From: Candidatus Zambryskiibacteriota bacterium
GTDB lineage: Bacteria > Patescibacteriota > Minisyncoccia > Phycocordibacterales > WO2-35-19
Length of the DNA: 64,000 bases
Direction: 5' to 3'
Assembly: GCA_016932555.1 (NCBI GenBank)
Contig: JAFGCQ010000004.1
Coordinates: forward strand, 990-64,989
In this document: positions 1 to 64,000 of the stretch, one piece after another
How the letters are laid out: every line of letters begins with the position of its first letter
Numbering within the stretch: position 1 is the first letter of the stretch
Notes under the pieces: generated by a model
Seen by the model: only the letters and a program-made list of their open reading frames with translations
Database searches by the model: none
What the model was told of the DNA's origin: nothing
Position numbers and translations under genes: made by a program

Positions 1-875
1 AAAGCGGTAAATTCATCAAAAATAACAGCCTTGCCTTCAGCCATAGCTTTGGACAAAGGACCGTAAATCTCTACAGTTTCAATAGTTCCACCTTTAGCTG
101 GACGGATACCGGTTTTACCCCAAACATTTGACTCTTTGGTTTGGGGACTACAATAAACCATTTCTGGATCTCTAGCAGTGAAATCTCCGGCCACAAGACG
201 AGCTAAAGAAGTTTTACCAGTCCCTGTCGGTCCATGCAAAAATATCGGTTTGCCAGTAAGCATCCTTTCACCGACAGCGTCAGCATTATTTTTAACACTA
301 GGAGTCATACAAATGTGTCCCGTTTCTGAAAGTTCCTCTTTATATTTTATAAGTTCTGTTTCTCTTAAAACTAGCGGATCCATTTCTGACATTTTCCCCT
401 CACTTGTCTTAATCTCACTATTAGCCATTTTTATAACATTTTCGTTTCTTTTCTTAGTAGAAAACGAAACTGTCGGATCCAAAATTTCAAATTGACGACG
501 CATTCTAAATCTTTTTAATTCATCAATATTTTTTATTTCCTTCAAAACTGGATCAATTTCTGGTTCTGTTTTCAATATCTCTTCATAATCAATGTTTGCC
601 CTATTACCCAAAATTTCGGATTCGTATTCTGTTTTTTGCTTTTTCAAGGTTTCTTTAGCTTCACCGAAACTTTCGTAATCTTCTATTTTAAATTCCCTTG
701 CTTTCGCATTTATTTCTTCCATTGGTTCTTTGTAAAACTTCTCAAAAATTGCACCATTAGAACTTTTGAGATCCGTAATGGCTTTCCTTAATTCTTTTCT
801 CTGTTCAGAAATTTCGTGAAAATTAAGAGATTTTTCACTTTCGTTTGGTAGTGTTGAATTAGGTATTTTTTCCAT
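1..875 (-). CDS. AAA+ ATPase, truncated by the window edge (C-terminal part missing)
   Basis: Absent from the ORF track because it runs off the edge. Reverse translation from the ATG at 873-875 gives a long charged N-region, then Walker A FLHGPTGTGKTSLARLVAG. Confidence 0.6.
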   Translation of the reverse strand, partial: MEKIPNSTLPNESEKSLNFHEISEQRKELRKAITDLKSSNGAIFEKFYKEPMEEINAKAREFKIEDYESFGEAKETLKKQKTEYESEILGNRANIDYEEILKTEPEIDPVLKEIKNIDELKRFRMRRQFEILDPTVSFSTKKRNENVIKMANSEIKTSEGKMSEMDPLVLRETELIKYKEELSETGHICMTPSVKNNADAVGERMLTGKPIFLHGPTGTGKTSLARLVAGDFTARDPEMVYCSPQTKESNVWGKTGIRPAKGGTIETVEIYGPLSKAMAEGKAVIFDEFTA

Positions 876-904
876 AGCGATATTTTATCACAAATTTAAA
901 ATCT

Positions 905-979
905 TGGAGCCGTTGGTGAGAATTGAACTCACGACCTACTCCTTACCATGGAGTTGCTCTGCCCCTGAGCTACAACGGC
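905..979 (-). tRNA. tRNA-Thr (anticodon GGT), CCA encoded
   Basis: Hand-folded cloverleaf: acceptor GCCGTTG/CAACGGC, anticodon loop ATGGTAA, T-loop TTCAATT. Confidence 0.85.
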
Positions 980-1001
980 TTATTTATTTTTATATCATAT
1001 T

Positions 1002-1928
1002 TTATTGAATCTTGCAGACTCTTTGAAGTTCCGCTAGATCTTCTGGGGTGAGATTCAGAGAAGTTTGATTATCGCCGCTTGATAGATAATACATAATCGA
1101 ATCTGGATTATCGACATGCTCTAAACCTAGGGCGTGACCAAATTCGTGTGTTAGAGCTAATATCAAGTCTTTTTTATTGCCATATTGATAAACATTTATC
1201 TCTTGACCATTATATTCGGCTTGGTTGAACTCTAGCCCTCTATCGTATCGTTTATTATAATCTCTGGCTATTTGATTGTATTCAGATGCTTTATTGTTGC
1301 GAGTCTTTAAAAGTGTATTTAATTCAACACCCATTTGGTTTACAGCAGAAGCTTCGGTGTTTAATCTTAAAGCTTCAGAGTTTAAATAATGTCTTTCTGC
1401 TTCCAAAGATTCAAATATGGCTTGTAAGGCACCTGCCTGCGCAGGCAGGCCGCCTCTACTATTCCAATCTTGGACTTCGGCTTCATAAGCTGCTTTGCGA
1501 CTTTGAAATATAGCTAAAGCTTTTTCATAAGCGGAAACTCGGCTTTCATATTGGTTTTTAAAACTATTGAATTCCTGATCCAATTTTTTAAAAACTTCTT
1601 CAATAGCTGAAAGACCAAATTCAGTTCTCTGTTTTTGCAAGGTAGCCAGCTGTCTTTCATCGTAAACTAAATTAACCTTAAAATCGGCTCCCTCTTCGTA
1701 AGAAAAAACATTTTTATTCAAGGCCCTCTCCCAAACTTCCTCGGCTTCAAACAAATAAATTTTAAATTCAGCTTCAGTAATACCAAACTCTGTGTCAAAT
1801 CGACCAATTTCGTATTTAAGAGCCCGATCGCAAGGGTTTAAAGTCTTTTCATAAACAAAGTAGCCTGAAGCGCCGATGAGCGCCAAAAGCGCTATTATCG
1901 CCAAGCCATTTCCCAGTTTTTTTAGCAT
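1002..1928 (-). CDS. Membrane-anchored matrixin-like zinc metalloprotease
   Basis: N-terminal TM helix, coiled-coil middle, HEFGHALGLEH zinc motif followed by an IMY Met-turn. Carries the palindrome insert (GLPAQAG). Confidence 0.75.
   Translation of the reverse strand: MLKKLGNGLAIIALLALIGASGYFVYEKTLNPCDRALKYEIGRFDTEFGITEAEFKIYLFEAEEVWERALNKNVFSYEEGADFKVNLVYDERQLATLQKQRTEFGLSAIEEVFKKLDQEFNSFKNQYESRVSAYEKALAIFQSRKAAYEAEVQDWNSRGGLPAQAGALQAIFESLEAERHYLNSEALRLNTEASAVNQMGVELNTLLKTRNNKASEYNQIARDYNKRYDRGLEFNQAEYNGQEINVYQYGNKKDLILALTHEFGHALGLEHVDNPDSIMYYLSSGDNQTSLNLTPEDLAELQRVCKIQ
1432..1449. repeat. 18-nt perfect GC-rich palindrome CCTGCCTGCGCAGGCAGG, in-frame inside a CDS
   Basis: Sequence equals its own reverse complement. 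Same core at 61388-61407, variant at 35063-35082. Confidence 0.9.
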
Positions 1929-2000
1929 AAATTAAATATATCATAAAAAAGCCGCCCCAATAAAAATAATTATCAAGGCAGCTCGCTTTTAAAAATAAAA

Positions 2001-2354
2001 CTAATGCACCTCTTTGGAAAAAACAAAGGACATAAAGAAATCTTGCTGCTCTTTTCTCGCTAGAGCATCTTTGATTGCTGGCCTTAGTATCTCAGACAAG
2101 GCTTCAGCCGCTTCAATAGTAAGTAATAATTTAATTCTTCTTTTACCGCCGCGCCTCACAAGTTCCAATTGCATAGGCTCAAGCTTGCCGTTTTTTACAT
2201 CTTGCGGTCCAATTTTTTGCTGGAAGACAAGTATTAAATCACTTGAATAAACTCCAGCTGGAAATACAGATACTTGTCGGCCACCACCAAGAAATCTGCA
2301 ATAAGCCATAGGTTTTTTGAGCATGTTGAAACAGTTAAAGAATGTTTTGAGCAT
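2001..2354 (-). CDS. Hypothetical protein
   Basis: ORF-track 2001-2396 trimmed to the internal ATG, which is preceded by a strong GGAGG Shine-Dalgarno. Confidence 0.45.
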   Translation of the reverse strand: MLKTFFNCFNMLKKPMAYCRFLGGGRQVSVFPAGVYSSDLILVFQQKIGPQDVKNGKLEPMQLELVRRGGKRRIKLLLTIEAAEALSEILRPAIKDALARKEQQDFFMSFVFSKEVH

Positions 2355-2477
2355 AAAGACCTCCTTCTGCCTTAGATAATACCCAAAATTTCGCAAAAAA
2401 CAATCTCCAACAAAGAAAAAAGGAGGAGGGCTCCCCTTCTCCTTTTTGAGTGTGGTCTAATATTTTTTACCTTGACA

Positions 2478-2507
2478 CAGACTACTTGTCCTGAGTTGAG
2501 CCGAAGG
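2478..2507 (+). repeat. GC-rich short repeat CAGAYTACTTGTCCTGAG..GAGYCGAAGG, intergenic copy
   Basis: About 26/30 identical to 6036-6065 inside gatA, same orientation. Confidence 0.7.
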
Positions 2508-2646
2508 AGTGGTTTACTATGAGCCTGTCGAATAGACGATGCCCGCCACGTGATAAATTGTGTAGCAATTTATTTTACGTGGTTAGAACTGCAATTATGA
2601 GTAACCACACGCATTTTCCTGAAATAATTTATGCTAAAATAACTTC

Positions 2647-3129
2647 ATGAAGAAAATCAATATTTATATTGATGGAAATAATCTTTATCGCAGTGCCAAA
2701 GAACTCGGATTTGAAATTGATTATAAAAAATTTAGAGGCTGGCTTCGCCAAAAATACAATCCGCAATTTGTTTATCTTTTCATAGGTCTCGTTCCAGAAA
2801 GGGCAAAATTCTATGAATATTTGCAAAAATCAGGGTTTATTTTGGTTTTCAAACAAACCGTATCGGTTGGAGAAAAAATAAAGGGAAATTGCGATGCAGA
2901 ATTAGTGTTAAAAACCACTTCTGATTTTTATACCAAAGCTTTTGATTCCTGTATTTTAATAACAGGAGATGGGGATTTCGGCTGTTTGGTAGAATTCTTG
3001 CAAGAAAATAAATCGATGAATCGTGTTATAGCTCCCGATGAAAATAAATGCTCTTTTTTATTAAGAAATAAAAATGTTGAGATAACATTCTTAAACGACC
3101 ACTACCACAAGTTTTCTAAAAAGATATAA
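2647..3129 (+). CDS. NYN/LabA-like domain protein (putative RNase)
   Basis: INIYIDGNNLY ... ITGDGDFGCLVEFL pattern typical of NYN/LabA domains. Confidence 0.65.
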   Translation: MKKINIYIDGNNLYRSAKELGFEIDYKKFRGWLRQKYNPQFVYLFIGLVPERAKFYEYLQKSGFILVFKQTVSVGEKIKGNCDAELVLKTTSDFYTKAFDSCILITGDGDFGCLVEFLQENKSMNRVIAPDENKCSFLLRNKNVEITFLNDHYHKFSKKI

Positions 3130-3250
3130 AAGAAAAAGCCCCCGGTGCAGACGAATCTACACAAGGGTCTTTTTCATAGTGATACCTAGAGTATATACCT
3201 AAAAAAATATCTGTCAAGCAAAGTTGTGGATGATGTTAGAACTGATATAT

Positions 3251-3288
3251 TAAAAAGAAAAAGCCCGTTGATATTATCTCTGGGCTTT
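3251..3288 (-). terminator. Rho-independent terminator downstream of 3334-3705
   Basis: AAAGCCC/GGGCTTT stem followed on the minus strand by TTTTTCTTTTT. Confidence 0.5.
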
Positions 3289-3333
3289 GTTTACCGAGAA
3301 GAGTTTTTAACCCAATCCTCCTCGCCCTTAACT

Positions 3334-3705
3334 TCATGCAGGGCTTTGAACACTGAGTGTTGAGTATATGTTTTCCAGAGATATTCGGTTTTCTATCCCT
3401 GCTGCACCAGGAGCATCTGCACTTCCACGAATTTCAGGATGCTGATAATGCCAGTTGCGAGTCCATTCTTTGTCAGTCTCAACAATAACTGCATCAACTG
3501 GTATTCCATGTTCTTTAGCAAAGACAAAAATACTCGCTACAGCAATCTGACCGTTCAAACAGAATGCTTTATTTCCCAAGTATTCAATAACCTGTTCAGC
3601 GTTATTGTTCAGATTCTGGCGCAAATAAAAATAAGAGTATTTTGGTGAAATATTCGTTGGCGCGACCGATGGGATTTGGTCAGGAATATCCCACCCTTCA
3701 GTCAA
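3334..3705 (-). CDS. Hypothetical protein, possibly a 5'-truncated gene fragment
   Basis: Only a TTG start, no internal Met. The first codons overlap a duplicated tRNA-Asp 3' end. Confidence 0.3.
   Translation of the reverse strand: MTEGWDIPDQIPSVAPTNISPKYSYFYLRQNLNNNAEQVIEYLGNKAFCLNGQIAVASIFVFAKEHGIPVDAVIVETDKEWTRNWHYQHPEIRGSADAPGAAGIENRISLENIYSTLSVQSPA
3660..3674 (-). repeat. Direct duplicate of the tRNA-Asp 3' end (att-like)
   Basis: GCGCGACCGATGGGA is identical to 3862-3876. The duplicate reads ...TCCCATCGGTCGCGCCA in tRNA sense. Confidence 0.7.
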
Positions 3706-3862
3706 GGGCGGGATTTCACGACCCTGGCTCGCCTGTTTTGATTGCTATCAAAACATAGCTGTGCCTTTCAAGTCACCAACGCAAGCCAGAGCAGTCTGGC
3801 TTGCTTCTGTTCCGAGCATAGACACAAAAATCACTAGCAGAAACTAGTGATTTTTGGTCTTG

Positions 3863-3937
3863 CGCGACCGATGGGACTTGAACCCACAACCTCCCGCGTG
3901 ACAGGCGGGTGCTCTAACCAAGTTGAGCTACGATCGC
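3863..3937 (-). tRNA. tRNA-Asp (anticodon GTC)
   Basis: Cloverleaf: acceptor GCGATCG/CGGTCGC, anticodon loop CTGTCAC, T-loop TTCAAGT. An AT-rich terminator hairpin follows at about 3820-3858. Confidence 0.9.
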
Positions 3938-4052
3938 ATTTTTATATATTTTTCAAAAATCTCTCTTTTCCTTTTTAGAAATAATTTTGAAAAACCTATC
4001 CTATTATACATAAAATCATAGAGTTTTAAAGACCCTATGCTATAATTTAAAC

Positions 4053-4256
4053 ATGCAACCAGAAGAACAAAATAAAATAGCCGAACTAGAGGCTAAGATT
4101 GACGCAATTTATAAGTCAGTCGAGAAAACTCGTAAAATAATGCTTTGGACGAGCATAATTACTGCAGCAGTCATCATTTTGCCACTAATCGGGCTCTTAT
4201 TCGTGATACCTTCGTTTATAGATTCTTACACTACTGCTCTAGACGGCCTTCTGTAA
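4053..4256 (+). CDS. Small single-pass membrane protein
   Basis: ORF with one clear hydrophobic helix; no recognised family. Confidence 0.4.
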   Translation: MQPEEQNKIAELEAKIDAIYKSVEKTRKIMLWTSIITAAVIILPLIGLLFVIPSFIDSYTTALDGLL

Positions 4257-4467
4257 GCTTATTCCTCATTTCTATAATCATAGTAGTAAACCAAGTTAAG
4301 AAAGAAGCCAGGCCAACAACAAAAAAAGTTAGAACATATTGCATGATAGTGTTTGGCCCTTGAGATGACTGCTCCATAGGGCCCCAAATAGCTATGAGCA
4401 TGAGAATAGCGGTAATCACCATGCAGGAAAGGAATATTCTTAATGTGGCTTTTTGTAATTTGCGCAT
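4231..4467 (-). CDS. Small two-helix membrane protein
   Basis: ORF with two hydrophobic segments; convergent with 4053-4256. Confidence 0.4.
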   Translation of the reverse strand: MRKLQKATLRIFLSCMVITAILMLIAIWGPMEQSSQGPNTIMQYVLTFFVVGLASFLTWFTTMIIEMRNKLTEGRLEQ

Positions 4468-4541
4468 ATTTTATTAAATTATTTTTAATGGCTTGTCATG
4501 TGGGACGTGAATTTGCGAAGTGAATTTTTACGTTCTTTACG

Positions 4542-4618
4542 TGGTGCCGACGATTGGACTCGAACCAATGACCTGGCGCTTATGAAACACCCGCTCTAAC
4601 CACCTGAGCTACGTCGGC
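4542..4618 (-). tRNA. tRNA with CAT anticodon (Met, or Ile2 if lysidine-modified), CCA encoded
   Basis: Canonical cloverleaf: acceptor GCCGACG/CGTCGGC, anticodon loop TTCATAA, T-loop TTCGAGT. Confidence 0.85.
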
Positions 4619-4716
4619 AATATATCCTTAAATTATCCACATTTTTGGTCATTTTGCAAAGCTTTGTTTCTTAATTTTTTTATGGTAAACTGCAATTTAC
4701 AGATTGGTTTTGTTAT

Positions 4717-4787
4717 TGCGGGGTAGAGTAATAGTAACTCGCAAGGCTCATAACCTTGAAATTTTGGTGCAAATCCAAACTCCGCAA
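4717..4787 (+). tRNA. Atypical tRNA-like gene with CAT anticodon
   Basis: Foldable cloverleaf (TGCGGGG/CTCCGCA acceptor, GAGT/ACTC D-stem, CAAGG/CCTTG anticodon stem, TTTGG/CCAAA T-stem). The D-loop AATAGTA lacks GG and the T-loop is TGCAAAT, not TTC. Confidence 0.5.
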
Positions 4788-4845
4788 CCGCGTAAAAGAA
4801 TTGCTGCGCAATTCTCACGCGGCTGCGCCAGCAAGCCGAGTGAAC

Positions 4846-4875
4846 AAAAACACCCATGTTGGGTGTTTTTGTTTT
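4846..4875 (+). terminator. Rho-independent terminator ending the tRNA-like transcription unit
   Basis: AAAAACACCC-ATGTT-GGGTGTTTTT followed by GTTTT. Confidence 0.65.
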
Positions 4876-4922
4876 AAGCGAGCCACGTTATGAGCGATAG
4901 CAAATTTTACATGGCCATGATT

Positions 4923-5597
4923 TTAAATAAGATAAAACTCTTTAAAGACCGCTTCATAGAGGGAGATGATGCGGCGAATTTCACGCTGATTGACCAAAAA
5001 ATCGTTGCCTTCGTGAGCAATCTTATTGCGCGCTTTATGAGCTTCCCAGGCTAAGTCTATGGTTACAAAATCGCTTTTTTCTACAACTTTCATTTTGTCT
5101 GCCATTGTGTCACCTGGCAGTTTAAGTTTTTCCAAGAGTTCATCAAGCATGATATCAGCTTCTATGATAGCAAGTCTCCAATCTGAAGAGTTTTCTGATT
5201 CTGAAAGTTTTACAATTCTTTCCCATTTTTCATTTTTTTTATCTTTACTTGAACTTTCCATTGGAATATTTGCTAGCATATCTGATGGATAAACTTTAGC
5301 TCTTTCTTCCCGTGAGATTCGATTCCATTTCTGGGTGAATACATAAGCAGCAAACATAGCAAAAAGAGCAATAATTAAACTAAGGATTTTCCACCAAAAA
5401 GCAGTGGATTTAAAGAAAGCTATTATACCAACTAGTTTAATACCATAAAAAGAAATTTCTCCAGAAATAAAATAATTTATGATATTTGGCACTATAGCGC
5501 CGACAATAGCGGTCAAAAATAAAAGTACTACCGTCATTTCTACAGCATCAAAATTCCAACCCTCTAACCAACTCTCTGATTCTTTGTCATTATTCAT
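4923..5597 (-). CDS. Membrane protein with a cytoplasmic helical C-terminal domain
   Basis: Three or four N-terminal TM segments; no recognised family. Confidence 0.45.
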   Translation of the reverse strand: MNNDKESESWLEGWNFDAVEMTVVLLFLTAIVGAIVPNIINYFISGEISFYGIKLVGIIAFFKSTAFWWKILSLIIALFAMFAAYVFTQKWNRISREERAKVYPSDMLANIPMESSSKDKKNEKWERIVKLSESENSSDWRLAIIEADIMLDELLEKLKLPGDTMADKMKVVEKSDFVTIDLAWEAHKARNKIAHEGNDFLVNQREIRRIISLYEAVFKEFYLI

Positions 5598-5609
5598 ATT
5601 TTAAAATTA

Positions 5610-7079
5610 TTAAGTTGTCTCTCCCAGAAAATTTTTGCCAATTTCGAATAAAACATTTTCATTGCCATGAGCAGACATAAGTTGTATGCCAATCGGCAGA
5701 TCTTTGTCATTTATTTTAGCAAATCCAGACGGGATCGAAATAGCGGGTATGCCGGCGATATTAGCTGTAACCGTAAAAATATCAGCCAGATAATTTTCTA
5801 AGGGGCTAGTTTTTTCTCCTATCTTCCAGGCTGGTGTCGGAGCCGTCGGAGTTAAAACTACATTTACTTCATTAAAAGCTTTATTGAATTCATTCTTAAT
5901 AACTTCTCTAGCTGCCATAGCTTTGCCATAATAAGCGTCATAATAGCCGGCTGAGAGCACGTAGGTGCCAAGTATAATCCGCCTTCGTACTTCCGGACCT
6001 AAGCCTTCACCCCTAGTTTTTTTGTAAACTTCCATCAGATTACTTGTCCTGAGCGGAGTCGAAGGGTTGCCGTCCAAAGATAAACCGTATTTGATACCAT
6101 CATATCTGGCCATATTTGATGAGACTTCTGCCGGCATAATTATGTAATAAATAGTGAGTGATTTGTCTATATTTGGTAGTTTAATATCTTTAATTTCAAA
6201 ACCCAAATTTTTTAATTTTTCTACTGATTCTTCAAAATTTTCTTTCACTTCTCTCGAAATACCATCCTGCTCAAGTAAATGATAAGGCACGCCGATTCTT
6301 AAATCCCGAGATGAATCTTGGAGTGACCCGACCGATTTGCCGTCATGGCGGACAGGAATATGCGAAGTGCTATCATACTTGTCCTGACCTTTTATAACAT
6401 TAAAAATTATTTCAGCATCAGCAACTGATTTAGTGATAGGTCCTATTACATCAAGAGATGACCCCATGGCCATAAGGCCATAGCGAGATACGCTGCCGTA
6501 AGTTGGCTTCAACCCTACACAGCCACAAAAGCTGGCTGGTTCCCTGATTGAACCACCCGTATCCGATCCTAAGGCTCCTAGAGCCATATTAGCCGCTACA
6601 GCGGCCGCAGAGCCACCAGAAGAGCCACCAGCTACTTTTTCCGGATCATGGGGATTTCTGGTCACTCCAAACGCTGAATTCTCGGTAGAGCCACCCATAG
6701 CGAATTCATCCATATTGGTTCTGCCTATAAATATTCCATTTTGTTCAAGAATTTTCTTCGCTGCAGTAGCTGTGTATGTCGCTTTGTAATTTTCTAAAAT
6801 CTTAGAAGCAGCGCTGGCCTTCTTGCCTTTTATTAAAATATTATCCTTTATAGCTAAAGGTATACCGGTTAAATCTTTGGAATCGCCTTGATCAATGATT
6901 TTTTGAGCCAATTTGGCTTGCTCTAAAATATCATCATAAACTTCCAAATAAATATTAAGTTCTTTATTTTTATCTTCAATCTGCAGAAGGGCACCTTCTG
7001 TAAGTTCTTTAGCCGAAATCTCTTTGCTATCTAGCAATTTTCTCGCTTCTTTAATTGTCAAATCTTCTATTTGTGTCAT
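5610..7079 (-). CDS. gatA: Asp/Glu-tRNA(Asn/Gln) amidotransferase subunit A
   Basis: Amidase signature GGSSGGSAAAVA and full-length GatA-like sequence, followed by gatC. Confidence 0.9.
   Translation of the reverse strand: MTQIEDLTIKEARKLLDSKEISAKELTEGALLQIEDKNKELNIYLEVYDDILEQAKLAQKIIDQGDSKDLTGIPLAIKDNILIKGKKASAASKILENYKATYTATAAKKILEQNGIFIGRTNMDEFAMGGSTENSAFGVTRNPHDPEKVAGGSSGGSAAAVAANMALGALGSDTGGSIREPASFCGCVGLKPTYGSVSRYGLMAMGSSLDVIGPITKSVADAEIIFNVIKGQDKYDSTSHIPVRHDGKSVGSLQDSSRDLRIGVPYHLLEQDGISREVKENFEESVEKLKNLGFEIKDIKLPNIDKSLTIYYIIMPAEVSSNMARYDGIKYGLSLDGNPSTPLRTSNLMEVYKKTRGEGLGPEVRRRIILGTYVLSAGYYDAYYGKAMAAREVIKNEFNKAFNEVNVVLTPTAPTPAWKIGEKTSPLENYLADIFTVTANIAGIPAISIPSGFAKINDKDLPIGIQLMSAHGNENVLFEIGKNFLGETT
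6036..6065 (+). repeat. GC-rich short repeat, in-frame copy inside gatA (encodes PSTPLRTSN)
   Basis: Matches 2478-2507. Local GC island in an AT-rich gene. Confidence 0.7.
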
Positions 7080-7107
7080 TCGTTTTTTATTTGTAATTAG
7101 TGTCGTG

Positions 7108-7395
7108 TTAAAGTATTTTTTTGACTTTCAAATAATCGCCTTCTCTCTCCGGAAATTCTCCAATGAGCTCTTCTCTACTATCAGGCTTCTCCGGATCAGA
7201 TTCGTCTTCACGCATTACATTTCGAATTTGATTTTCATCAAATTCGTCCCGCGAAGCTTTAGTGAAGTGGGAAATCTGGCCTATATAATCCAAAATGTCA
7301 TCAATTTCGGTACTGAGTTTCTCTATTTCTTTTTCGGTCATCTCTATCCTCGCCAAATCGGCCAGCTTTTTTATGTCTTCTTTAGAAATGCTCAT
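7108..7395 (-). CDS. gatC: Asp/Glu-tRNA amidotransferase subunit C
   Basis: 95 aa; N-terminus IKKLADLARIE...EKL is typical of GatC; sits directly upstream of gatA. Confidence 0.8.
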   Translation of the reverse strand: MSISKEDIKKLADLARIEMTEKEIEKLSTEIDDILDYIGQISHFTKASRDEFDENQIRNVMREDESDPEKPDSREELIGEFPEREGDYLKVKKIL

Positions 7396-7415
7396 ATTTG
7401 GATTATAGCATTTTC

Positions 7416-10052
<2,637 letters not shown>

Positions 10053-10056
<4 letters not shown>

Positions 10057-10628
10057 CCCACCCAATTTATTAGATAAGTTTTTAACATAACATTCCTAGT
10101 TTCAGAGCCTTTAGTGTAATAAACCCATACTGTGACTTCTATTTCTCTCCCATTGGGTAATTCTTCAATTTGAATTTTTCTATTAAAAGTGGTACTGTTC
10201 CCACCTAAGGATTGACTATAAATAAATTGGGCATTTTGTTGTAAATTTGGGCAATTTCCGGCTGGGCAAAGTACTAAATCCAATGTCCCATTAGAATTTA
10301 CATTAGCTCGGCAAAATTGACCCGTAGAACAATCAGCAGCTCCCGTTATTCCATCCAGCCAATTGCCTCCTCCACCATTTATTATTTTAAGTTGATTTGA
10401 ATCTCTTATGTTCCTCACTATCTCCATACCTTCTTGAGCTAAATAAAAAGCGGTAATTTCATCTTTAGCTATAATATTTTGGGACAAGCTCTGCCTGACT
10501 GCTCCAAAAACTGCAGTGATGGCGAGAGTGACAGCTAATATAGCCACTATGGCTTCAAGCACTGTAAAACCACCCTGCGGATTTATATTGAATATTGAAT
10601 ATTGAATATTGAATATTTTTTTAATCAT
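10053..10628 (-). CDS. Prepilin-type minor pilin
   Basis: GGFTVLEAIVAILAV N-methylation/cleavage motif after a 19-aa leader. Confidence 0.7.
10586..10617. repeat. Heptanucleotide tandem repeat TATTGAA x4.6 within codons 4-14 of the minor pilin
   Basis: Four full units counted, 10586-10613, plus a partial unit. Confidence 0.9.
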
Positions 10629-10632
10629 AATT

Positions 10633-11235
10633 TTATAAATCCAAAGTTCTCCTAGAAGCTACAGTCTGCAATGAAAATTCGGTTTTAGTGGTTGCATCTT
10701 CTCCGACATGGCCTTTTACGACAATGAGTACGTATGGTTGAATATCATCACCAGGATTACTACCATAAACATAAAATTTTAAATCATCAATGATGGCTTC
10801 TTGTGAAGTAATTCTTTCAAAATCTCCTCCATTGTAAGATTTTTCAATAGAATGTTTAATATCATTAAATTTATATTGTACTCTGACATTATTTGTTAAA
10901 TCGGTATCATAAAAAGTCACTGACAGCGTCCCACTTCCATCATTGTTAATATTGCAATCGCCCACATCAGGATCCGGACTGAGAGCACAATCATAATTTT
11001 TGCCAAACTTTATAATCCTGGCCATGTCTTCAACTACAATATTTAAATTGTCCACTACTGTCTTAGATGTCCTAGACTTTCGGTTAGCATCAATGATACT
11101 AATAATAGATCCAGCAGAAATAGCCACTACTAAAAGAAATAAAGTAATAGCTACCGTCATCTCTATCAGAGTAAAGCCCGCCCGCTTCGCAGGAATTTTC
11201 AATTTCCGATTTCCAATTTTCAATTTATTTCTCAT
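10633..11235 (-). CDS. Prepilin-type minor pilin (PilW/GspJ-like)
   Basis: AGFTLIEMTVAITLFLLVV motif. Start moved to the ATG just after the upstream stop (ORF track extends to 11268). Confidence 0.65.
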   Translation of the reverse strand: MRNKLKIGNRKLKIPAKRAGFTLIEMTVAITLFLLVVAISAGSIISIIDANRKSRTSKTVVDNLNIVVEDMARIIKFGKNYDCALSPDPDVGDCNINNDGSGTLSVTFYDTDLTNNVRVQYKFNDIKHSIEKSYNGGDFERITSQEAIIDDLKFYVYGSNPGDDIQPYVLIVVKGHVGEDATTKTEFSLQTVASRRTLDL

Positions 11236-11239
11236 AATT

Positions 11240-11860
11240 TTATTGTACTGAGACTTGACCGCTAGCATCTACCGTTATGAGAGAAGTTTTACTCCCACCT
11301 GCAGATTGCAAAGTAATTTTTACTGGTGGAAAATCTTTATCAATTCCTCCAACATTGGTTAAAAGAATTTTTGCTGCAGTATCAGGCCTAAAAAACCGAA
11401 TATCTGCTTGAAACAAAGATCCACCGCCTTCAAAACACCAATTTTTTACAGAACCACAAACGTCCTTAATTGTTATTCCCTTATCAAATTTTGTTGTTTC
11501 GATTTCTTCCCCTGCATCATATTTTTCATTATGATTTTTATCTGCATAAAAAATATATTTATCAGATAAACCTTGTCTCATATAAATCCCATACCCCACA
11601 TTAAAAATATCCCCCGCCACACCTAGTTGGCCTTTTACGCCTAAACTATAAATTTGAGCTTGGCGAATCATTAAAGCTAATTCATAAGCTTCGGTATTTA
11701 CAGCCAACTGTTCATCCCATTGCCTTTGTTGCATCACAAAAACAGTTATAATAATCATCGCTATAGATATAGAGACCAAAAGTTCTATCAGAGTAAAACC
11801 TCCACTTCGCTGAAGCTTCACAGGATAAGCTATTTTTAATTTTAAATTTTTAAAAAACAT
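11240..11860 (-). CDS. Prepilin-type minor pilin (GspH/FimT-like)
   Basis: GGFTLIELLVSISIAMII motif. Confidence 0.7.
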   Translation of the reverse strand: MFFKNLKLKIAYPVKLQRSGGFTLIELLVSISIAMIIITVFVMQQRQWDEQLAVNTEAYELALMIRQAQIYSLGVKGQLGVAGDIFNVGYGIYMRQGLSDKYIFYADKNHNEKYDAGEEIETTKFDKGITIKDVCGSVKNWCFEGGGSLFQADIRFFRPDTAAKILLTNVGGIDKDFPPVKITLQSAGGSKTSLITVDASGQVSVQ

Positions 11861-12689
11861 TTAAGAGAAATTTAATCTGAAAAATATCCAGATTTAATAA
11901 AAAGCTCAAAATAATTCCCAAAGAAAGGAAAGGGCCGAAGGGAATTTCAGATTTAATTGTAAAATTATTACTGAAAAGGGGCAAGTTTATATGTGATTTA
12001 ATTTTCTTAATTAATAAAACTAAAACTGAAAAAACCGCTCCTATCCAAAAAGCCAAAATTATCGCCGATAATCCCATCGCCGGCCCCAAGAAAAAACCTA
12101 AAACCGCTATGTATTTAACATCACCAAAACCGAACCAACGTCCTTTGGATATGAGAAATATTAACAGAAATGGGAGAGCCAGAATAATGCCCGTTACTAA
12201 ATTAAACAAGATTGCAGGCAAGCTTAGAGCTAAAAGCTTAAAGCTTAGAGCAAAAACAAAAAAGGCGATAAGAAAAGCGTCGGGGATAATAAAATGTTTG
12301 AGATCGTAAATAGAAATAAGTAAAATAATCGAAAATAAAGCCGTAATCAAAAGAAAACTAATTCCCATCTCTAAGCTCCAAGCTCTAAGCTCTAAGCTTA
12401 AAAAACCTGTCTCAAACGCCACTAAGACAACTAGAATACCCATGATTATCTCTATAATTATTGCCGATATTGGTATTTTAGCTTGACAGTATCGACATCT
12501 ACCTTTCAAAAATAAAAAAGAAAAAATGGGAAACAAATCTTTATTTTTAAGTTTAGTATTGCAAGAAAAACAAATTGAACGGCCCTTAAAAAAAGGTAAA
12601 CCCGTATTATACCGATCTGCTATAACACCCACAAAACTTCCTAAAGCAGTTCCAAATAGAAATATGACAACATCCCACAAATATAACAT
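11850..12689 (-). CDS. pilD: Prepilin peptidase (A24 family)
   Basis: Cys-rich CFSC...CRYC segment, multiple TM helices, IYDLKHFIIPD and GFGDVKY catalytic Asp motifs. ATG at 12689 preferred over the TTG at 12722. Confidence 0.8.
   Translation of the reverse strand: MLYLWDVVIFLFGTALGSFVGVIADRYNTGLPFFKGRSICFSCNTKLKNKDLFPIFSFLFLKGRCRYCQAKIPISAIIIEIIMGILVVLVAFETGFLSLELRAWSLEMGISFLLITALFSIILLISIYDLKHFIIPDAFLIAFFVFALSFKLLALSLPAILFNLVTGIILALPFLLIFLISKGRWFGFGDVKYIAVLGFFLGPAMGLSAIILAFWIGAVFSVLVLLIKKIKSHINLPLFSNNFTIKSEIPFGPFLSLGIILSFLLNLDIFQIKFLLNVF
12223..12250. repeat. Heptamer array CTTRRAG x4 inside pilD
   Basis: Inverted relative to the array at 12369-12396. Confidence 0.8.
12369..12396. repeat. 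Heptamer array CTCYAAG x4 inside pilD
   Basis: Reverse complement of the array at 12223-12250, 118 nt away. Confidence 0.8.
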
Positions 12690-12783
12690 TTTTTTATAAT
12701 CATACCATCTCGGCTCTCTCAAATCTATATGTCAAAGGCAATCTTTAAAATGCTTTGATAATTTTAATTCTTCTTTTATAACA

Positions 12784-12809
12784 CAAAACCCCGCGTATGC
12801 GGAGTTTTG
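12784..12809 (-). terminator. Terminator downstream of the pilin gene 12841-13302
   Basis: 11-bp stem with one mismatch, GTAT loop, T-run on the minus strand. Confidence 0.6.
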
Positions 12810-12840
12810 TACCCAAATTTTCTAAATAATTATGTAGTGA

Positions 12841-13302
12841 TTATGGATTGTTACAAGTAACATCACCATCGGGCTGGATAGCGTCTTGCTGTTTTGATGC
12901 TCCACTGCTATCTATGCACCAATACTTGCCACTCTGAGAAAGCAAGTTAGCCGATACTGCATAAGCGGGGGCTGCAGTGGTAACACATTTAAGTGTTACA
13001 CCGGTTGGGAACGAGTCTGTTCTTGTATAAGGGGTCAGAACCGCATCGGCAAACATAGCAAGAGCTGGCGCGCCGTCATTACATGCAGGATCATTTCCTG
13101 CAGCACCATAATTCCCATTAGTATCGTAATAAAGTTCTGCAGCTGCTCTTATACCAGAAAGCTGGGCTTTGACTTTAGCATCATTACCTCTACTTCGAGC
13201 AGTATTAAGTGAAGCTAAAACAACTGAGGAAAGAATACCAATAATAGCGATAACAACTAGAAGTTCGATAAGCGTAAAACCTTTATTTTTTAATTTAGAC
13301 AT
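12841..13302 (-). CDS. Type IV pilin (major-pilin-like)
   Basis: Short leader MSKLKNK, then GFTLIELLVVIAIIGIL; C-terminal Cys pair. Confidence 0.8.
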   Translation of the reverse strand: MSKLKNKGFTLIELLVVIAIIGILSSVVLASLNTARSRGNDAKVKAQLSGIRAAAELYYDTNGNYGAAGNDPACNDGAPALAMFADAVLTPYTRTDSFPTGVTLKCVTTAAPAYAVSANLLSQSGKYWCIDSSGASKQQDAIQPDGDVTCNNP

Positions 13303-13325
13303 AATTTTAAAAATAAACTAATTAA

Positions 13326-13343
13326 TTCTCTCTCGAGAGAGAA
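13326..13343. repeat. 18-nt perfect palindrome TTCTCTCTCGAGAGAGAA between the two pilin genes
   Basis: Self-complementary; 23 nt upstream of the start codon at 13302. Confidence 0.85.
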
Positions 13344-13431
13344 GCTTGTGTATTATCGACCAATCAAGCTTTACTTATATTATATAAAACTCTCATATTT
13401 TGTTAAATAATATGTGGATAACACTAATAAT

Positions 13432-13878
13432 TTAAGGACAAGAAGTGACAGGACCTCCTATTTCTTCACTTATTACTCTAGAAGCACCTCGGTTATCAAC
13501 ACAATAATACTCATTACCAGAATATAGAGTAGCTTTTACAGCGTAATCAACACTATTGGCTCTACATCTTATTTCTGTAAAATCAGGTAGATTGCCAGCA
13601 GCAATTAAAATACCGGGTTTACCATTATTTGGATCAAAATCATTAAATATACCCTGACTACAATTGTTTGCATCGCTGTAGTTACCATTATTAGCATAAT
13701 ACATACTAGCCGCTGTTCGAAATTGGCTTAGTTGGCTTTTTATTTGAGTATCATAAGCTCTTTCTCTTGATTTGGAAAGACTATTTAAAATAACTGAAGC
13801 AATGATGCCTATGATAGTTATAGATATCAGTAATTCAATTAAAGAAAAACCCTCTGAAAAATTTGAATTTTTAAACAT
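13432..13878 (-). CDS. Type IV pilin paralog
   Basis: GFSLIELLISITIIGIIASV prepilin motif. Confidence 0.8.
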   Translation of the reverse strand: MFKNSNFSEGFSLIELLISITIIGIIASVILNSLSKSRERAYDTQIKSQLSQFRTAASMYYANNGNYSDANNCSQGIFNDFDPNNGKPGILIAAGNLPDFTEIRCRANSVDYAVKATLYSGNEYYCVDNRGASRVISEEIGGPVTSCP

Positions 13879-13885
13879 ATTTTTA

Positions 13886-15094
13886 TCATATACCCGAAGC
13901 GATATTGTAAATCGGCATAAGCACCGAGGCTAACAAAACACCGACTCCAACGCCAAGCATCACGATCATTATCGGCTCAATCATACTTACCAAAGTATCA
14001 ACTGCTGCCATAACTTCTCTCTGATAGAATTTGGACATAGTTTTCATAATATTTCCCAACTCCCCAGTTTCTTCACCCACTTTTATCATTTGAGTAAGTA
14101 TATTGGGAATTTCTTCATTATCTTTCAAAGAAGCGGAAAGGGGTTGCCCGCCTCTTATTTTAATTTCTGCTTCTTCTAATATTTCTTTATATACTTCATT
14201 ATCTATAACTGAAGCAGTAACTTGAATGGCTTTTAACATTGGAATACCCGAAAGCACCATGGTGCTTAAGTTATCAGAAAAACGTGATAAATAAAGTTTG
14301 CGATATAAGTCGCCGACATAGGGTATGTAAAGTCTAGCGTTTGATATCCATCTCTTGCCCTCCTTAGTAGTACCATACCAAAACAGACCGCCAATTAAAG
14401 CAATTAGTCCAAAAACCATATACATCCAATAAGCGACAAAAAAATCACTTACCCAAAATACAATTTGAGTATAAAACGGCACTTCTTGAGCCGATTCTTT
14501 GATTATCAGGCCAATTTTCGGCACTATCACTGTAAACATGATGACCATAACTGCGATAAAGGTAAAGATAATAAAAGCCGGATATATGAGAGCATGTTTA
14601 GCTTTAGAACTAACTTCATAAGTACGATCTAAGTAATCAGCCAAGAATGAAAAAACTTGATCGAGATGTCCTGATTCTTCTCCTGATTTGACCATATTAA
14701 TATAGAAATTGGAGAAAACTTCGGGATGTTTAGAGAGAGCACCTGATATTGAAGATCCTGATTGTAAGTCATCAACTATTTGCAGTAAATGTTTTTTCAA
14801 AGCTGGATTTTCACTTTCGGTACCAAGTAATTTAAAAACTTTCAGAGCAGAAACCTGAGCCTCAAAAAGAGTGGACATCTGGCGAGATAATATGACAATT
14901 TCTCTATTGGAAACTTTGTTAAAAAAGGGAATTCTTTTGAGAATATCGCCATCACCTTCTTCTATTGGCTTTATTGAAGAAATAATTAAGCCTCTGTTTT
15001 GCAATGCAGAGATAGCGGCTTCCATACTGAAAGCTTCTACTTCACCTTCTTGTTTGATACCATTTCTATTAATTGTTTTATACGAAAAAAGCAT
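13886..15094 (-). CDS. pilC: Type IV pilus platform protein (GspF/PilC family)
   Basis: Two-repeat GspF architecture with three TM segments. Confidence 0.85.
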   Translation of the reverse strand: MLFSYKTINRNGIKQEGEVEAFSMEAAISALQNRGLIISSIKPIEEGDGDILKRIPFFNKVSNREIVILSRQMSTLFEAQVSALKVFKLLGTESENPALKKHLLQIVDDLQSGSSISGALSKHPEVFSNFYINMVKSGEESGHLDQVFSFLADYLDRTYEVSSKAKHALIYPAFIIFTFIAVMVIMFTVIVPKIGLIIKESAQEVPFYTQIVFWVSDFFVAYWMYMVFGLIALIGGLFWYGTTKEGKRWISNARLYIPYVGDLYRKLYLSRFSDNLSTMVLSGIPMLKAIQVTASVIDNEVYKEILEEAEIKIRGGQPLSASLKDNEEIPNILTQMIKVGEETGELGNIMKTMSKFYQREVMAAVDTLVSMIEPIMIVMLGVGVGVLLASVLMPIYNIASGI

Positions 15095-15097
15095 AGA

Positions 15098-16147
15098 TTA
15101 CAACATCTTTTCCAAAACATTTGGATTACTTGAGTAAAGGAAAGCGTTTTCTACACTGATATCTCCTTTATTTACCAGATTTACTAAACATCTATTAAAA
15201 TCAATCATACCCTCTTCCGAGCTAGTTTCTATCACAGTGTTTATCTCATGAGTTCTTTTATCTCGAACAAGATTTGCCACTGCTGTGTTGTTTATAAGAA
15301 GCTCATAGGCTGGTATTAAGCCCCCAGATATTCTTGGGATCAATCTTTGAGAAAAAATTCCAGATAAGGAGCTAGCTAATTGCAAGCGAATTTGGTTTTG
15401 TTGTTTAGAATCAAATGAGTCAATGATACGATCAACTGTTTGAGCGGCGTTATTAGTGTGTAGAGTCGAAAATACTAGGTGTCCAGTCTCAGCTGCTGAA
15501 ACTGCGGTAGCCATAGTTTCAGCGTCCCTCATTTCACCAACCATAATAACATTTACATCTGCCCTAAAAGAATCTCTAAGAGCCAAATTAAACCCTGGGG
15601 TATCTATACCGATTTCTCTTTGGTGAATAATAGACTTCTTAGGTGTAAATAAGTATTCTATTGGATCTTCTATGGTAATTATATTTTCCAATCTTTCGCC
15701 ATTTATAAGTTCAATTAAAGAAGCTAAGGTGGTAGATTTACCATGACCTGTAGGACCAACTACTAAAAAGAAACCTGATTTTAATCTAGCGAAGTTTTCT
15801 AAAGCTTTGGGTAGATTCAAATCAGATATAGAGAGTATTTCTTTGGGAATATGGCGAAGGCTTAAACAAATTCTTTTTTGTTCAACATAAACATGCACTC
15901 GAAATCTTTCTTTATTGTGTTCATAGGATACGTCAGCACTTTTCCTTTCCAGAAAAGATTTTTTCTTGGATTCTGAAAGTATTTTATCTAAAATGCTCTC
16001 TATGATTTCTCTAGAGAATTTTTCAATTTTGGAAATGGGCATTAAATGGCTGGCCACTCTAATATAGGGAATTCGACCTTCAGAAATGTGCAAATCAGAA
16101 GCTCCTTCTTTAACTAAAATTTCAATTAAATTGTCTAAATAATTCAT
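15098..16147 (-). CDS. pilT: Twitching-motility retraction ATPase
   Basis: Walker A GPTGHGKST, Walker B and His box of the PilT family; about 350 aa. Confidence 0.85.
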   Translation of the reverse strand: MNYLDNLIEILVKEGASDLHISEGRIPYIRVASHLMPISKIEKFSREIIESILDKILSESKKKSFLERKSADVSYEHNKERFRVHVYVEQKRICLSLRHIPKEILSISDLNLPKALENFARLKSGFFLVVGPTGHGKSTTLASLIELINGERLENIITIEDPIEYLFTPKKSIIHQREIGIDTPGFNLALRDSFRADVNVIMVGEMRDAETMATAVSAAETGHLVFSTLHTNNAAQTVDRIIDSFDSKQQNQIRLQLASSLSGIFSQRLIPRISGGLIPAYELLINNTAVANLVRDKRTHEINTVIETSSEEGMIDFNRCLVNLVNKGDISVENAFLYSSNPNVLEKML

Positions 16148-16149
16148 AA

Positions 16150-16548
16150 TTAATTTTTTGAATTTTTAATAATTCTCATAGTTTCTTCGACTACTTCAAG
16201 GGGCGTAGCAGCGGATTTAATAATATAAGCAGCAACACCTAATTCTTTAGATATATTAATGTCTTCTTCATTGTTTTGGTTAGTGAGCATTACTATCGGA
16301 ATACCCTCTCCCAACTTCTCTTTTCTCATCTTTTTTAGAGCCTCTATACCGCTCATATCAGACATAACTATATCTAAAAGGATAAGATCGGCTTGCAATC
16401 CTGATTTAAGTTTTTCTATGAAAGAAGTTCCCGAGTTGCAAGCCTCAACTTCAACACCAGAGTTATTAAACTTAGTAACATACATATTAACCAAAAAATC
16501 ATCGTCATCAACTAATATTATTTTGTATTTTTTCTCTTCATTAGTCAT
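16150..16548 (-). CDS. Single-domain response regulator (CheY-like receiver)
   Basis: DDD acidic pocket, LLDIVM phospho-acceptor Asp, conserved Lys region. Confidence 0.8.
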   Translation of the reverse strand: MTNEEKKYKIILVDDDDFLVNMYVTKFNNSGVEVEACNSGTSFIEKLKSGLQADLILLDIVMSDMSGIEALKKMRKEKLGEGIPIVMLTNQNNEEDINISKELGVAAYIIKSAATPLEVVEETMRIIKNSKN

Positions 16549-16596
16549 ATTTTTATATTGTTTATATTATATATTGAACTCATAAATACCACCATC

Positions 16597-18360
16597 TTAA
16601 AAGGTGTTAAATTCTTCGTAAGGGATAATTTTTTCAAAGGATTTTATCAAAGCATCATCTTTCATAGTCATCATACCTCTTTCTCTGGCATATTTCCAAA
16701 TAGATTGCTCTGTAGGATTTTTGAGAATTATCTCCTGCAAGCCCTTATCAACCTTCAATACTTCCATAATAGCAGCGCGGCCCTTTATACCACTTGGACA
16801 ATTAGGTGCTGGTGATATTTTATAAACTTCTTTACCAAAATTTATCTCCCCTCTAAATTGTTCCGGTAAATCTAAAAATTGTTTTTCTATTCTCATTCGT
16901 AAACTTTCATCTATTGGCATAGCTTCGCCAGCCCCCGGTGCTAAAGTCCTAGCTAACCTTTGGGCAATGGCCAAAATCAAAGTCGGAGCAATAAGATAAG
17001 GATCAACCCCCATATCAACCAAACGAGGAATAACTCCAATGGCATTATTGGTGTGAATAGTAGAAAACACCAAATGACCAGTTAAGGCTGCCTGAATAGC
17101 TAATTGGGCGGTTTCTTTGTCTCGAATCTCACCGACCATTATAATATCGGGGTCTTGCCTTAGAGTAGTGCGTAACCCTGAAGCAAAAGTATAACCAATT
17201 TCAGGCATTACTTGAGATTGACTCATACCTTCCATGTTATACTCCACTGGATCTTCAAGAGAAAGAACGTTTTTATGCTCTTTATCAACTTCATTCATCA
17301 TAGAATAAAGAGTGGTAGATTTACCACTACCGGTAGGACCAGATATTAAAATCAAACCATAATGCCTTTTTATGGCTTCTGTGATGTAATCTACATTTCT
17401 TTTGCTTAATCCTAAATCAATCAATTTACGAATACCCTTTTCCTGATCTAAAATACGGATAACTACCTTTTCACCAAAAGAAGTGGGAAAAGTAGAAACT
17501 CTGAAATCAATTTTCTTTTCATTTAATTTGGCACTAAATCTACCATCTTGAGGTTTTCTCTTTTCATCAAGGCGCATATTAGATATTATTTTAATCCTAG
17601 CTACTACTGCACTGTGGATTTTTGTCGGCAAGACAATACTAGTGTTCAAAATTCCATCTATTCTGAAACGCACTTTTACATTTACTGAGGTTGGTTCTAT
17701 GTGAATATCAGAAGCTAAACCGTCAATTGCATACCTCAAGATATTAGCTACTATTTTGGTAACTGGAGCATTTTCGATAACTCTGGTGCCTTTTTCTTTC
17801 TTAACAGTTAAATCAGTTTCGTTATCTTCTTCAATTTTAGTAAGTTTTTCTTGTTTTTCTTCAGATTTATTTTTATCTTTAGAATCAGAAGAAAATTCCA
17901 TCTCCAGTTCTGTCAGAGCTTTAGTCACTTCACCAGTAAGACCCTTATAAAGTTTAAGAACATCTTCAAAATCTTTTCTGGATATAAGAAAAGCTTTAAA
18001 AGGCATGTTTGCCTTAGAAGAAATAAAACTTAAAGCATCTCGAGCTAAAATATTATCAGGATCAACTATACCAACTTCCAAAACACCATCTTTGACAGCT
18101 AAGGGTACAAATTGGTAGTAAGCGGCAGATTCTTCTGCAATATAATCTAAAACTTTTTGATCTATTGAGGCTATTTCAACTTTTTTAACAGGGACAGTAT
18201 AATATTCTGATTTAGCCCTTAGAATATCTTCTTCGCTTATACCAAAAGAGACTAAAGCATCTTCAACATCTTCTTCTGAGTCGCTTTTCTTAATTTTTAT
18301 AGAAGAAAGATCTTTGGTCTCAATAACACCTTGTTTTACAAGAACATCTAATATACTCAT
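16597..18360 (-). CDS. pilB: Type IV pilus assembly ATPase (GspE/PilB family)
   Basis: Walker A GPTGSGKST and GspE N-terminal domains; 587 aa. Confidence 0.85.
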   Translation of the reverse strand: MSILDVLVKQGVIETKDLSSIKIKKSDSEEDVEDALVSFGISEEDILRAKSEYYTVPVKKVEIASIDQKVLDYIAEESAAYYQFVPLAVKDGVLEVGIVDPDNILARDALSFISSKANMPFKAFLISRKDFEDVLKLYKGLTGEVTKALTELEMEFSSDSKDKNKSEEKQEKLTKIEEDNETDLTVKKEKGTRVIENAPVTKIVANILRYAIDGLASDIHIEPTSVNVKVRFRIDGILNTSIVLPTKIHSAVVARIKIISNMRLDEKRKPQDGRFSAKLNEKKIDFRVSTFPTSFGEKVVIRILDQEKGIRKLIDLGLSKRNVDYITEAIKRHYGLILISGPTGSGKSTTLYSMMNEVDKEHKNVLSLEDPVEYNMEGMSQSQVMPEIGYTFASGLRTTLRQDPDIIMVGEIRDKETAQLAIQAALTGHLVFSTIHTNNAIGVIPRLVDMGVDPYLIAPTLILAIAQRLARTLAPGAGEAMPIDESLRMRIEKQFLDLPEQFRGEINFGKEVYKISPAPNCPSGIKGRAAIMEVLKVDKGLQEIILKNPTEQSIWKYARERGMMTMKDDALIKSFEKIIPYEEFNTF

Positions 18361-18372
18361 AACAAAATGCGA

Positions 18373-18666
18373 CTAAAAATTAGAAAATGGGTTATCGCGA
18401 CCGACTGGTATTGATATTAGGGGGGTAGCTATACTTTTTAGCGATTCAAATTTTTCATTTATTATTATATCCATATCAAAACTTACCACTTCAATTTGAT
18501 CTAATAAACTTTCCATTCTTTGGCTAGCTGTAACATTTTCATCAATAAGCAACGCCTCCTCTTGATCAGGCATATACATTACTTTATAAGCAATAACAAG
18601 AAGTCCGATGAGAATTATCAGCATAATCTGTGTTCGTATTTTGCTTTTTGCTTTTTGGTCAGCCAT
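18373..18666 (-). CDS. Small single-pass protein in the pilus locus
   Basis: One TM helix; the pilus role is suggested only by position between the PilO-like gene and pilB. Confidence 0.35.
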   Translation of the reverse strand: MADQKAKSKIRTQIMLIILIGLLVIAYKVMYMPDQEEALLIDENVTASQRMESLLDQIEVVSFDMDIIINEKFESLKSIATPLISIPVGRDNPFSNF

Positions 18667-18689
18667 TATCTTAATTTTTTAACAAATAA

Positions 18690-19235
18690 TTAATCAAACC
18701 AATAAGTTTCAAACTCCACGTCGTATGAATTTATGCCTTTGTTTGTAGTATTTAATTTCATGGATTTTATATCTAGTAACCTCAAACTTTTTTCAAGATC
18801 CAAGATGAAATAATTGAAATTCTGATGAGAAGTGTCAAAAGAAAAACCGATAATTGCAGATTTATAATTGTTTTGAACTATTGATTCATCCTCAGAATTC
18901 AGATTTTGAGATGTTTGAACTTCTATTAAACTTATCCCCCCTATTGATATACCGTACCTAGCTGCCACATCGGCGATTTGAGAAACCAGTCTCACAAAAT
19001 CTAAAGATTTTGGCAAAATAGTGTCTATTTTTTCCTTATCTTCATTTGATATTTTATTTAATTCGTCCAATAATTCCTGTTTTTTAATTTCAATATTTTG
19101 GGCCACACTTAGAGAATTTTCATAATCTTGCTTATCTTCTAAAGTCGCAAAAACATCTTGAACTGTCGGATAAGCAAAAAGATACCCAATGATTATGGCA
19201 AGCAGTATAAGTCCAAATTTAAAAACATTACTCAT
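18690..19235 (-). CDS. PilO-like pilus assembly protein
   Basis: N-terminal TM plus coiled coil; position after the PilN-like gene. Confidence 0.5.
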   Translation of the reverse strand: MSNVFKFGLILLAIIIGYLFAYPTVQDVFATLEDKQDYENSLSVAQNIEIKKQELLDELNKISNEDKEKIDTILPKSLDFVRLVSQIADVAARYGISIGGISLIEVQTSQNLNSEDESIVQNNYKSAIIGFSFDTSHQNFNYFILDLEKSLRLLDIKSMKLNTTNKGINSYDVEFETYWFD

Positions 19236-19250
19236 AAATAAACTGATGTT

Positions 19251-19823
19251 TTATGGCGAATAAATGGCAATTTCCGGATCAACTTCAATCTTTAAAGAAA
19301 AAGATACTCTACCTTTATCGGTTAAATTCAAGTTAGAAAAAGTTACTGATCTGAAAAATTCGTTTTTATTAAAAATATCTTCCTGTAAAGCCAAAGTGGC
19401 ATAGCTTGAAGATTCACCTTCCAGATCAGCAGTTAAGCCCCCCTGCTCAGACATATTATAACTGAAGTTATCAAACCAAACACGACTAACTGTTGTGGAG
19501 GAGAGATTCTCCAAAAAATTTGATACTACTTTATGTTTGTTAATCAAAGTTTTAGTTAAATCTAATTTTCTATCAAAAGCCAGTATTTCGTTAATAATTT
19601 CTTTATCCATGTTTTTCTCAACTTCAGCTAACTGGGCCTGCAAATCTCGAATTTCTTTATCTAAAGTAAATTTATAGAAATAAACAAATCCAGAGACAAT
19701 GAGAGTCGACAAAAATAAAGCTACTGATAAAACACCTAAAAAACCAGTACCTTTTTTCTTATAGGTCTTTTCAGTATTTACTGAACCCTTGGGTATAAAT
19801 GATGATCTAAACTCGGGTGCCAT
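19251..19823 (-). CDS. PilN-like pilus assembly protein
   Basis: TM plus coiled coil; position after pilM. Confidence 0.5.
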   Translation of the reverse strand: MAPEFRSSFIPKGSVNTEKTYKKKGTGFLGVLSVALFLSTLIVSGFVYFYKFTLDKEIRDLQAQLAEVEKNMDKEIINEILAFDRKLDLTKTLINKHKVVSNFLENLSSTTVSRVWFDNFSYNMSEQGGLTADLEGESSSYATLALQEDIFNKNEFFRSVTFSNLNLTDKGRVSFSLKIEVDPEIAIYSP

Positions 19824-19888
19824 ATTGTTTTAATTATACTCTATCTAAATATAAGAATAAAAATAAAATTGTTAATTACTTTTCATTT

Positions 19889-20992
19889 TTAAATCTCCTG
19901 TAAACACCGAAGTGCTGATCCAGTAGCCACAGTAAATTCTGGTCCAGTTTCTTTGAGAATATTTTCTAAAAATGCAGGCACTTCGACATTTTCAAAAGGA
20001 TTGCCAGAAATAACTTCTACTTTAAAATTTTCTGCTGCTAAATTTCTAAAACCCTTTAAAGCTGAACCGCCACCAATTAGAAATATACTTTTGATGTTTT
20101 GTTTATTTCTTTTTTGGAAATCAAACAAAAATCTGTTAGCTTCAGAAAAAATGCTGCCAGCTACGAGAGAGACTGATTCTGACAAGTCGATGCCATCTTT
20201 GGTTTTATTCATTCCAATAGATCTTTTTGCTATCTCCGCATCTTCCAATGAGACATTTAAGGTTCTGGCAATATTAGCCGTAATATCCTGAGAACCTCTA
20301 TTTATGATATGAGAATTATAAACTAAACCTCTATCTATAATGTAAAGTTTAGTAGTAGAAGCACCCATATCAAGTATCATGATTGGACCTTTAATTCCTT
20401 CCAAAACTGATCTCATAGAAGCAAAAACTTCTATCTCAAAAAATTTAGGGTCAAGGCTTGTTCTTTCCGATATTTCTTTATATTGATCAATAATATTGTT
20501 ATGGATAGCCACTAAAAGAATATCTACTGTTTTAATACTCTCTTCACCTTTAATTAGAGGTTTTCTTTCAGTATCTTTTCTAGGAATAATAGACCAATCT
20601 AAAGTCACCTCAGAAATAGGTACCGGAATATATTTTCTAGCTTCCATTTTAACCATATTATCCATTTCCTCTTCTTCAATTTCAGGAGTTTCCACCACAG
20701 ATAAAAGAGAGGCTTTAAATGGAATAGCTAAACCACAAGTGCGAGTAGTTAATGCTACTTCTTTTTCAGTTAATAAATCATTCATCGCTTGAACTAATTT
20801 CTCGGTTGACAAATTAACAGATTGGCCAACTGAAGCCCCTCCATAGGGACCTAAAGATAGCTCTCCATAAGTTTCAAGTATTGCTTTGTCTCCTTTTTTC
20901 TTAAGTTGAACTATCTTAATTGAAGAAGAACCAATATCAATACCTAAAGCGTTAACAACTTTTCTTTTAAAAAGATTGGAAAAAAAACCCAT
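19889..20992 (-). CDS. pilM: Type IV pilus assembly protein PilM (actin-like ATPase fold)
   Basis: GIDIGSSSIK and DMGASTT phosphate motifs. Confidence 0.75.
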   Translation of the reverse strand: MGFFSNLFKRKVVNALGIDIGSSSIKIVQLKKKGDKAILETYGELSLGPYGGASVGQSVNLSTEKLVQAMNDLLTEKEVALTTRTCGLAIPFKASLLSVVETPEIEEEEMDNMVKMEARKYIPVPISEVTLDWSIIPRKDTERKPLIKGEESIKTVDILLVAIHNNIIDQYKEISERTSLDPKFFEIEVFASMRSVLEGIKGPIMILDMGASTTKLYIIDRGLVYNSHIINRGSQDITANIARTLNVSLEDAEIAKRSIGMNKTKDGIDLSESVSLVAGSIFSEANRFLFDFQKRNKQNIKSIFLIGGGSALKGFRNLAAENFKVEVISGNPFENVEVPAFLENILKETGPEFTVATGSALRCLQEI

Positions 20993-21061
20993 ATATTAAA
21001 AAGTTATAAAGTTTTTAAACTTGCGTAAGACATTTTTTTGCCTTTTACTAATAATATCATA

Positions 21062-21727
21062 ATGTCTTTATTTAAATTAGTAAATAACTGGATAAAGAAA
21101 ACTAGAGAGTTAATTTTTGATATCATTGCGCCCCATAATCAAAATATTCACAAACTTTTACAGCTTCCTCCAGAAACAATGAGAGATCTTCTGCCAAAAT
21201 CGGCAGTTTTTATGAAAGATGTTTTTGTACTCTTTGATTATCAAAACAAATTGGTCAGATTAATCATCAAAGCTATCAAATATAAAAATAACAATAATTT
21301 ACGTAGACGCATTGCTGGTATTTTATATGAAGAAATAATGGTTATGGCTTCTGATACTTCATTATTTGAAAATTCAAAAATTGTCCTTTTGCCTATGCCA
21401 ATGAGTAAATTAGAAAAAAGAAAAAAAAATTTCAATCAATGTGAAGAGCTTTGTAAAGAAATCAAAAAATTAGATAACCAAAATATAGAAATTTCTTTTA
21501 ATACTCTTAAAAAAATCAGAGAAACTAAAAGACAAACCGAGCTTAGCCGTTCTGAAAGAGAAAAAAATGTTAAAAATAGCATGAAAGCTACTCTTCAACA
21601 AGATCAGAGTCGCGTAGTTATCGTCTTAGATGATGTCTACACGACTGGTGCCTCTTTCAAAGAAGCTCGCCGAGCTCTTCTTTCTGCCGGTGCTCAGAGG
21701 ATAATTGGCCTTTTTATCGCCCATTAA
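21062..21727 (+). CDS. comF: ComF-family phosphoribosyltransferase
   Basis: VIVLDDVYTTGASFKEA PRPP motif. ATG at 21062 preferred over the TTG at 21038. Confidence 0.7.
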   Translation: MSLFKLVNNWIKKTRELIFDIIAPHNQNIHKLLQLPPETMRDLLPKSAVFMKDVFVLFDYQNKLVRLIIKAIKYKNNNNLRRRIAGILYEEIMVMASDTSLFENSKIVLLPMPMSKLEKRKKNFNQCEELCKEIKKLDNQNIEISFNTLKKIRETKRQTELSRSEREKNVKNSMKATLQQDQSRVVIVLDDVYTTGASFKEARRALLSAGAQRIIGLFIAH

Positions 21728-22314
21728 TCTCTTTCGTAAATTCCTGTAAGACCACCGGAAGCGATAAGATGATTTCTTATAAATCCTTCGAGTTCATCGT
21801 TATTTGTCTCTACTGGCAAATCAAGTTTAGTATCTAAAGCATAAAATTTAAATAAATAATGATGACTACCCGATGGCGGACATGGCCCGCCATAACCAGA
21901 ATTACCGAAGCTGGTTTGACCTTCTATTGCGCCTTTGGGTACATTGCCTTCGGTTATTTTATTTATATTTGGATCAATATTCCAGACAGTCCAATGCACC
22001 CAAACACCCGATGGGGCATCAGGATCGTCAGCAATAAGAGCCAAACTTTTAGCTTCAGGTGGTATATTTTCAATTTTAAAAGGCGGATTTATATTTTCCC
22101 CATCACAAGTATATTTGGATGGGATTTTACCACCCTCTTCAAAGGCGACGCTGGTTATTTTTAATATTTTCATATCTCCAATATTAATCATATTTTTATT
22201 AGATTCAAAACTAACAATAAAATCTGCTAAAGGTTCTGACCAATATCCTTTAGTAAAAATTAATCCTAATCCTAAAACAATAATTAATAAAAGTATTATT
22301 TGTAATTTACTCAT
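21724..22314 (-). CDS. YbhB/YbcL (PEBP) family protein with signal anchor
   Basis: DDPDAP...HW...GYGGPCPP...HHY motifs. Confidence 0.8.
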   Translation of the reverse strand: MSKLQIILLLIIVLGLGLIFTKGYWSEPLADFIVSFESNKNMINIGDMKILKITSVAFEEGGKIPSKYTCDGENINPPFKIENIPPEAKSLALIADDPDAPSGVWVHWTVWNIDPNINKITEGNVPKGAIEGQTSFGNSGYGGPCPPSGSHHYLFKFYALDTKLDLPVETNNDELEGFIRNHLIASGGLTGIYERD

Positions 22315-22319
22315 AACTC

Positions 22320-22586
22320 TTATTTTGCGATAAAATTCTTAAAATTTTCAACTATTCCCTTTTCAGATTCAAATCTGGTAATCTTAGCTTGTTTAAAATC
22401 ACGCTGCAACCAATTTAAAAATCCTTCAACCGCTTCCTTTTTACCCTCAATTTCCATATAAACTGTATTATCCGGATCATTACGAATAAAACCTTTAATA
22501 TCAAACTTCCCAGCTTTAACTTTAGCCATATAACGTAGGCCTATGCCTTGTACTTCTCCCCAAATTTTTGCATTAATATGAATCAT
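22320..22586 (-). CDS. Acylphosphatase
   Basis: GEVQGIGLRY motif; 88 aa. Confidence 0.8.
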   Translation of the reverse strand: MIHINAKIWGEVQGIGLRYMAKVKAGKFDIKGFIRNDPDNTVYMEIEGKKEAVEGFLNWLQRDFKQAKITRFESEKGIVENFKNFIAK

Positions 22587-22665
22587 TTTTATTGGAAGAG
22601 TTGTCTGATTTTTTAAGCTCTTTTCTTACAATAAATAATTGAAGATTTGAAACAAGCTGTTTAAA

Positions 22666-23202
22666 TTATTTCTTCTTAAATGGGAAGCCGAGAGTTTTGA
22701 GGAATTCTAGAGTGTCAGATTTATTTTTGAGATTAGTGACAATAGTAACGGCAAAGCCGAAAACATCCTTGAGATCTTCGTCGGAGGTTTCGGGGAAAAC
22801 AGTATGCTCTTTGACAGCTAAAGTGTAATTGCCCATTTCATCAACAGCCCCGGAGAAAATACCCCTGAAATCTTTGGTTCGCGGCAAAGCTATATTTAAA
22901 AGACGATCCAAAAAACTCCACATCCTTTCACCCCGAAGAGTTACTTGGACGCCAACAATATCTCCTTCCCTAGTTTTGAAAGAAGCAATTGATTTTTTAG
23001 CACCTTTTTTAATCGGTCTCTGGCCAGTAATTTTAGAGAGTCGATCTATGACCACTTCTAAACGGTTTTTATCTTTCGATGAACCGGTGCCGGAGCTTAT
23101 AACTACTTTTTCAATCTTTGGTGCTTGCATAATATTCTTTAACTTGAATGTATCTTTCAAGTTTTTGTATGATTCTTTTGTTCTATCTTTCATCATTTTC
23201 AT
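22666..23202 (-). CDS. rplE: 50S ribosomal protein L5
   Basis: Family-typical sequence; follows L24. Confidence 0.9.
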   Translation of the reverse strand: MKMMKDRTKESYKNLKDTFKLKNIMQAPKIEKVVISSGTGSSKDKNRLEVVIDRLSKITGQRPIKKGAKKSIASFKTREGDIVGVQVTLRGERMWSFLDRLLNIALPRTKDFRGIFSGAVDEMGNYTLAVKEHTVFPETSDEDLKDVFGFAVTIVTNLKNKSDTLEFLKTLGFPFKKK

Positions 23203-23211
23203 GTCAGCTTT

Positions 23212-23433
23212 TTAATTTTTAATTCTTTTAACATTTGATACATGTATCGGTGCGGCTTGATCAACTATTTTACCTTTTTCGTTACTCTTTTTTCTGCGTT
23301 GATGAACTTTTTTAATATTTATTCCTTCAATTAAAACCATGTCTGATTTAGGAAAGGCGCGTAAAATTATACCAGATTTACCTTTATCCTTACCAGTTAA
23401 TACTTTTACTTTATCTCCTTTTTTTACATGCAT
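23212..23433 (-). CDS. rplX: 50S ribosomal protein L24
   Basis: [19 protein letters not shown] motif. Confidence 0.85.
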
Positions 23434-23437
23434 ACTC

Positions 23438-23537
23438 TCGAATATTACGAATAAGATCGAATAATACGAATCCTATTTTTGCTATTAATTTGATTGTTCT
23501 TTATTTGTAGCATTCGATTAAATTTGTGGTTATTCGC
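23438..23537 (-). repeat. 100-nt intergenic element, copy A (between rplN and rplX)
   Basis: 99/100 identical to 33287-33386. Contains four CGAAT motifs about 9-10 nt apart. Confidence 0.9.
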
Positions 23538-23914
23538 TAGATGACTTCTGAAGCTAATGAAATAATGGCCTGATGGCCGGCCTCAGCAATTTCTCGAGGA
23601 ATAGGACCAAAGATTCTTCCTGCTCTTGGAGTAATTTCACCCTTCTTCTTATCTACTACAACTAATGCATTTTCATCAAATCGGATATAAGAACCATCTT
23701 TTCTGCGTAGTGGTGTCTTTTGGCGAATTACCATTCCTAATAGTACTGCTTTTTTCTTTATTTCTTTGCGAGGTTCAGCTTTTTGAACTGAAAATTTAAC
23801 CAGCTCGCCAATTCTAGCATAGCGCTTTTTAGAAGAACCTAATATTTTAAAAACCCGGCCGATTTTAGCACCTGAATTATCTGCTATTTTAACTATAGAA
23901 TTTGGCTGAATCAT
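23537..23914 (-). CDS. rplN: 50S ribosomal protein L14
   Basis: MIQ...ADNSGAK start; full-length match to the family. Confidence 0.9.
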   Translation of the reverse strand: MIQPNSIVKIADNSGAKIGRVFKILGSSKKRYARIGELVKFSVQKAEPRKEIKKKAVLLGMVIRQKTPLRRKDGSYIRFDENALVVVDKKKGEITPRAGRIFGPIPREIAEAGHQAIISLASEVI

Positions 23915-23940
23915 AATTTATGTTTTTACGATTTTACTAT

Positions 23941-24231
23941 TTACTTAATTATTATAAAATGCTTATCTTTTGATATTGGTTTAACTTCCTTGATTTCAAC
24001 TTTATCACCTATTTTCTTAGTATTACCAATATCATGGGTTTTATATTTTTTATTTACTTTGTAATATTTTCTGTATTTTTTATGTTTAACAAATCTTATT
24101 ACTGAAACCGTGCAAGTATCTTTCATTTTGTCTGATACTACAATACCCTTCAAGATTCTCGATCTGATTCCATTTTTCTTCTCTTCTGTTTTTTCTATTT
24201 TTTTATCCATAATTCTTAATTCATTATTCAT
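23941..24231 (-). CDS. rpsQ: 30S ribosomal protein S17 (N-terminal extension)
   Basis: LKGIVVSDKMKDT...V..HKKY core. Confidence 0.85.
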   Translation of the reverse strand: MNNELRIMDKKIEKTEEKKNGIRSRILKGIVVSDKMKDTCTVSVIRFVKHKKYRKYYKVNKKYKTHDIGNTKKIGDKVEIKEVKPISKDKHFIIIK

Positions 24232-24406
24232 TATTTATCTTCGTCAAAATTCTAGCAATTTCTTTTTTCAGATTTTTCTGCCTTTTAACATCCTTACTTT
24301 TACTACCAGCTATACCAAATCTTATATCACGCAAGGCTAGCTTTTTTTCATCAAGCTCTTTTTGTAAATCTTGTGTGATATTTTTTTTTGGTTTTTCTTT
24401 TTTCAT
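24224..24406 (-). CDS. rpmC: 50S ribosomal protein L29
   Basis: 60 aa; helical Lys-rich; positioned between L16 and S17. Confidence 0.8.
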   Translation of the reverse strand: MKKEKPKKNITQDLQKELDEKKLALRDIRFGIAGSKSKDVKRQKNLKKEIARILTKINNE

Positions 24407-24417
24407 AATCGTCTTTT

Positions 24418-24434
24418 ATTCGTATTATTCGATC
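24418..24434 (+). repeat. 17-nt fragment of the CGAAT element, inverted orientation (rplP-rpmC spacer)
   Basis: ATTCGTATTATTCGATC is the exact reverse complement of 23455-23471. Confidence 0.7.
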
Positions 24435-24444
24435 ATATTCACAG

Positions 24445-24864
24445 TTATTGGCGAGTAACTATTTTAGTTTTTACTGGCATTTTACAGCCACCTTTACGCA
24501 AAGATTCTCGGGCAATAATTTCCGAAGTGCTTTCAGCTTCAAAAAGAACTTGACCCGGTAAAATTCTTACTTGGTAACCTTCAATATCTCCTTTACCTTT
24601 ACCCATTTTCACTTCCGCCGGCTTTTTAGTAAAAGGCATATCTGGGAAAATACGGACCCAAACTCGGCCAGTTTTACCAAGATTTCGGCTAATAATTTTT
24701 CTAGCAGCTTCTATTTGATTAGAAGTAACTCGACCGGCAGAAATAGCTTTAAGACCATGTGAACCGAAAGAAATTTCTATCCCGCGAGTAGCTGGGCTTA
24801 TCTTGTTTGGATTTTTGCGCATTATATGCCATTTCCGATATTTAACTTTTTTAGGGAATAACAT
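24445..24864 (-). CDS. rplP: 50S ribosomal protein L16
   Basis: MLFPKKVKYRK start; family-typical sequence. Confidence 0.9.
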   Translation of the reverse strand: MLFPKKVKYRKWHIMRKNPNKISPATRGIEISFGSHGLKAISAGRVTSNQIEAARKIISRNLGKTGRVWVRIFPDMPFTKKPAEVKMGKGKGDIEGYQVRILPGQVLFEAESTSEIIARESLRKGGCKMPVKTKIVTRQ

Positions 24865-24895
24865 GATTTTAGGTTAATTGGTCAATTAAAATAAT

Positions 24896-25558
24896 TTATC
24901 CTTGCTTAGTAAAAATCTCACCCTTATAAATCCAAACCTTGATGCCAACTTTGCCGAGAGGCAATTTTGCTTCATAAAAAGCGTAATCAATGTCTGCCCG
25001 CAAAGTTTGCAAAGGAATTTGCCCAACCTTTTTACTCTCTACTCTAGCCATATTAGATCCTCCTAAGATACCAGAAAGAGTAATTTTCACACCTTTAACA
25101 TCACGGTTAGCAAAAGCTTTATCAATAATTGTTTTCATCACCCTACGAAAAGGCATCCTTTTTTCTAATCCTTCAGCTACCATCTGGGCAGCAATCATTG
25201 CACTAGACTCGGGTGACTTAACTTCTTTAATATCAATTTTTAATTCTTCGTTTAGATTAAATTTTTTGCGTTTTATAAAAACTAATATATCGCTTCTAAG
25301 TTTCTCCAACCCTTCACCATTGCGTCCAATAATAAAGCCGGGTCTAGATGATTCAATAATTATTCTAAAAGTTTTCACGCTTCTTTCTATTTCAATAGAA
25401 TTAACAAAAGATCCTTTCAAGCGTTTATATAAATATTCGTAAATTAAAACATCGCTTTTTAAATTTTCTTTATATTTATCTTTTACATCAAACCAGCGAG
25501 ACTTCCAATCACGAATGATGCCCAATCTATGAGAATATGGATGTACGGTGTGAGTCAT
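24896..25558 (-). CDS. rpsC: 30S ribosomal protein S3
   Basis: KH domain and S3 C-terminal domain sequence. Confidence 0.9.
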   Translation of the reverse strand: MTHTVHPYSHRLGIIRDWKSRWFDVKDKYKENLKSDVLIYEYLYKRLKGSFVNSIEIERSVKTFRIIIESSRPGFIIGRNGEGLEKLRSDILVFIKRKKFNLNEELKIDIKEVKSPESSAMIAAQMVAEGLEKRMPFRRVMKTIIDKAFANRDVKGVKITLSGILGGSNMARVESKKVGQIPLQTLRADIDYAFYEAKLPLGKVGIKVWIYKGEIFTKQG

Positions 25559-25565
25559 AATAATA

Positions 25566-25913
25566 TTAGCTTTTAGTTTTTAATTCATCTGATAAAACAA
25601 GCTTAATTTTTGAGGTTCTTTTTTTGATGGGATGAGCAGCTCCATGAGCTACTGGGCGGCGCCTAAAAAGAGTTTGGCCTTTATTTACAGTGATCGATTT
25701 AATTTTCAAATTATCGGTTTCAATACCAATGTTTTTAGCATTAGCTAGAGCCGAATTTAAAAGCTTTTGCAAGGGGCCAGTGGTTTTTTTGGTAATAAAA
25801 TTTAGTCGATTTCTGGCTTCCTTTACTGACTTGCCTCGAATAGCATCTGCTACTAAACGGACTTTCCGAGGAGATTGGCGATAATTATTAAGCTGTGCTG
25901 CAACTTCAACCAT
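25566..25913 (-). CDS. rplV: 50S ribosomal protein L22
   Basis: SPRKVRLVADAIRGK motif. Confidence 0.9.
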   Translation of the reverse strand: MVEVAAQLNNYRQSPRKVRLVADAIRGKSVKEARNRLNFITKKTTGPLQKLLNSALANAKNIGIETDNLKIKSITVNKGQTLFRRRPVAHGAAHPIKKRTSKIKLVLSDELKTKS

Positions 25914-25918
25914 ATTTT

Positions 25919-26266
25919 TTATTTACCGCTAGTGTTTTCTGCAGCAGTTTTAGCAGCTTTAGCTTGATTTATTTCTTCTTCTTTCTTTTTAGCTTCAAGT
26001 TCTTTTTGCATCTTACCACCATGTTTGATGAATTTGCGGGTGGGAGAAAATTCGCCCAAGCGGTGTCCGACCATATCTTCACTGACTAAAACTTCGATGT
26101 GATCTTTCCCATTATGAACTCCAAAAGTAAAACCGACCATTTCTGGAGAAATTACACAAGATCTAGACCATGTTTTAATAACCTCGGTATCTTCCGGTTT
26201 TTTCCCTTCAATTTTTTTAAGAACCCTTACATCTACGTAAGGTCCTTTTTTTAGCGATCGAGACAT
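25919..26266 (-). CDS. rpsS: 30S ribosomal protein S19 (Lys/Glu-rich C-terminal extension)
   Basis: [11 protein letters not shown] start at the internal ATG (ORF track extends to 26332). Confidence 0.9.
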
Positions 26267-26343
26267 TTTTTCAATATTAAACCCGCCTGGCGGGAATAGG
26301 TTATATACTAACAAATTAGGCCTCAAAGTCAATCCTTTTCTTA

Positions 26344-28023
26344 CTACATCTTATCAGGAACTTTGATAGCAAGGAGATTGAGACCAAATTTTAGAATGTT
26401 ATGAGTAGCTCGAGTGAGAGCGATTTTATAAGGCGAAGATAGGTCTTTTTCGTTTACTATCCTTTCTTTACCGTAAAAACTGTTAAAAGCTCCTGCTAAT
26501 TCGGTGAGATAAGTCACAATGTAATGTGGCGCATACTCCTCACCCGCCCTTTTGACTACTTCTGGAAATCGATAAATATATCTCTCAAGTTCAGTAATCT
26601 CAAAATCTTCCGGCCTTTTAGTTTTGGAATTTAAGAATTTGAATATTGTTTTGAAATTTGGATTTTGAAATTTGGATTTTTCAAGCACGGAGTTGGCTCG
26701 AACCGCTGTGTATTGTAAATACGGCCCTGAATCACCTTCAAAAGAAATGGATTTGTCAAAATCAAAAATAATGTCCCCGCCAATGGCTTGTTTCAGTATT
26801 GAATATTTAATAGCGCCAATTGCCACTATTTCGGAAATTTGCTTCTTTTCTTCTGGAGAAAGCTCTCTGTCCTTTAATTTTTCTTCCACTTTCATCTTTA
26901 TTTGATTAATTAAACTTTCAGCCATAATCACTTCTCCTGTCCTCGAAGACATCTTGCCGCCAGGTAAGCGCAACATACCGTGAGAGAGATGTAGCAGCTT
27001 GCCTTTAAGCTCAGGGAAAACTTCACCAATTGCTACCTCAACAACATCAAAAAAAGAATCTTGTTCATTGGCAGTAATGGTGATTGATTTATCATATATG
27101 TATTTCTCCTTTTTGAGCTTAGCGAGCCCTATTTCTTTAGCTTCGTAAGTGGGAATACCATCTGTATTTACAAAAACTCGAGTATGGGTCTTGGGCTTGA
27201 AATTTTCGCCGCGAAAAATTACCGCTCCATTCGATTTTTCAAATATTTTTTTTACCCCGTCATCTACATTAGCAGATTCTTCGGGGGACATGTTTTTTTC
27301 TACAATTTTTTTGCCCACTTGCCCAGCCTCACTTTCATAAAAATGAAAATCAAATTTACTACCTAACTGCTCATAAATTTTTTCAAAAGAATTCAGAGAG
27401 AACTTTTTACCCTCTTCATATAATTTATTTATTTTCGGATCAGATTTTTCGTAAATTTTTTTATTTATTTCTTTTATTTCCTCTTTATGATTCTCGTAAT
27501 TTATGCCGCCATAAACATAAGCTCCGCTCCAATCCAGCTCTGGTTTTTGAATTTTGCCCCAAATAGTCTTGGCCACATGAAGTCCCATGTCGCCGTGATA
27601 ACTTACTGGTATAGTTTTTGCTCCACTGACCTCTAAAATGCGTGTTATTGATTCACCAATAGCATTGTTCATTAAATGGCCGATATGAAATTCTTTGAAC
27701 GGATTAGGTGCTGTGTGGTCAATTAAAATTTTTCCTTTGCCCGATGTAGCTTTAGCGAATTTAGGTCCTTCTTTATTTATTTCGTTAACAGAGTCAGTAA
27801 AAAATTCTTTAGACAAATAAAAATTTATAAAGCCACCGACCCATTTCACTTTCTCTATTTCCGGAATTTTATGGTAAGAGAGCGGTTTACCGATTTCCTC
27901 AGCTTTATCTCCTGCAAAAAATGAAAAATCGCCATTTTGTAAATCCTTGGGATGCATTAGGATGATCTCTTCCATTTTAAGTTCTTTTTTAATCCAATCC
28001 TTTATCTTTTTTTGAATTTCCAT
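26344..28023 (-). CDS. argS: Arginyl-tRNA synthetase
   Basis: Class I HIGH motif (FHIGHLMN); DALR-type C-terminal domain ending ...PDKM. Confidence 0.85.
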
Positions 28024-28145
28024 ACTTTTATATTACCAATTTTTGATTCTAAAATCTTGTCTCATTATAGTTGACTAATTGTTATTAATATGGAGAATAC
28101 TATACGGAATAGATATTTGAAATAGGATATTTGAAAGGAGAAAAA

Positions 28146-29099
28146 ATGACAATAATCAAATATAAACCTTATCAAGAAAGATTGCTGGATTGGCAATATC
28201 AAAATTTGCTTAGATTTATTCGATGTTCATCTGAAACTTATCTTGCTAAAAATCCATATCAGGATAGAGGTCGTTGGACAAATTTAGAAACACCAAGAAT
28301 GGTTTTTAAATTTGAAAACGGTTTTCCTATAATTACTGAAAGAAAAATTTCTTTCTGGAAAACTGCCATTACAGAAATTATTCTTTTTTTAAACGGCGCC
28401 CGCAAATTTGAGGATATGTTAAAAGCCGGGTGCGGTTGGTGGGCTGAATGGACCTCATTGGAAAAATGTAAAGATTTGGGTCTTCAAGTTGGAGATTTGG
28501 GTCCGGGATCATATGGTCCAATTCTTCATAATTTACCAAATTTCGTATGGGATCAGCAACCATATGGTTGTTCAAGTTATAAAAATCAACCTTTCAATCA
28601 AATAGAACATCTGATTCAATCTCTCAAAGATGGGCCTGGACTTAATACCCATGTGATATCTACTTGGTATCCGCCGTTTGATATGCAACACAGCAAATTA
28701 CAGCGCCAAGTTTCGGTAGCGCCCTGCCATGGCACCAAAATGCAATTTACAGTAATCAATGGCAAAAAGCTTGTCTATACCATGACTCAGCGCTCTGGTG
28801 ATGTGCCGGTTGGTGTTGTCTCAAATATCATTCAGCATGCAGCACTTTGTATTATGGTAGCTCATGTCTGTAGATACGAGCCTTACAAATACATTCATGT
28901 CGTTGATGACGCTCAGATATACGAAAATCAAATAGAAAAAGTTGATGAGCTTTTAGACAGAATACCCTTTCGTTTACCCACTCTTCAACTCACCAAAGAG
29001 GGCCAAGAAATCAAAAATATTTTTGATTTCAAGGCCGATCACTTTGAACTTTCTGATTATGAATGTCATCCAGCTATGAAAATTCCAACTACACTTTAG
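28146..29099 (+). CDS. thyA: Thymidylate synthase family protein (divergent ThyA-like)
   Basis: VAPCH catalytic Cys, QRSGD, SNI motifs. AGGAG SD before the ATG at 28146 (ORF track TTG at 28131). Confidence 0.7.
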   Translation: MTIIKYKPYQERLLDWQYQNLLRFIRCSSETYLAKNPYQDRGRWTNLETPRMVFKFENGFPIITERKISFWKTAITEIILFLNGARKFEDMLKAGCGWWAEWTSLEKCKDLGLQVGDLGPGSYGPILHNLPNFVWDQQPYGCSSYKNQPFNQIEHLIQSLKDGPGLNTHVISTWYPPFDMQHSKLQRQVSVAPCHGTKMQFTVINGKKLVYTMTQRSGDVPVGVVSNIIQHAALCIMVAHVCRYEPYKYIHVVDDAQIYENQIEKVDELLDRIPFRLPTLQLTKEGQEIKNIFDFKADHFELSDYECHPAMKIPTTL

Positions 29100-29110
29100 A
29101 AAGGAAAGAT

Positions 29111-29692
29111 ATGTTATTGGGAAAAACTATCTCAATTATCTTTACCGCTCCCGTTTATGCTAAAAATAATCGTCTGATTATTGGCAATGGTAAATTTATT
29201 CCTTGGTTAGGTAAAGTTTCTTCAGATTTAAAGAGATTTAAAAAACTTACCTTAAATCAAACTGTGATTATGGGACGCAAAACCTGGGACTCTTTGGAAC
29301 ACAAACCTTTGCCAGATAGACAAAACATAATTCTTAGCAGAAACCCAGATATAATCTTCGAACCAAGCGATATTCCACTCAAAGATTGGACTTTTCTAGA
29401 AATAGGAGTGACCAAATCTTTTGAAAGTGCTATTTTAATGGCAAAATCTCAAACAGTATGGATAATAGGCGGTGCTGAAATTTACAAATTAGCTTTGCCT
29501 TATGTTGATTATATTCACAGAACTCTTATTTCTGGAAGATTTGATGGAGACATCTTCTTTCCAGAATATAACCTAAATGAATGGAGAAAAGATAAAGAAA
29601 AATCTATCTTTTTAAAAGCCAAAGAATTAGAAAATACGATGGATGAATATGATTCTTTTTATGAAGTTTTTGAAAGAAAGGAGGTGATATGA
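29111..29692 (+). CDS. folA: Dihydrofolate reductase
   Basis: IPW...DLKRFKKLT...VIMGRKTWDS...IIGG motifs. Internal ATG with AGGAAAG upstream. Confidence 0.8.
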   Translation: MLLGKTISIIFTAPVYAKNNRLIIGNGKFIPWLGKVSSDLKRFKKLTLNQTVIMGRKTWDSLEHKPLPDRQNIILSRNPDIIFEPSDIPLKDWTFLEIGVTKSFESAILMAKSQTVWIIGGAEIYKLALPYVDYIHRTLISGRFDGDIFFPEYNLNEWRKDKEKSIFLKAKELENTMDEYDSFYEVFERKEVI

Positions 29693-30174
29693 CAGAAAAA
29701 AAAATAATGGAAATGATTCATGCCAGAGTCGATGCCCAGCGTAAAAAAATGGAAGAATGCATTCGTCTTGGTATATGTCCACTTTGTTGGGAAAATTTAG
29801 CAAAATGGCATAATGCTCCAATATTAAGATATGGAGATTTTTGGGCCATTACAGCTAATGATCATCCTTATGAAGGTACGAAAATTCATCTCTTGGCGAT
29901 TTATAAGCATCATATAAATTCAATTGACCAAGTAGAAGTAGCTGCAGAGAATGAACTTTTCAGACTTTTTTCTCTGTTCTGTAAAAAAAATAAAATTGTT
30001 GGTGCTTCGATATTAATGCGTACAGGTGAAATGAACTACACTGGAGCAACTTTGGCACATCTTCATGCCCATTTTATTTCTGGGGTTTCTAGAGAAGAAG
30101 TAGAGAAATTTTCAGAAATCAAATATCCAAATTCATTTATCATATCGGTTCTTGGTTACAAGATTCCGAAATGA
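29689..30174 (+). CDS. HIT-family (histidine triad) protein
   Basis: HLHAHFI triad; ATGA overlap with the folA stop. Confidence 0.7.
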   Translation: MTEKKIMEMIHARVDAQRKKMEECIRLGICPLCWENLAKWHNAPILRYGDFWAITANDHPYEGTKIHLLAIYKHHINSIDQVEVAAENELFRLFSLFCKKNKIVGASILMRTGEMNYTGATLAHLHAHFISGVSREEVEKFSEIKYPNSFIISVLGYKIPK

Positions 30175-30180
30175 AAATTA

Positions 30181-30220
30181 CCCCGCACTTTTTATAAAAG
30201 TGCGGGGCTTTTTATTTTTT
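30181..30220 (+). terminator. Terminator between convergent genes
   Basis: 12-bp stem CCCCGCACTTTT/AAAAGTGCGGGG followed by CTTTTTATTTTTT. Confidence 0.7.
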
Positions 30221-31060
30221 CACTTTTAATATTTTGACTTCAGCAGCTTTTAAAGTCTCGAAGCCTTTAAGCACACTGTAGCCCTGATTAAAGATTAATC
30301 TTTTGATTTGGCATTTAGCTAACATACGAGCACAATCAGCACAAGGAAAATCTGTGACGTAAACTGTTGCACCCTTAAGAGAAATACCCTCGCGAGCACA
30401 GGTTGCAATGATTCCTTTTTCGGCGTGAAGTGATAGATAAATTTCAGATCCAGCTATATCGCCTGCATCAAAATTTATCCGCGGATCACTAAAAATTGCG
30501 GTTTCGTATTCGTTTGGATAATGCTTATTGTAGGCACAGGCAATCATCTTCCCGTCACGAAAAGCCAGAGCTCCAATTTGTCGCCACCAATCTGGTGATT
30601 TTTTACCGAGGTTAAAAGCTGCTATCATACGAAGAGTGTCGATTTCTTCGTAAGTTATCTCCATATCCGGCATAATTGGTTCTTGCCTTTTGACTGCAGT
30701 CATATCCCACCTAGCCCAGATCGGCTCAAATTTCACCTCACAATCACAATTTTTGAGATATTTCTCGGCAAAAACATGAGAAATATCCTCATCCGGCATT
30801 AAACAATCCTCTTCTATAGATATAGAATCTTCCAGAAAAAAAATTTTGACGGAGTTTTTTATAGACGGATTTCTTTTAAGACCGGAAATTATAGTGTAGA
30901 CATCAACTGCAGGCAAAGCGCAGATATTCCTTTTTAATCTGGGAATAAGAGCTTCTGCCAAATCTTGAGATATAAGATGCAAGTGAAAGGGCTCGTGGTC
31001 CTTAAGCCAAAGAAGATATTGCCGATTTATAACCGGCATATAGGCAATGAGATTATTCAT
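30212..31060 (-). CDS. Fusion protein: unknown N-terminal domain (about 130 aa) plus dCMP/cytidine deaminase domain
   Basis: HAE...PCADCA zinc-binding deaminase motifs in the C-terminal half. Confidence 0.7.
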   Translation of the reverse strand: MNNLIAYMPVINRQYLLWLKDHEPFHLHLISQDLAEALIPRLKRNICALPAVDVYTIISGLKRNPSIKNSVKIFFLEDSISIEEDCLMPDEDISHVFAEKYLKNCDCEVKFEPIWARWDMTAVKRQEPIMPDMEITYEEIDTLRMIAAFNLGKKSPDWWRQIGALAFRDGKMIACAYNKHYPNEYETAIFSDPRINFDAGDIAGSEIYLSLHAEKGIIATCAREGISLKGATVYVTDFPCADCARMLAKCQIKRLIFNQGYSVLKGFETLKAAEVKILKVKK

Positions 31061-31646
31061 TTTTCACCCCGATTTCTTTCAGATGGTCATTGATAGTTTT
31101 TTGAATTTTTTCAGGTAAACCTTCAACTCCATCCGACATGAGTCGAAGAGTTTTGGCAGTAGTCGAAGTAGCTGCTTTAGCTTCCAGATGTTTTATTTCT
31201 CCGCAAAAAGCGCTCAGTTCTTTTTTGTCTTGATCTGTAAAAGAACTGGTGGTTTTAGACATAATAAGCACATCAGGTCGAACTAGTTTGATAAGATCAT
31301 ACTTATCTTGATCTGTATCTCTGCGAGTAATGACATTTACCGAAGAGAGCATCGAAAGAACTTCTATTCTTTCTTCAAAAATATCAAAAGGTCTCTTGGG
31401 GCCTTTCATTTTTCTGGTTAATTCATCAGAGTCAACTCCAACAATAAGTATATCCCCGTATGATCTGGCTTCGGCTAGATAGCGACCATGACCAACATGG
31501 AACATATCCCAAACACCTTGAGTTAAAGCGATTCTCCAACCACCTTCTTTGAGTTGTTGGACAATATTTTTTAAATCCTCAAAATTAGGTATGTATTTAT
31601 CATCTAAACGATTTTCACCCTGCAGAATACTCTTCAATGTAGACAT
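31053..31646 (-). CDS. Cytidylyl/adenylyltransferase-like nucleotidyltransferase (RfaE domain II/TagD-like)
   Basis: WDMFHVGHGRYL HxGH motif, ...STT near the C-terminus. GGAGGAG SD before the internal ATG (ORF track TTG at 31745). Confidence 0.65.
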   Translation of the reverse strand: MSTLKSILQGENRLDDKYIPNFEDLKNIVQQLKEGGWRIALTQGVWDMFHVGHGRYLAEARSYGDILIVGVDSDELTRKMKGPKRPFDIFEERIEVLSMLSSVNVITRRDTDQDKYDLIKLVRPDVLIMSKTTSSFTDQDKKELSAFCGEIKHLEAKAATSTTAKTLRLMSDGVEGLPEKIQKTINDHLKEIGVKNE

Positions 31647-31806
31647 AACTCCTCCTTTCAAATCAAAGATTATTTCAAAATAACTCCTATCCAGTTTTCT
31701 ATCATAAACACAATTAAAAGACAAACCCCGATTGCAAATCTGCAATCGGAGTTATTTTAGAGTCTTGTTACTACCCTAAGTTCTTTAAGGTGGTGAACTG
31801 GGTTGT

Positions 31807-32142
31807 CTATAGTTTTTTATCTTTTAACATTTTCGCCACTGCTATCAGTAAAATTTTTTCATCATCGTCAAATTGGCTATATCTCTCTTTGATTGTTTCT
31901 TCAATAGCAGTTGAGAGAGAAATAGGTTCATCACTCATGAGTTCTGTCAGATCACCCTCAATAATATTAATCTTATTGCAATTACCAAGTTGGCAAAATT
32001 TTTCAGGACGAAGATTAAATTGCCCCTCAGGATTACCGTAAGGACAATTTGAACCATCTACCCAACACTTTTGCTGTTCGTTACACTTGAGTTGTTGAAC
32101 AAAACTCAAAGACAATAAATGTTCCTTAATACTTGATTCCAT
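31807..32142 (-). CDS. Cys-rich hypothetical protein
   Basis: Five Cys within residues 20-55; no recognised family. Confidence 0.35.
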   Translation of the reverse strand: MESSIKEHLLSLSFVQQLKCNEQQKCWVDGSNCPYGNPEGQFNLRPEKFCQLGNCNKINIIEGDLTELMSDEPISLSTAIEETIKERYSQFDDDEKILLIAVAKMLKDKKL

Positions 32143-32208
32143 GAGAAACCTCCAATGAAAATAAAGATCAAAATTCCTTTTAAATTTTTAGCATACTACC
32201 CAAAAAAC

Positions 32209-32240
32209 AAAAAGACTTGTAGAAAAGTCTTTTTGTTTTG
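32209..32240 (-). terminator. Bidirectional terminator after rplK
   Basis: AAAAGACTT/AAGTCTTTT stem flanked by A-runs and T-runs. Confidence 0.65.
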
Positions 32241-32258
32241 TAATTTATTTTTGTTTTT

Positions 32259-32306
32259 CCCCTCTCCTGCATCTAGAGGAGGGCAACTTGTGAAGCAAGT
32301 GGGAGG
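32259..32306 (+). repeat. GC-rich hairpin-plus-tail element (family B) abutting the rplK stop codon
   Basis: CCCCTCTCC..AGAGGAGGG hairpin plus ...GTGAAGCAAGTGGGAGG tail. Same architecture as 58407-58451. Confidence 0.6.
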
Positions 32307-32726
32307 TTATCGCACTTCCACTCCCATACTCCTACATTGTCCAGCAATGATCTCTATGGCAGCATCGATGTTATTAGCGTTAAGATCTGGCATTTTAATT
32401 TGAGCTATTTCTTCAAGTTGTTTTCTGGTGATAGTGCCCACCTTTTGAGCTGGCGTTTTGCCAGCACCCTTTTCCAGACCTAAAGCTTTTTTAATAAGAC
32501 TTGAAGCTGGTGGAGTTTTTAATATGAAATCAAAAGTTCGATCTTCATAAACATTAAGTTCAGCCGGAACTAGACCTTCCATATTTTTGGTAGCTTCATT
32601 AAATTTAGTGATAAATTCACCGATATTGATACCAGCCGGACCCAAAGCTGTACCCACCGGCGGAGCCGGCGTAGCTTTTTTTGCTTCTATTACCAACTTT
32701 ATTTTTTTAACTACTTTCTTTGCCAT
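32307..32726 (-). CDS. rplK: 50S ribosomal protein L11
   Basis: [16 protein letters not shown] motif. Confidence 0.9.
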
Positions 32727-32736
32727 AATTGTTAAT

Positions 32737-33282
32737 TTATATCTTCTTTACCTGCAAAAAGTCAAGCTCTACTGGAGTTTCGCGACCAAACATTGGGACC
32801 AAAACTTTAACCTTACCTTGTTCTTCATTAACTTCACCCACCTTGCCTTCCAAATCTTTAAAGGGTCCATCTATAATCCTTACTGATTCATCAAGAGAAA
32901 GATCAATATTATGTTTTACTTTATCAGAATGCATCCTGTTAAATAGCTCCTCTATTTCTTTTTTATCCAAAGGTACCGGAAAAACTCCAGCGCCAACAAA
33001 TCCTGTTACTCGAGGAGTGTTTCGAACCACATACCAAGAATCATCAGTTACAATCATATCTACCAGTACATAACCTGGATAAATTTTTTCTTCCTCTTCA
33101 ACTCGTTTATTACCCTTTATCTTGATCTTTTTTTCAGTTGGGACAATAACATCAAAAATTTTATCCTCCATACCCAAAGATTCTATGCGCTGTTTTAGAT
33201 TTCTCATTACAGCATTTTCATAACCAGAATAAGTATGAACAGCATACCAATTTCTTTCGCTTCTTATTTGTTGTTTGCTCAT
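32737..33282 (-). CDS. nusG: Transcription antitermination factor NusG
   Basis: [17 protein letters not shown] domain and C-terminal KOW. Confidence 0.9.
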
Positions 33283-33286
33283 ATGA

Positions 33287-33386
33287 TCGAATATTACGAA
33301 TAAGATCGAATGATACGAATCCTATTTTTGCTATTAATTTGATTGTTCTTTATTTGTAGCATTCGATTAAATTTGTGGTTATTCGC
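33287..33386 (-). repeat. 100-nt intergenic element, copy B (between secE and nusG)
   Basis: 99/100 identical to 23438-23537, same orientation relative to the operon. Confidence 0.9.
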
Positions 33387-33389
33387 AGA

Positions 33390-33566
33390 TTAAATAAAGA
33401 AACTAAGAATTTTAGAAAATATAAAATCAAAAAAACCTAAAAATATAGACACCAAAATAGATATTACAACCACTACTATTGAAAAAATTATAGACTGTTT
33501 TCTAGTAGGCCAGTTAACATGAGAAAGTTCGTTTTTAGTTTCTTTTATGTAATTTGTTAAAGACAT
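33390..33566 (-). CDS. secE: Preprotein translocase subunit SecE (58 aa, below the ORF-track cutoff)
   Basis: Hand translation MSLTNYIKETKNELSHVNWPTRKQ plus one TM helix; directly upstream of nusG. Confidence 0.7.
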   Translation of the reverse strand: MSLTNYIKETKNELSHVNWPTRKQSIIFSIVVVVISILVSIFLGFFDFIFSKILSFFI

Positions 33567-33595
33567 AGTATAAATTTCTAATTTTAATTAATTCT

Positions 33596-33620
33596 ATCAA
33601 AAAACCCCGTCTGGGGTTGT
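33596..33620 (-). terminator. Terminator after 33707-34519
   Basis: AACCCC/GGGGTT stem followed by TTTTTT on the minus strand. Confidence 0.6.
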
Positions 33621-33706
33621 TTGATTATACTTCAATAATACACAAACCACAATTCTTGTCAAATTTATATTCATGACATTTGATCTCATTCACGGTTATT
33701 CGAGAG

Positions 33707-34519
33707 TTATTTGATTTCGTAAGTAATAGTTATATTAGAAGTAATCTTGGTTTCTCCGGCAGGCAAATCAGCCGCCATCGGTACCGCAGATACAGCCATC
33801 TCTTCCACTCCACCACCTCGGCCATAAGCTTCGTAAGGATAAACTCCATTTTCATTATAGTACATAATTTTACCTAAGCGCACTCCAAGTTGGTTAGCTA
33901 GAATTTTAGCTTTTTCTTTGGCTTTTTTGATAGCCTCTTCTCTAGCTTCTGCGATATATTTATCCCTATTATCAACAGTGAATTCCATTCCGCTTATATT
34001 TGAAACACCAATATTGCCGATTTTAGTTACTAAATTGCCAGCTTTATCAGTTTCTTTAATTTTAACAGTAATAGTTTGATTAACTTCATAGCCCACTAAA
34101 ACTTGTTTGCTAGTTGGGCAAGGGTAGGTAACGCAAGCTACTCTATTCCATTCATATTTAGGATAAACATTATAACCGATAGTTTTGATATCTTTATCTT
34201 CTATCCCCTCTTCCTCAAGAATAGACAGGGCTTTATTAATTTTTTGCTCAGCTTTCTCTTGAGCACCAGCTACAGTATCACTAATCTCAACTACAGAAAA
34301 ATTAAATGTAGCGATATCAGGAATAGCATAAGCTTCACCCTCACCAGAAACTGAAATTGTAGATTGAGGATAAAATTCATCACCGATAGTTGGTATAGTC
34401 TTAAGTTCACTTATAACTTTAGTTAAGAGAAAAGCCGAAAGCAACATTAAAGAAATAGCTGCCCACTTAGAGATTCTTTTAAATCCTTCTTCACCTAAAA
34501 ACTGATTAAACATATTCAT
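33707..34519 (-). CDS. SIMPL (DUF541) domain protein with signal anchor
   Basis: ISVSGEGEAYAIPDIATFNFSV start of the SIMPL domain. Confidence 0.7.
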   Translation of the reverse strand: MNMFNQFLGEEGFKRISKWAAISLMLLSAFLLTKVISELKTIPTIGDEFYPQSTISVSGEGEAYAIPDIATFNFSVVEISDTVAGAQEKAEQKINKALSILEEEGIEDKDIKTIGYNVYPKYEWNRVACVTYPCPTSKQVLVGYEVNQTITVKIKETDKAGNLVTKIGNIGVSNISGMEFTVDNRDKYIAEAREEAIKKAKEKAKILANQLGVRLGKIMYYNENGVYPYEAYGRGGGVEEMAVSAVPMAADLPAGETKITSNITITYEIK

Positions 34520-34544
34520 ATTTTTATAATTAATAAATGATAAT

Positions 34545-35363
34545 TTATAGATTATAGTAGCATAAATCTGATAAATTTTGAAATAAACAAGCTATAGTTA
34601 GAGGTCCGATACCTCCCGGTACTGGTGAAATTGCTTTTAATTTATTAACTAATTCAGTAAAATCAACATCGCCCACTATTCTATCTTTCATCTTGTTTAT
34701 TCCTACATCAATAACTACCTGTTCTGGATTTATAAATTTCTCCGTTATAATACCTGCTTTACCGACAGCTGAAATTAATAAGTCGCATTTTTTTGCAATT
34801 TTTTCCGGATTTTTGGTATTGATGTCACAGCGAAAAACTTTTGCACCTCTTTTTTCAAGCTCATCAGCTATAGGTTTACCAGCTAAAATTGACTGGCCTA
34901 TAACTGCCGCTTTTTTGTCTTTAATTTCAAAATTATAAAAATTTAACAACGATATAACTGCACGTGCTGTGGCTGGAATAATTCCACTTCCTGATACTAG
35001 CCCGTCTACATCTTTTCTTTTATCAATCAAATTTATTATCTTTTCTGAATCAAAACCTTTAGACCTGCCTGCGCAAGCAGGTAATGGTAACTGTACAATA
35101 ATTCCATCTACGCTTTTATCTCCATTTAATTTTTTAATCTCTTCTATTAATTCTTTCTCAGTAATATCTTCGTTAAAATTCTTTAACAAAACTTCTACTC
35201 CGATCTCCTCTCCAAATTTGCGCTTGTTTTTAATATAAATACTTGAATCCGGCCGATCTCCAACTTGCACAATGGCTAAACAAGGCTTGCAGCCCAATTT
35301 TTTTACCCTCCTTATTAAATCTTCTTTAATTTTCTCCTTAACAGGAGCCCCATATAAAATCAT
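34545..35363 (-). CDS. folD: Bifunctional methylene-THF dehydrogenase/methenyl-THF cyclohydrolase
   Basis: VQLPLP and GGIGPLT motifs; carries the palindrome insert ACAGRSKG after LPLP. Confidence 0.9.
   Translation of the reverse strand: MILYGAPVKEKIKEDLIRRVKKLGCKPCLAIVQVGDRPDSSIYIKNKRKFGEEIGVEVLLKNFNEDITEKELIEEIKKLNGDKSVDGIIVQLPLPACAGRSKGFDSEKIINLIDKRKDVDGLVSGSGIIPATARAVISLLNFYNFEIKDKKAAVIGQSILAGKPIADELEKRGAKVFRCDINTKNPEKIAKKCDLLISAVGKAGIITEKFINPEQVVIDVGINKMKDRIVGDVDFTELVNKLKAISPVPGGIGPLTIACLFQNLSDLCYYNL
35063..35082. repeat. 20-nt near-palindrome ACCTGCCTGCGCAAGCAGGT (one mismatch), in-frame in folD
   Basis: Variant of the 1432/61388 palindrome. Confidence 0.85.
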
Positions 35364-35366
35364 GAT

Positions 35367-35963
35367 ATGATGATATATATGGATCCCAAAGAAATCAAAT
35401 GGCAGAGATTAAAGAAAATTGTTTTTATTGCTTTTTTGGTTGCTATTGTTGCCAGTCTCATTATTTATTGGGTGTATGGTGAAAATTTTGAGCTGGAAAA
35501 TTTAAAATATCATATAAGCGAATTTGGTATTTGGGCGCCTCTTATTTTTATAATTCTTTTCACTATCAGCACCATTTTCATTCCCTCCACACCATTTATG
35601 ATAATTGGTGGTATTTTGTTCGGCTTTAAATTAGGGTTTTTCTATTCTATAACTGGAGGAATGGCAAGCGCCATTATAGTTTTTTACATTGCCAGAAGTT
35701 TGGGTAAATCAAATATAGAAAAAATACTGGAAAATAAATATCTAAAACCTCTAGATAAATATAACGGCCGTTTAGAATCAGGAGGAATTTGGGATCTTAT
35801 ATTCTTAAGGCTTTTGCCGATAATGCCTTTTAATGTTTTGAATATCTTAATGGGAGTTTCTAAAATAAATTTAAGGAATTATATAATAGGAACTCTCATA
35901 GGGTTCCTGCCAAATAATGCTTTAACTATTTATCTGGGAATTTTAGCTATAAAATTATTTTGA
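35367..35963 (+). CDS. TVP38/TMEM64 (DedA-related) membrane protein
   Basis: Multi-TM with family-typical IPSTPFMIIGGILFG segment. Confidence 0.65.
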   Translation: MMIYMDPKEIKWQRLKKIVFIAFLVAIVASLIIYWVYGENFELENLKYHISEFGIWAPLIFIILFTISTIFIPSTPFMIIGGILFGFKLGFFYSITGGMASAIIVFYIARSLGKSNIEKILENKYLKPLDKYNGRLESGGIWDLIFLRLLPIMPFNVLNILMGVSKINLRNYIIGTLIGFLPNNALTIYLGILAIKLF

Positions 35964-36353
35964 GTTATTACTATTTTTTCTATCTGCTTCGCCTATTACT
36001 CTCTCTATATCTTGAGCAATAGACTGCAAACTTTCATCTGACTTTATGACATAACCAACTGCACCCATAGACATTACATCACTTATCTTTTTAACGCTGG
36101 AAAGGTTTGAAGAAACCAAAATAGGCACTTTGGGCAAATCTTTTGACTCTTGAAGTTTTCTCAAGAATGCGGTGCCATCTAACTTAGGCATCATAAGATC
36201 TAGAATTATTAAATCAGGTTTTTCAGATTTAAGTTTTTCTAAGCCTACTTCTCCATCTTCCGCTACTAGTAATTCATATTTTTCCGCCGGCAAAGCTTTT
36301 TCTAAGGTTTTTGCAAAAAATTGATCGTCATCTATAACTAAAATTTTCTTCAT
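35955..36353 (-). CDS. Single-domain response regulator
   Basis: Receiver-domain motifs (DDD, ILDLMMP, K). Confidence 0.8.
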   Translation of the reverse strand: MKKILVIDDDQFFAKTLEKALPAEKYELLVAEDGEVGLEKLKSEKPDLIILDLMMPKLDGTAFLRKLQESKDLPKVPILVSSNLSSVKKISDVMSMGAVGYVIKSDESLQSIAQDIERVIGEADRKNSNNSK

Positions 36354-36389
36354 ATTGAATTATTATTTTGTAATATTTTTATATTAACA

Positions 36390-38165
36390 TTAACTGAGCG
36401 GGATAGTAAAGAAGAAGCTTGAACCTATACCTTCTCTTGAAACCACTCCAACATTGCCACTGTGAGCTTCAGCAATGCCTTTAGCAATTACCAATCCTAA
36501 TCCTGTACCTTTACTTTCATCGTCAATCTGATCCATCTTAACCTGCTTGTAGGTTTGGAATAAATCTTTTAAATGATCTTGAGAAATACCTATTCCCGTA
36601 TCTGAAACTACAACACAAAGAGACGGTTTTCTTATTCTAAAATTAGAAATTTCGGGAAAAACCTTAAATTTATCCTTGTTTATGTTTATAGAAAAATTGC
36701 TTTTAGAATCTAGAGTAAAAGCAGAAACTAAAATAGAACCACCTTGGGAAGTAAATTTCATAGCATTGGAAATAAAGTTATTCAGGATTTGTTTAACTGC
36801 TTGAGGATCGAATTTGATTATTTCTGGAATATTTTCACTAAGAGAACTTTCTAGAGACAAATTTTTACTGTTAGCTGAAATTTTAAAGAAGGTGATTCTA
36901 TTTTCTATCACATTTTTTATGTTTGCATCTTCTTTGTTTATCTCAAATTTACCGGCCTGCAATTTAGAGAGATCTAGAATATCATTGACCATCTCCAGCA
37001 TAGACGATGAGCTTTGATGAGCCATGTTCAAATATTCTTTATACTCATCAGAATCGGCTTTGATAGAACCAGCAACCATAAGTTCTATAATTTTCTTTAT
37101 GCTATCTAGAGGTGATCGGAGTTCGTGAACAATCATAGAAGTGAATTCTTCTCTGACTTTTTCAAGTTCTATGTCATGAGTAATATCATGAAAAACTACT
37201 ACTGCTCCAAGGTTTTTGTTTTTATTTTTTTCTGGAGAATGGACTACTGGATAAACGCCAATTTCAAAAAATGTATTATCAATTTCTATTCTTTTTGAAA
37301 TATAGGGCTCATTTTTAGAAATAGCTTCTTCTAAACGGCCATGAATATCAAATTTGCCCCCTAAATTATCTACAAAATCAAAAATGCTCAAAACTTTATC
37401 CTTTTCAGAATAATTAAAATTTATAATTCTCTTAACTGCCGGGTTGGCGACTACTATTCTATATTCCGGATCAACCATTAAAACTCCATCGCCCATACTT
37501 TCAACCATAGCATTCAATTTACCCTGCTCTATTTTAACTACTTCTTGCAACCTAGAAACTGCTTCTGAAGCTTGTCCTGTAATTTTGTAGAGGATAGTCA
37601 TATCTTCCTCTTTATAAAGACCGGTTTCTGTATGAGCAATAGTTAAAACACCAGCCACTTGACCACTAATAACTAATGGAATATTAAATAAGGAACCGAC
37701 TTTCTTTTTTACTTCATCTACGATAATAGCTCCCGAAATTACTTCATCAAAATCTGAAAGTTTTATATTTTTATTAGTTAAAGCAGAAAGAGAAGCCGCC
37801 ATGCTTTTTTTTATATCATTTAAAAACTTGTAGTTAACGGATTTTTCAATATGAATATTTACTTTTATCTTTTCAGGAGTAGTGACCGCATAACCCACAG
37901 CTGTGTAATCAATAAATTGAATGAGTGAGCCAGTAATAATTTGTAATATTTCTTCAACATTTAAAGAATAGCCCGCCCTTACACCTAACTCTTTAAGAAT
38001 AGACAGTTCATAAAGTCGGCGACTAGATTCTTCTCTTTCCTTAACAATAGCTTTTTTTTGGTTTATTAAATAAAAAATCAAATAAAAAACTAGGCCTAAA
38101 AGTACTAATAGGCCTACTAGACACGAAATTAGAGTGCCTGAAGAAAAAGCTAGCATTTTAGACAT
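36390..38165 (-). CDS. Sensor histidine kinase (TM, GAF-like, PAS, HisKA, HATPase)
   Basis: H-box HELRSPL; G-boxes DTGIGI and GTGLGL. Confidence 0.8.
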   Translation of the reverse strand: MSKMLAFSSGTLISCLVGLLVLLGLVFYLIFYLINQKKAIVKEREESSRRLYELSILKELGVRAGYSLNVEEILQIITGSLIQFIDYTAVGYAVTTPEKIKVNIHIEKSVNYKFLNDIKKSMAASLSALTNKNIKLSDFDEVISGAIIVDEVKKKVGSLFNIPLVISGQVAGVLTIAHTETGLYKEEDMTILYKITGQASEAVSRLQEVVKIEQGKLNAMVESMGDGVLMVDPEYRIVVANPAVKRIINFNYSEKDKVLSIFDFVDNLGGKFDIHGRLEEAISKNEPYISKRIEIDNTFFEIGVYPVVHSPEKNKNKNLGAVVVFHDITHDIELEKVREEFTSMIVHELRSPLDSIKKIIELMVAGSIKADSDEYKEYLNMAHQSSSSMLEMVNDILDLSKLQAGKFEINKEDANIKNVIENRITFFKISANSKNLSLESSLSENIPEIIKFDPQAVKQILNNFISNAMKFTSQGGSILVSAFTLDSKSNFSININKDKFKVFPEISNFRIRKPSLCVVVSDTGIGISQDHLKDLFQTYKQVKMDQIDDESKGTGLGLVIAKGIAEAHSGNVGVVSREGIGSSFFFTIPLS

Positions 38166-38595
38166 TCATTACGCCTTTGAGTAGTTTATTAGCACCAACA
38201 ACCATAAAAATATACCCCATTGCAAAAAAGGCGGTGCTTATAATATTAAACCAGATACCAGGGAACCAAGAGTTCATGAAAACCGCAATAGTGCCTAAGA
38301 CAATAAATAACATCCCCAAGCTGATAAAATTCAAGATAGAACCAAAAAGACCTCCTTTAAGCTTTTTAACTGCCCTAAAAACCAAATAAGTAGCAATAAG
38401 ACCAATAACAACAGAAAGTAATAACGAAAGATCACTAGTAAAACGAGAAGCATAAGCGATACCATCATTAGAAATGGAAAAATTAACTTGTTGGGCTAAA
38501 ACTAATTTCGGTGAGATGATTCCTATCATACTTATCAATAAAAACTTCTTCATTTTGTTAGAAGCCTTTATTTTTTTGTTTTTTTGCTTTTTCAT
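38158..38595 (-). CDS. Membrane protein
   Basis: Signal peptide plus three TM helices; overlaps the kinase start. Confidence 0.4.
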   Translation of the reverse strand: MKKQKNKKIKASNKMKKFLLISMIGIISPKLVLAQQVNFSISNDGIAYASRFTSDLSLLLSVVIGLIATYLVFRAVKKLKGGLFGSILNFISLGMLFIVLGTIAVFMNSWFPGIWFNIISTAFFAMGYIFMVVGANKLLKGVMNV

Positions 38596-38647
38596 TTTTG
38601 TTTAACCCGTTAGTTTTTTAGTCTCTAACGGGATTCATATTTTTTAT

Positions 38648-38920
38648 TTACTTATTAAATTGAATTGATGGATATTTTTCAAAAATAGAGTTGACAGCAT
38701 TTCTAACAATTTCACCAGAAAGCGCTACATATTCATCTATCAATTTCTGCAATATCGCTTGTTCAGAATCGTTAATCTCAGTTACTTCTCCATCGTCAGT
38801 AACTTTTAAACCCTGAATATTTCGAGCTTTAAGTACTGCAATTTGCGGACCCAAAATAACAATTTGTTTCTTGATAATTTCAGTCAATATTTGTTTGTAA
38901 TCTACATTTTGATTATCCAT
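38648..38920 (-). CDS. Hypothetical protein
   Basis: ORF only. Confidence 0.35.
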   Translation of the reverse strand: MDNQNVDYKQILTEIIKKQIVILGPQIAVLKARNIQGLKVTDDGEVTEINDSEQAILQKLIDEYVALSGEIVRNAVNSIFEKYPSIQFNK

Positions 38921-39024
38921 TCCGTTTTTAAATTAGGTGGTAATGTGTTATTTACATTATATCAAAATAATTCTCTTGCATTTTGTTGTTGTGGATTGCT
39001 CAAACAAAAATAGGGTCTATATCT

Positions 39025-39099
39025 TGGGGTGACTAGCCGGATTCGAACCGGCGAAGACGGCTCCACAAACCGTCGTGTTACCACTACACCATAGTCACC
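39025..39099 (-). tRNA. tRNA-His (anticodon GTG) with encoded G-1 and CCA
   Basis: Cloverleaf with the extra 5' G pairing with discriminator C; anticodon loop TTGTGGA. Confidence 0.9.
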
Positions 39100-39146
39100 A
39101 TAAAAACTTTAATATTCTGACACAAAAAACTTCAATTTGCCAGATT

Positions 39147-39779
39147 TTAAAGGTAATCCGGCGACTCTTCCGCAATACCTACTTTATGATTAGCATAGCG
39201 AGCCAAAGCGTAAAGAGCACTTGAAAGCCGATTGATATAAGCTTTAGTTTGTTTACTAATATGTTTTTTATGGTTTTCGGGCTTATTATCATTTTGGGAT
39301 ATTGGTAATTCTGGCTGTAATACTTCTTCCGATAAGGTAATTATTCTCCTTTCGGCCCTGCGAGCAATAGTGCGAGCAATATCAAAGAGAGTACTGAGCC
39401 CCGCTCCACCAAGCTGCCATTTGGTCATTTCTGCCGAACCACCAGCAATAAAAAAAGAATTTACTGGTGATAATTCTTTTTCAATTTCATCTATAATATC
39501 TTCTAGTTCTTTAACTTTTGTTTTATCAATTCTATTATTATTACCCCAAACTTCAGATTGGATTATGAAAAGATTCTTCTGCATTTCATGAACAATTTCT
39601 GCTAAAGTTCTTTTTCCCAATTTATAATCCAGATGGATAGACTGAACTTTACAAAGCCCTAAAAAAGAATTGATTTCATCTAATACACCAAGAGCTTCAG
39701 CGGTAGTTGAACTTTTAGCGATTCTTTGATCGCAACCCCAGTTCATTTTGCCATTATTCCCATTTTTTATGTAAAGCAT
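39147..39779 (-). CDS. PduO-type ATP:cob(I)alamin adenosyltransferase-like protein
   Basis: LGVLDEINSFLG and later helical-bundle segments. Internal ATG preferred over the GTG at 39797. Confidence 0.6.
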   Translation of the reverse strand: MLYIKNGNNGKMNWGCDQRIAKSSTTAEALGVLDEINSFLGLCKVQSIHLDYKLGKRTLAEIVHEMQKNLFIIQSEVWGNNNRIDKTKVKELEDIIDEIEKELSPVNSFFIAGGSAEMTKWQLGGAGLSTLFDIARTIARRAERRIITLSEEVLQPELPISQNDNKPENHKKHISKQTKAYINRLSSALYALARYANHKVGIAEESPDYL

Positions 39780-39841
39780 ATATTTAAATAAATCCACAAT
39801 TAAAAACCAGTAAGAAAATTTCTTATTAAATTTTGGAGTTA

Positions 39842-40081
39842 TTAAACTTTGTTAACTTCAGTCCCTTCCTTAACCAGATTATCTACCTTCATACCAACGA
39901 CATCACCAGCAGAAGCTTTCTCTACCGACTTGTGTTCAACCTGAAGTGAAGCTATTTCTTGCTCAAAATCAGCACCATGGCCCTCAAATTTGATTTTATC
40001 ACCAATCTTAATTGAAGCTTCAAGCTCGATAATAGCAACTCCAATATTATTAAAATAATGTATTACTTTCCCGACCTTCAT
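39842..40081 (-). CDS. Small translation-elongation-factor-like beta-barrel protein
   Basis: 79 aa, KVIHYFNNIGVAIIEL...GDKIKFEGH...; resembles stand-alone EF-Tu-domain-2-like proteins. Confidence 0.5.
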   Translation of the reverse strand: MKVGKVIHYFNNIGVAIIELEASIKIGDKIKFEGHGADFEQEIASLQVEHKSVEKASAGDVVGMKVDNLVKEGTEVNKV

Positions 40082-40122
40082 AATAAGTGATTATACCACA
40101 AAAATTGCATATGTGGTCTTTG

Positions 40123-40205
40123 TGCTCGGGACAGGACTTGCACCTGCACGTCTTACGACACACGCACCTCAAGCGTGCCTGGCTACTAAATTACAGCACC
40201 CGAGC
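40123..40205 (-). tRNA. tRNA-Leu (anticodon GAG), type II, atypical D- and T-loops
   Basis: Acceptor GCTCGGG/CCCGAGC, anticodon loop TTGAGGT, long variable arm. T-loop is TGCAAGT and the D-loop lacks GG. Confidence 0.7.
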
Positions 40206-40244
40206 ATTCATTTTAAAGTATAGCTACTTTCCCAGGTTTTTCAA

Positions 40245-40270
40245 ATTTAAAATCACCCCTCGGGGTGATC
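40245..40270 (-). terminator. Terminator after rplS
   Basis: ATCACCC/GGGTGAT stem followed by TTTTAAATTT on the minus strand. Confidence 0.6.
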
Positions 40271-40272
40271 CT

Positions 40273-40752
40273 TTATTCTGATTTTTCTTCAGTTTTTTCC
40301 TCTGTTCCATTATCTGCTTTAGCAGATTCTTCAGAATCATTTACTTTTGTTTGTGTGTTTGTGTCAAATTCTTCTTCTACTTCAGGTACTTCCTTGATAT
40401 TTCTCATTTGCCTTCTAACTTCCTTGGTTGCCTTTTCGCGGATATGATAAAGCTTGGCGCGGCGGACCTTAGATCTTTTTATCACTTCTATTTTTTCAAT
40501 AGCTGGAGAATAAATTGGAAATATTCTTTCTACTCCTACTCCGCTAGCCATTTTACGAATAGTGAGAGTACCTCCAGCTTCTTTGCCATGCTTTACTGCC
40601 AAACAAAGACCTTCAAAATCTTGCAGGCGAGTTTTCGGCTTACCGGTTTTTTTATCCTTTTCAACAATTTTTTGAGTCACACAAATAGTATCTCCAGAAC
40701 GAATATCTAAGTTTTTGCGTTTCTCTATGTCTATTGGTGATATCTTGATCAT
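40273..40752 (-). CDS. rplS: 50S ribosomal protein L19 with acidic C-terminal extension
   Basis: FEGLCLAVKHG...TIRK...GVGVERIFPIYSP...VRRAKLY core. Confidence 0.85.
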   Translation of the reverse strand: MIKISPIDIEKRKNLDIRSGDTICVTQKIVEKDKKTGKPKTRLQDFEGLCLAVKHGKEAGGTLTIRKMASGVGVERIFPIYSPAIEKIEVIKRSKVRRAKLYHIREKATKEVRRQMRNIKEVPEVEEEFDTNTQTKVNDSEESAKADNGTEEKTEEKSE

Positions 40753-40824
40753 AATTTTTATTTTAAGTTTTCGAATTATGAATCTTGAATTATGCTTAAT
40801 TCTTAATTCATACCTCTTGCCTGA

Positions 40825-41673
40825 CTAGTGTTTCTTCCCCACTTTTCTTCGACTGACGATAAACTTCTCTGAATATTTCTTGGGCGATCTGGTTTTTTGA
40901 CCTTTGCCAGTCGGTTTACCCCATTTAGAAACAGCTCTCCTTCGGCCGCGACCCTGTCTCCCCTCACCACCACCATGCGGATGATCAACCGGATTTTGGG
41001 CGGTGCCTCTAACAGTTGGTCTTATGCCTTTCCATCGGCTTTTGCCAGCTTTACCATAATTTTCAAGTTTTTTTTCTTCATTAGAAACTTCTCCGACACT
41101 GGCCCAGCAAGTTTCTTTAACCTTTCTAACCTCAGACGATGGCATTTTGAGATCTACCATTCCAGCGTCTTTAGCAATTACTTGAACGAAATTACCAGCA
41201 CTGCGAGCAATTTTGGCTCCACTTTTGGGTTTTAGTTCAACATTATAAATAAAAGTGCCAATTGGAATATCTTTAAGCGGCATTCGATTGCCCGTTTTTA
41301 TTTCTGCTCCTTCGGCTGTTAAAAACTCCTCGTTAAGATTTATACCTTTAGGTAAAAGTATATATTTTTTTTCACCATCTCTATAAATTACAAGACCAAT
41401 AAAACCAGTGCGATTTGGGTCATATTCTATAGAAGTTACTCTGTAAGGAATACCAATTTTGTTATATTTAAAATCAACTTCTCTAAAAAGCCTTTTGTTT
41501 CCTGACCCTTTGTGGCGAGTAGTAATCCGACCAGCATTATTTCTGCCAACTGCTCTTTTGCGTCCAAAAGTTAAAGATTTTTCTGGTTTGGTTTTAGTTA
41601 GTAAAGACTTATAAAACACATTGGCCATATGCCTTCTGGATTTAGTTTTTGGTTTGTATTTTTTGATGCTCAT
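40825..41673 (-). CDS. rplB: 50S ribosomal protein L2
   Basis: Full-length family match including NPVDHPHGGGEG. Confidence 0.9.
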   Translation of the reverse strand: MSIKKYKPKTKSRRHMANVFYKSLLTKTKPEKSLTFGRKRAVGRNNAGRITTRHKGSGNKRLFREVDFKYNKIGIPYRVTSIEYDPNRTGFIGLVIYRDGEKKYILLPKGINLNEEFLTAEGAEIKTGNRMPLKDIPIGTFIYNVELKPKSGAKIARSAGNFVQVIAKDAGMVDLKMPSSEVRKVKETCWASVGEVSNEEKKLENYGKAGKSRWKGIRPTVRGTAQNPVDHPHGGGEGRQGRGRRRAVSKWGKPTGKGQKTRSPKKYSEKFIVSRRKVGKKH

Positions 41674-41711
41674 TTTATTTTCTTATTTCGTAACTCTTAA
41701 CTCGTATCCCG

Positions 41712-41999
41712 TTACTCTATCTTATCTCCTTTTTTCAGATAAACATAAGCTTTTTTCACTCCTGATTTGGTACCTTTTTTACCTCGTATAAAAACTCGCT
41801 TTGTTGGATTCTTAACAATATTAATTTTTATAGGCTTAATTTTGTAAAAAACTTCAATAGCTTTAGCAATTTGGTTTTTAGTGGCCTCTGAAGAAACCTC
41901 GAAGGTATGGGTATTCGCTTCTGCAGCTAAATTAGCCTTTTCAGTAATTCTAGGTCTTAAAATAATATTTGCGTATTTTGCTTTTAAATCTTTCATCAT
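41712..41999 (-). CDS. rplW: 50S ribosomal protein L23
   Basis: ILRPRITEK...FEV motif; position in the cluster. Confidence 0.85.
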   Translation of the reverse strand: MMKDLKAKYANIILRPRITEKANLAAEANTHTFEVSSEATKNQIAKAIEVFYKIKPIKINIVKNPTKRVFIRGKKGTKSGVKKAYVYLKKGDKIE

Positions 42000-42008
42000 G
42001 TTTAAATT

Positions 42009-42677
42009 TTATTTAAGCTTTAAAGATAAAATTTCAATTGATTTTTTTGGATTAACAATAATAAGGTTCCTATATTGAAGCAAATCTAAAATATTCAAAT
42101 CTTTCACTTGTCCAATCTTCAGATTACTAAAATTACCGAAGCTCTTTAAAATATTGTTATCTTTTTCTCCCAAAATTAAAAAGCATGCATTTTTTCTTCC
42201 CTTCAACGAATCAAATCCTTTAATTTTAGTTAATGAAGTCAAGATGTTTTTAGCTTCTTTAGCTTTCGGCTCTTTAAAGACAAAATTGTCAATTAAAATA
42301 ATTTCGCCATCGCTAAGTTTTTTAGAAAGTATACTGAAAAGCGCTTTGACCTTCATTTTTTTATTTATTTTTCTAGAATAATTTTTGTCAGCTCTGGGTC
42401 CGTGAGCTACACCGCCGCCGATCCAGATAGGTGACCGGCGAGAACCATGCCTAGCTTGACCAGTACCTTTTTGTTTCCAAGGCTTCCTGCCAGTACCGGA
42501 AACTTCACCTCGAATCTTAGCGTGAGCGGTACCAGTACGTTTATTCGTCATCATGGAATCCACCATTTGACGAACCAGTCTTTCAGTTTTGGTATTCCAA
42601 GATAAACCAAAAACTTCTAGGGGAAGTTTTATTTCTCCTGTTTCTTTCCCTTCTTGATTGTAAATTTTTGCTTCCAT
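42009..42677 (-). CDS. rplD: 50S ribosomal protein L4
   Basis: GTGRKPWKQKGTGQARHGS motif. Confidence 0.9.
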   Translation of the reverse strand: MEAKIYNQEGKETGEIKLPLEVFGLSWNTKTERLVRQMVDSMMTNKRTGTAHAKIRGEVSGTGRKPWKQKGTGQARHGSRRSPIWIGGGVAHGPRADKNYSRKINKKMKVKALFSILSKKLSDGEIILIDNFVFKEPKAKEAKNILTSLTKIKGFDSLKGRKNACFLILGEKDNNILKSFGNFSNLKIGQVKDLNILDLLQYRNLIIVNPKKSIEILSLKLK

Positions 42678-42713
42678 AATTTTAATCTCGAGTTACGATA
42701 AACAAGTCAAGAG

Positions 42714-43346
42714 TTACGATTTCGAATTTCGTGTTTCGTTACTCACATTTTTTACTTCAACTAATGTTCCTCTTCTACCGGGTATTGCTCCAGAGACCAA
42801 TAAATTGTTGTTCTCCATATCAATACCTACTACTTTAAGATTTTTAACTGTTATTCTTTTACCTCCCATGCGACCAGCCATTCTAGTACCTTTAAGAACT
42901 CTTTGTACACCACCAACTCCGATAGAACCCGGTTCTCTTTCAGAATGTTTCTGGCCATGAGTACGGGGACCACCATGAAAACCATGTCTCTTCACAACCC
43001 CCTGAAAACCTTTAGCTTTAGATATGGCTGAAACAGCAACAGTATCTCCTATTTCAAAAATATCAGCTAAAATCTTTTCATTTTTTTTGAATTCTATATT
43101 TTCTACTCTAAACTCCTTAAGAACAGCTGGTTTTAATTCTCCCAAGTGGCCCTTAAGCGGTTTAGAGATTTTGTTCTCCTTGCGATAGCCGAAAGCGACT
43201 TGAACAGCATTATAGCCATCTTTTTCGTTAGTTTTGATGAAAGAGACTACATTAGGTTCCACGTTCAAAACAGTCACCGGAGTCACTCTGTTATCTTCCC
43301 CAAAGATTTGGGTCATATTTACCTTTTTGGCCAATAAAAATTTCAT
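42714..43346 (-). CDS. rplC: 50S ribosomal protein L3
   Basis: KKVNMTQIF start region; FQGVVKRHGF motif. ATG at 43346 preferred. Confidence 0.9.
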   Translation of the reverse strand: MKFLLAKKVNMTQIFGEDNRVTPVTVLNVEPNVVSFIKTNEKDGYNAVQVAFGYRKENKISKPLKGHLGELKPAVLKEFRVENIEFKKNEKILADIFEIGDTVAVSAISKAKGFQGVVKRHGFHGGPRTHGQKHSEREPGSIGVGGVQRVLKGTRMAGRMGGKRITVKNLKVVGIDMENNNLLVSGAIPGRRGTLVEVKNVSNETRNSKS

Positions 43347-43366
43347 GCTACAAATTTCCACAAATT

Positions 43367-43385
43367 AGATCGAATGATACGAATA
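43367..43385 (-). repeat. Fragment of the CGAAT element in the rpsJ-rplC spacer
   Basis: AGATCGAATGATACGAAT is an 18-nt exact match to 33303-33320. Further CGAAT/ATTCG motifs run to about 43430. Confidence 0.7.
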
Positions 43386-43460
43386 AAGACTTTTTTATTC
43401 GCGCGAATAAAAAATGCCGCTCGGCTCCGAATAAATTAACAAATATTCCGTTAAATTGCA

Positions 43461-43482
43461 AGCCCCCGCCGAGGCGGGGGCT
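43461..43482 (-). other. GC-rich stem-loop between rpsJ and rplC
   Basis: AGCCCCCGCC-GA-GGCGGGGGCT; 10-bp self-complementary arms, 6 nt after the S10 stop. Confidence 0.6.
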
Positions 43483-43488
43483 TAAGAG

Positions 43489-43914
43489 TTACATTATCTT
43501 TACATCTATGTTCACCCCTGAGGGTAAAGATAGATTGGTCAGAGAGTCCATTATTTTAGGAGAAGGATTGATAATATCAATCACCCTGCGATGAATTCGC
43601 ATTTCAAACTGTTCTCTCGCATTTTTATAGATAAATGGCGAGCGATTAACGGTATATTTCTTAATTTGAGTAGGTAAAGGGATAGGCCCCACTACCTGAG
43701 CATCATAACGCAAAGCGGTATCTATAATCTGCTTTACTGAAATATCAAGCACTTTGTATTCATAAGCCATTACCCTGATACGAAGCTTAGAAATTAAGTC
43801 TTCTTTCTTTTTTTTAGAAGATTTTTTTGCAATAGTTTTCTTCTCCTTTTTATCTTTTTCTTGCCCGACTTTGTTTTTCAGGCGGGTTTCTTTTTTTAAT
43901 GTGCTCTCTGCCAT
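43489..43914 (-). CDS. rpsJ: 30S ribosomal protein S10 with Lys-rich N-terminal extension of about 40 aa
   Basis: Core KLRIRVMAYEYKVLD...; no alternative start nearer the core. Confidence 0.85.
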   Translation of the reverse strand: MAESTLKKETRLKNKVGQEKDKKEKKTIAKKSSKKKKEDLISKLRIRVMAYEYKVLDISVKQIIDTALRYDAQVVGPIPLPTQIKKYTVNRSPFIYKNAREQFEMRIHRRVIDIINPSPKIMDSLTNLSLPSGVNIDVKIM

Positions 43915-43928
43915 ATCAATAAATTTTA

Positions 43929-45131
43929 CTAGGCAACAATTTTGGTTACTACTCCAGCTCCAACAGTCTTGCCTCCTTCACGAATAGCAAATCTTTGCTG
44001 TTCTTCAAGGGCCACTGGAGCTACTAATTTTACTTTAAAAGTAACAGTATCACCCGGCATTACCATTTCCACTCCTTCAGCAAGAGTAACTTCACCGGTT
44101 ACATCAGTAGTCCTGATGTAAAATTGAGGTTTATAGCCAGTAAAGAATGGAGTATGTCGACCGCCTTCTTCTTTCTTTAATACATAAACTTCAGCTTCAA
44201 AATCGGTATGAGGAGTGACAGTACCCGGTTTAGCAATAACTTGGCCACGATGGACATCTTCTTTTTTGAGACCGCGTAAAAGAATACCAGCGTTGTCGCC
44301 ACATTGACCTTCTTGAAGTTGTTTATTGAACATTTCTACACCAGTAACAGTAGTTTTCTGGGCATCTTTAAGCCCAATAACTTCAACTTCCTCACCAACC
44401 TTAACAACACCTCTTTCTATCTTACCAGTAACTACAGTACCTCTGCCTTCAATAGAAAATATGTCTTCAATGGGCATAAGAAATGGTTTATCTAGATCTC
44501 TTTCAGGAGTCGGGAAGTAAGTGTCAAGGGCATTGACCAATTCCATAATTTTTTGCGCCCATTCATCACTAGCATCTTTAGCTTCTAAAGCTTTAAGGCC
44601 AGAACCTCTAATAATCGGAGTATTCTTACCATCATACTGGTTTTTGTCCAAAAGCTCTCGGATTTCTTCTTCAACTAAATCAATTAAATCAGCTTCTTGA
44701 ACCATATCACACTTGTTTAGAAAAACGATAATTTTTGGTACACCCACTTGGCGGGCCAAAAGGATATGCTCTCTGGTTTGAGGCATCACACCATCAGTAG
44801 CGGCAACTACTAGAACAGCCCCGTCCATTTGAGCCGCCCCAGTAATCATGTTTTTGATATAGTCGGCGTGTCCTGGAGCATCAACGTGAGCATAGTGTCT
44901 AGTTGGGGTCCAATATTCACTGTGGTGCAGAGCAATAGTAATACCTCTAGCTTTTTCTTCAGGAGCATTGTCAATATTACTAATATCTTCCACCCTAGCT
45001 CCATAACCCTCATCTTTTTTCATATCAAGAATCTTGAGGATAGCAGCTGTTAAGGTAGTTTTACCGTGGTCAACGTGGCCCACAGTACCAACATTTATAT
45101 GTGGTTTTGAACGATCAAATTGTTCTGCCAT
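43929..45131 (-). CDS. tuf: Elongation factor Tu
   Basis: [18 protein letters not shown] motifs; 400 aa. Confidence 0.95.
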
Positions 45132-45274
45132 AATTTTTGATTAAAATTTATTATTAATTTATTTTTTAAAATAAGCGTTAAAAACGCAACTCGCAATCCT
45201 CCCACTTTCGCGGGCAAGCGAGTCTTTTATTTCAATAAGTTAAATATTAACAAATCTACAAAACAAGTCAAATT

Positions 45275-45847
45275 TTACCAACAATTTTCCAGTGGAACGG
45301 CTTGGCAGCCAATAGGATCATTTGTTACGGCAGGATTACTAGTTATTTGCCAAGACCAAATTTCGTTAGTCGCGGGAATATATCTGTGATAATCAAAAAA
45401 TTTAGTTCCATAAGCAGGCCAACTATCTGCGACACTTTCTATTATGAACTTATAATTAAATCCATCAGAACAATATAAATAACCACTCCATTCGACAGTA
45501 ATCCCCGAGGGGTCAACTGGTAATTCTGATATGTAAGTTGGGGCAAGGTCTGGTATATAACCATTTAGTCCGCTAGTATTTTTAAAAGCATCGGGACAAA
45601 GATTACAAAAACCATACCAATCTTTGTCTGGAAGCTGACAAGCGCCAGTAAAGGGGTATGATCCATGATCTAAATGATAAAGCTCTAGAGCAGTTTGTAT
45701 TGCTAACATATCTTCTTTTCTTTTGGCATCTCTAGCGTTACCCTTAACTTCATCTAGATTTGCAATTGTAATACTGGATAAAATACCAATAATGGCAATA
45801 ACTACCAGAAGTTCCACTAATGTAAAACCCTTTTTATATTTTTTCAT
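45275..45847 (-). CDS. Type IV pilin-like protein (third paralog, outside the main locus)
   Basis: MKKYKK leader, then GFTLVELLVVIAIIGIL. Confidence 0.7.
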   Translation of the reverse strand: MKKYKKGFTLVELLVVIAIIGILSSITIANLDEVKGNARDAKRKEDMLAIQTALELYHLDHGSYPFTGACQLPDKDWYGFCNLCPDAFKNTSGLNGYIPDLAPTYISELPVDPSGITVEWSGYLYCSDGFNYKFIIESVADSWPAYGTKFFDYHRYIPATNEIWSWQITSNPAVTNDPIGCQAVPLENCW

Positions 45848-46119
45848 TGTTTCGGTTGAATAAAAGGCGGACCCTGATTATAAATAACTTCATATCCGGC
45901 GGGTGCTTTAATTTCTAAACTAGGACCCATAACTCTTTTTATGAAAAAAGAACCAATGAGAACTAGAGTGGCTATTAATACTAGTATTGTCAAAAATGAT
46001 TCTAAATTCAATTTAGAGAAAAAACTTCCATAATGCTTTTTTTTGATTTCTGGTTTATTTGGTCTACCGCCTATTTTTATAGCAGGATACTCAATTTTCT
46101 CTTCATTGTTATTAAACAT
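45844..46119 (-). CDS. Single-pass hypothetical protein
   Basis: ORF with one TM helix; 4-nt overlap with the pilin-like gene. Confidence 0.35.
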   Translation of the reverse strand: MFNNNEEKIEYPAIKIGGRPNKPEIKKKHYGSFFSKLNLESFLTILVLIATLVLIGSFFIKRVMGPSLEIKAPAGYEVIYNQGPPFIQPKQ

Positions 46120-46154
46120 AAAATTAAGCCGCTTTTTGTAAACGATTATTTCTA

Positions 46155-46985
46155 TTAATAGCCATAAGATGTTCGCCTAAACGCTTGGTTAAATTTTACC
46201 TCTTTATTAGTTGAATCTGTTCTTAATTCCGGAGTTTTATTAATCTTTTTTATTAAACTTTCATCAGCTATTAATTTAAAAGCTGGTTTCTCGGTTTTAA
46301 TTTCAACTGCAGTTTCTGGTTTAGGATTTAATATTTCAGGCACTTTATCTTCAATTAAAGCTTCATTGGGATGAGCTTTGACCCAATCTGAAATTTTTCT
46401 GTCATTCTCTAAATCGATATCTTCTCTAGCGCTGCCGGGTTTTATTATATCCCTAGCTTTTTGCAGTAGATTATTTATTTTATCTGCATCCCTAAAAAGC
46501 TCGGATAAATCAAGTTTATTGCCTACTCTTAAAGTATCACCACCCAAACCATATTTGGCCGGATCTTGAAATAATTTGTTTGTTAGTGCCCTTAACGTGT
46601 ATGATTTTTGGGTCTCCGTTAATTCGCTAAATTTTTCAGTAAACTCATTTAAATCTTCTTTCAAAAAATTCCATACTGAGTCTCCTGACACTACCTTATG
46701 CTCAAACGAAGACTTTGGCGAAGCTTCAATTTGACTTTCTTCTAAAACAGGCTGAAAACTTTGTCTCGACAGCAATCTATTTTCCGTAAAGTTAGGTGCT
46801 TCTTTTCTTTCTTCCTGAGATTTAGAGATTTCTATACCATTTTCTAAAGTAGATTTTGGTTCAGATTCTATTTCTTCAGATATTATAGAATTTTTCTGCT
46901 CTTCTAACCATTTTTGCTTATCTTGAATGCTCCAATTCTCAAAATCTTCGGGGAATGATTTTTTATTTTGGGATACAGATTCCAT
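46155..46985 (-). CDS. Hypothetical protein
   Basis: ORF only; acidic and low-complexity. Confidence 0.35.
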   Translation of the reverse strand: MESVSQNKKSFPEDFENWSIQDKQKWLEEQKNSIISEEIESEPKSTLENGIEISKSQEERKEAPNFTENRLLSRQSFQPVLEESQIEASPKSSFEHKVVSGDSVWNFLKEDLNEFTEKFSELTETQKSYTLRALTNKLFQDPAKYGLGGDTLRVGNKLDLSELFRDADKINNLLQKARDIIKPGSAREDIDLENDRKISDWVKAHPNEALIEDKVPEILNPKPETAVEIKTEKPAFKLIADESLIKKINKTPELRTDSTNKEVKFNQAFRRTSYGY

Positions 46986-47023
46986 ATTTAGATTATAAAT
47001 TAAAAAACCGATAAATTAAACTC

Positions 47024-47052
47024 TTGACTTGTTAATTACTCAGGTATATAAT
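47024..47052 (+). promoter_or_regulatory. Sigma70-type promoter upstream of nusA
   Basis: TTGACT, 17-nt spacer, TATAAT. Confidence 0.6.
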
Positions 47053-47073
47053 AGTTGTAATACTGAAAGATAG

Positions 47074-47103
47074 AAATTCCGCTTAACCCGCGGAATTTTT
47101 ATT
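47074..47103 (+). terminator. Terminator-like hairpin in the nusA leader (possible attenuator)
   Basis: AAATTCCGC/GCGGAATTT stem followed by TTATTT; about 15 nt after the predicted transcription start. Confidence 0.5.
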
Positions 47104-47182
47104 TCAAGTTTTTATTCATATCATTCGACTTGTCCGTTCGTAGTTTTAGTGAAGTTGAATCTTATCCGTAAAATTCACAAAC

Positions 47183-48319
47183 ATGTTTGATTTGAAAGTT
47201 ATAAATTCGGTTCTAGACCAATTAGAAGAAGAGCGCGGTATACCAAAAGAGAAAGTCATCGAAGCTATCGGGGAAGCTTTAGCTTTTGCCTACAAAAAAG
47301 AGTATGGTAAACGTGGACAGATTATTCGAGCCAATTTTGACATAAAAACCGGTAGCGTAGAAATGAATCAAATTAAAATTGTAGTCGACAATTCCAAAGT
47401 TTTTATGAACAAAGAAGATCTGGAAAAAGCCATTGAAACTGCTGAAGAAGATGATGATGATCGAGTACTTTTTAATACTGAACATCATATCCTTTTGCCT
47501 GACGCTAAAAAGATCAAAAAAGATGCCGTAGTTGGAGATGAAATAATTTTCCCACTTGAATCCAAAAACGACTATGGCCGTATTGCTTCACAAACAGCTA
47601 AACAAGTTATTATTCAAAAAATTAGAGAAGCTGAAAGAAATTCGGTTCTTAAAGAATTTGGGGAAAGAGAAGGCGATATTATCACTGGCACTGTCCAGAG
47701 GATAGAAAGAGGAAATATTTTTATAGATGTTGGCCGAGCTGTCGGTATTTTGCCTTACGAAGAACAAATACCCGGAGAAAGATTCGGTCAAGGTGAAAGA
47801 ATCAGATCCTATCTCTATAAAGTAGAAGATGGCCCCAAGGGTGTAGCTCTGAGACTTTCACGTTCTCATCCGCGTTTTCTTATAAAACTCTTTGAGAATG
47901 AAGTTCCGGAACTCAGCAGTGGTGCCATTGAAATTAAATCTGTAGCCAGAGAGGCTGGTTCGAGATCTAAAGTAGCTGTAGTTTCTAACGATGATTATAT
48001 AGACCCAGTAGGATCATTAGTTGGACAAAGAGGTGTCAGGGTAGCTACAGTTACAAGTGAGCTTGGTGGTGAGAAAATTGACATTATTGAATGGTCTCCC
48101 GATTCAGCTGAGTTCATAGAAGATGCACTCTCTCCGGCTAAAATAGTTTCTATTAATATAGATGAAGAAAATAGACAAGCTAGCGTAGTGGTAGCCGAAG
48201 ATCAACAATCATTAGCTATTGGTAAAGGTGGCCAAAATGTACGCTTAGCTGCTAAATTAACTGGTTGGCGAATAGACATTAAGTCAATTGAAGGTGAAAA
48301 ATTAGAAACTGCCGTATAG
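47183..48319 (+). CDS. nusA: Transcription termination/antitermination factor NusA
   Basis: N-terminal domain, S1 and two KH domains (GKGGQNVRLA). Confidence 0.9.
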   Translation: MFDLKVINSVLDQLEEERGIPKEKVIEAIGEALAFAYKKEYGKRGQIIRANFDIKTGSVEMNQIKIVVDNSKVFMNKEDLEKAIETAEEDDDDRVLFNTEHHILLPDAKKIKKDAVVGDEIIFPLESKNDYGRIASQTAKQVIIQKIREAERNSVLKEFGEREGDIITGTVQRIERGNIFIDVGRAVGILPYEEQIPGERFGQGERIRSYLYKVEDGPKGVALRLSRSHPRFLIKLFENEVPELSSGAIEIKSVAREAGSRSKVAVVSNDDYIDPVGSLVGQRGVRVATVTSELGGEKIDIIEWSPDSAEFIEDALSPAKIVSINIDEENRQASVVVAEDQQSLAIGKGGQNVRLAAKLTGWRIDIKSIEGEKLETAV

Positions 48320-48427
48320 TAAAAATTATTTAATAAAAGATATCAAGGTATTGGAATATTGATCTTGATTTTTTGTGATATAATAATAAGCGTAGAATTT
48401 GGAATTAATTACAAATAATTTAAAATT

Positions 48428-49150
48428 ATGAAAAATAATATATTGGTTTTTATTGCTTTTATTTGTTTATTAGTTATACCAGTTTCGTTATTAGCCGTCA
48501 CCGTTAACAGTACGGGTACTCAAAATCAAGAACAAAAAGCGCCAGCTGAATCTGTTAGTGCTATCAAAGAGCAAGAGAGAAATCAAGTTGAAGAAATGAA
48601 GAGCGAAATAGAAGGCCAAATAGAAACTATCAGAAACAGGATAGAGGCGAAAAAAGAAGAATTAAAGCAAGAAATGGAACAAAAAAGAGAGGAGATTAGA
48701 AATTCTATTGAAGATAGGAGGCAAAATATAGCTAACCAGATTCAAAGTAATCTTAATCAGTTTATAGAAAAAATTATTGAGAGATTTGATGCCGCAATAG
48801 AGCGTTTAGAAATCTTAACAATCAGAATTGAATCACGAATTGAAAAAATAGAAGCTAGGGATATTGATGTCGAAGAAGCCAAAAGTTTGTTAGATATTGC
48901 CAATGATAAAATCGATACAGCTAAAGTTAGTGTTACTATTATTGGCTCCACACTTGAAAATGACGGAGTACCGACTACAAACACCGCAAAAGCTGAATAT
49001 GAGGCGTTTAAGATCCAAATTGCCCAAGCCAAATCTGACATAAAAGCAGCCCATACGTCACTTATAGACGTAGTAAATAGTCTCAAGCCGGGTGCTAACA
49101 AATTGAGAGAATTAGAAGAAGATACTCCAAACGAGATCTCTGATGAATAA
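48428..49150 (+). CDS. Secreted coiled-coil protein
   Basis: Signal peptide plus Glu/Lys/Ile-rich heptad sequence. Confidence 0.4.
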   Translation: MKNNILVFIAFICLLVIPVSLLAVTVNSTGTQNQEQKAPAESVSAIKEQERNQVEEMKSEIEGQIETIRNRIEAKKEELKQEMEQKREEIRNSIEDRRQNIANQIQSNLNQFIEKIIERFDAAIERLEILTIRIESRIEKIEARDIDVEEAKSLLDIANDKIDTAKVSVTIIGSTLENDGVPTTNTAKAEYEAFKIQIAQAKSDIKAAHTSLIDVVNSLKPGANKLRELEEDTPNEISDE

Positions 49151-49188
49151 TCTTTGAAATTTATTATTTATAATTTAAAATTAAAAAT

Positions 49189-49497
49189 ATGGATACATTC
49201 AACCCAAATCAAATGCCCCCGATTCAAGATAATCCTGAAAAAAAATCGATTGGGCCGCTTATCTCTGTTATTATAATTTTAGTGCTAATTATAGTAGGAG
49301 GTTTATATTTTCTAAAAACCAGATCTGAACGCAATGTTTATATTCCAAATACAGAAGAAGGCGCTGATTCTGTAGTTGAATCCTTAAAACAGCAAGAAGA
49401 ATCTGATGAGTTAGATTCTATAGAAGCCGACCTCTTAAATACTGATCTGGATAATCTCGATCAAGACGCCGCAGCCATAGAAGCAGAGTTGGAATAA
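49189..49497 (+). CDS. Single-pass membrane protein with acidic tail
   Basis: ORF with one TM helix. Confidence 0.35.
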   Translation: MDTFNPNQMPPIQDNPEKKSIGPLISVIIILVLIIVGGLYFLKTRSERNVYIPNTEEGADSVVESLKQQEESDELDSIEADLLNTDLDNLDQDAAAIEAELE

Positions 49498-49514
49498 ACA
49501 AAATAAAAAACCGA

Positions 49515-49543
49515 AAAAACCCCGTAATTCCCGGGGTTTTTTG
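49515..49543 (+). terminator. Rho-independent terminator
   Basis: AAAAACCCCG/CGGGGTTTTT stem with T-run. Confidence 0.7.
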
Positions 49544-49588
49544 ATTAGTTATCTTGATTTATAAGCATTTTTAAGTTAGACTGCTAAA

Positions 49589-50692
49589 ATGAGGTACGAG
49601 ATAAAAATAGAAAAATTGCCAAAATCTGAGGTAAAACTGGAAATATCACTTCCAGCCGAATTTTTAGATGAAGCTAGAAAAAAAGCAATAAGGAAATTTT
49701 GCGCTGAATTGGAGGTACCGGGATTCAGAAAGGGTAATGTGCCGGAAAATATCGCCATCGAAAAAGTCGGTGAAAACAAAATATTACAGGAAGCAGTGAA
49801 TATCCTCCTACAGGAACATTTTCCAAAAGTGATAGAACAGGAAAAACTTGATATAATTGGTCGACCGAATATTTCTATAACTAAGCTAGGACTCGGCAGC
49901 CCAACAGAATTTAAGGTTGAGTTCGCTACTCTGCCCGTTTTCAAATTGCCAGATTATAAAGAGATAGCAAAAAAATTAAGAATTGCGAATAACGAATCAA
50001 GAAAAGAAAAAAAGATAGAAGTCACTGATAAAGAGGTTGACGATGTACTTTTACAAATCCGGAAAAATAAGGCTCATTTTGATTGGCATAAAAGTCATCC
50101 AGAAGAGAAATCCGCCCAAGGCGGATCCGCCTTGGACGGAGGCCACAATCATCCAGAAATAAGAGATGAGGATCTGCCGCCACTGGATGATAAATTAGCA
50201 GAGGAAGCTGGTAATTTCAAAAATTTGGATGAACTTAAGGCCAAAATCAAAGAAAACATAAAATTCGAAAAAGAAAATAAAGAAACCGAAAAATTAAGAG
50301 CCGAAATTATGGAAGAATTATTAAAAGCGACCAAAATAGAAGTTCCAGATATATTAATAGAGAGCGAAATCGATAAAGCTTTAGCCCAGATGAAAGGTGA
50401 TATTGGAAGAATAGGTGTTAAATTTGAAGATTATCTAAAGCAGGTCAAAAAAACTGAAGAGGATTTGAAGAAAGAATTAAGTAGTAGCTCAGAAAAAAAA
50501 GCCGGCATCCAGCTTATCTTTAATAAAATTGCCGAAGCTGAAAAACTTGAGCCTAACAAAGAAATTTTAGAAAATGAAATTAAACACCTGATGGAGCATT
50601 ACCCCGACGCCTCCGAACAAAACGCCCGCATTTATGTTACCACCATTCTCCTAAACCAAGAAGTATTAAAACTTTTAGAAAATCAAAAATAA
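49589..50692 (+). CDS. tig: Trigger factor, apparently lacking the PPIase domain
   Basis: N-terminal ribosome-binding domain (GFRKGNVP) joined directly to the C-terminal arm domain through a short linker. Confidence 0.8.
50111..50140. repeat. 30-nt near-perfect GC-rich palindrome, in-frame in tig
   Basis: TCCGCCCAAGGCGGATCCGCCTTGGACGGA. The central 18 nt are perfectly palindromic; one mismatch in the outer arms. Confidence 0.85.
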
Positions 50693-50696
50693 AAAT

Positions 50697-51290
50697 ATGA
50701 AAAACGAAATCAAAAATCAAATATTAGTACCGACAGTGATTGAAAAGACCCACCAGGGCGAAAGAGCTTTTGATATTTACTCAAGACTTCTTAAAGACCG
50801 CATAATCTTCCTGGGCGGGCCAATCGAAGATACTATGGCCAACCTTATTATTGCCCAGTTGCTTTTCTTGCAGTCTGAAGACTCCAAGAAAGATATTTCC
50901 ATTTACATCAACTCCCCCGGCGGCGCCGTTACTTCAACTTTAGCTATTGTGGATACTATTAAATATATTAAACCGGATGTAGCCACTTACTGTGTGGGCA
51001 TTGCTGCAAGCGGCGCCGCTTTGGTGCTTTCGGCTGGTTCTAAAGGCAAAAGATATATTCTCAAAAATGCTGAGGTGATGATACATCAGCCCATCGGTGG
51101 CGCTGAAGGTCAGGCTACTGATATTGCTATCACTGCTAAACACATTTTAAAAACCAAAGAAAACTTAAATAAAATGCTGGCTGAAAATACCGCCCAGCCG
51201 CTTAAAAAAATCGAACAGGACGCCGAGCGTGATTACTTTATGTCAGCCGAGGAGGCAAAAAAATATGGCATCGTGGACAAGATCTTATAA
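50697..51290 (+). CDS. clpP: ATP-dependent Clp protease proteolytic subunit
   Basis: Full-length family match with the GxASG serine site (GIAASGAA) and MIHQP. Confidence 0.9.
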
Positions 51291-51293
51291 AAT

Positions 51294-51322
51294 TTGCGAA
51301 ATTTAGATAAATTTTGTATAAT
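51294..51322 (+). promoter_or_regulatory. Sigma70-type promoter upstream of rny
   Basis: TTGCGA, 17-nt spacer, TATAAT. Confidence 0.6.
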
Positions 51323-51476
51323 AGTTTTGTTAATCATTATTTAATTTAAATTTCGTAATTTCGTTTAAGAAAAAAGGGTGCTAAAAAACTAAAATGTCTT
51401 TGTTTTTCAATACAAAAGTGAAACTATTGAAATAAATTTCACCGCTCTAAATTAAAGCGGAATTACAACAAAATAT

Positions 51477-53006
51477 ATGTCATTAAAAATAGCAATGCTA
51501 CTCGCGGGGCTGGCAGCTCTTATTGGTGTAGGGTTCGGGTATTTTTTGCGATGGATTATATCCCTAGGCCAGAGAGGATCAGTAGAATTACGCATAAAGC
51601 AGATGGAACTTCATGCTCGAGAAGAAGCCAAGAGAATCACTGAAGAAGCAGAAAAAAAAGCTGAAGAGACTATCAAAGAAACCCGTAAAGAATTTAAAGA
51701 AAAAGAAGAAAAAATCAAAAAAACTGAAGATCGACTTATTAAAAAGGAAGAATTTTTAGACAAAAGACAAATTGATATCGACAAAGAAACTGAGCAAATA
51801 AAAGAAAAAATCACAGAAATAAAAACTATCAAGAACAGAGCTGAAAAATTAGAAAAAGAAAAAGAAGAAGAATTGCAAAAAATTTCAGGATTATCTGAGG
51901 AAGAAGCTAAAAAAACTTTAATCAAAGAAATGGAGAGGAAATATGAAGAGGATATAAGTGTAAGATTGCAAAAACTTGAAAACGAGAGCAATGAGAAAAT
52001 AGAAAACCGAGCTAAAGAAATACTTACCACTTCTATCCAACGCTTAGCTAACTCAGTCTCTTCAGAAGTTTTTTCCACTACAGTTACTATACCCTCAGAT
52101 GAAATTAAGGGTAAAATTATCGGTAAAGAGGGCCGAAATATCAAAGCTTTTGAAAGAGTTTCCGGTGTGGAAATCATTGTTGATGATACGCCCGGACTCA
52201 TCACCATCTCATCTTACGATTCGGTAAGAAGACAGGTCGCCAAAGTAGCTTTAGAAAATTTGATAACTGATGGTAGAATTCAACCGGTCAAAATTGAAGA
52301 AATGGTAGAAAAGGCTAAACAAGAAATTAATAAAATAATTAAAGAAAAAGGTGAACAAGCTACTTATGAATGTGGAGTATTCAATCTCGACCCTCGGATT
52401 ATTTCGATTCTAGGCAGACTGCATTTCCGTACTTCATACGGCCAAAATGTTTTACAACATTCAATTGAAATGGCTCATATTGCTAGTATGTTAGCCACCG
52501 AAATCGGCGCTAATGAAAATATTGCCAAAGCGGGTGCCCTACTTCATGATATTGGCAAAGCTGTGGATCATGAAATTTCTGGAACTCACGTAGAAATTGG
52601 CCGCCGAATTCTTCAAAAATTCGGTGCTGATGAAAGAATAATACGAGCTATGGAAGCACATCATGGCGAGCATCCTTACACTTCTTTGGAATCTTACATT
52701 GTTCAAGCCGCTGATGCTATTTCTGGTGCCAGACCTGGAGCTAGACGCGACAGTGTAGAAAATTATTTAAAGCGTTTGACTGAACTTGAAGCTATCGCCA
52801 ACAGTTTTGAAGGTGTAGATAAATCTTATGCCCTGCAGGCCGGCCGCGAAATCAGAATCTTTGTCACTCCAACTGAAGTCAATGATTTACAAGCTAAAGA
52901 TATGGCTCGTGAAATTGCAATTCGCATTGAAAATGAACTTAAATACCCAGGCGAAATTCGTGTGGTCGTCATCCGTGAATCTCGCAATATCGAATTTGCG
53001 AGATAG
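51477..53006 (+). CDS. rny: Ribonuclease Y
   Basis: N-terminal TM, coiled coil, KH (IIGKEGRNI), HD (LLHDIGKA). Confidence 0.9.
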   Translation: MSLKIAMLLAGLAALIGVGFGYFLRWIISLGQRGSVELRIKQMELHAREEAKRITEEAEKKAEETIKETRKEFKEKEEKIKKTEDRLIKKEEFLDKRQIDIDKETEQIKEKITEIKTIKNRAEKLEKEKEEELQKISGLSEEEAKKTLIKEMERKYEEDISVRLQKLENESNEKIENRAKEILTTSIQRLANSVSSEVFSTTVTIPSDEIKGKIIGKEGRNIKAFERVSGVEIIVDDTPGLITISSYDSVRRQVAKVALENLITDGRIQPVKIEEMVEKAKQEINKIIKEKGEQATYECGVFNLDPRIISILGRLHFRTSYGQNVLQHSIEMAHIASMLATEIGANENIAKAGALLHDIGKAVDHEISGTHVEIGRRILQKFGADERIIRAMEAHHGEHPYTSLESYIVQAADAISGARPGARRDSVENYLKRLTELEAIANSFEGVDKSYALQAGREIRIFVTPTEVNDLQAKDMAREIAIRIENELKYPGEIRVVVIRESRNIEFAR

Positions 53007-53030
53007 AAAAAACGCCTTTAGGCGTTTTTC
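53007..53030 (+). terminator. Bidirectional terminator
   Basis: AAAAACGCC-TTTA-GGCGTTTTT. Confidence 0.7.
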
Positions 53031-53095
53031 TTGAAAAAATCATCAACATTTTGGACGATCGTCAAATTTGTCAATGAAAAATTATATGATAAGCT

Positions 53096-54535
53096 CTAGA
53101 GTAAATCATAAGATTTTTCCTCCTTCGGATATACTGCATCAACATTCAAATAATCTTTAATGCGCTGGACTAAGAAAAGTGAAGATTTCGGCTCGCCCAT
53201 TATAACAAATACGCGCTTAAGTTTACTCTTTTTCTCCCTCTCCTTCGCAAAGAGAGAGCTACGTGTAGTGAGGGATGAGGTCGCTACCTTTTCTACAAAC
53301 TCCAGCAAATGCTCTGAGTCTTTGTGTGATGAATAACCAGTGATATTTTCTATGGTAGCCCTGACTTTCACTGCTTCTTTTTTCTTATTACCACCAGTGT
53401 TAATAAAAACTTTTTTTACTCCATCCTGTAGTGCTCTGCCCAAAGACCCGATAGATTGATAACCCACTAGAATAATTGTCGCTTTAGGATCAGGCAAATA
53501 ATTTGCCTCATGATTTACAATTCTACCCCCTTCCGACATGCCTGAACCGGCCATGATTATTTTAGTTCCTTCAGTTTTTTCTATTTCTTTGGATTCTTCA
53601 AAATTTTTAATAATTTTTAACCCAGGAAAATTAAAAATGTTATCACCTTGTTTAATTTCTTTTTGGATTAAATCTTTGAAATCAGAGGAATATTTTTGAT
53701 AAATAGCAGTTACCTTTTCAGCTAAAGGTGAGTCCAAAAATACCGGCACTTTGGCAATTTTTCCACCCTCTATCATCTCATTAAGTTCATAGAGTAAAAC
53801 TTGAGTTCTTTCTATGGAAAAAGCCGGTATAATAATCGCACCGCCTTTCTTTATACCTTCTTCTAGAGCTCTTTTAAATTTTTTTCTTCTGTCTTTTTTG
53901 TTTTCATGATTCCTATCGCCATAGACACTTTCCATAACAAGATAATCAACTTCTTTGGGAAATTCAGTATCAGGTAAAAGTAGTGATGGTGAATTACCTA
54001 AATCTCCAGTGAATGTTATTTTTGTTTTTGAAATCGTAACACTCAAAATAGCCGAACCTAAAATATGCCCGGCATTTTGCATTTCTAAAAAACAATCATC
54101 AAAAAGTTTTATCTTCTCTCCATATTTTTTACCTTCCCAAAAAGCAAAACTTCTTTCAATATCATTTTCATTAAAAAGTTCTTGTTTAGGGTATTTTGAA
54201 CGCATAACTTTAAGCGCATCTTGAAGCATGAGCTTCGCTAATTCCATTGTTTCTTTGGTAGAAATTATTTTGCCTTTGAAACCTTCCTTCACTAATTTTG
54301 GAATTCTACCAATATGGTCCATATGGGCATGGGTGATAAGTAAGAAATTTATACCTATCGGATTGTATTTAAAGGGTTTAAAATTTTTATCCTCGGCATA
54401 TTTTGTTCCTTGAAAAAGACCGCAATCAATCAGAATTTTTCTTTGATTGCATTCTAGCATTATATTAGCACCAGTAGTAGAACCTACGCCGCCAAAAAAT
54501 CTAAGTTTTTGGTCATCATTCATATTTTTCTTCAA
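53096..54535 (-). CDS. MBL-fold beta-CASP family RNA-metabolising hydrolase
   Basis: HAHMDHIGRIP motif; beta-CASP layout; C-terminal ...IMGEP. Confidence 0.8.
   Translation of the reverse strand: MKKNMNDDQKLRFFGGVGSTTGANIMLECNQRKILIDCGLFQGTKYAEDKNFKPFKYNPIGINFLLITHAHMDHIGRIPKLVKEGFKGKIISTKETMELAKLMLQDALKVMRSKYPKQELFNENDIERSFAFWEGKKYGEKIKLFDDCFLEMQNAGHILGSAILSVTISKTKITFTGDLGNSPSLLLPDTEFPKEVDYLVMESVYGDRNHENKKDRRKKFKRALEEGIKKGGAIIIPAFSIERTQVLLYELNEMIEGGKIAKVPVFLDSPLAEKVTAIYQKYSSDFKDLIQKEIKQGDNIFNFPGLKIIKNFEESKEIEKTEGTKIIMAGSGMSEGGRIVNHEANYLPDPKATIILVGYQSIGSLGRALQDGVKKVFINTGGNKKKEAVKVRATIENITGYSSHKDSEHLLEFVEKVATSSLTTRSSLFAKEREKKSKLKRVFVIMGEPKSSLFLVQRIKDYLNVDAVYPKEEKSYDLL
53236..53280 (+). repeat. 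Family B GC-rich element, degenerate copy, in-frame inside the beta-CASP gene
   Basis: CCCTCTCC..GAGAGAGCTACGTGTAGTGAGGGATGAGG aligns with 58407-58451. Confidence 0.6.
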
Positions 54536-54956
54536 CTTTATAATTTTCTAACTTGAATCTTTTTAACTCTTTTATATAAGCGTAAAAACACATAACAGTT
54601 GCTCCTAATACACCCATAATAAGATCCAGAACGGTATCAAAAGGATATTTAGGGCCAAGCATTACAGCTTCTCCGATTACTAATTCGTAAATTTCCCACA
54701 TTAAAGCTACAGCTACTAAACCCAAGATAGAAATTTTTAAAAATTCTATTAAATTTCTTTTTTTTGGTTTAAAAAGCTCCGTAAAGAAATATAACAAAAG
54801 AGAAAGAGCGCCTAAAGCAGTTCCAGCTAAAAAATGAACTAAGCTATCAAATTCCCAAACTGTCCAATAGAGATCATAATGATAAGCTATCTGATTTAAA
54901 ATCCCCACCAGAGCAAATAAAACAAACATTTCCCTAAAAAGCGGTTTATTTATCAT
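54516..54956 (-). CDS. Membrane protein (four TM helices)
   Basis: Hydrophobic ORF. Confidence 0.4.
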   Translation of the reverse strand: MINKPLFREMFVLFALVGILNQIAYHYDLYWTVWEFDSLVHFLAGTALGALSLLLYFFTELFKPKKRNLIEFLKISILGLVAVALMWEIYELVIGEAVMLGPKYPFDTVLDLIMGVLGATVMCFYAYIKELKRFKLENYKVEEKYE

Positions 54957-54995
54957 TTAATAATATAATATCATAAAAACTTAAAATCCCATTTA

Positions 54996-55026
54996 AAAGC
55001 GCTCGCCGCAAAGGCAAAGCGCTTTT
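54996..55026 (-). terminator. Terminator at the end of the spc/secY/adk/map/ndk block
   Basis: AAAAGCGCT/AGCGCTTTT stem. Confidence 0.6.
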
Positions 55027-55182
55027 GTAGGATTGTTTGTGATTATTCCCTAATTGCAAAAATTAAGGTGGGTGACCTCAATTGTATTGATTAGTTCTCG
55101 ATTGTTATCGAGCATCACCTCTTTACAAAGATATTGGTCTCCCTAAAAAAGTTCAAACTAGAAAATATCCAAACAATCCTAC
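55027..55182. repeat. 156-nt unit bounded by a 13-bp perfect inverted repeat, in the ndk 3' region
   Basis: GTAGGATTGTTTG (55027-55039) and CAAACAATCCTAC (55170-55182). Confidence 0.7.
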
Positions 55183-55194
55183 TTTAATTATACT

Positions 55195-55803
55195 CTATTC
55201 CAGTATTCCATCCAAGTTTACATCATACAAAATCTGTTCGGCAATTAAACGATAATTTACAAGCTCATTTTCCTTAAACCAAAGTTTTATCTCTTTATTT
55301 GCCTCCTCAGTCGAACCAGAAGCGTGTATCAAGTTGCGAACTGCCCGACCATCAGTGTCAGACACTATATATGAATCCAAAACAAAGTCTCCACGAATAG
55401 TGCCCACATCTGAAGTTCGGGGTTCTGTTCCACCAGTTACTTTACGCACCACTTCCACCGCGTGCGCCCCTTGCCAAACTAGCGCTACCACCGGACCTGA
55501 AGTCATATATTTAATTAAAGTTTCCAAAACTCTGTTTCCAGCTTCTATTGGGTTTTTTAAAGGGGGCTCTATGCCCTTTTTTTGATAGCTAGCGATAGCT
55601 TTTTCACCAGCTTTTTTTTGCCATTCCGGATCAACCGTGTAGTGTTTTCTTACAAAACTTGCATCAGGAACAACCATTTTTATCGCAATCATTTTTAAAC
55701 CCATCTTTTCATACCTTTTAATAATTTCGCCAATAAGGGATCTTTGTACACCATCGGGCTTTATAATTACTAGCGTTCTCTCTTTACTTGGATGATTATT
55801 CAT
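55195..55803 (-). CDS. ndk: Nucleoside diphosphate kinase (long form)
   Basis: ERTLVIIKPDGVQR start and NLIHAS active-site region. Confidence 0.8.
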   Translation of the reverse strand: MNNHPSKERTLVIIKPDGVQRSLIGEIIKRYEKMGLKMIAIKMVVPDASFVRKHYTVDPEWQKKAGEKAIASYQKKGIEPPLKNPIEAGNRVLETLIKYMTSGPVVALVWQGAHAVEVVRKVTGGTEPRTSDVGTIRGDFVLDSYIVSDTDGRAVRNLIHASGSTEEANKEIKLWFKENELVNYRLIAEQILYDVNLDGILE

Positions 55804-55838
55804 GATTCTAATGACTCTAAAATTTTTAATTTTTAAAA

Positions 55839-56633
55839 CTATCTTGTCAAAACTTCTATTCCATTCTTTGTAACCGCTACTGTATGCTCAAAATGAGCAG
55901 AAAGAGATTTATCACGAGTAATAAAGGTATAGCCATCAGAGAGACGCTTGATTTCACGACTACCTAAAGAAAACATCGGCTCAATAGCAATAACTAGCCC
56001 TTCTCTAAGTTCCGGCCCTTCGCCCCTCTCGGCTCGATTGGGTACATACGGTTCTTCATGGACACTATAACCTACCCCGTGACCTGACAAGCCTTCTATT
56101 ATGCCCAAATTGTATTTCATAGCCACTTGCATAATAGCCGCCCCAATATCACCTATATGGCCACCGATTTGCATAGTGTTAATGCCTTTTTCTAAAGCTT
56201 CATAAGTCGCTCTAATGAGAGTCGCGGCATCATCGCTAATTTTACCAACTGGTACAGTAATGGCTGCGTCAGTAATCATGGGTCTTACTTGTGGTGAACC
56301 AGTCAAACTATAAGTAAAACCCATATCCAAAGAAACGATATCTCCTTCAAATAAAATCCGATTGCCGTCATGATTTGGAATACCGTGAACAATTTCTTCA
56401 TTTATGGAAACACAAAGCGAGGCCGGGTAGGGTTTTGAAGCATCATCAGATTGATAGCCAAAAAAAGAGCCGACGCCACCCGCTTCATCGATAAGTTTTT
56501 CGGCGTAATCATTAAGCTCTTGAGTTTTAACCCCTGCTTTAACTTTTTGGGCCACTTTTTTTAAAATCTTCGCGTGAATCTTACCTCCTTCCCGCATCAC
56601 TGCTATTTCTTCTTCTGTTTTGTATTTGATCAT
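55839..56633 (-). CDS. map: Methionine aminopeptidase type I
   Basis: Family-typical metal-ligand segments (D..D..H..E..E). Confidence 0.9.
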   Translation of the reverse strand: MIKYKTEEEIAVMREGGKIHAKILKKVAQKVKAGVKTQELNDYAEKLIDEAGGVGSFFGYQSDDASKPYPASLCVSINEEIVHGIPNHDGNRILFEGDIVSLDMGFTYSLTGSPQVRPMITDAAITVPVGKISDDAATLIRATYEALEKGINTMQIGGHIGDIGAAIMQVAMKYNLGIIEGLSGHGVGYSVHEEPYVPNRAERGEGPELREGLVIAIEPMFSLGSREIKRLSDGYTFITRDKSLSAHFEHTVAVTKNGIEVLTR

Positions 56634-57220
56634 AATCCAATTTTGCTTATTATCTCTTTATGAACTTCATCGATTGTTTGTTCGCCGTTTATTTCTATAA
56701 ATTTATAATAGTGATTGTTTTTGAGATATTCCACAGTTGGTAAAACTTTTTCTTTAAACCAATCTAGCCTGTTTTTTATATCTTCTTCATTGTCATCAGT
56801 CCTGCCTCTATCTTTCATTAGCTTGGTAACCCATTCATTTGAAGCATTTATCGAAATAACCATTGGGTTCTCTCTTTCATAAAATTTTAAAGCATCACTC
56901 AGTATATACGCTTCACCAAGTTTACGAGGTGTACCATCAAAGAAAATAGTCACATCTGGAGAAAGCTCTTCAACCAAGCGCTTAGTCCAAATGTAGATAG
57001 GCATAAACTCAGGAACTAATTCACCCTGATCTAAAATTTTTTTGACTCTTTGGGATGTGAAAGATTGGGTTTGGGTAAGTTTTCTAAATCCTTCCCCAGT
57101 TTCTATATAGATAATTTTTTGCTCAGGATATTTTTTCTTAATTTCTTCCTGTAGGAGCTTAGCTTGGGTACCCTTACCGCAACCAGATGGCCCTAAAAAT
57201 ATGAAAGTTTGCGGTTGCAT
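56630..57220 (-). CDS. adk: Adenylate kinase
   Basis: P-loop GPSGCGKGTQ. ATG at 57220 preferred over the ORF-track start at 57247. Confidence 0.85.
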   Translation of the reverse strand: MQPQTFIFLGPSGCGKGTQAKLLQEEIKKKYPEQKIIYIETGEGFRKLTQTQSFTSQRVKKILDQGELVPEFMPIYIWTKRLVEELSPDVTIFFDGTPRKLGEAYILSDALKFYERENPMVISINASNEWVTKLMKDRGRTDDNEEDIKNRLDWFKEKVLPTVEYLKNNHYYKFIEINGEQTIDEVHKEIISKIGL

Positions 57221-57240
57221 GAAATAAGTATAACATAAAT

Positions 57241-57285
57241 CCCCCACTCGGGACTAGTCCTCGACCTCCCCTTGATCAGGGGAGG
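57241..57285 (-). repeat. Family B-related GC-rich element (hairpin CCTCCCCT-TGATC-AGGGGAGG)
   Basis: Shares both ends with 57657-57702; direct repeat flanking the DUF559 gene. Confidence 0.6.
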
Positions 57286-57305
57286 CAATGCGCGATAATT
57301 AGGAA

Positions 57306-57656
57306 ATGACAAGAGTTCATAATATCCGCAAACTTTCAGATCGCAGGAAAGAATTACGAAAAAACCAAACAAAAACCGAAGAAAAACTCTGGTGGTATTT
57401 GAAAGATAAGAGGCTGGGAATTAAATTCAGAAGACAGCACAGTATAGGAGGATATATTTTAGATTTTATATGCAAAGAAAAGAAATTGATTATAGAAATT
57501 GATGGTAGAGTACATTTGAAAAAAGATAATAAAGAATACGATAAAGTTAGAGACAAATATTTTGAAGAGTTAAATTATAAAGTTCTGAGATTTACGAATG
57601 ATGAGGTTGAAAATGGGGTTAAAGAGATTATTGATGTTATAAAGCGGTATCTTTAA
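57306..57656 (+). CDS. DUF559 (Vsr-like) endonuclease-domain protein
   Basis: TEEKLWWYLK...FRRQHSIGGYILDF...IEIDG..H...D..RD..L...GY.VLRF pattern. Confidence 0.8.
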   Translation: MTRVHNIRKLSDRRKELRKNQTKTEEKLWWYLKDKRLGIKFRRQHSIGGYILDFICKEKKLIIEIDGRVHLKKDNKEYDKVRDKYFEELNYKVLRFTNDEVENGVKEIIDVIKRYL

Positions 57657-57702
57657 CCCCCACCCCTCAATTCGTGTAGCCCTTCTCTTGATCAGGGGAG
57701 GG
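57657..57702 (-). repeat. Family B GC-rich element, inverted copy
   Basis: Its reverse complement aligns along the whole length of 58407-58451 (about 80 percent by eye). Confidence 0.75.
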
Positions 57703-57724
57703 AAAACCAAAATCATACAAAAAG

Positions 57725-57748
57725 AAAACCGCCATTCAGCGGTTTTCG
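57725..57748. terminator. Bidirectional terminator between convergent genes
   Basis: AAAACCGC-CATTCA-GCGGTTTT with T-runs on both strands. Confidence 0.6.
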
Positions 57749-57770
57749 GTTGAAAATCATTGAAGAGCGA

Positions 57771-58322
57771 TTATATCAAAATCCTCCCATTATACTCATG
57801 GAACCCGATTTCTCCACTGGTAGCCGTGAAAAAAATATGCTCCATTCCAGCAAAATTTTCGAATCCGCCCCCGAGAAAAATAGTGTTTTCATACTTAAGA
57901 AGGTTTTTATCATAGTTTCCTACACGAGTATCATTATAAAAACCGTGTGTAGCTAAACCTCGTCCACCATGGAATTCACGTTGTTTGTAGGCGTAATTAA
58001 GCGCCATTTTCAAAAAACTGATCACTTCCTTAGGATAACATCCAGAATAAGACATCCACCACACGGCCATCCATCTTCCTCTGGGTCTGAACCTATAAAA
58101 GATAGTGGTTGTACCGGCGGAAAAATCTGAAAGCGGTGTCACACAATAGTGATCTACCACTTTGTAGTTACCGGATACAAAAGTGATTCTTTTGTATCCG
58201 CTAGATTCTATGACTTTAACAGAATTCTTTTTGTTTCCAGCATATCCGTCAAGCATAGCATCGAAGAATACTTTTTCTGCTTTTTGAATGATTTTCTTTC
58301 TCTGTTTGGACTCTAGTTCCAC
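57771..58322 (-). CDS. Hypothetical protein, DUF5680-like (tentative)
   Basis: Pattern ...AMLDGYAGN...W.MSYSG....EVISFLK.AL...FHGGRG recalls DUF5680. From memory only. Confidence 0.4.
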   Translation of the reverse strand: MELESKQRKKIIQKAEKVFFDAMLDGYAGNKKNSVKVIESSGYKRITFVSGNYKVVDHYCVTPLSDFSAGTTTIFYRFRPRGRWMAVWWMSYSGCYPKEVISFLKMALNYAYKQREFHGGRGLATHGFYNDTRVGNYDKNLLKYENTIFLGGGFENFAGMEHIFFTATSGEIGFHEYNGRILI

Positions 58323-58406
58323 TGTTGGCTCCTTTCACCCATTAGGTCTGACTCAGGTTATACAACAATATAAAAATTAAAGCAAGAATAAAAAATACCG
58401 CGCGTT

Positions 58407-58451
58407 CCCTCCCCCGTCCAGGGGGAGGGCTACACGAAGTGAGGGGTGGGG
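58407..58451 (+). repeat. Family B GC-rich element abutting the secY stop codon
   Basis: CCCTCCCC-CGTCC-AGGGGGAGGG hairpin plus CTACACGAAGTGAGGGGTGGGG tail. Confidence 0.75.
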
Positions 58452-58452
58452 A

Positions 58453-59724
58453 TTAATATTCTCTTGCAGAGATTTGAGCATCAACTTTTTTAACGAGATC
58501 AAGAACCACTGAAACTACGATAAGAAGTCCTGTACCGCCTATAGCCACTGCGCTGATACCAGTAGCCGCCCTTACTATTAAAGGCAAAACAGCAATTAAT
58601 CCCAAGAAAATAGCGCCAATCATGGTTAAACGGGAAAGGATTTTGGCTATATATGAGGAAGTCGAGGAACCGGGTCGAACTCCCGGAATAAAAGCACCGC
58701 CTCTCTGTAAATTTTTGGAAAGATTCTCCGGATCAAAAGTAATAGCTGTGTAGAAATAAGTAAAAACAAAAACTAATAAGAAGTAGGCAATGCCATAAAA
58801 AATCTGGTTAGAAAGCAAAGCAAGTAGAAATTCAGAAATCTTTTGGATTATAGTATTGTCTACATTAGCTAAAAAGCGGATTATCATTTGAGGAAAAAGT
58901 AATATGGAAAGAGCAAAAATTATAGGAATCACCCCAGCTTGATTAACTCTTAAAGGTAAATAAGTGGAAACTCCACCATACATTTTATTACCTCTAACTT
59001 GTTTAGCGTAAGTTATCGGTATGGGTCTTTCTGCTTCAGTAATAACTACTACACCCCAAATCACTGCTATGGCAGCCGCCAGAAAGCCAATATACATCGG
59101 CAATTGAGATGGATCAAAAGCAAATAAAAGCTGGCTAGTCGCACTGGGTAAAATAGCAACAATGCCGGCAAAAATGATAAGCGAGACTCCGTTACCAATA
59201 CCAAATTCAGATACTAACTCACCAAGCCACATAAGAAGCATTGAACCGGCAGCAATTACTATAAGATTTGTTAGCAATTCAAAACCAGCAAGTTTACTTA
59301 AAACATTCTGATTTTGAAGAAGAATAATAAAAGCATAACCTTGCATTAAAGCTAGAGGCACAGTCAAAAATCTTGAATATTGAGAAAATTTTCTGCGTCC
59401 TAATTCACCCTCTTCTTGATACATAGCCTTGAGTTTAGGAAACATAACAGTCATAAGCTGCATAATAATAGAAGCGGTAATATATGGCGACACACCGAGC
59501 ATAATAATTGAAAGATTAGACAAACCACCACCCGAAAAGATATTTAAAAGTCCAAAGAAATCATTATCAGACATAAACTGCTCTAATTTAAAAGTATCAA
59601 TACCGGGAATTGGGATAGAGGCCATCAAACGGAAGAGAGCCAACATTACAAGGGTAAAAATTATTCTCTTTCTTAAATTTTTATCCCCTAAGACTAATTT
59701 TATTTTGTGAATAAAATTTTGCAT
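58453..59724 (-). CDS. secY: Preprotein translocase subunit SecY
   Basis: Ten-TM SecY sequence; follows rplO. Confidence 0.95.
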   Translation of the reverse strand: MQNFIHKIKLVLGDKNLRKRIIFTLVMLALFRLMASIPIPGIDTFKLEQFMSDNDFFGLLNIFSGGGLSNLSIIMLGVSPYITASIIMQLMTVMFPKLKAMYQEEGELGRRKFSQYSRFLTVPLALMQGYAFIILLQNQNVLSKLAGFELLTNLIVIAAGSMLLMWLGELVSEFGIGNGVSLIIFAGIVAILPSATSQLLFAFDPSQLPMYIGFLAAAIAVIWGVVVITEAERPIPITYAKQVRGNKMYGGVSTYLPLRVNQAGVIPIIFALSILLFPQMIIRFLANVDNTIIQKISEFLLALLSNQIFYGIAYFLLVFVFTYFYTAITFDPENLSKNLQRGGAFIPGVRPGSSTSSYIAKILSRLTMIGAIFLGLIAVLPLIVRAATGISAVAIGGTGLLIVVSVVLDLVKKVDAQISAREY

Positions 59725-59729
59725 TCAAT

Positions 59730-60149
59730 TTATTTGCTTAAATTTTTGACCTTTTTTGAAGTTTCAATATTTTCAAAAATAAAGTTTTTCTTTATTTCTT
59801 TATCAGCTAAAATTTTTGCTTTCGGAATTCGGCCGTTCTTTTTATTTATAATACCTTTTTCTAACAAAACTTGATGATTTATCTTATCTCCTGCAGAAAA
59901 ATTTTTATCTAAAATGGAAAGCTTTATTGGCATAGCTTTTTCAAGTCGAGACTTAAGAAAATTTTTACCTCGACCTCTTAATTTTGGTAATTTTTTAATT
60001 ATATCACGCATTTCTGGTCTTTTTTTCCTGCCGGCCCTGGCATTTTGGCCTTTGGTGCCGCGACCAGAAGTCTTGCCGCGTTTACCCCCCCGACCAATTT
60101 TTTTGGCTTTCCGATTAGTTCTATTTTTTTTTAAATTATGGAATTGCAT
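59730..60149 (-). CDS. rplO: 50S ribosomal protein L15
   Basis: GRGGKRGKTSGRGTKGQ motif. Confidence 0.85.
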   Translation of the reverse strand: MQFHNLKKNRTNRKAKKIGRGGKRGKTSGRGTKGQNARAGRKKRPEMRDIIKKLPKLRGRGKNFLKSRLEKAMPIKLSILDKNFSAGDKINHQVLLEKGIINKKNGRIPKAKILADKEIKKNFIFENIETSKKVKNLSK

Positions 60150-60177
60150 TGCACGAATATTACTAATAAGATTAAGT

Positions 60178-60789
60178 CTAAGAATTAATTTTTACTTTTT
60201 CTTTATTTTTCTCTTTCAGTTGTAAAAGAGCTTTTACCGCAGCTCTGGCAATATTAAGCTTGTTTTTTGATCTGGAAAGAATTTTTGAAGAAACTTCTTT
60301 TATCCCAGCCAGTTCGAGAACTACTCTCACTGCACTGCCAGCAATCACTCCTTTCCCAGGAGCAGGATTAAGAAATATTTCAGCACTAGCGTATTTGGTA
60401 TTTACCGGATGAGCAATAGAGCCTTTGTCAGTTAAAGATACTTTAATTATATGTTTTTTTGCGTCTCGGATAGCTTTTTCTATGGCAATAGGAGTATCAC
60501 CAGCTTTACCAATACCCACACCCACTCTGCCTTTTCTATCGCCAATTACTACCACAATACTAAAACTGAACCTGCGACCACCGGCAACTACTCTGGTTAC
60601 TCTTCTAATGTCTATTATTTTATTATCAAACTCTTGTTTAACCCTTGCCGGACGTCGAGAAGGTCGGCGTTCATTTTTTTGTCGAAATTTAGTTTTATTT
60701 TCATTTTTAAAATTGTTGTTTATTTTAGTTTTTTTATCAGTTTTTTCAACTTCTTTTCTATCTTCTTTTTTTATTTCTTTTTCTTCCAT
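60178..60789 (-). CDS. rpsE: 30S ribosomal protein S5 with Lys/Glu-rich N-terminal extension of about 55 aa
   Basis: RVTRVVAGGRRFSF...GVGIGKA core. Confidence 0.9.
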   Translation of the reverse strand: MEEKEIKKEDRKEVEKTDKKTKINNNFKNENKTKFRQKNERRPSRRPARVKQEFDNKIIDIRRVTRVVAGGRRFSFSIVVVIGDRKGRVGVGIGKAGDTPIAIEKAIRDAKKHIIKVSLTDKGSIAHPVNTKYASAEIFLNPAPGKGVIAGSAVRVVLELAGIKEVSSKILSRSKNKLNIARAAVKALLQLKEKNKEKVKINS

Positions 60790-60800
60790 AATAATTTTAA

Positions 60801-61148
60801 TTAAAACTCTAAACCAGCCTTCCTGGCACCCTGGGCTAAAGCAGCAATTCTACCAGTATAAAGATAGCCCTCTCTATCAAATACTACTTTAGTGATTTTT
60901 TTGGTTTTAGCTTGTTTAGCGATTTCTGCCCCAACTTCACCTGCTTTATCTAAAACCGATTTACTTTTAATGTTTTTGCTAGAAGCAAAAGCTAAACTTA
61001 CACCTTTTTCATCATCAATAAGTTGAGCAGAAATATATTTATTCGATCTAAAAACAGAGAGTCTGGGTCTTTCTGCTACACCAAAAATTTTAGCTTTTAT
61101 ACGCTTTTTTCTCCTGTTTCTTTTTTCTGTTTTTAATTTAGTATTCAT
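60801..61148 (-). CDS. rplR: 50S ribosomal protein L18
   Basis: [20 protein letters not shown] motif. Confidence 0.9.
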
Positions 61149-61153
61149 AACTT

Positions 61154-61705
61154 TTAAACTGTTTTCTTACCTTGTTTTCTTCTTATAATTTCATTCTCAT
61201 AACGAAAACCCTTGCCTTTATAAGGTTCCGGTTTTTTTAAGCTTCTTACTTTGGCAGTAAAAGCTCCGACTAACTCTTTATCAAAACCAAATATAGTAAT
61301 GAGATTCTTTTCAGCTTTTACTTCCAAGCCGTCAGGGATTAGAACTTCTACCGGATGGGAAAAACCCAGAGAAAGAATCAACTTATTGCCTGCCTGCGCA
61401 GGCAGGCCATTAACTTGGGATTTAAAACCTACGCCTTCTAATACTAATTTTTTTTCAAAACCATCATTAACTCCTTTTATCATGTTTTTTATATGAGAGG
61501 CATAAGTACCCCATAGAGCCTTAGTTTGATTATTTTCTTTGGGTATAGAAAGATTGATATGATTTTCTTCAATTTTAATTACTACATCATCACGAAATTT
61601 TCTTTCCAATAAACCTTTTGGACCTTTCACAAAAAAAACGTTATCTTTTAAGGAGACTTCTGTACCTGGTAGTATCTTTATTTCTTTTTTACCTATTCTT
61701 GACAT
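61154..61705 (-). CDS. rplF: 50S ribosomal protein L6
   Basis: MSRIGKK start; two L6 repeats; carries the insert GLPAQAG before [12 protein letters not shown]. Confidence 0.9.
61388..61407. repeat. 20-nt perfect palindrome GCCTGCCTGCGCAGGCAGGC, in-frame in rplF
   Basis: Self-complementary; same core as 1432-1449. Confidence 0.9.
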
Positions 61706-61731
61706 AATTATTTATAGTGAGCGTAGTCGAA

Positions 61732-62124
61732 CTACCAAATATTAAACAAATGTTCTCCTCCTAAATTTTCTTTTTTAGCATCAACATCGGTTCTAATACC
61801 TTCAGGAGTCGAAAAAATCGACATGCCAAAACCTTTCTTAAAAATTTTTATGTCCTTAGCTTTAGTATATAAGCGTCTTGATGGCTTAGAAATTCTTTTA
61901 ACTTCAGAGATTACCGGTTTTCCATCCTCTTGATATAATAATTCTACCTCCAGAGATTTTGTGCTGCCGCGACTTTTTTGACTTACATTACCAAGATAAT
62001 TTTTAACAGACAAAAGTTCAGCAATAGCAAGCTTTAAATTGGAAAAAGGCACGGAAACTTTTTCCTTTTTCATAATACTTGCATTCTTCACTCTTATTAT
62101 AAAATCTCCTATTGGATCGTTCAT
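61732..62124 (-). CDS. rpsH: 30S ribosomal protein S8
   Basis: MNDPIGDFIIRVKNA start. Confidence 0.9.
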   Translation of the reverse strand: MNDPIGDFIIRVKNASIMKKEKVSVPFSNLKLAIAELLSVKNYLGNVSQKSRGSTKSLEVELLYQEDGKPVISEVKRISKPSRRLYTKAKDIKIFKKGFGMSIFSTPEGIRTDVDAKKENLGGEHLFNIW

Positions 62125-62163
62125 ATATTTTCTAGGCAGTATCCTGAGCGTTAGCTGAAGGAC

Positions 62164-62349
62164 TTACCAAGAAGCTTTTTTAACTCCTGGAATTCTTCCT
62201 TCGTTAGCAAGTTCTCGAAAACAAATCCGACACAAATCAAAATCTCTCATATAACCTCTACTGCGACCACATTTAAAACAGCGTCTTACAGCTCTGGTTT
62301 TAAATTTAGGCTTTTTTTGAGCCCTTGCTATAACTGAAGTTTTTGCCAT
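62164..62349 (-). CDS. rpsN: 30S ribosomal protein S14, type Z (zinc-binding, 61 aa)
   Basis: [10 protein letters not shown]...CRICFRE Cys motif; ends KASW. Confidence 0.9.
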
Positions 62350-62364
62350 TTCTATTATTAAATC

Positions 62365-62384
62365 CGTCCGTCAGCCGACGGACG
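62365..62384 (-). other. Stem-loop between the RT stop and the rpsN start
   Basis: CGTCCGTC-AGCC-GACGGACG. Confidence 0.5.
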
Positions 62385-62419
62385 AGACCTTCTAAAACTA
62401 ACAAATATATTAAAAAAAA

Positions 62420-63424
62420 TCAAGCGCTTTGCTGTCTTGAGATAACAACGAAGCGTTTACCGTGTCTATTTTTTGGAATGTTTCTATTTAGTTTTTGCAG
62501 TAGTTTAATTTTTAAATCTCTGGAACGGCAGTGATGTAAAAGACCGTTATAAGATGAGAAATTTTTGTCAGTCACCCTATTAAATATTCTTCTTTTAGTT
62601 TTAGTTCTCAAAACTCTATGGTACGGGAAGCAAATATAACCCAAATAATCGATGCCGCTGGCATATGTTTTAAGGATAATTTTTTCAGGGTGGATTTTTA
62701 GCTTCAAATTCTGCCAGCAAAAATCTCGAATCTTAGGTATGCAAGATTCCAGAAAATTTTTATCAGGATGCATCAAAACAAAATCATCAGTATATCTAAT
62801 ATAGCCCTTTACTTTTAAATCATGCTTCACGAACTGATCAAATTTGTTCATAAAAATATTGGCAAATATTTGAGAAGTCAGATTGCCAAGAGGTATGCCG
62901 CAATTGAAACTTTCAACAATGTCCTTGGTTAGGATGATAAGCTCTTTATCAAAAGTCTTTTCCTCTAATATCCGCAGAAGCTTATTATGATCGACAGATT
63001 CAAAAAACTTTCTTATATCCAACTTCAGCACCCAGATAGTTTTGCTGTTATTTCGGGAAATTTTGAGTCCTATTTTGTGGAGTCTTTTAACCGCAGCATG
63101 AGTGCCTTTATATTTTCTGGAAGACCAAGAGTCAAAGATAAATTTTTTATCCCACATTGGCTCTATGACTCTGATTATGGCATGGTGCAAAAGTCTGTCT
63201 CTAACGCTGGCTTTGTTAATGTGCCTCCTTTTGGGATCACTTATATAGAAAGAAAAATATCCGCCATGCCTGTAATTACCGCTTTTCAAATCCTCATGCA
63301 GTTTGAAAATGTTATCTTCCAAACCAAGCTCGAATTCCGCCACATCTTTCTTGCCTCGCTTATCCTTGCGAAACTCAGCCCAAGCGTCGAAGAGATTTTT
63401 TAATGAAATAATTTTTTCAAACAT
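62420..63424 (-). CDS. Diversity-generating-retroelement-type reverse transcriptase
   Basis: RT motifs 1-7 readable: DPKRRHINKASVRDRLLHH, LKLDIRKFFESVDH, GIPLGNLTSQIFANIF, YTDDFVL, GIDYLGY. Start set at MFEKIISLKNLFDAW. Confidence 0.85.
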   Translation of the reverse strand: MFEKIISLKNLFDAWAEFRKDKRGKKDVAEFELGLEDNIFKLHEDLKSGNYRHGGYFSFYISDPKRRHINKASVRDRLLHHAIIRVIEPMWDKKFIFDSWSSRKYKGTHAAVKRLHKIGLKISRNNSKTIWVLKLDIRKFFESVDHNKLLRILEEKTFDKELIILTKDIVESFNCGIPLGNLTSQIFANIFMNKFDQFVKHDLKVKGYIRYTDDFVLMHPDKNFLESCIPKIRDFCWQNLKLKIHPEKIILKTYASGIDYLGYICFPYHRVLRTKTKRRIFNRVTDKNFSSYNGLLHHCRSRDLKIKLLQKLNRNIPKNRHGKRFVVISRQQSA

Positions 63425-63808
63425 ATGAATAGAAACAACAATAATAAAACAGCGGAGCAAACACCATTCTTTCAAGCAGTTTATAAATTGTATCTATCAT
63501 GGTATGTCAGATGCGGACAACTGCCAAAGAAAGACAGGTTTACCATTGGACAGAAGACGGAAAACTTGCTTCTGGAAATTCTCCTGTTAACGGTGACTGC
63601 CTACCACACAAGCAGCTTGGATTTAAAGAGACAATCATTACTCAAAGCCAATACTACTCTTGAATGCGTTAAAATCAGCATTAGATTGGCAAAGGACATC
63701 AAAGCTCTGGAGCAGCATTGGTACATAGATTATCAGAGAAGAATCCAAGAGATGGGCAAGATGCTCGGCGGCTGGATTGCCAGCACTTACAACAAAACGG
63801 GCAAGTAA
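63425..63808 (+). CDS. avd: Avd-like four-helix-bundle accessory protein
   Basis: LPKKDRFTIGQKTENLLLEIL ... IQEMGKMLGGWI pattern; adjacent to the RT. Confidence 0.75.
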   Translation: MNRNNNNKTAEQTPFFQAVYKLYLSWYVRCGQLPKKDRFTIGQKTENLLLEILLLTVTAYHTSSLDLKRQSLLKANTTLECVKISIRLAKDIKALEQHWYIDYQRRIQEMGKMLGGWIASTYNKTGK

Positions 63809-63822
63809 TTTGCCCGTTTTGT
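63792..63822. terminator. 13-bp perfect hairpin with the avd stop codon in its loop
   Basis: ACAAAACGGGCAA-GTAAT-TTGCCCGTTTTGT. Confidence 0.6.
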
Positions 63823-63839
63823 CTGCATGAGAGCGACTT

Positions 63840-63979
63840 CGGAGGGAAACGACACCGAGATTGTCATTCCGATTGTCGGGGTTATTGCCATTGACGTTCA
63901 CGCCATTACGGTCAGCATTGCCGACATACACCAGATTGCCGTCAGAGGCGAGAGTCGTTTCTGCATCACTCCATCCGGA
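63840..63979 (-). repeat. Candidate DGR template repeat (TR; VR not excluded)
   Basis: On the RT strand: aat gct gac cgt aat ggc gtg aac gtc aat ggc aat aac ccc gac aat cgg aat gac aat ctc ggt (NADRNGVNVNGNNPDNRNDNLG). An in-frame TGA at 63980-63982 lies just upstream. Confidence 0.45.
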
Positions 63980-64000
63980 TCAAAGGCCGTAACCGGACAG

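Follow-up and report, generated by a model that had tools for sequence, protein, structure and literature searches.

Repeats of the BoxC/PIT/TM class have been known in Escherichia coli since the 1990s and are present in hundreds of genomes. Canonical REPs are imperfect palindromes, 20-40 nt long, with GTAG or GGAG immediately before them at the 5' foot, and those of E. coli stabilise the upstream mRNA; QMITE2 of Coxiella is a MITE found chiefly in 3' UTRs. The triplex motif of E. coli, TMECO, has the consensus CCCTCNCCC N3-6 GGGNGAGGG N3 GGGNGAGGG (PMC4666352). TMECO formed a stable triplex in vitro and the TM loci were more rearranged among E. coli strains (PMC4666352). Holder et al. (2015), in the most thorough study of these repeats, saw neither mobility genes in the vicinity of E. 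coli TMECOs nor a triplex in vivo, and stated that a mobility function had never been found nearby (PMC4666352); RNA does not form triplexes of the purine-motif type, and promoter or terminator activity of PIT/BoxC elements was not seen (PMC4666352). The Vsr/DUF559 clade of nucleases contains a proven homing endonuclease (PMC3424549; PMC3239194), and the Caulobacter DUF559 protein VsrA drove an SOS response in methyltransferase-mutant cells, VSP repair being hypothesised (PMC12907096). A survey of the openly accessible literature on DUF559, ycjD, CPR repeats and intrastrand triplexes revealed no paper that ties DUF559 to repeats of this class.

We studied a repeat, family B, in a stretch of 64,000 nt from Candidatus Zambryskiibacteriota (GCA_016932555.1, JAFGCQ010000004.1, positions 990 to 64,989 of the forward strand), hereafter the window, and in related CPR DNA.

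Five copies and their three-block architecture

A covariance model (R1) was built from seven copies, exclusively of other genomes, and run on the window with filters off. Its top five matches were the five loci listed in the initial annotation, here named A to E (E 2e-22 to 5e-4); the rest either had E >0.1 or corresponded to opposite-strand readings of the A-E hairpins. All five sequences were present at the coordinates claimed for them, to within 1-4 nt. Chance was excluded on the following grounds: a 25-nt tail pattern with up to 3 mismatches gave two matches in the window vs none in 100 shuffles; A and B formed the longest inverted repeat of the window (52 nt, 85% complementary); and a scan of the 64 kb for C/T-armed hairpins returned four loci only, all among the five, B being missed (two stem mismatches). 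In Rfam searches five tRNAs alone reached the gathering score in the window, with no match to family B, and a permissive search (E up to 5) over 57150-58550 gave nothing meaningful.

Copy A (58404..58456, core 58407-58451, plus strand; R1 65.4 bits, E 2.3e-22) presented the hairpin CCCTCCCCC-GTCCA-GGGGGAGGG, loop 2 CTA-CAC GAA GTG-A and the third block GGGGTGGGG, and was located 1 nt from the secY stop TAA (58453-58455, minus strand). Copy B (57653..57705, minus strand; 50.6 bits, E 7.8e-17) forms with A the best inverted repeat of the window. Its tail end lies 0-1 nt past the stop codon (TAA) of a DUF559 gene; the two C.A mismatches of its hairpin on the element strand are G.T on the DUF559 sense strand. 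Copy C (57237..57289, minus strand; 27.5 bits, E 4.1e-8) belonged to a sister subtype, with GGAC TA GTCC as the mini-hairpin of loop 2. Its hairpin end is positioned 20 nt upstream of the DUF559 ATG, with an inner flank, CAATGCGCGATAATT, common to other units (see below). Copy D (32257..32311, plus strand; 16.5 bits, E 5.4e-4), a divergent solo copy also of a sister subtype (loop 2 mini-hairpin ACTTG TGAAG CAAGT), lies 0 nt past the rplK stop TAA. Copy E (53233..53285, plus strand; 39.7 bits, E 1e-12) is a decayed copy that lies, as first reported, within the beta-CASP gene (53096-54535, minus strand), where it makes a clean insertion of 48 nt (16 codons) that keeps the reading frame and encodes the peptide TSSLTTRSSLFAKERE; the insertion is missing from a 70%-identical orthologue (L048). 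The initial annotation placed two copies next to a stop codon; the proximity was right but the number was three, i.e., A, B and D.

Each copy of family B consists of three blocks: a pyrimidine arm (CCCTCyCC), then its complement, the purine arm (GGrGAGGG), and lastly a third block, or tail (GGGTGrGG), that mirrors the purine arm and so makes the element a triplex motif. The mirror repeat had escaped the initial annotation. This is the three-block mirror architecture of the class II purine motif. The TMECO consensus as published, with short loops (1-6 nt), did not fit, loop 2 of family B being 13-15 nt and its arms 8 nt; relaxed TMECO-like short-loop copies, which have arms of 8 nt and 1-6 nt in loop 2, were present in the CPR loci L005 (6509-6542), L017, L027 and L045. 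Manual alignment of copy A gave 8 allowed triads (G.G, A.A or T.A type). Across copies, the variable position of the purine arm changed together with the tail position that mirrors it (A/A 21, A/G 1, G/A 3, G/G 17; Fisher p = 9e-8, a statistic that ignores shared descent), and tail conservation is partly selected for, because the loci were gathered by exact tail match. When a 50-copy alignment was fitted to the model, 97.9% of the cells were standard pairs and 6 pairs were changed on both sides, a combination reached by 0 of 500 shuffles, shared descent being ignored here too; all three pairs of the loop-2 mini-hairpin were altered on both sides across copies. A generic triplex-motif finder was too strict, missing most window copies and the ycjD TMECO, and its counts were taken as a rough control. 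By its sequence features, family B is a BoxC/PIT/TM-class repeat in Patescibacteria, with a 13-nt self-pairing module (CTA-CAC GAA GTG-A) in place of the 3-nt loop 2.

Dispersal, gene ends and variable occupancy

True copies were found at 10 of the 13 genome loci and at all 19 metagenome loci that matched the tail, mostly from Zambryskibacteria. The hairpin was canonical in 17 of these 19, different in L023 and truncated in L025. About 50 distinct copies were counted in 288 kb of related CPR DNA, which bears out the earlier view of a dispersed, REP/MITE-like family; viral contigs yielded no family B copy. The preference for 3' gene ends suggested earlier also held when the distances to stops were tabulated: 16 intergenic copies had a stop 0-13 nt from the tail, and at the hairpin end no copy had one nearby (binomial p = 3e-5). 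Every one of the 16 stops facing tails was TAA, vs 68% in the background (p = 0.002), and in 52 of 56 copies the tail was followed by T. An obligatory TAA target was nonetheless rejected, because no TAA precedes the intragenic copies. At least 11 of the latter were credible, in frame and all tail-first on the sense strand, among them the peptide PHPSLRVDPLLxKER in a RluD-like gene of 6 genomes and a copy in FolD. The E. coli repeats are reported as always intergenic and without trend in strand or distance; the in-frame copies of family B and its tail-to-stop count of 16 vs 0 depart from that trait. Replication-strand and transcription-strand biases are separable only inside the window.

At four orthologous sites one genome carried the element and a relative did not: tig-clpP, the rplK 3' end, the FolD CDS and the beta-CASP CDS. 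The empty tig-clpP site of the window (50682..50697) has a 5-nt spacer, and its counterpart in the syntenic L008 (75% nt identity) holds two elements, the first one directly after the tig TAA. Copy D was absent from the rplK 3' end of a syntenic relative (L012), the beta-CASP alleles differed by exactly 48 nt, and the secY-adk spacer of the syntenic L050 was 138 nt long with no DUF559 unit. The forms observed were 48-nt solo copies, tail-outward pairs and inverted ends of DUF559 units, which can be arranged as a decay series: a gene unit with inverted ends, a gene-less pair (L008, L022, L027), a collapsed palindrome (L020, L005/L013) and a solo end. As for the marks of a MITE, the gene-less tail-outward pairs have the same ends as the DUF559 units, i.e., terminal inverted repeats, but neither a target-site duplication nor a known transposase accompanies them, DUF559 belonging to no known transposase family (Pfam, NCBIfam). 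The surroundings of 8 DUF559 units showed no target-site duplication, the inverted repeat extending 2-6 nt outward with unit-specific bases. To judge from these filled and empty sites, the family B element behaves as mobile DNA.

DUF559 genes framed by the repeat

Between the adk start and the secY stop lies an inserted unit of 1.2 kb (57241..58451) with the order C, DUF559, B, ORF183, A. C (left) and A (right, tail-outward) are the inverted ends of a secY-adk insertion that carries a DUF559 gene, and B is a solo copy within it. The framed gene (57306..57656, plus strand), with copy B at its stop, went unmentioned in the initial annotation; it codes for a 116-aa Vsr-like PD-(D/E)XK endonuclease (PF04480, E 9.5e-34) whose closest solved structure is 3hrl (E 6.5e-17). 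ORF183 (57771..58322, minus strand), DUF5680-like and convergent with DUF559, recurs as a partner in DUF559 units: a homologue beside a DUF559 gene was confirmed in L047, and three more are on contigs equal in length to those of DUF559 homologues, which suggests that these are the same contigs. Comparison of cargo between units found ORF183 and the L039 ORF to be unrelated. A promoter-like site (57272..57299, plus strand; TTGATC-16 nt-GATAAT) matches the consensus, with its putative -35 in the loop of the copy C hairpin and its -10 (57294-57299) in the conserved inner flank. The same geometry, TTGTTC-17 nt-C/GATAAT, was present 5' of DUF559 in L034, L036 and L038. The left end of the unit would then also supply the DUF559 promoter.

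All nine CPR DUF559 genes examined (the window, L047 and 7 more) had the element upstream in the same place. In the 7 additional loci the element ended 15-25 nt 5' of the start codon, always with a tail-outward element downstream, and L047 likewise carried a tail-outward copy at its distal end. These genes occupy differing housekeeping contexts, and their protein clades tracked the type of end module; roughly 50 other genes in the CPR DUF559 loci had 3 other full-length matches only. At the ruvB-yebC junction, L038 has the full unit and L020 exactly the left tail, one hairpin and the right tail. Outside CPR, the 3' end of E. coli ycjD is located within a TM-like hairpin loop, with a strict TMECO match 167 nt downstream, and a lineage-specific motif of this type was found at 200 nt or less from DUF559 genes of Synechocystis, Picosynechococcus, Neisseria, Deinococcus, Photobacterium and Sinorhizobium, six bacteria that stand for five phyla or proteobacterial classes. 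More than 90% of the copies lie away from any DUF559 gene, and the window has one such gene only. Variable contexts, filled or collapsed alleles and PF04480 membership were observed for the DUF559 gene; the product of a homing gene would in addition cleave the empty allele.

Propagation, alternatives and relation to known systems

We favor, with a probability of about 0.6, the reading of family B as a selfish mobile repeat of the BoxC/PIT/TM class, whose fold is recognised for propagation, whose cognate nuclease is DUF559 and which has no terminator role. The machinery of propagation would recognise the conserved fold, probably in DNA that has folded as a single strand. The Vsr-like DUF559 protein, as putative cognate enzyme, would make a nick or cut in the motif or close to it, and homing-like spread by way of repair or gene conversion would follow, or else spread through an unknown strand-transfer step; a PD-(D/E)XK nuclease alone cannot account for the insertion of 48 nt at a new site without flanking homology. 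Two influences would account for the distribution of copies, a bias of insertion and purifying selection, acting on a genome that is very compact: survivors would be those lying tail-first just after stops, or else only those in the two open reading frames of that strand, in tolerant protein loops. Effects on the host (16-residue peptide insertions, local instability) would be mostly neutral. A wider proposal is that DUF559 (YcjD-type) proteins are the missing cognate enzymes of BoxC/PIT/triplex repeats across bacteria, the gene and its two ends forming an unrecognised mobile or homing element and the solo motifs its non-autonomous offspring; this we hold tentatively, at somewhat less than even odds. 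If true, thousands of solo triplex motifs would relate to the DUF559 unit as REPs do to RAYTs, and in reduced CPR genomes the offspring would even enter coding sequences and the first bases past stops.

The initial annotation interpreted the hairpin as an RNA structure, a terminator or 3' stabiliser of the upstream mRNA selected at gene ends. Strong enrichment just past stops in one orientation to the gene agrees with this, as does the stability of the copy A hairpin (about -21 to -26 kcal/mol in folding models that consider Watson-Crick and wobble pairs only). However, a U-tract is absent after the hairpin on either strand, the sense-strand flank being A-rich; separate intrinsic terminators are located 3' of D (32204-32239) and of B (57724-57747); many copies sit in frame inside translated genes; and the conserved mirror third block is without a role in an RNA hairpin. 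A terminator scan of the regions with A, B, C and D called hairpin 1 of none of them, and its one match within a copy (57238-57255) covers the copy C tail only. Selection at the RNA level was rejected after the strand-asymmetric test of G.U tolerance, in which G.U-type mismatches numbered 9 vs 8 between strands, i.e., no signal. The family B element is not a terminator, and the suggested terminating or stabilising role as a whole is improbable. Selection at gene ends could also act on a DNA structure of benefit to the host, through replication pausing, nucleoid-protein binding or adaptive local instability. The covariation of the three blocks implies that the fold matters, and the in vitro triplex and rearranged TM loci of E. 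coli (PMC4666352) point the same way; we still consider such a benefit very improbable, given that orthologous sites differ in whether they hold the element, with no sign of its being required, that CDS copies and decayed copies (B, E) speak against a site-specific host function, and that the triplex was not detected in vivo (PMC4666352).

Other alternatives concern what moves the repeat. Family B might be a true REP that a RAYT (IS200-like Y1 HUH transposase) moves in trans, with DUF559 as an unrelated neighbour: the sense strand of the B subtype has GTAG and then directly the palindrome, the fixed orientation and lack of target duplication fit single-strand transposition, and two Y1_Tnp genes were found, one in L002/L033 (Pfam E 8e-10 and, against NCBIfam REP_Tyr_transpos, 45 bits), where a copy is 319 nt away, and a second in L003. 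These RAYT-like genes, however, fall under the NCBIfam cut-off (45 against 80 bits). The L033 gene is flanked on both sides by different hairpins (CAAGGAGAGTCCTTG) and that of L003 has just a terminator-like hairpin downstream, neither being family B, and a RAYT homologue is absent from the 64-kb window. With flanks of other hairpins, none in the window and a sub-cut-off score, RAYT was rejected as the mobilising enzyme; no cognate RAYT flanked by the same repeats was seen. GTAG is, besides, confined to the B subtype (sisters have TCGA, TCGG, TTTG, GCGC or other bases), many copies are intragenic and the mirror third block is foreign to REPs, all of which leaves the REP reading with a low probability. 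It is likewise unlikely, although less so, that the DUF559 tie is regulatory or passive, the protein being an ordinary repair nuclease of the very-short-patch type or a selfish passenger, its gene having taken over the motif as promoter, 5' leader and 3' end, and the repeats spreading otherwise, whether through some unknown transposase, through slippage of replication where the DNA folds or through gene conversion between copies. A promoter role leaves unexplained the downstream tail-outward copies that bound the unit in 8 of 8 CPR loci with both ends readable. Moreover, units with both ends move among unrelated housekeeping contexts, the filled and collapsed ruvB-yebC alleles act as one unit, and the association is found in at least 6 phyla or classes with co-varying arm sequences. 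This passive reading gains from the promoter-like -35/-10 at a fixed distance in the upstream element, from the SOS finding and VSP-repair hypothesis on Caulobacter VsrA (PMC12907096), from the lack of mobility genes near TMECOs according to Holder et al. (PMC4666352), and from the element at the RluD site, near invariant while its flanks diverged to about 65% identity, which fits gene conversion.

These results extend the BoxC/PIT/TM family to Patescibacteria, with a loop 2 able to carry a structured insert, and describe an element that behaves as mobile DNA and can lie in frame within essential-type genes. The association with DUF559 recurs (CPR, E. coli ycjD, cyanobacteria, Neisseria, Deinococcus, rhizobia), and this widespread domain gains a concrete candidate substrate, and the link may explain how the repeats spread. 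For annotation, the element accounts for the recurrent low-complexity peptides PHPSLRVDPLL.KER, PLIKGRE and NPPNP..KGG, as well as for spurious N-terminal extensions of CPR proteins.

Among the known systems, free-standing EDxHD homing endonucleases such as I-Bth0305I (PMC3239194; PMC2677866) are alike in being small nucleases of the Vsr/DUF559 clade at variable sites, and filled and empty alleles at the same junction are common to homing endonuclease genes and the DUF559 unit; the latter, unlike the I-Bth0305I type, is not in an intron or intein, and its structured-repeat flanks are also found as many gene-less copies. MITEs and their parent insertion sequences display a similar decay series, whereas family B is without target-site duplication or known parent transposase and its commonest form is a single 48-nt end, evidently inserting alone. 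Rickettsia palindromic elements are likewise selfish palindromes in a reduced genome that lie in frame in housekeeping genes of unrelated kinds, each insertion contributing a conserved peptide (PMC10969869), but they are about 100-150 bp long, unrelated in sequence, and have no stop-codon abutment, triplex-type third block or nuclease gene. The REP/RAYT system shares with family B a short GC-rich palindrome with adjacent conserved GTAG, which is scattered over the genome with most copies at the 3' ends of genes, and a DUF559 gene framed by family B is analogous to a single-copy RAYT framed by REPs. The differences are that the framed gene is PD-(D/E)XK Vsr-like, not HUH, that family B has an extra mirror block and CDS copies, and that the nearby RAYT-like genes carry other hairpins. 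For BoxC/PIT/TMECO of E. coli, Enterobacteria, Cyanobacteria and Neisseria (PMC4666352), the three blocks, CCCTCNCC(C), GG(G)NGAGGG and GGGNGAGG(G), are near-identical to those of family B. Both are G/C-rich islands, multi-copy and interspersed, with variable loops and conserved stems, frequent inverted pairs of two subtypes and a tie to local genome variability. Family B differs in its loop 2, a mini-hairpin of a length outside the 1-6 nt loops searched in PMC4666352, in its arms of 8 rather than 9 nt, and in its host, a Patescibacteria genome of 35% G+C. It differs also in some in-frame insertions, in a strict orientation to stop codons and in the pairs that bound DUF559 genes, which in CPR are arranged tail-outward, whereas the TMECO pairs of E. 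coli are arranged tail-to-tail.

Family B copies in the window and in related genomes

The five family B sequences recognised in the initial annotation, each a G/C-rich hairpin plus a tail, were present where it had placed them in the window, whose G+C content is 31-38%: A at 58404..58456 (+), B at 57653..57705 (-), C at 57237..57289 (-), D at 32257..32311 (+) and E at 53233..53285 (+). Oriented alike, they shared a layout that was also read in more than 50 further copies. It consists of TT, then hairpin 1, whose arms CCCTCyCC and GGrGAGGG enclose a loop of 3-6 nt, and then a middle module, the G-rich end GGGGTGrGG and T. The genes concerned are secY (58453-59724), adk (56630-57247), rplK (32307-32726) and a beta-CASP nuclease gene (53096-54535), all in the minus strand, and two genes between secY and adk: one in the plus strand encoding a 116-aa DUF559 protein (57306-57656; Pfam E 9.5e-34), and ORF183 in the minus strand (57771-58322; 183 aa, weak DUF5680 match). 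Formal scoring with a covariance model, built from seven copies all from other genomes and run with filters off, upheld the proposed family: the five best matches in the 64 kb were A (E-value 2e-22), B (8e-17), E (1e-12), C (4e-8) and D (5e-4). Copies A and B formed the longest inverted repeat of the whole window, the tail pattern had two matches in it as opposed to none in shuffled sequence, and a scan of the window for pyrimidine-armed hairpins gave matches at the family B loci only.

Loci retrieved from other genomes and metagenomes, among them relatives in the candidate-phylum Patescibacteria (CPR), bear L numbers. When one genome per species was searched for exact tail matches, 13 loci were obtained, 10 of them true copies with hairpin, mostly from Zambryskibacteria MAGs (six in one MAG), and a metagenome scan for the tail gave 19 loci, all of them true copies. 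With the covariance model, about 50 distinct copies were found in 288 kb of tail-matched and related loci. Family B copies were not found in the viral contigs scanned, and no Rfam family matched.

Other repeats were also seen in the window. The sequence ACTTGTCCTGAG(T/C)(T/G)GAG(C/T)CGAAGG, at 2463-2507 and 6021-6065 (76% identity), may be the "family A" of the initial annotation; a G/C-rich segment in the secY-adk spacer of L050 looks loosely similar to it. A 107-nt intergenic repeat (23431-23537 and 33280-33386, 96% identical, with a partial inverted copy at 43348-43389) lies directly upstream of two minus-strand gene starts, those of ORF 23212-23433 and nusG, and is probably a shared promoter or leader. 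An isolated G/C-rich hairpin without tail, CCCGCCCTTGACTGAAGGGTGGG at 3690-3712, matched the hairpin part of the covariance model only (10.4 bits, E 0.11).

Insertion sites, orientation and the terminator question

The element behaves as mobile DNA, its presence or absence differing at four orthologous sites. The REP/MITE-like nature first proposed for it is supported. The tig-clpP junction is a 5-nt spacer in the window and holds two elements, starting directly after the tig TAA, in the syntenic locus L008; after the rplK TAA, the window has copy D and L012 lacks it; FolD carries an element in L012 and none in the window; and copy E adds exactly 16 codons that the L048 beta-CASP orthologue lacks. 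Other G/C-rich palindromes stand at different positions in that orthologue and in several RluD-like genes. In the RluD-like pseudouridine synthase of six genomes the element occupied one fixed site, encoding PHPSLRVDPLLxKER, where the 48 nt were nearly invariant, including the stem, which lay outside the search pattern, and the flanking codons were about 65% identical; in L021 a different palindrome occupied the same site. This pattern suggests gene conversion between copies or repeated insertion at a hot spot.

Palindromes of other families were likewise seen within genes. A second G/C-rich family (GCCTGCCTGCGCAGGCAGGC) occurs at 35043-35085 and 61385-61427; its copy at about 35060 is in frame in FolD and encodes PACAGRS, residues missing from the L012 orthologue. 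In CPR relatives, further families are inserted in frame within housekeeping genes (L007 about 7015-7050, L010 7320-7357, L016 1457-1508 and the L048 beta-CASP gene), encoding peptides such as NPPNPLYFKGG, NPPNPPYIKGG and APALRVDPSYNKRG, and a second hot spot of insertion in the RluD-like gene is filled by different elements in different genomes.

The preference for gene 3' ends noted in the initial annotation was borne out, and it was polar: in 16 intergenic copies the tail end lay 0-13 nt from a stop codon (9/16 at 0-1 nt), and in none did the hairpin end lie near one (p = 3e-5). All 16 stops were TAA, vs 68% among 213 long ORFs (p = 0.002). Since a T directly followed the tail in 52/56 copies, the element may be taken to include the final A of an abutting TAA. 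All credible intragenic copies ran tail-first on the sense strand, in which direction two frames of the element are open and the third meets TAG in GTGTAG. In the window, copy B follows the plus-strand DUF559 gene, whereas A, D and E lie after or inside minus-strand genes; the orientation thus tracked the gene and not the replication strand in these few cases.

A role as terminating or mRNA-stabilising hairpin, also proposed initially, found no support. No T-run followed the family B hairpin on either strand, and a terminator scan of two regions called hairpin 1 of no copy; its only match inside a copy, 57238-57255, covered the tail of C alone. Two separate terminator-like hairpins lay downstream, one of D (32204-32239) and the other of B (57724-57747). 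Mismatches of the type read as G.U in RNA numbered 9 on one strand vs 8 on the other, i.e., without strand bias, and the folding energies of B, D and E were not exceptional relative to shuffles.

DUF559 units framed by inverted copies

Copy C lies 20 nt upstream of the window DUF559 start and copy A on the far side of ORF183, adjoining secY, both with the tail outward. The secY-adk spacer of L050 measures 138 nt and has no DUF559 block; 57241-58451 is therefore inserted DNA with inverted copies at its ends, and inside it B stands as an additional solo copy behind the DUF559 stop. DUF559 homologues from other CPR genomes, 55-80% identical, were found in differing housekeeping contexts: before tig (L034), between ruvB and yebC (L036, L038), adjoining trxB and ftsZ (L039), after pth (L042), after fba (L043), near gyrA (L045) and convergent with a DUF5680 gene (L047). 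According to the model, an opposite-strand element ended 15-25 nt before the start codon in 7/7 full loci, and a tail-outward element lay downstream in 7/7, directly or past one small cargo ORF; L047 showed matching upstream geometry at a contig end. Only three full-length model matches occurred among the approximately 50 other genes of those loci. In L034 and L036 the DUF559 stop, TGA, is inside the loop of the downstream hairpin, and in database proteins with N-terminal extensions the upstream hairpin is translated (e.g., PLIKGRE). A promoter-like TTGATC-16 nt-GATAAT spans the hairpin loop of C and the conserved inner flank, and a similar TTGTTC-17 nt-C/GATAAT recurs in L034, L036 and L038, both by consensus match only. 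The end-module types agreed with the DUF559 protein clades, and the closest solved structure to the window protein was 3hrl.

The ruvB-yebC junction carries a full unit in L038 and exactly a left tail, one hairpin and a right tail in L020, a form that is either a collapsed product or an empty target. A decay series is completed by tail-outward pairs without a gene (L008, L022, L027) and by forms with a single hairpin and two tails (L005/L013, L006, L018).

The DUF5680-like ORF183 travels with DUF559 in one confirmed convergent pair (L047) and in three more inferred from contigs of matching length; a syntenic relative has a gene of its type on its own between rny and the beta-CASP gene (L048/L050 10001-10498). 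L033 (560-1400, the L002 3020-3549 region) carries a 222-aa Y1 gene of IS200/RAYT-like type that scores under the NCBIfam cut-off for REP_Tyr_transpos; hairpins of its own (CAAGGAGAGTCCTTG) frame it, and a family B copy and a decayed remnant of DUF559 lie next to it.

We propose that recognition would depend on the fold of the single-stranded DNA, whether hairpin or triplex, that DUF559 may be a nuclease acting on it, and that the solo copies may be non-autonomous relatives of the unit. A nuclease alone does not explain how a 48-nt copy reaches a new site, and this mechanism does not account for the exact TAA abutment or for the unit-specific 2-6 nt by which the inverted repeat of DUF559 units is extended (AAAAGA/TCTTTT, AACGA/TCGTT, ATACA/TGTAT).

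Relation to BoxC, PIT and TMECO repeats

When the GGGTGrGG end is read antiparallel to the purine arm of the hairpin, every position has a G.G, A.A or T.A partner. The single variable stem position (T-A or C-G) covaried with its mirror partner in the tail (A-A 21, A-G 1, G-A 3, G-G 17; Fisher p = 9e-8, uncorrected for shared descent). Both helices, hairpin 1 and a mini-hairpin in loop 2, showed compensatory changes: in a 50-copy alignment, fitted to the model, standard pairs filled 97.9% of cells and six pairs had changed on both sides, values reached by 0/500 shuffles. This is the architecture of the repeats successively named BoxC, PIT elements and TM/TMECO motifs, for which the TMECO consensus is CCCTCNCCC N3-6 GGGNGAGGG N3 GGGNGAGGG (PMC4666352). 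They number 23 copies in E. coli MG1655 and are carried by more than 260 genomes; TMECO forms a class II purine-motif intrastrand triplex in vitro, none having been detected in vivo, and the repeats lack promoter or terminator activity and are associated with local genome rearrangement (PMC4666352).

DUF559 genes adjoin such motifs in other phyla as well. In E. coli K-12 the DUF559 gene ycjD (b1289; L051, NC_000913.3 1351030-1351830) has its TGA in the loop of CCCTCTCCC-TGAAAGA-GCGAGGGGG, a TM-like hairpin, followed by a decayed duplicate of the ycjD 3' end and, 167 nt downstream on the same strand, a strict TMECO/BoxC match; a 101-nt stretch of this region is repeated in E. coli genomes, with a median of 16 sites in each. 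In six other bacteria (L052-L057: Synechocystis, Picosynechococcus, Neisseria gonorrhoeae, Deinococcus, Photobacterium and Sinorhizobium meliloti) all DUF559 genes examined had lineage-specific motifs with three blocks, a hairpin plus mirror tail, in their flanks at up to about 200 nt, e.g., CCCCTCACCC-TAA-CCCTCTCCCC...GGGGAGAGGG in Sinorhizobium and CCCCC...GGGGG-TTA-GGGGG in Picosynechococcus. Over 50 kb of the Synechocystis plasmid, 3/3 matches of a strict but crude home-made finder, a rough control, were within 1.5 kb of the DUF559 gene. The neighbours of this gene are a truncated DUF1156 ORF on one side and an unnamed ORF on the other. The N. gonorrhoeae locus L058 holds dense arrays of alternating triplex-type motifs with a period of about 280 nt (23700-24420 and 31830-34110), one adjoining the DUF559 gene (about 24588-24905). 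Holder et al. never found mobility functions near TMECOs (PMC4666352), and the homing endonuclease I-Bth0305I belongs to the Vsr/DUF559 clade (PMC3424549; PMC3239194). Of the searchable papers, 25 mention DUF559 and 17 mention ycjD, and none of them connects either with BoxC/TM repeats; as far as it could be searched, the association is unreported, and it is directly testable.

Family B differs from TMECO in loop 2, which has 3 nt in TMECO and is CTA-CAC GAA GTG-A, with a 3-bp mini-hairpin, in family B. Sister subtypes carry other mini-hairpins at this place (e.g., GGCTGAAAGCC), copy C has GGACTAGTCC, copy D has ACTTG TGAAG CAAGT, and some DUF559 units have 18-nt hairpins there; CPR loci also hold short-loop copies fitting a relaxed TMECO-like pattern. 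The self-pairing insert would keep the ends of loop 2 adjacent and preserve the three-block fold. With its long structured loop 2, the element is a variant of an established class of repeats, found in a host group new for that class; its in-frame insertions and stop-codon abutment are likewise new behaviour.

Follow-up and report, generated by a model that had tools for sequence, protein, structure and literature searches.

The 64,000-nucleotide stretch of DNA analysed here (the window), from a metagenome-assembled genome (MAG) of Candidatus Zambryskibacteria (Patescibacteria/CPR), carries the same short GC-rich palindrome in three unrelated protein-coding genes. This raises the question of how one sequence came to lie, without breaking the reading frame, in a ribosomal protein, a folate enzyme and a protease. 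The sequence-only reading of the window had suggested a tiny mobile palindromic element. Exact 18-bp insertions at unrelated sites support that idea, and the palindrome, which we call P1, is a non-random, lineage-specific insertion element; its movement by any particular mechanism is what we infer. We give a probability of roughly 70% to P1 being a discrete 18-bp insertion element that forms a hairpin and is non-autonomous.

Copies of the palindrome in the window

P1 (CCTGCCTGCGCAGGCAGG) is a perfect palindrome of 18 nt with a G+C content of 78%, built of two 9-bp arms with zero spacer. Three copies are present in the window, at a density of 3 per 64 kb, and there is no further match in it at up to three mismatches:

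1432..1449: exact copy in an M10-type metalloprotease gene, in the same frame as in rplF
35064..35081: one-mismatch copy in folD (plus-strand change G>A)
61389..61406: exact copy in rplF, forming with its flanks a 20-nt palindrome at 61388-61407

The description of these copies as lying in an AT-rich background and inside open reading frames (ORFs) is confirmed: the G+C content of the window is 31-38% and all three fall within minus-strand ORFs. The positions first given, 1432-1449 and 61388-61407, also hold, while the folD copy, placed at 35063-35082, was one base off at each end.

On the minus strand the rplF copy reads GG|C CTG CCT GCG CAG GCA GG|C, encoding (G)LPAQAG, and the protease copy encodes GGLPAQAGA (GG-LPAQAG-A). 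In folD the sense strand, CCT GCT TGC GCA GGC AGG, is read in a different frame as PACAGR. Because P1 is its own reverse complement, it yields the same three peptides, LPAQA(G), PACAGR and CLRRQ, in either orientation. As all its frames are free of stop codons and its two strands read alike, P1 truncates no protein into which it is inserted.

An exact addition to each host gene

The three host genes of the window are as follows:

1002..1928, minus strand: M10-type (matrixin-like) metalloprotease, 308 aa (Pfam Peptidase_M10, E = 1.6e-10)
34545..35363, minus strand: folD, methylene-THF dehydrogenase/cyclohydrolase, 272 aa (Pfam THF_DHG_CYH and THF_DHG_CYH_C; PDB matches)
61154..61705, minus strand: rplF, ribosomal protein L6, 183 aa (Pfam Ribosomal_L6, E = 2e-35)

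The extra residues that a by-eye comparison had noticed in L6 are genuine: six residues are missing from 118 of the 120 best homologues, most of which are 177 aa long as against 183 aa here. When rplF is aligned at the DNA level with two relatives of 77% amino acid identity (L122 and L123; loci in other genomes are numbered in this way), a clean 18-nt gap opens at P1, the empty site GTnAAy|GGnrAC corresponding to GTT AAT GG-P1-C AAT in the window. The FolD insert directly follows QLPLP and is missing in 119 of 119 closest homologues, which read QLPLP|K/E... without ACAGRS; the same six-residue gap appears against E. coli FolD. In the protease, which has 1878 relatives in the representative library, P1 splits the conserved motif WNxxGG|AP, and none of the 58 representatives aligned carries the insert. 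The closest relative, L163, has the empty site GGT GGA|GCA. Elsewhere in the protease gene of L163 (2240-2262) there is a GC-rich extra segment, NPPVQAG (CCTCCGGTCCAGGCGGGG), which may be a decayed insertion of the P1 kind.

As far as these alignments go, each tested copy in the window is an exact 18-nt (6-aa) addition absent from relatives. Alignment with orthologues had been named beforehand as the way to expose an ancestral loop encoded by non-palindromic codons. That alternative is not borne out: an exact six-codon gap takes the place of the residues in the closest relatives of L6, FolD and the protease. The related suggestion that surface loops tolerate the element agrees with an AlphaFold model of L6, in which the insert is predicted to form a loop at the tip of a beta-hairpin, joining strands 94-99 and 108-113, where pLDDT falls below 50 at residues 101-105; the FolD and protease inserts are placed only as falling between conserved motifs. 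In other genomes, the site of P1 in dihydrofolate reductase (DHFR) corresponds to an exact 6-aa gap in solved homologues, and its sites in EF-Ts and superoxide dismutase (SOD) to gaps of 5 and 8 aa, respectively. From reading the protein sequences, we take further hosts to be L15, L17, topoisomerase I, GatB, Obg, NusB, DnaG and UvrC; GatB, topoisomerase I and NusB are presumptive names based solely on the N-terminal sequences.

Distribution across genomes

An exact search for the 18-mer in a collection holding one genome per species (596 Gb) matches at least 120 stretches. The number expected by chance in 596 Gb is 0.2-0.8 at a G+C content of 35-40% and about 80 at 65%. Since the expectation depends on G+C content, GC-rich matches may be due to chance; this does not apply to the 98 copies that, among the matches listed, lie in loci below 50% G+C, for which fewer than one is expected in the whole collection. 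P1 is also absent from 100 dinucleotide-preserving shuffles of the window, and the motif is therefore far more frequent than k-mer statistics predict, a point on which the proposed insertion had been made to depend.

By our own count, 71 of 120 loci among the matches listed belong to named Patescibacteria lineages. The carriers there include WWE3, Microgenomates, Paceibacterota, Saccharibacteria, Dojkabacteria and many "Candidatus X-bacteria"; those outside the CPR include one Sphingobacteriales MAG with seven loci and one Saprospiraceae MAG. Nearly all carriers are metagenome-assembled genomes, and two are cultured isolates, Litoribacter ruber and Rosettibacter primus. Judged from these matches, P1 is spread over the whole Patescibacteria radiation at many unrelated sites, and occurs in a few Bacteroidota and others. 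Since an exact-match search was the source of almost all foreign copies, ascertainment accounts for part of their exactness.

Viral contigs gave 25 matches, mostly in contigs of 58-67% G+C, which are likely to reflect chance or larger hairpins of the REP type; there is no sign in them of a phage vector for P1. In the literature searched, whose coverage is incomplete, the 18-mer is absent and palindromes, in-frame insertions and Patescibacteria are nowhere linked. TIGR-Tas systems, also considered, are unrelated to P1.

Flanks, junctions and reading frames

Sequences flanking P1 are unrelated between loci, except that a purine at -1 and a pyrimidine at +1 are found in 79% of copies among the matches listed. 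The same bias is present in non-coding copies (75%), which ties it to the element or to its target and not to codons. No consistent target-site duplication is seen, either between filled and empty sites or in the flanks of the listed copies. A GG or CC matching the end of the element lies at the junction in six of seven filled/empty comparisons, but in at most about 27% of all listed copies.

Bacterial genomes such as these are roughly 90% coding. In genomes below 50% G+C, 52 of 94 copies lie inside long ORFs and about 45% are non-coding. The ORF copies are read as LPAQAG in 39 cases (75%), as PACAGR in nine and as CLRRQ in four. Copies read as LPAQAG mostly follow a GAC or GGC codon, for Asp and Gly, amino acids typical of loops. 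The frame bias and the intergenic excess look like selection against insertions, to judge from where the surviving copies lie. Four of about 100 copies are found within 50 nt of a tRNA gene, a weak signal on which enrichment beside tRNA genes was rejected.

Six near-identical L17 genes (L099:1229-1270 and L164-L168) differ from one another at 1-3 nt, and four of the five distinct differences fall at the P1 boundary (-2, -1, the first P1 base and +1). Either the foot of the hairpin is a mutational hot spot or these are Illumina sequence-specific errors after a GGC inverted repeat.

Repeated gain and drift in ribosomal protein L6

A metagenome scan for L6 with six additional residues in the P1 loop, whatever the inserted sequence, gave 14 loci. 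Exact P1 occupies one and the same Gly codon in three divergent lineages, represented by the window, L121 and L156, whose L6 genes are not mutual closest relatives. The junctions are GG-P1-C in the window, GG-P1-G in L121 and GG-P1-T in L156 (56% G+C). The remaining 13 loci (clade L149-L162) carry CCTGCCCGCGCAGGCGGG (KPARAGGG) 2 nt upstream and in another frame, which indicates an independent event. On comparison of these genes, the same L6 loop has received P1 independently at least twice. Loop tolerance and frame together leave about three positions, so that repeated insertion at L6 codons needs no target specificity, and we dropped that explanation.

Within clade L149-L162 the insert has drifted (PARAGG, PARLGG, PARQGG, PTHAGG and PARTGG), and P1 is therefore not frozen after fixation. 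The additional copies met by chance in the fetched loci comprise about ten exact, six one-mismatch and three two-mismatch copies; the predominance of exact ones suggests a comparatively young age for exact copies. A protein search with 53 aa of L6 across the insert brought back only one irrelevant fragment.

Neighbouring palindromes and repeats

The window contains another GC-rich palindromic sequence in a coding region:

50108..50145: GC-rich block in the trigger-factor gene, where the palindromes ATCCGCCcaaGGCGGAT and CCAAGGCGGATCCGCCTTGG, the latter of 20 nt, overlap

Its arms, TCCGCC/GGCGGA, are common to a second palindrome family that adjoins P1 in other genomes. The block may be another inserted palindrome family, possibly related to P1. 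A second GC-rich palindrome, TCCGCCAGCTGGCGGA, is found 40-200 nt from P1 at L066:2079, L097:7450, L105:4962, L107:5737 and L112:5470, the L097 copy being apparently within a coding sequence. It seems that several such families co-occur. In one Bacteroidota MAG, two copies of an intergenic repeat (L105:4923-4942 and L112:5445-5452) differ by an 18-nt indel, CCTGCTTGATCAGGCAAG, a P1-like variant with another centre, bounded by CC..CC. An ORF of about 1180 codons in a WOR-3 MAG (L070:6780-7430) contains, besides an exact P1 copy, the reversed arrangement GCAGGCAGGCCTGCCTGC and half-sites of P1 split by a 21-nt GC-rich spacer.

In five Paceibacteria-type genomes a 5' fragment resembling tRNA-Gln is interrupted by P1 at one and the same position, between nucleotides 9 and 10:

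L027:1720-1770
L037:3525-3575
L038:6731-6809
L042:357-405
L110:715-760

An intact tRNA-Gln is present 27-400 nt from each of these fragments. Removal of 18 nt restores a full tRNA-Gln in L038; the other four pseudo-tRNAs are decayed, with P1 intact.

About 1 kb from the rplF copy, within the ribosomal-protein operon, the window also holds, at 62420-64000, a diversity-generating retroelement:

62420-63475, minus strand: reverse transcriptase ORF with LGNLTSQ and YTDD motifs
63425-63808, plus strand: Avd-like ORF (67 bits, below the curated cut-off of 80)
63830-64000: Asn-codon-rich stretch resembling a template or variable repeat

No partner (variable-region) repeat was found for it within the window. 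A GC hairpin at 62365-62384 precedes the S14 gene. A repeat of about 100 nt with reiterated TCGAATAnTACGAAT motifs occurs in two intergenic regions (23431-23537 and 33280-33386, 96% identical), upstream of two minus-strand genes, one of which is nusG. Intergenic GC-rich stem-loops of non-P1 sequence at 43460-43483, 57265-57285 and 58407-58429 are probably terminators.

Hairpin formation and possible use by the host

It had been suggested that P1 might act as a hairpin at the RNA or DNA level. The evidence is divided: the sense-strand RNA of the rplF copy is predicted to fold at -18.6 kcal/mol (z -3.5), but for drifted copies the predicted fold is no more stable than that of shuffles (z about 0). 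The old insert in clade L149-L162, which we call the frame-A clade, has a pairwise synonymous diversity of 0.18-0.36 at its five scorable codons, compared with a mean of 0.66 over 50 other four- or six-fold codons, of which two are equally low (Fisher p = 6e-6). GC3 is 0.8-0.9 at four of the five codons, third positions change by transitions only, all compatible with wobble pairing on the sense strand, where pairing is kept in 95.5% of cells, through G-U or a restored C-G. No double compensatory change occurs in this clade, no pair being altered on both sides. The folD substitution is likewise a synonymous transition (GCC>GCT), by which the pair in the sense RNA becomes G-U. The old L6 copy and the folD substitution are suggestive of constraint on an mRNA hairpin, and the low synonymous diversity of the former hints at function over pure parasitism; horizontal re-homing could be another source of that low diversity.

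These observations bear most directly on the reading that P1 is mainly a cis element useful to its host, either as an mRNA hairpin or as a 20-bp R-N18-Y site of a conserved dimeric DNA-binding protein, and is maintained by selection, insertion being only the origin of new sites. This is compatible with the insertion element that we favour, and we consider it unlikely, though deserving of real weight, as the principal explanation. It would account for the retention of one sequence across a very deep radiation and for a flank bias that makes a 20-nt motif even of non-coding copies, as well as for the two- to threefold reduction of synonymous diversity with exclusively pairing-compatible transitions in L6 and the single, synonymous change in folD. 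P1 is also intact in the five tRNA-Gln-like remnants, of which four are otherwise decayed, but these cases came from an exact-match search. Against a host role, drifted copies fold like shuffles and compensatory double changes are absent, and in a test of the closing pair A..C flanks were not depleted among sense-oriented copies, being as frequent as G..U. There is moreover no positional logic among sites as varied as ribosomal proteins, enzymes and intergenic DNA, and the frame bias and intergenic excess resemble the marks of selection against insertions.

Mobility and proposed mechanism

Searches for a gene that might mobilise P1 gave the following results. No gene was found to be flanked by two P1 copies in a RAYT-like layout, and nothing recurs between the paired copies in L033 and L094. 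No Y1/HUH (RAYT) gene is found between these pairs or among ten neighbouring ORFs in the Bacteroidota loci. Two unrelated DDE transposases lie a few hundred nt from P1 in one Bacteroidota MAG; P1 is not at their ends and the proximity is taken to be coincidental. Rfam has no family over P1 in the window and 18 loci, save for a weak tRNA call overlapping it in L038. Eight protein clusters at 90% identity that contain P1 include no allele without the six residues, which counts against the insertion-element explanation where recent mobility is concerned.

In the mechanism that we propose for the insertion element, P1 would move as a DNA hairpin. A nuclease or transposase acting in trans might handle the hairpin, or template switching at replication forks might copy P1 through GG/CC microhomology; in either of these specific routes, trans-mobilisation or template switching, we have low confidence. 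Selection would then retain intergenic copies and those that lie in loops and whose frame, LPAQAG, is the mildest. Exact copies would be comparatively recent, the element still spreading, also between phyla, and some fixed copies would later come under constraint as mRNA hairpins. Identity at 18 of 18 positions in different phyla sits uneasily with a selfish repeat inherited only vertically, and requires either horizontal spread or a sequence-specific partner. A bolder version, which we hold only tentatively and think more likely wrong than right, is an undescribed, sequence-defined DNA "writing" or hairpin-transposition activity, shared by Patescibacteria and passed to some Bacteroidota, which would paste a fixed 18-bp hairpin without target duplication, some copies being co-opted as mRNA hairpins in core genes such as rplF. 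If so, we know of no smaller mobile unit than P1.

P1 might instead be left over from something larger: the terminal inverted repeats (2 x 9 bp) of a transposon brought end to end, the minimal derivative of one, or a short cDNA or oligonucleotide pasted in by, for example, a reverse transcriptase or a GG-crossing serine transposase. The two 9-bp arms with nothing between them would fit such an origin, as would the GG/CC repeat at most of the filled/empty junctions (IS607 inserts at GG, duplicating 0 or 2 bp); the retroelement (reverse transcriptase plus Avd) near rplF and the 18-nt indel of a P1-like variant between two repeat copies in a Bacteroidota MAG can be cited on the same side. However, no longer element with half-site ends (CCTGCCTGC...GCAGGCAGG) occurs in 790 kb of AT-rich loci, where solo half-sites are rare and mostly variant hairpins. 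The GG/CC junction does not extend to the great majority of listed copies, nothing connects the retroelement with P1, and the viral contigs bearing P1 are mostly GC-rich, so that chance matches are expected in them. We regard this origin as improbable.

Finally, that the residues are an ancestral or convergent loop, or the palindrome a sequencing or assembly artefact, is very improbable and largely refuted: although carriers are nearly all metagenome-assembled, base differences cluster at the P1 boundary of the near-identical L17 genes in a way that could reflect Illumina errors after inverted repeats, and ORF integrity alone proves nothing for a stop-free 18-nt palindrome that never breaks an ORF, the insert is absent from relatives, the same DNA gives different peptides in different frames, the strong frame bias is unexpected of an artefact, the drifted clade-wide L6 copy has an evolutionary history, and the carriers come from many studies and assemblers and include the two isolates.

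Implications

Selfish palindromes that insert in frame are already known from Rickettsia and fungal mitochondria, and how they move has been an unsolved problem for decades. P1 is a far simpler case, having one fixed 18-bp sequence, exact boundaries and independent sites that number in the hundreds, in very small genomes. What is new beyond the sequence-only reading is, from genome comparison, the spread over Patescibacteria, the one dominant frame and the repeated gain in the L6 loop. Copies inside core genes (L6, L15, L17, EF-Ts, FolD, DHFR, SOD and Obg) make the tolerance of core proteins to insertion measurable, and the mobilising activity can be sought by relating copy number to gene content. 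P1 also creates lineage-specific 6-aa indels in phylogenetic marker proteins, and its inverted repeat with GGC motifs may provoke sequencing errors.

Comparison with known systems

Short conserved motifs such as HIP1 of cyanobacteria and the DNA uptake sequences (DUS/USS) resemble P1 in being frequent in genes and in having frame preferences. HIP1 and DUS/USS arise by point substitution in existing sequence. HIP1, uptake and parS-like motifs bring no change in length, whereas each tested copy of P1 adds 18 nt, and the density of P1 is low.

REPs are by definition extragenic; they are imperfect palindromes in which a 5' tetranucleotide is conserved, and flank a RAYT gene. Like REP/BIME-RAYT systems and REPINs, P1 is a short multi-copy hairpin repeat, and recognition of a single-stranded DNA hairpin with duplication-free insertion would fit it; unlike REP/BIME, it is a perfect palindrome and, in AT-rich genomes, lies in ORFs in more than half of its copies (52/94). 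Prokaryotic MITEs share with P1 their non-autonomy and inverted-repeat ends, but are tens to hundreds of bp long, with target-site duplications and a recognisable parent IS, features that P1, being all inverted repeat, does not have. MITEs sometimes form in-frame fusions (PMC10969869).

The Rickettsia palindromic elements (RPEs), which the sequence-only reading had cited as precedent, measure about 150 bp and comprise ten families with 44 in-frame insertions, restricted to Rickettsia (PMC10969869). The precedent stands as regards selfish-looking palindromes inserted in frame into unrelated, often essential genes, where the protein tolerates the added peptide (PMC10969869), and absent from orthologues. 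Family members are, however, about 100-150 bp long, whereas P1 has 18 nt, encodes 6 aa and is superphylum-wide, so that the likeness is one of analogy and not of membership.

Mitochondrial GC clusters are 30-60 nt long. Like P1, they are short GC-rich palindromes in an AT-rich genome, mostly intergenic and occasionally in frame, and they vary between lineages. They differ in being organellar, where the hosts of P1 are bacterial MAGs and isolates; in being longer and variable in sequence, where P1 is a fixed 18 bp identical across phyla; and in having AG/TAG terminal repeats interpreted as target duplications, where the flanks of P1 show an R/Y bias only. The GC clusters of yeast mitochondria are found in frame in var1, carry AG/TAG duplications and are regarded as mobile (PMC8811140). 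In Neurospora mitochondria, according to the account of Yin et al. 1981 given there, GC-rich palindromes flank tRNA genes (PMC8811140), which P1 does within 50 nt in only 4 of about 100 copies. By analogy, mitochondrial GC clusters and Rickettsia palindromic elements would be the closest counterparts of P1, which is far shorter than either and shared across phyla.

Follow-up and report, generated by a model that had tools for sequence, protein, structure and literature searches.

We report here that the edge of the window, as we call the whole 64,000-nucleotide stretch of DNA analyzed, very probably carries the core of a chromosomal diversity-generating retroelement (DGR) of the type seen in candidate-phyla-radiation (CPR) bacteria, with the architecture TR-(avd)-RT; no variable repeat (VR) was found in the window itself. 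The three core parts named in the original prediction, a reverse transcriptase (RT), Avd and a template repeat (TR), are real, and each has homologues in loci with adenine-specific TR/VR pairs. We identify a structured leader RNA of ~230-290 nt located 5' of the TR, which is backed by covariation. The features of the core are as follows.

62420..63424, minus strand: DGR RT, 334 aa from ATG; motif 4 GIPLGNLTSQ, catalytic YTDD
63425..63808, plus strand: avd, 127 aa; divergent from the RT gene, start codons abutting (CAT/ATG)
63794..63820, minus strand: 11-bp stem-loop (AAAACGGGCAA/TTGCCCGTTTT) directly 3' of the TR unit; in the MFE fold
63826..63833, minus strand: CUCUCAUG 3' of the TR; helix 4, predicted pairing with leader UAUGAGAG
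63840..63948, minus strand: TR, non-coding, 109 nt; homologous to the TRs of L003, L004, L005, L009, L011 and L015
63840..63860, minus strand: adenine-free 3' end of the TR, 21 nt (TCTCGGTGTCGTTTCCCTCCG); IMH*-like end of homology
63949..64000, minus strand: final 52 nt of the structured leader 5' of the TR; alignments A3, A4 and A5, covariation, MFE fold
63961-63972, minus strand: helix 5 in the window; GGAGUGAUGCAG predicted to pair with leader UUGCAUCGCUCU

Results

Related loci carry target genes upstream of the template

RT-based searches recovered 12 loci (L003-L014), in most of which the RT is 76-81% identical to that of the window (50% in L013). Where a locus comes from a genome record, the organism is Candidatus Zambryskibacteria (Parcubacteria/Patescibacteria group). 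Every relative locus with enough upstream sequence holds one to three extra 109-nt copies of the repeat. These VRs form the 3' ends of ORFs ending ...LGVVSLR and are located on the RT strand, 0.4-7 kb upstream of the TR. Seven loci provide 13 TR/VR pairs; of their 193 mismatches, 185 are at TR adenines. The targets of closely related populations have 0-3 differences over the first 289 residues and 8-10 in the last 38, and this C-terminal variation between samples indicates that the DGR family is actively diversifying in nature.

The cassette is conserved in its order on the RT strand across L003-L023:

1: VWA/CobT_C protein, ~700-760 aa
2: ~135-aa protein
3: AAA_5 (MoxR/midasin-like) ATPase target, ~670-790 aa, with VR
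4: ~320-330-aa target, with VR
5-7: TR; avd (opposite strand); RT

An extra small target is present in some of the relative loci. The genes flanking the cassette vary by locus, and include trigger factor, HNH, AbiEii and an HTH protein, with rpsN in the window; these differences from locus to locus argue that the module relocates as a unit. As for the putative C-type-lectin fold named in the original prediction, we found no matching Pfam domain in the VR-bearing region of the relatives' targets. An AlphaFold model of the 331-aa target of one relative has a mean pLDDT of 71.8, which falls below 50 over the VR tail, and has no lectin match. The module has the look of a sensing or binding system undergoing diversification: 8-10 kb, conserved in a small-genome organism, are given to hypermutating protein C termini. 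As a separate observation, a serine recombinase adjoins the cassette in L015 and L016.

The partner repeat of the window

Exact-protein look-up of Avd and RT identified one 4275-nt Logan contig (SRR13394437), which is identical to the window over an overlap of 3986 nt and adds 289 nt past position 64000 (to 64289). The same look-up with rpsN matched no further contig. Generic repeat finding in the 64-kb window gave no second copy of the TR, and an adenine-mismatch-tolerant scan of both strands of the window plus the additional 289 nt returned the self match only and no VR. RT-based scans of genome and metagenome contigs found only relatives with at most 81% RT identity, and none of 38 homologues of a relative's target (0/38) has a VR compatible with the window TR. 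The best candidate for the window's target, P0002, was rejected; it comes from another sample and shows 18 non-adenine mismatches. The original prediction had placed the target gene and the partner repeat beyond position 64000. Judged from the sequences of the relatives, this placement fits every related locus, and the window's own VR probably lies just beyond the edge.

An orphan or decaying core, moved beside rpsN by a rearrangement, with its target and VR lost and nothing left to diversify in this genome, would also be compatible with the absence of a VR from 64.3 kb. The rpsN neighborhood is unique among the loci examined, as the genes that follow the RT elsewhere are unrelated; the Logan extension is unalignable to the post-VR spacer of the relatives over its first ~20 nt; and the catalytic motif is YTDD in place of the YADD of L004 and L005, the relatives in which we read it. 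We nevertheless consider such a relic improbable. The genes for RT and Avd are intact, and so are the TR, leader, -10 box and stem-loop. In the target frame, most differences of the window TR from the TRs of its relatives are synonymous, and the adenines of the window TR avoid third codon positions. Both features point to a template that selection still maintains. Moreover, the targets of the relatives lie on the very side that the window edge removes here, and the extension ends a few tens of nucleotides short of the expected end of a VR.

The RT is of the DGR type and is paired with Avd

The ORF at 62420-63424 on the minus strand had been proposed to encode a DGR RT, and this assignment holds. 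Its 334-aa product begins with MFEKIISLKNLF and contains both GIPLGNLTSQIFANIF and YTDD, with IPLGNLTSQ as motif 4. The longest ORF extends to a TTG at 63475, and an independent gene call on the Logan contig gave the identical 334-aa protein. The RT matches Pfam RVT_1 (E 9.9e-25). Its top match in the PDB is 8ub7_A (145.7 bits, E 2e-41, residues 3-285), an entry named merely 'Reverse transcriptase' whose sequence we take to be that of the Bordetella phage bRT. Group II intron and retron-type RTs in the PDB score at most 62 bits. By sequence comparison, group II, retron and DRT enzymes are all far more distant from the window RT than the Bordetella DGR RT is.

The top-named NCBIfam match is nonetheless the group II intron RT/maturase TIGR04416, accompanied by several weak Drt and retron matches, which could be taken to indicate an RT of another class (group II intron, retron, Abi or DRT defense) next to a coincidental small ORF and Asn-rich block. 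This reading is already effectively refuted, and we give it almost no weight. The scores are far under the respective cutoffs (TIGR04416, 130.4 bits versus 300; Drt3a, 70.7 versus 200; Retron St85 RT, 54 versus 235; Drt2, Drt4 and Drt5 likewise far below), the top PADLOC match is a generic RT model, and Rfam searches of the TR unit and of the whole window matched neither group II intron RNA nor retron RNA. The best solved relative is a DGR RT, an Avd is present, and the RTs that are 76-81% identical lie in loci with verified, adenine-specific TR/VR pairs.

The ORF at 63425-63808 on the plus strand was likewise correctly recognized as Avd. Its score against Pfam bAvd is 60.9 bits, over the cutoff of 40, and that against NCBIfam DivGenRetAVD is 67.2 bits, under the cutoff of 80 for that model; a PDB sequence search with the window Avd matched no solved Avd structure. 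The back-to-back arrangement of avd and RT is also present in L004, L015-L018 and L021. As originally described, the core is located directly upstream of rpsN (62164-62349, minus strand; Pfam Ribosomal_S14), which shares the strand of the RT, begins 70 nt past its stop and is followed by rpsH, rplF, rplR, rpsE, rplO and secY.

The Asn-codon block is a template repeat

Region 63840-63979 had been described as a repeat rich in AAT/AAC codons of the template or variable type, leaving undecided which of the two it was. The AAY-rich repeat is confirmed, but the repeat proper, with bounds set by homology to the TR/VR sets of the relatives, covers only 63840-63948; positions 63949-63979 are the non-repeated 5' flank of the TR. 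The minus-strand sequence from 63948 to 63840 is SDGNLVYVGNADRNGVNVNGNNPDNRNDNLGVVSL, with the Asn-codon block ...SDGNLVYVGNADRNGVNVNGNNPDNRNDNLGVVSLR. Read in the target frame, it contains ten AAY codons, and each of its 25 adenines (25/25) is at codon position 1 or 2, with 0 at position 3; the probability of this by chance is (2/3)^25, or about 4e-5. The stretch corresponding to 63840..63860 is identical between TR and VRs in the relatives. Identity to the verified TRs of relatives is 76-82%, with E values down to 1e-34.

Two observations identify the copy in the window specifically as a TR. A TGA at 63980-63982 interrupts the target frame 32 nt upstream of the repeat, so that this copy is non-coding and not a VR or gene end. 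Furthermore, its flanks align with the TR-specific flanks of the relatives and are missing from VRs, which again makes it the TR. That the block could instead be a VR that terminates a target gene leaving the window, as its open peptide ending ...LGVVSLR like the C termini of the relatives' targets might suggest, can be dismissed given the in-frame TGA, TR-type flanks on both sides, ten intact AAY codons as in TRs where VRs are scrambled, a position between leader and avd that is that of a TR, and a recovered extension that excludes a longer ORF entering from upstream.

A structured leader precedes the template

Of the leader, the window holds only the last 52 nt, and the rest, together with a TAGAAT -10 box, is at 64001-64251 on the Logan extension. 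In the relatives, the ~250 nt between the stop codon of the proximal target and the TR are conserved more strongly than the proteins. There is no second copy of the leader in the window, in which nhmmer finds 63949-64000 alone. Our structure model consists of seven helices from RNAalifold and one long-range helix, and is based on alignment A5, which comprises 14 units extending from the TATAAT-like box through the stem-loop. Over the 51 pairs of the leader model, 97.1% of cells are paired, versus 35-50% when the partners are slid by 1-3 columns, and compensatory changes are present at 22 pairs, versus 2-7 in the slid controls. None of 500 shuffles (0/500) reached the observed values. The single-sequence MFE fold of the window reproduces the helices (z = -6.3).

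Two of the predicted helices connect the leader to the flanks of the TR. In helix 5, leader UUGCGUCGCUCU pairs with GGAGxGACGCAA directly 5' of the TR (window 63961-63972). In helix 4, leader UAUGAGAG, at about 64184-64191 in extended coordinates, pairs with CUCUCAUR ~7 nt 3' of the TR; this helix is 93.8% paired and is present in the MFE fold of the window, and its changes are one-sided only (U-A/U-G). Helix 6 has many compensatory changes, and its loop carries a window-specific 66-nt insertion. The same layout and the same bracket topology are found in L013, with an RT 50% identical and an unrelated target. In the MFE fold of L013, one leader segment pairs first with the 3' flank of the TR and next with its 5' flank.

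No Rfam 15 family matched the TR unit, and Rfam searches of the whole window returned tRNAs only and none of the RT-1..19 motifs. A small ORF in the leader (MKDCACHCPRQCISL) was rejected; in L021 its ATG is directly followed by TAG, and it is not conserved. An 18-mer of the leader has four matches in viral contigs, all of them by chance inside unrelated coding sequences, and thus gives no sign of a phage-borne cassette. In the literature on CPR B3 DGRs, as far as we searched it, we found no mention of a structured 5' leader.

The stem-loop at 63794..63820 encloses the avd stop codon of the other strand. It is kept after the TR in the relatives, with 11-12 bp and a stem sequence that differs by lineage. 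In L003, the stem-loop remains beside the TR, while avd is 1.4 kb away with a Fic/DOC gene pair between them. This insertion indicates that the TR unit is separable from avd-RT and that there is little conserved RNA 3' of the TR. The stem-loop is likely a bidirectional terminator, an Avd-binding stem-loop, or both.

Discussion

Based on these features, we propose that a promoter ~300 nt upstream of the TR, past the edge of the window, drives a non-coding RNA of ~470 nt composed of the structured leader, the TR, a short 3' flank and the terminal stem-loop. The transcript would start near GGCUAAUG and would end at the stem-loop (63794-63820), which may serve as its terminator. RT together with Avd would reverse-transcribe the TR with misincorporation opposite its 25 adenines, and the cDNA would replace the homologous 109-nt VR with which one to three target genes end. 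The targets of the window should lie on the minus strand, farther upstream than position 64289. By comparison with the relatives, they would be a ~327-aa protein and a ~720-aa AAA_5 ATPase, both ending ...LGVVSLR, with a VWA/CobT_C protein and a ~135-aa protein beside them.

By analogy to the Bordetella system, the leader may act as a scaffold, and possibly as a primer, for cDNA synthesis by RT-Avd. In Bordetella, a strand of the spacer 3' of the TR, which supplies the priming adenosine, first pairs with the TR 3' end; two nucleotides further on, it pairs just upstream of the TR to form a stop duplex, and an Avd-binding stem-loop is located downstream of the TR (bioRxiv 10.1101/2023.10.23.563531). 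It is conceivable, though we lean slightly against it, that the RNA of B3-type DGRs in this CPR lineage, and probably generally, is a circular permutation of the Bordetella RNA, in which a strand of the 5' leader pairs with both flanks of the TR and likely acts as cis-primer and stop duplex. On the same permuted reading, the TR RNA would form a transcript complete in itself, with the stem-loop as its end and separable from avd and RT. The DGR locus itself is one more CPR example beside thousands catalogued and matters little alone. If the leader does work as the scaffold, a permuted RNA architecture is compatible with DGR reverse transcription, and the leader would provide a concrete RNA for reconstituting a CPR DGR.

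Comparison with known systems

Earlier work found CPR to be enriched in DGRs and described a Patescibacteria-restricted DGR clade (clade 2) with targets without recognizable domains (Roux et al. 2021, PMC8144416). Architecture B3, TR-(avd)-RT with a reverse-strand avd, accounts for 90% of CPR DGRs; midasin/AAA-type targets (UVR4 class) were reported among CPR DGRs, and ribosomal protein genes within some of them (Wu et al. 2018, PMC5758913). The order in the window, TR (63840-63948, minus strand), avd (63425-63808, plus strand) and RT (62420-63424, minus strand), is that of B3. Given this layout and the known CPR target types, the locus belongs to an already described kind of CPR DGR. The order and orientation of TR, opposite-strand avd and RT are shared with the CPR B3 DGRs, as are, in the relatives of the window, the AAA_5/midasin-like target, the small proteins without recognizable VR fold, and the presence of several targets per TR. 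The nearest relatives are Zambryskibacteria genomes from Rifle and from groundwater, the type of data used in the CPR DGR surveys. By contrast to these B3 relatives, the window represents another species-level lineage with an RT at most 81% identical, is located immediately upstream of rpsN, has YTDD instead of YADD, and carries the 66-nt insertion in one leader loop.

The core shares with the DGR of Bordetella phage BPP-1 (mtd-avd-TR-brt; bRT-Avd-RNA complex, PDB 8ub7 series) an RT homologous over nearly its full length, an Avd partner, a TR that is rich in adenine but has none at its 3' end, and a stem-loop directly downstream of the TR. In the structure predicted here, as in the Bordetella RNA, two adjacent duplexes with one scaffold strand loop out the TR, the strand pairing first with the 3' side of the TR and then with the sequence just 5' of it. 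The window differs from BPP-1 in that avd is on the opposite strand, between TR and RT, and in that conserved sequence continues for only about 45 nt past the TR. The locus is cellular and not phage-borne, with several targets as seen in the relatives. The scaffold strand is 5' of the TR, in the leader, whereas that of BPP-1 is 3' of the TR, in the spacer Sp.

Population activity in the DGR family and features around the TR and RT

Comparison of the related loci L004 and L008 (VR1 at 7977-8085), together with the homologous target proteins P0010 and P0013-P0017, which represent the same Rifle-site organism in different datasets, revealed identical target backbones carrying different variable repeat (VR) sequences. 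Such divergence within one organism is direct, population-level evidence that this DGR family is active.

On the 5' side of the template repeat (TR), we identified an RNA feature that continues past the window end on the overlapping Logan contig L001.

63949-64000 and L001:3987-4240 (extended coordinates 64001-64251), minus strand: structured leader RNA, about 290 nt

Bracketed by a TAGAAT box and the TR, this leader is kept in 13 related loci, where covariation backs its structure, and Rfam contains no family for it. Both TR flanks are predicted to be paired with the leader RNA, and the window copy carries a 66-nt insertion in one helix loop. GC content is 49-52% over the TR and leader (L001:3700-4100, window about 63700-64100), compared to 31-39% in the RT and ribosomal genes.

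The avd and RT start codons touch on opposite strands (CATATG, 63422-63427) with zero intergenic DNA, an arrangement also kept in L004, L015-L018, and L021. Based on this junction, each promoter would have to lie within the opposite gene, or else RT expression would depend on a transcript that runs antisense through avd. The other end of the RT gene faces rpsN.

62350-62419: gap from the RT stop to the rpsN start, 70 nt

Inside this gap, at about 62364-62388, is a GC-rich hairpin, tccgtccgtcagccgacggacga, a possible terminator or insulator. In the spc cluster, rplE is normally located before rpsN; in the window, the DGR occupies this place.

Other repeats and the cassette in relatives

Right after secY, 52-nt inverted repeats (57653-57704 and 58405-58456, 85% complementary) enclose a small ORF.

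57771-58322, minus strand: 183-aa ORF with a weak DUF5680 match, below cutoff

Together, the repeats and ORF possibly represent a small mobile element inserted into the ribosomal/secY cluster. A 107-nt direct repeat (23431-23537 and 33280-33386; 96% identical copies, 9.8 kb apart), intergenic at both positions on the minus-strand side, gave neither a tRNA nor an Rfam hit.

One relative carries an insertion between avd and the stem-loop of the TR, made up of a Fic/DOC-family gene with a small companion ORF (L003:8235-9390). This insertion makes clear that avd-RT can lie 1.4 kb away from the TR unit. Mobile-element or defense-type genes also neighbor the same cassette in relatives.

L015:856-2451: large serine recombinase, upstream of the cassette in L015 and L016
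L021:5011-5917; L024:2233-2886 and 4061-4949: AbiEii/DUF6922 pairs, adjoining the RT

In L024, the RT comes before the target.

Follow-up and report, generated by a model that had tools for sequence, protein, structure and literature searches.

The 64,000-nt stretch of DNA analysed here (the window) carries a diversity-generating retroelement (DGR) in which the reverse transcriptase (RT) gene and avd (accessory variability determinant) diverge from touching start codons. This arrangement is an ordinary CPR-type head-to-head joint, with the order target (VR), leader, template repeat (TR), reversed avd, RT that is known as Architecture B3. As the original prediction had stated, the two ATGs abut in a CATATG at 63422-63427; the sequence bears this out, as does an independent public gene call in which the RT and avd coordinates abut. 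The finding holds but is an ordinary one: avd is reversed in the textbook, already described layout of CPR DGRs, and the touching ATGs produce the palindrome by themselves, so the observation as stated matters little. The more useful result is the survey, reported here, of about 80 distinct cassettes. The features discussed below are as follows.

62420..63424, minus strand: DGR reverse transcriptase gene, 334 aa (ORF and translation, Pfam, structure match, homologue consensus)
63408..63413, plus strand: AATAAT, a -10-like hexamer in RT codons 4-6, 11 nt before the avd ATG; candidate avd promoter element
63422..63427, no strand: junction, CAT (RT ATG, minus strand) touching the avd ATG in the sequence, with a 0-nt gap
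63425..63808, plus strand: avd, 127 aa, divergent from RT, with its stop TAA at 63806-63808
63792..63822, minus strand: 13-bp stem-loop over the avd stop, 17 nt past the TR; its tail in the TR/RT sense is U-rich
63826..63833, minus strand: CUCUCAUG, 3' strand of helix 3, pairing with leader UAUGAGAG (L002 99-106, outside the window) and closing the TR into a loop
63840..63954 (approximate), minus strand, RT sense: TR, aligning with the TRs of relatives and rich in AAC/AAT codons
63955..64000, minus strand: 3' part of the conserved and structured leader that precedes the TR (alignment of nine relatives, structure support)
L002 36-44, beyond the window end, TR sense: leader -10 element TGGTAGAAT (L002 sequence, alignment of relatives)

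Identity and starts of the RT and avd genes

The 334-aa minus-strand ORF matches the Pfam family RVT_1 (E = 9.9e-25), and its translation, with the N-terminus MFEKIISLKNLF, carries PLGNLTSQ and YTDD; the hallmarks of DGR-clade RTs are a [LIV]GxxxSQ motif and a YxDD catalytic box. When PDB sequences were searched, the best match to a solved structure was 8ub7_A (E = 2.1e-41), one of the entries 8ub7-8ube that we take to be those of the Bordetella phage bRT-Avd-RNA, and retron-type and group II intron RTs were far weaker (best E ~5e-16 to 1e-15). Judged by its sequence, the product of 62420-63424 is a DGR-clade RT. The 127-aa plus-strand product was recognised as bAvd (PF22296, E = 2e-16, 60.9 bits against a curated cut-off of 40), and a PDB sequence search with Avd returned no match. 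By this profile match, the RT is adjoined by an Avd, as is expected of a DGR. RT and avd are both intact genes.

Both starts used in the original prediction are upheld by the homologues. The consensus of 24 RT homologues opens with MFEKIISLENLF, exactly at the Met encoded at 63424, with residues 5, 7, 10 and 11 invariant, and the RT ATG (CAT at 63422-63424) is kept in all close relatives; a longer RT start, the TTG at 63475, found no support. The avd ORF and an ATG at the position homologous to 63425-63427 are kept in 9 of 9 close relatives, where the indels of the N-terminal tail are all in frame, and in the window in-frame stops lie six codons upstream of this ATG. We consider it highly improbable that the zero gap is an annotation artefact in which avd starts further in, at the TTG at 63488, and/or RT starts at an internal codon, leaving a short true intergenic region. 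Late starts would suit the weak conservation of the Avd N-terminal tail (amino-acid identity 0.39 over codons 1-12), and neither ATG is preceded by an SD-like motif. However, SD motifs are rare genome-wide, with SD-like motifs in just 8 of the 90 ORFs in the window and in neither RT nor avd, so the missing SD is uninformative on the starts, as is the ribosome-binding-site check that had been proposed. Use of the TTG (codon 22, the next in-frame avd start) would moreover cost the conserved QTPxFQ residues upstream of it, and even the latest starts leave at most ~126 nt between invariant residues.

Tightness of the joint among relatives

The start-to-start gap is 0 nt in L003-L008, the cassette of Zambryskibacteria RIFOXYD1_FULL_40_13 with its nearly identical layout, 1 nt in L089-L096 and 4 nt in L009, L010 and L103 (the last taken from the public gene call), and stays at one of these values in relatives with 63-81% RT identity; L099 and L100, which have an HTH gene in place of avd, and L101 and L102, with a truncated avd call, are uninformative on the gap. 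Kept in this way among related sequences, the tight joint exceeds chance. Since naive start picking made the gaps of distant relatives too ambiguous, distances between invariant residues were used instead. From the invariant Avd Pro codon to RT position 10 we found 106-182 nt in 78 of 80 unique loci, and 126 nt in the window, where the gap is zero. Room for an intergenic promoter was seen in only two of the 80 loci surveyed; together with the 0-nt gap in the window, this sustains the claim that the joint leaves no intergenic space for promoters. A compact joint (0-4 nt) and a reversed avd thus mark the family as a whole.

The CATATG is an automatic result of two abutting ATGs. It was considered as a motif and rejected, as it is not enriched in the window (8 copies versus 12.0 ± 3.4 expected) and close relatives show CATTATG or CATATTTATG at their joints. 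The palindrome is incidental, and we infer that neither it nor the exact 0-nt gap carries a function of its own.

Compact divergent starts had also been suggested to be a habit of this genome, on the example of folD and the TVP38 gene. The 3-nt gap of that pair is real (CAT at 35361-35363, ATG at 35367), with in-frame ATGs at 35370 and 35379 as further possible starts, and same-strand gaps in the window are likewise short (median 26 nt). Both observations would favour reading the RT-avd joint as neutral compaction in a streamlined genome and not as a DGR property, a reading to which we give very little credence. The habit itself is weak: on a crude ORF map, folD/TVP38 is the only divergent pair in the window comparably tight to RT/avd, six other pairs are spaced by 45-347 nt, and the crude ORFs of one more overlap by 56 nt. 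A third apparent tight pair proved spurious, with one ORF lying over a tRNA-Leu. Against a genome habit also stands the recurrence of the tight avd/RT joint in ~80 distinct cassettes, which come from varied genomic contexts in many lineages of CPR bacteria. The tightness is a property of the DGR family, and the compaction accompanies the cassette through many CPR lineages.

The cassette has the B3 layout

In the window the order is TR (63840-63954, minus), avd (63425-63808, plus) and RT (62420-63424, minus), and these coordinates confirm that the entire avd gene, in antisense, stands between the minus-sense TR and the RT. The order TR-(avd)-RT was named "Architecture B3" by Wu et al. (2018, Nucleic Acids Res 46:11, PMC5758913), who give B3 as the layout of 90% of 126 CPR DGRs. 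The present locus, with TR, avd and RT in this order and avd on the reverse strand, is of this type. It is not of type B1, which has co-directional avd, TR and RT with avd upstream of the TR, because here avd lies on the opposite strand and between the other two. The comparison of gene order across homologous DGR loci that had been proposed supports this, as avd is reversed and head to head with RT in 90 of the 91 related loci that have it and the joint measures 0-4 nt in close relatives. The supposed departure from "canonical" DGRs accordingly falls away: avd-TR-RT is the B1 order of the Bordetella phage, and the CPR norm, in these loci and in Wu et al., is B3. Set beside B3 as that paper describes it, the window shows the same order, orientation and CPR host, would likewise have its target gene upstream and on the strand of the RT, and shows nothing different in kind. 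The paper has no mention of promoters, and its available text gives no description of a near-zero spacing of the start codons.

With the B1 cassette of BPP-1 (mtd-avd-TR-Sp-brt, all co-directional), the window shares a DGR-type RT, Avd and an adenine-rich TR, as well as a duplex of the segments flanking the TR upstream and downstream and a stem-loop just after the TR. The two differ in that an opposite-strand avd fills the entire TR-to-RT interval of the window, whereas BPP-1 has a 140-nt non-coding spacer supplying the primer. The TR of the window is preceded by a ~300-nt conserved structured leader, whereas BPP-1 requires only 20 nt upstream, and one avd-TR-RT transcript is impossible here.

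Template repeat and structure of its RNA

The TR was assigned in this cassette by alignment to the TRs of relatives, and it is in relatives that adenine-specific TR/VR mismatches are seen. In 75 of 75 testable loci the TR adjoins the avd stop (median distance 18 nt; 31 nt in the window), is in the RT sense and shows adenine-specific mismatches to a VR, and where the VRs of relatives diverge from the TR, they do so almost exclusively at its adenines. Neither a repeat search nor the A-free 3' end of the TR revealed a VR copy in the window; the public contig stops ~290 nt beyond it. The target gene of this cassette, expected to be C-type lectin-like with a VR at its C-terminus, would lie past the end of both the window and the 4275-nt Logan contig. 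In the relative L003, two target genes lie upstream.

The TR RNA appears, from the alignments, to have a conserved -10 element of its own and a structured leader of ~300 nt, a detail that is new. TGnTAnAAT is conserved 6-7 nt before the invariant GGCTAATGAAGGA in the alignment of nine relatives and in the L002 sequence. For the leader/TR region, the fold obtained from an alignment of seven relatives has 96.5% of cells paired and 15 pairs changed on both sides, whereas shuffles gave 6.8 ± 1.7 such pairs and slid controls no more than 5. Helix 3 of this fold has 8 pairs, 100% of cells paired and one pair changed on both sides. Searching Rfam with the cassette and L003 gave chance-level matches elsewhere, and none on the leader or TR.

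The stem-loop over the avd stop, likewise a new detail, recurs throughout the family. A 66-nt stretch that includes a second small hairpin folds at -29 kcal/mol (z = -4.9), the stem (helix 8) shows compensatory changes among relatives, and 79 of 80 unique loci have the stem-loop, within the avd ORF in 29 and across the avd stop in 42. Family-wide, the 9 nt after the stem hold a mean of 6.05 T (baseline 3.04). A U-tail in the TR sense (at least 5 T of 9) follows it in 59 of 79 loci versus 19% of background windows, and an A-run on the avd-sense side was found in only 8 of 79. Lys codons at the C-terminus of Avd account for part of this U-richness. Among 278 DGRs with an Avd, including those of CPR, Handa et al. 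(bioRxiv 10.1101/2023.10.23.563531) described post-TR stem-loops, together with duplexes between upstream and downstream segments, in 207. Both elements, the post-TR stem-loop and the duplex flanking the TR, are present in the predicted fold, and by analogy they may serve Avd binding and the stop of cDNA synthesis.

Promoter-like signals at the joint

On the avd-sense strand, -10-like hexamers cluster in RT codons 1-7, with 68 matches in two 10-nt bins across the 80 unique loci versus a mean of 5.9 per bin; this peak is inseparable from protein constraint, as it coincides with the conserved K-I-I-S codons of RT. No sharp -10 peak was found upstream of RT in the same loci. AT content is highest at the joint (0.69-0.77 versus 0.61 overall). 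A consensus promoter scan of 62100-64000 yielded 7 sites versus 4.5 ± 2.2 in shuffles, none well placed for RT or avd. The promoters of CPR bacteria are in general poorly characterised. The promoter/terminator scan of this interval also missed the avd-stop stem-loop, probably because too few T's are left once A/U tracts count as stem.

Synonymous-site conservation was assessed in nine related sequences as a means of revealing promoters embedded in the genes or a spacer RNA antisense to avd. A raw signal at both 5' ends (0.67 and 0.66) was mostly gone after correction for amino-acid degeneracy. The greatest excess of identical synonymous codons, a modest one, fell in RT codons 1-12 (ratio 1.26); avd codons 1-12 showed no excess (1.04), nor did the 3' third of avd beyond the stem-loop (0.94-1.09).

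Proposed transcription of the cassette

As there is no intergenic room, and TR and RT share a strand to which avd is antisense, either promoters lie within the genes themselves or TR and RT share a transcript that is antisense to avd; the original prediction posed this choice, and it does follow from the zero gap and the strand layout. The explanation that we find probable, if by no means secure, is a B3 joint with a separate TR RNA unit and with the avd and RT promoters embedded in the first codons of each other's gene. The TR RNA would be its own unit, starting at the conserved extended -10 element ~300 nt upstream of the TR. It would cross the structured leader, whose UAUGAGAG would pair with CUCUCAUG just past the TR, and next reach the U-tailed stem-loop overlapping the avd stop. 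This is probably the Avd-binding stem-loop described for DGR RNAs, and probably also a partial terminator between the convergent TR and avd units, bidirectional in this window. The avd promoter would lie within the first ~10 RT codons, and RT may be driven by a weak promoter located where AT-rich codons encode the variable N-terminal tail of Avd, by read-through of the stem-loop, or by both. The avd and RT mRNAs would be nearly leaderless, with no Shine-Dalgarno.

Alternatively, the leader promoter could drive a single long RNA through TR, antisense avd and RT, with RT having no promoter of its own; this seems to us rather unlikely. Such an RNA, antisense to all of avd, would couple Avd with RT and TR-RNA levels by transcriptional interference or RNA duplex formation. 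It would fit the co-stranded TR and RT of 75 of 75 loci, the position of the sole clearly conserved promoter-like element upstream of the leader, and the failure to find a sharp -10 peak before RT; Wu et al. also remark that most DGRs could form one transcription unit. Priming in the prototype DGR requires 140 nt of RNA past the TR, a segment that in this cassette would be antisense avd, and this need argues that the TR RNA extends well into antisense avd and does not stop at the stem-loop. However, a TR-sense U-tailed stem-loop follows the TR in most family members, often within the avd ORF, which fits transcription largely stopping there, and the synonymous sites of avd past this stem-loop show no excess. 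Full-length antisense pairing would, moreover, oppose Avd synthesis, and the prototype RT without Avd has no reverse-transcription activity. A broader reading, which we regard as doubtful, is that in B3 CPR DGRs avd is built into the canonical non-coding TR-to-RT spacer, which would make the cassette a rearranged DGR RNA architecture and not just a gene flip. The post-TR elements (the Avd-binding stem-loop and perhaps the primer region) would then be encoded antisense to the avd 3' end, other roles of the spacer would have shifted to the structured ~300-nt leader on the 5' side of the TR, and RT synthesis would depend on read-through of a TR-sense terminator within avd. If true, this would build antisense coupling of Avd, RT and TR-RNA dosage into the cassette.

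With the TR at a median of 18 nt from its stop and RT 0-4 nt from its start in close relatives, avd is wedged in almost without slack, so that neither the single avd-TR-RT transcript of the Bordetella-phage model nor its non-coding spacer is available to these cassettes. For reconstitution of CPR DGRs, or targeted mutagenesis with small RTs, the functional TR RNA probably includes the ~300-nt 5' leader and probably ends in avd or runs antisense through it, and promoters must sit inside coding sequence.

Host range and genomic setting

The cassette sits in a genome of Candidatus Zambryskibacteria, the organism given in NCBI's name for the RT protein. All relatives with a named organism are CPR/Patescibacteria MAGs, bar a few that are likely mis-binned. 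Roux et al. (2021, Nat Commun 12:3076, PMC8144416) reported a DGR clade 2 restricted to Patescibacteria/CPR, and say nothing on strand or avd. The window resembles this clade as a cellular, CPR-restricted lineage, an assignment made by host and homology only. No recurrence of ribosomal genes was found beside related cassettes; the cassette in the window lies directly upstream of rpsN.

Divergent RT and avd genes with touching start codons

We found that the locus is a standard diversity-generating retroelement (DGR) of Architecture B3, in which the reverse transcriptase (RT) and accessory (avd) genes are intact, their starts abut and the template repeat (TR) lies in RT sense. The features of the cassette are as follows.

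62420–63424, minus strand: RT gene, 334-aa ORF from the ATG at 63424 (Pfam RVT_1, E = 9.9e-25)
63408–63413, plus strand (avd sense): AATAAT, a -10-like hexamer 11 nt before the avd ATG
63425–63808, plus strand: avd, 127-aa ORF from the ATG at 63425 (bAvd PF22296, E = 2e-16, above the curated cut-off)
63792–63822: 13-bp stem-loop spanning the avd stop codon, a helix of the consensus fold
~63840–63954, minus strand (RT sense): TR, placed by alignment with the TRs of relatives
36–44 of L002, the public contig copy of this genome, outside the window: extended -10 element TGGTAGAAT, from the sequence and the alignment of relatives

The plus strand at the joint reads ...ttcaaaCATATGaatag..., with CATATG at 63422–63427. 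Two abutting ATGs necessarily spell this palindrome, and the word is not enriched in the window (8 observed versus 12.0 ± 3.4 expected). The original prediction that RT and avd diverge from touching ATGs at this site was borne out by the sequence, the ORFs, the starts of homologues and the gene calls stored with the public contig copy, whose coordinates also abut. The RT translation contains PLGNLTSQ and YTDD, and its top solved-structure match is 8ub7_A (E = 2.1e-41); retron-type and group II intron RT structures matched far more weakly (best E ~5e-16 to 1e-15).

Mis-assignment of the RT start, the avd start or both is unlikely. The consensus of 24 RT homologues begins exactly at MFEKIISLENLF, with residues 5, 7, 10 and 11 invariant, and ATG TTT/C GAA/T AAA is kept at the RT start in all close relatives. 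The avd ATG is found at the homologous position in nine relatives despite in-frame indels in the adjoining 10–14-residue tail, and the window has in-frame stops six codons 5′ of it. A longer RT ORF from the TTG at 63475 was without support and was rejected, as was the next in-frame avd start, the TTG at codon 22, which would remove the conserved QTPxFQ. The proposed check of alternative starts against ribosome-binding-site models did not help: a Shine-Dalgarno-like motif (GGAG, GAGG or AGGA no more than 20 nt upstream of the start) precedes only 8 of the 90 crude ORFs across the whole window, and neither RT nor avd has one, so such models are uninformative here. Little Shine-Dalgarno initiation seems to take place in this genome.

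Conservation of the tight divergent layout

The reversed avd had been regarded as a departure from canonical DGRs, but it is not unusual. In their classification of DGR cassettes, Wu et al. (2018, PMC5758913) use the name Architecture B3 for the order TR-(avd)-RT in which avd is encoded on the reverse strand. We surveyed ~100 related loci independently; 80 came from reference genomes and 10 from metagenomes, and several were reached by protein look-up. The gene-order comparison called for by the prediction revealed an opposite-strand avd, head to head with RT, in 90 of the 91 loci possessing avd. The literature already gives this gene order and orientation as the norm for CPR bacteria (Patescibacteria), and this locus adds another B3 member; the near-zero start spacing and a family-wide terminator-like stem-loop in the avd 3′ end are incremental details, a description of which was not found in the DGR literature examined.

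As a start-independent measure of spacing, we used the distance from the near-invariant Avd proline codon (LPKKDRF) to RT profile position 10. This distance is 126 nt in the window, equivalent to zero gap, and 106–182 nt in 78 of 80 distinct loci (median 143). The predicted absence of intergenic promoter space was confirmed, and essentially no family member could accommodate a conventional promoter region between the two genes. Among close relatives, where starts align unambiguously, the start-to-start gap measures 0 nt for the window and L003–L008 (the Zambryskibacteria RIFOXYD1_FULL_40_13 cassette type), all with CATATG; 1 nt (CATTATG) in the related loci L089–L093, L095 and L096; and 4 nt (CATATTTATG) in L009, L010 and L103. 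The tightness of the joint is conserved; the palindrome is not.

Compact divergent starts had also been suggested as a habit of this genome, and folD and a TVP38-like membrane protein gene are indeed head to head (window 35361–35381), with the folD CAT at 35361–35363 and the TVP38 ATG at 35367, or in frame at 35370 or 35379, leaving 3–15 nt between starts depending on the ATG. This is, however, the only other tight pair in the window: by the crude ORF map, the gaps of six further divergent pairs measure 45–347 nt and a seventh pair comes out as overlapping by 56 nt, which makes a genome-wide habit unlikely. A third apparent tight pair was discarded as a false ORF over a tRNA-Leu.

Two of the surveyed loci, L099 and L100, carry at 1978–3448 an RT homologue (P0063, 64% identity) without avd or TR, together with a co-directional 176-aa ORF that has weak HTH_23/HTH_28 matches and overlaps the RT start by 8 nt. 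These are probably decayed or rearranged cassettes.

A structured RNA flanks the TR

The TR was found where it had been anticipated, in minus sense with antisense avd between it and RT. Two upstream variable repeats (VRs) of L003 depart from its TR almost only at TR adenines, and a TR with such adenine-specific mismatches, in RT sense, is present in all 75 loci with sufficient upstream DNA. In these loci the TR end lies a median of 18 nt from the avd stop (range -10 to 51); because this distance and that between RT and avd are so short, avd is closely hemmed in by TR on one side and RT on the other. Neither a VR nor a target gene of this cassette is visible: the window holds no VR copy, and the public contig stops ~290 nt beyond its end. 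Sharing the reading frame of the TR, an ORF of 97 aa (63638–63931, minus strand) continues through the stem-loop into antisense avd and is probably no gene but a side effect of that frame.

Structured RNA flanks the TR, and a stem-loop lies over the avd stop. Close relatives share a -10 element upstream of the TR, in the extended TGnTAnAAT form in six of nine, followed after 6–7 nt by an invariant GGCTAATGAAGGA and a conserved ~300-nt leader (L002 36–335, comprising window 63955–64000 and ~250 nt past the window end; L003 7225–7460). No Rfam family matches the leader. The consensus fold of seven relatives has eight helices with 96.5% of cells paired, and 15 pairs are changed on both sides, whereas shuffles gave 6.8 ± 1.7 and slid partners no more than 5. 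In one helix, leader UAUGAGAG base-pairs with CUCUCAUG, immediately 3′ of the TR (window 63826–63833), so that the TR is closed into a loop; the leader also has a variable insertion loop, as well as several helices with compensatory changes. The VR usually lies ~450–500 nt upstream of the TR on the same strand in the 75 loci, and this roughly constant spacing suggests a leader of comparable length throughout this DGR clade.

The 66-nt stretch around the stem-loop folds at -29 kcal/mol (z = -4.9), and a GC-anchored hairpin occupies the equivalent site in 79 of 80 distinct loci, across the avd stop in 42 and within the avd ORF in 29. In TR/RT sense the hairpin is followed by a T-rich tail (mean 6.05 T per 9 nt; 59 of 79 loci have 5 T or more), compared with a mean of 3.04 T, and at least 5 T in 19%, for background antisense-avd windows; only 8 of 79 loci show the mirror-image A-run. 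Owing to this U-tail the stem-loop looks like an intrinsic terminator of the TR RNA, and since the one in the window is symmetric (AAAA...TTTT), it could terminate the convergent avd mRNA too. A "cPRT Stop duplex" and an "Avd-binding stem-loop just downstream of TR" have been described in 207 of 278 Avd-containing DGRs, CPR included (Handa et al., bioRxiv 10.1101/2023.10.23.563531); the leader/post-TR helix and the stem-loop fit these two descriptions.

Promoter-like signals and expression of the cassette

AT content peaks at the joint (0.69–0.77 versus 0.61 overall across 80 loci; 0.725 in the window). On the avd-sense strand, -10-like hexamers pile up within RT codons 1–7 (68 in two 10-nt bins versus a mean of 5.9 per bin; 80 loci), which protein constraint alone could explain because conserved K-I-I-S codons, read on the opposite strand, spell the hexamer. 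Upstream of RT, enrichment of such hexamers is diffuse and no more than two-fold. Before correction, both genes show elevated synonymous codon identity at their 5′ ends; after correction for amino-acid degeneracy, RT codons 1–12 are modestly high (1.26), and avd codons 1–12 (1.04) and the avd 3′ third (0.94–1.09) are unremarkable. A generic promoter scan of the region gave no informative signal.

We propose a scheme whose chances we judge to be roughly balanced. The TR RNA would be its own unit, partly terminated and convergent with avd, whose promoter would lie inside the first RT codons; RT expression would rely on the AT-rich codons that encode the variable Avd tail, on read-through, or on the two together, and the RT and avd mRNAs would be nearly leaderless. 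The main alternative, put forward in the original prediction, is one transcript for TR and RT that runs antisense to the whole of avd. Although the prototype DGR requires 140 nt of RNA downstream of its TR and there is no clear RT promoter, both of which favour a single transcript, the terminator-like element in TR sense and the dependence of the prototype RT on Avd speak against it, and we regard it as doubtful. A separate TR unit and a single transcript are compatible, not mutually exclusive. There is also a small chance that the RNA of B3 DGRs is rearranged, with spacer functions in the 5′ leader, downstream elements antisense to avd and RT expression dependent on read-through.

Genomic neighbourhood

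The cassette lies directly upstream of, and on the same strand as, rpsN-rpsH-rplF-rplR-rpsE-rplO-secY (window 56000–62420, minus strand); rpsN is normally preceded by rplE. Just 70 nt and one GC-rich stem-loop (62366–62386, z = -2.5) lie between the RT stop and the rpsN start. Ribosomal-gene neighbours were found at none of the ~100 related cassettes. Just downstream of secY, an ORF of unknown function (183 aa; 57771–58322, minus strand) is bracketed by 52-nt inverted repeat arms (57653–57704 and 58405–58456, 85% complementary), and a similar CCCCTTGATCAGGGGAGG hairpin-like sequence lies near 57260–57300; the inverted-repeat unit may represent a small element of mobile or repeat type. The G+C content of the window is 35%. 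An apparently non-coding, CGAAT/ACGAAT-rich direct repeat of 107 nt (23431–23537 and 33280–33386, 96% identical) is also present, the second copy of which holds one of the eight CATATG sites.
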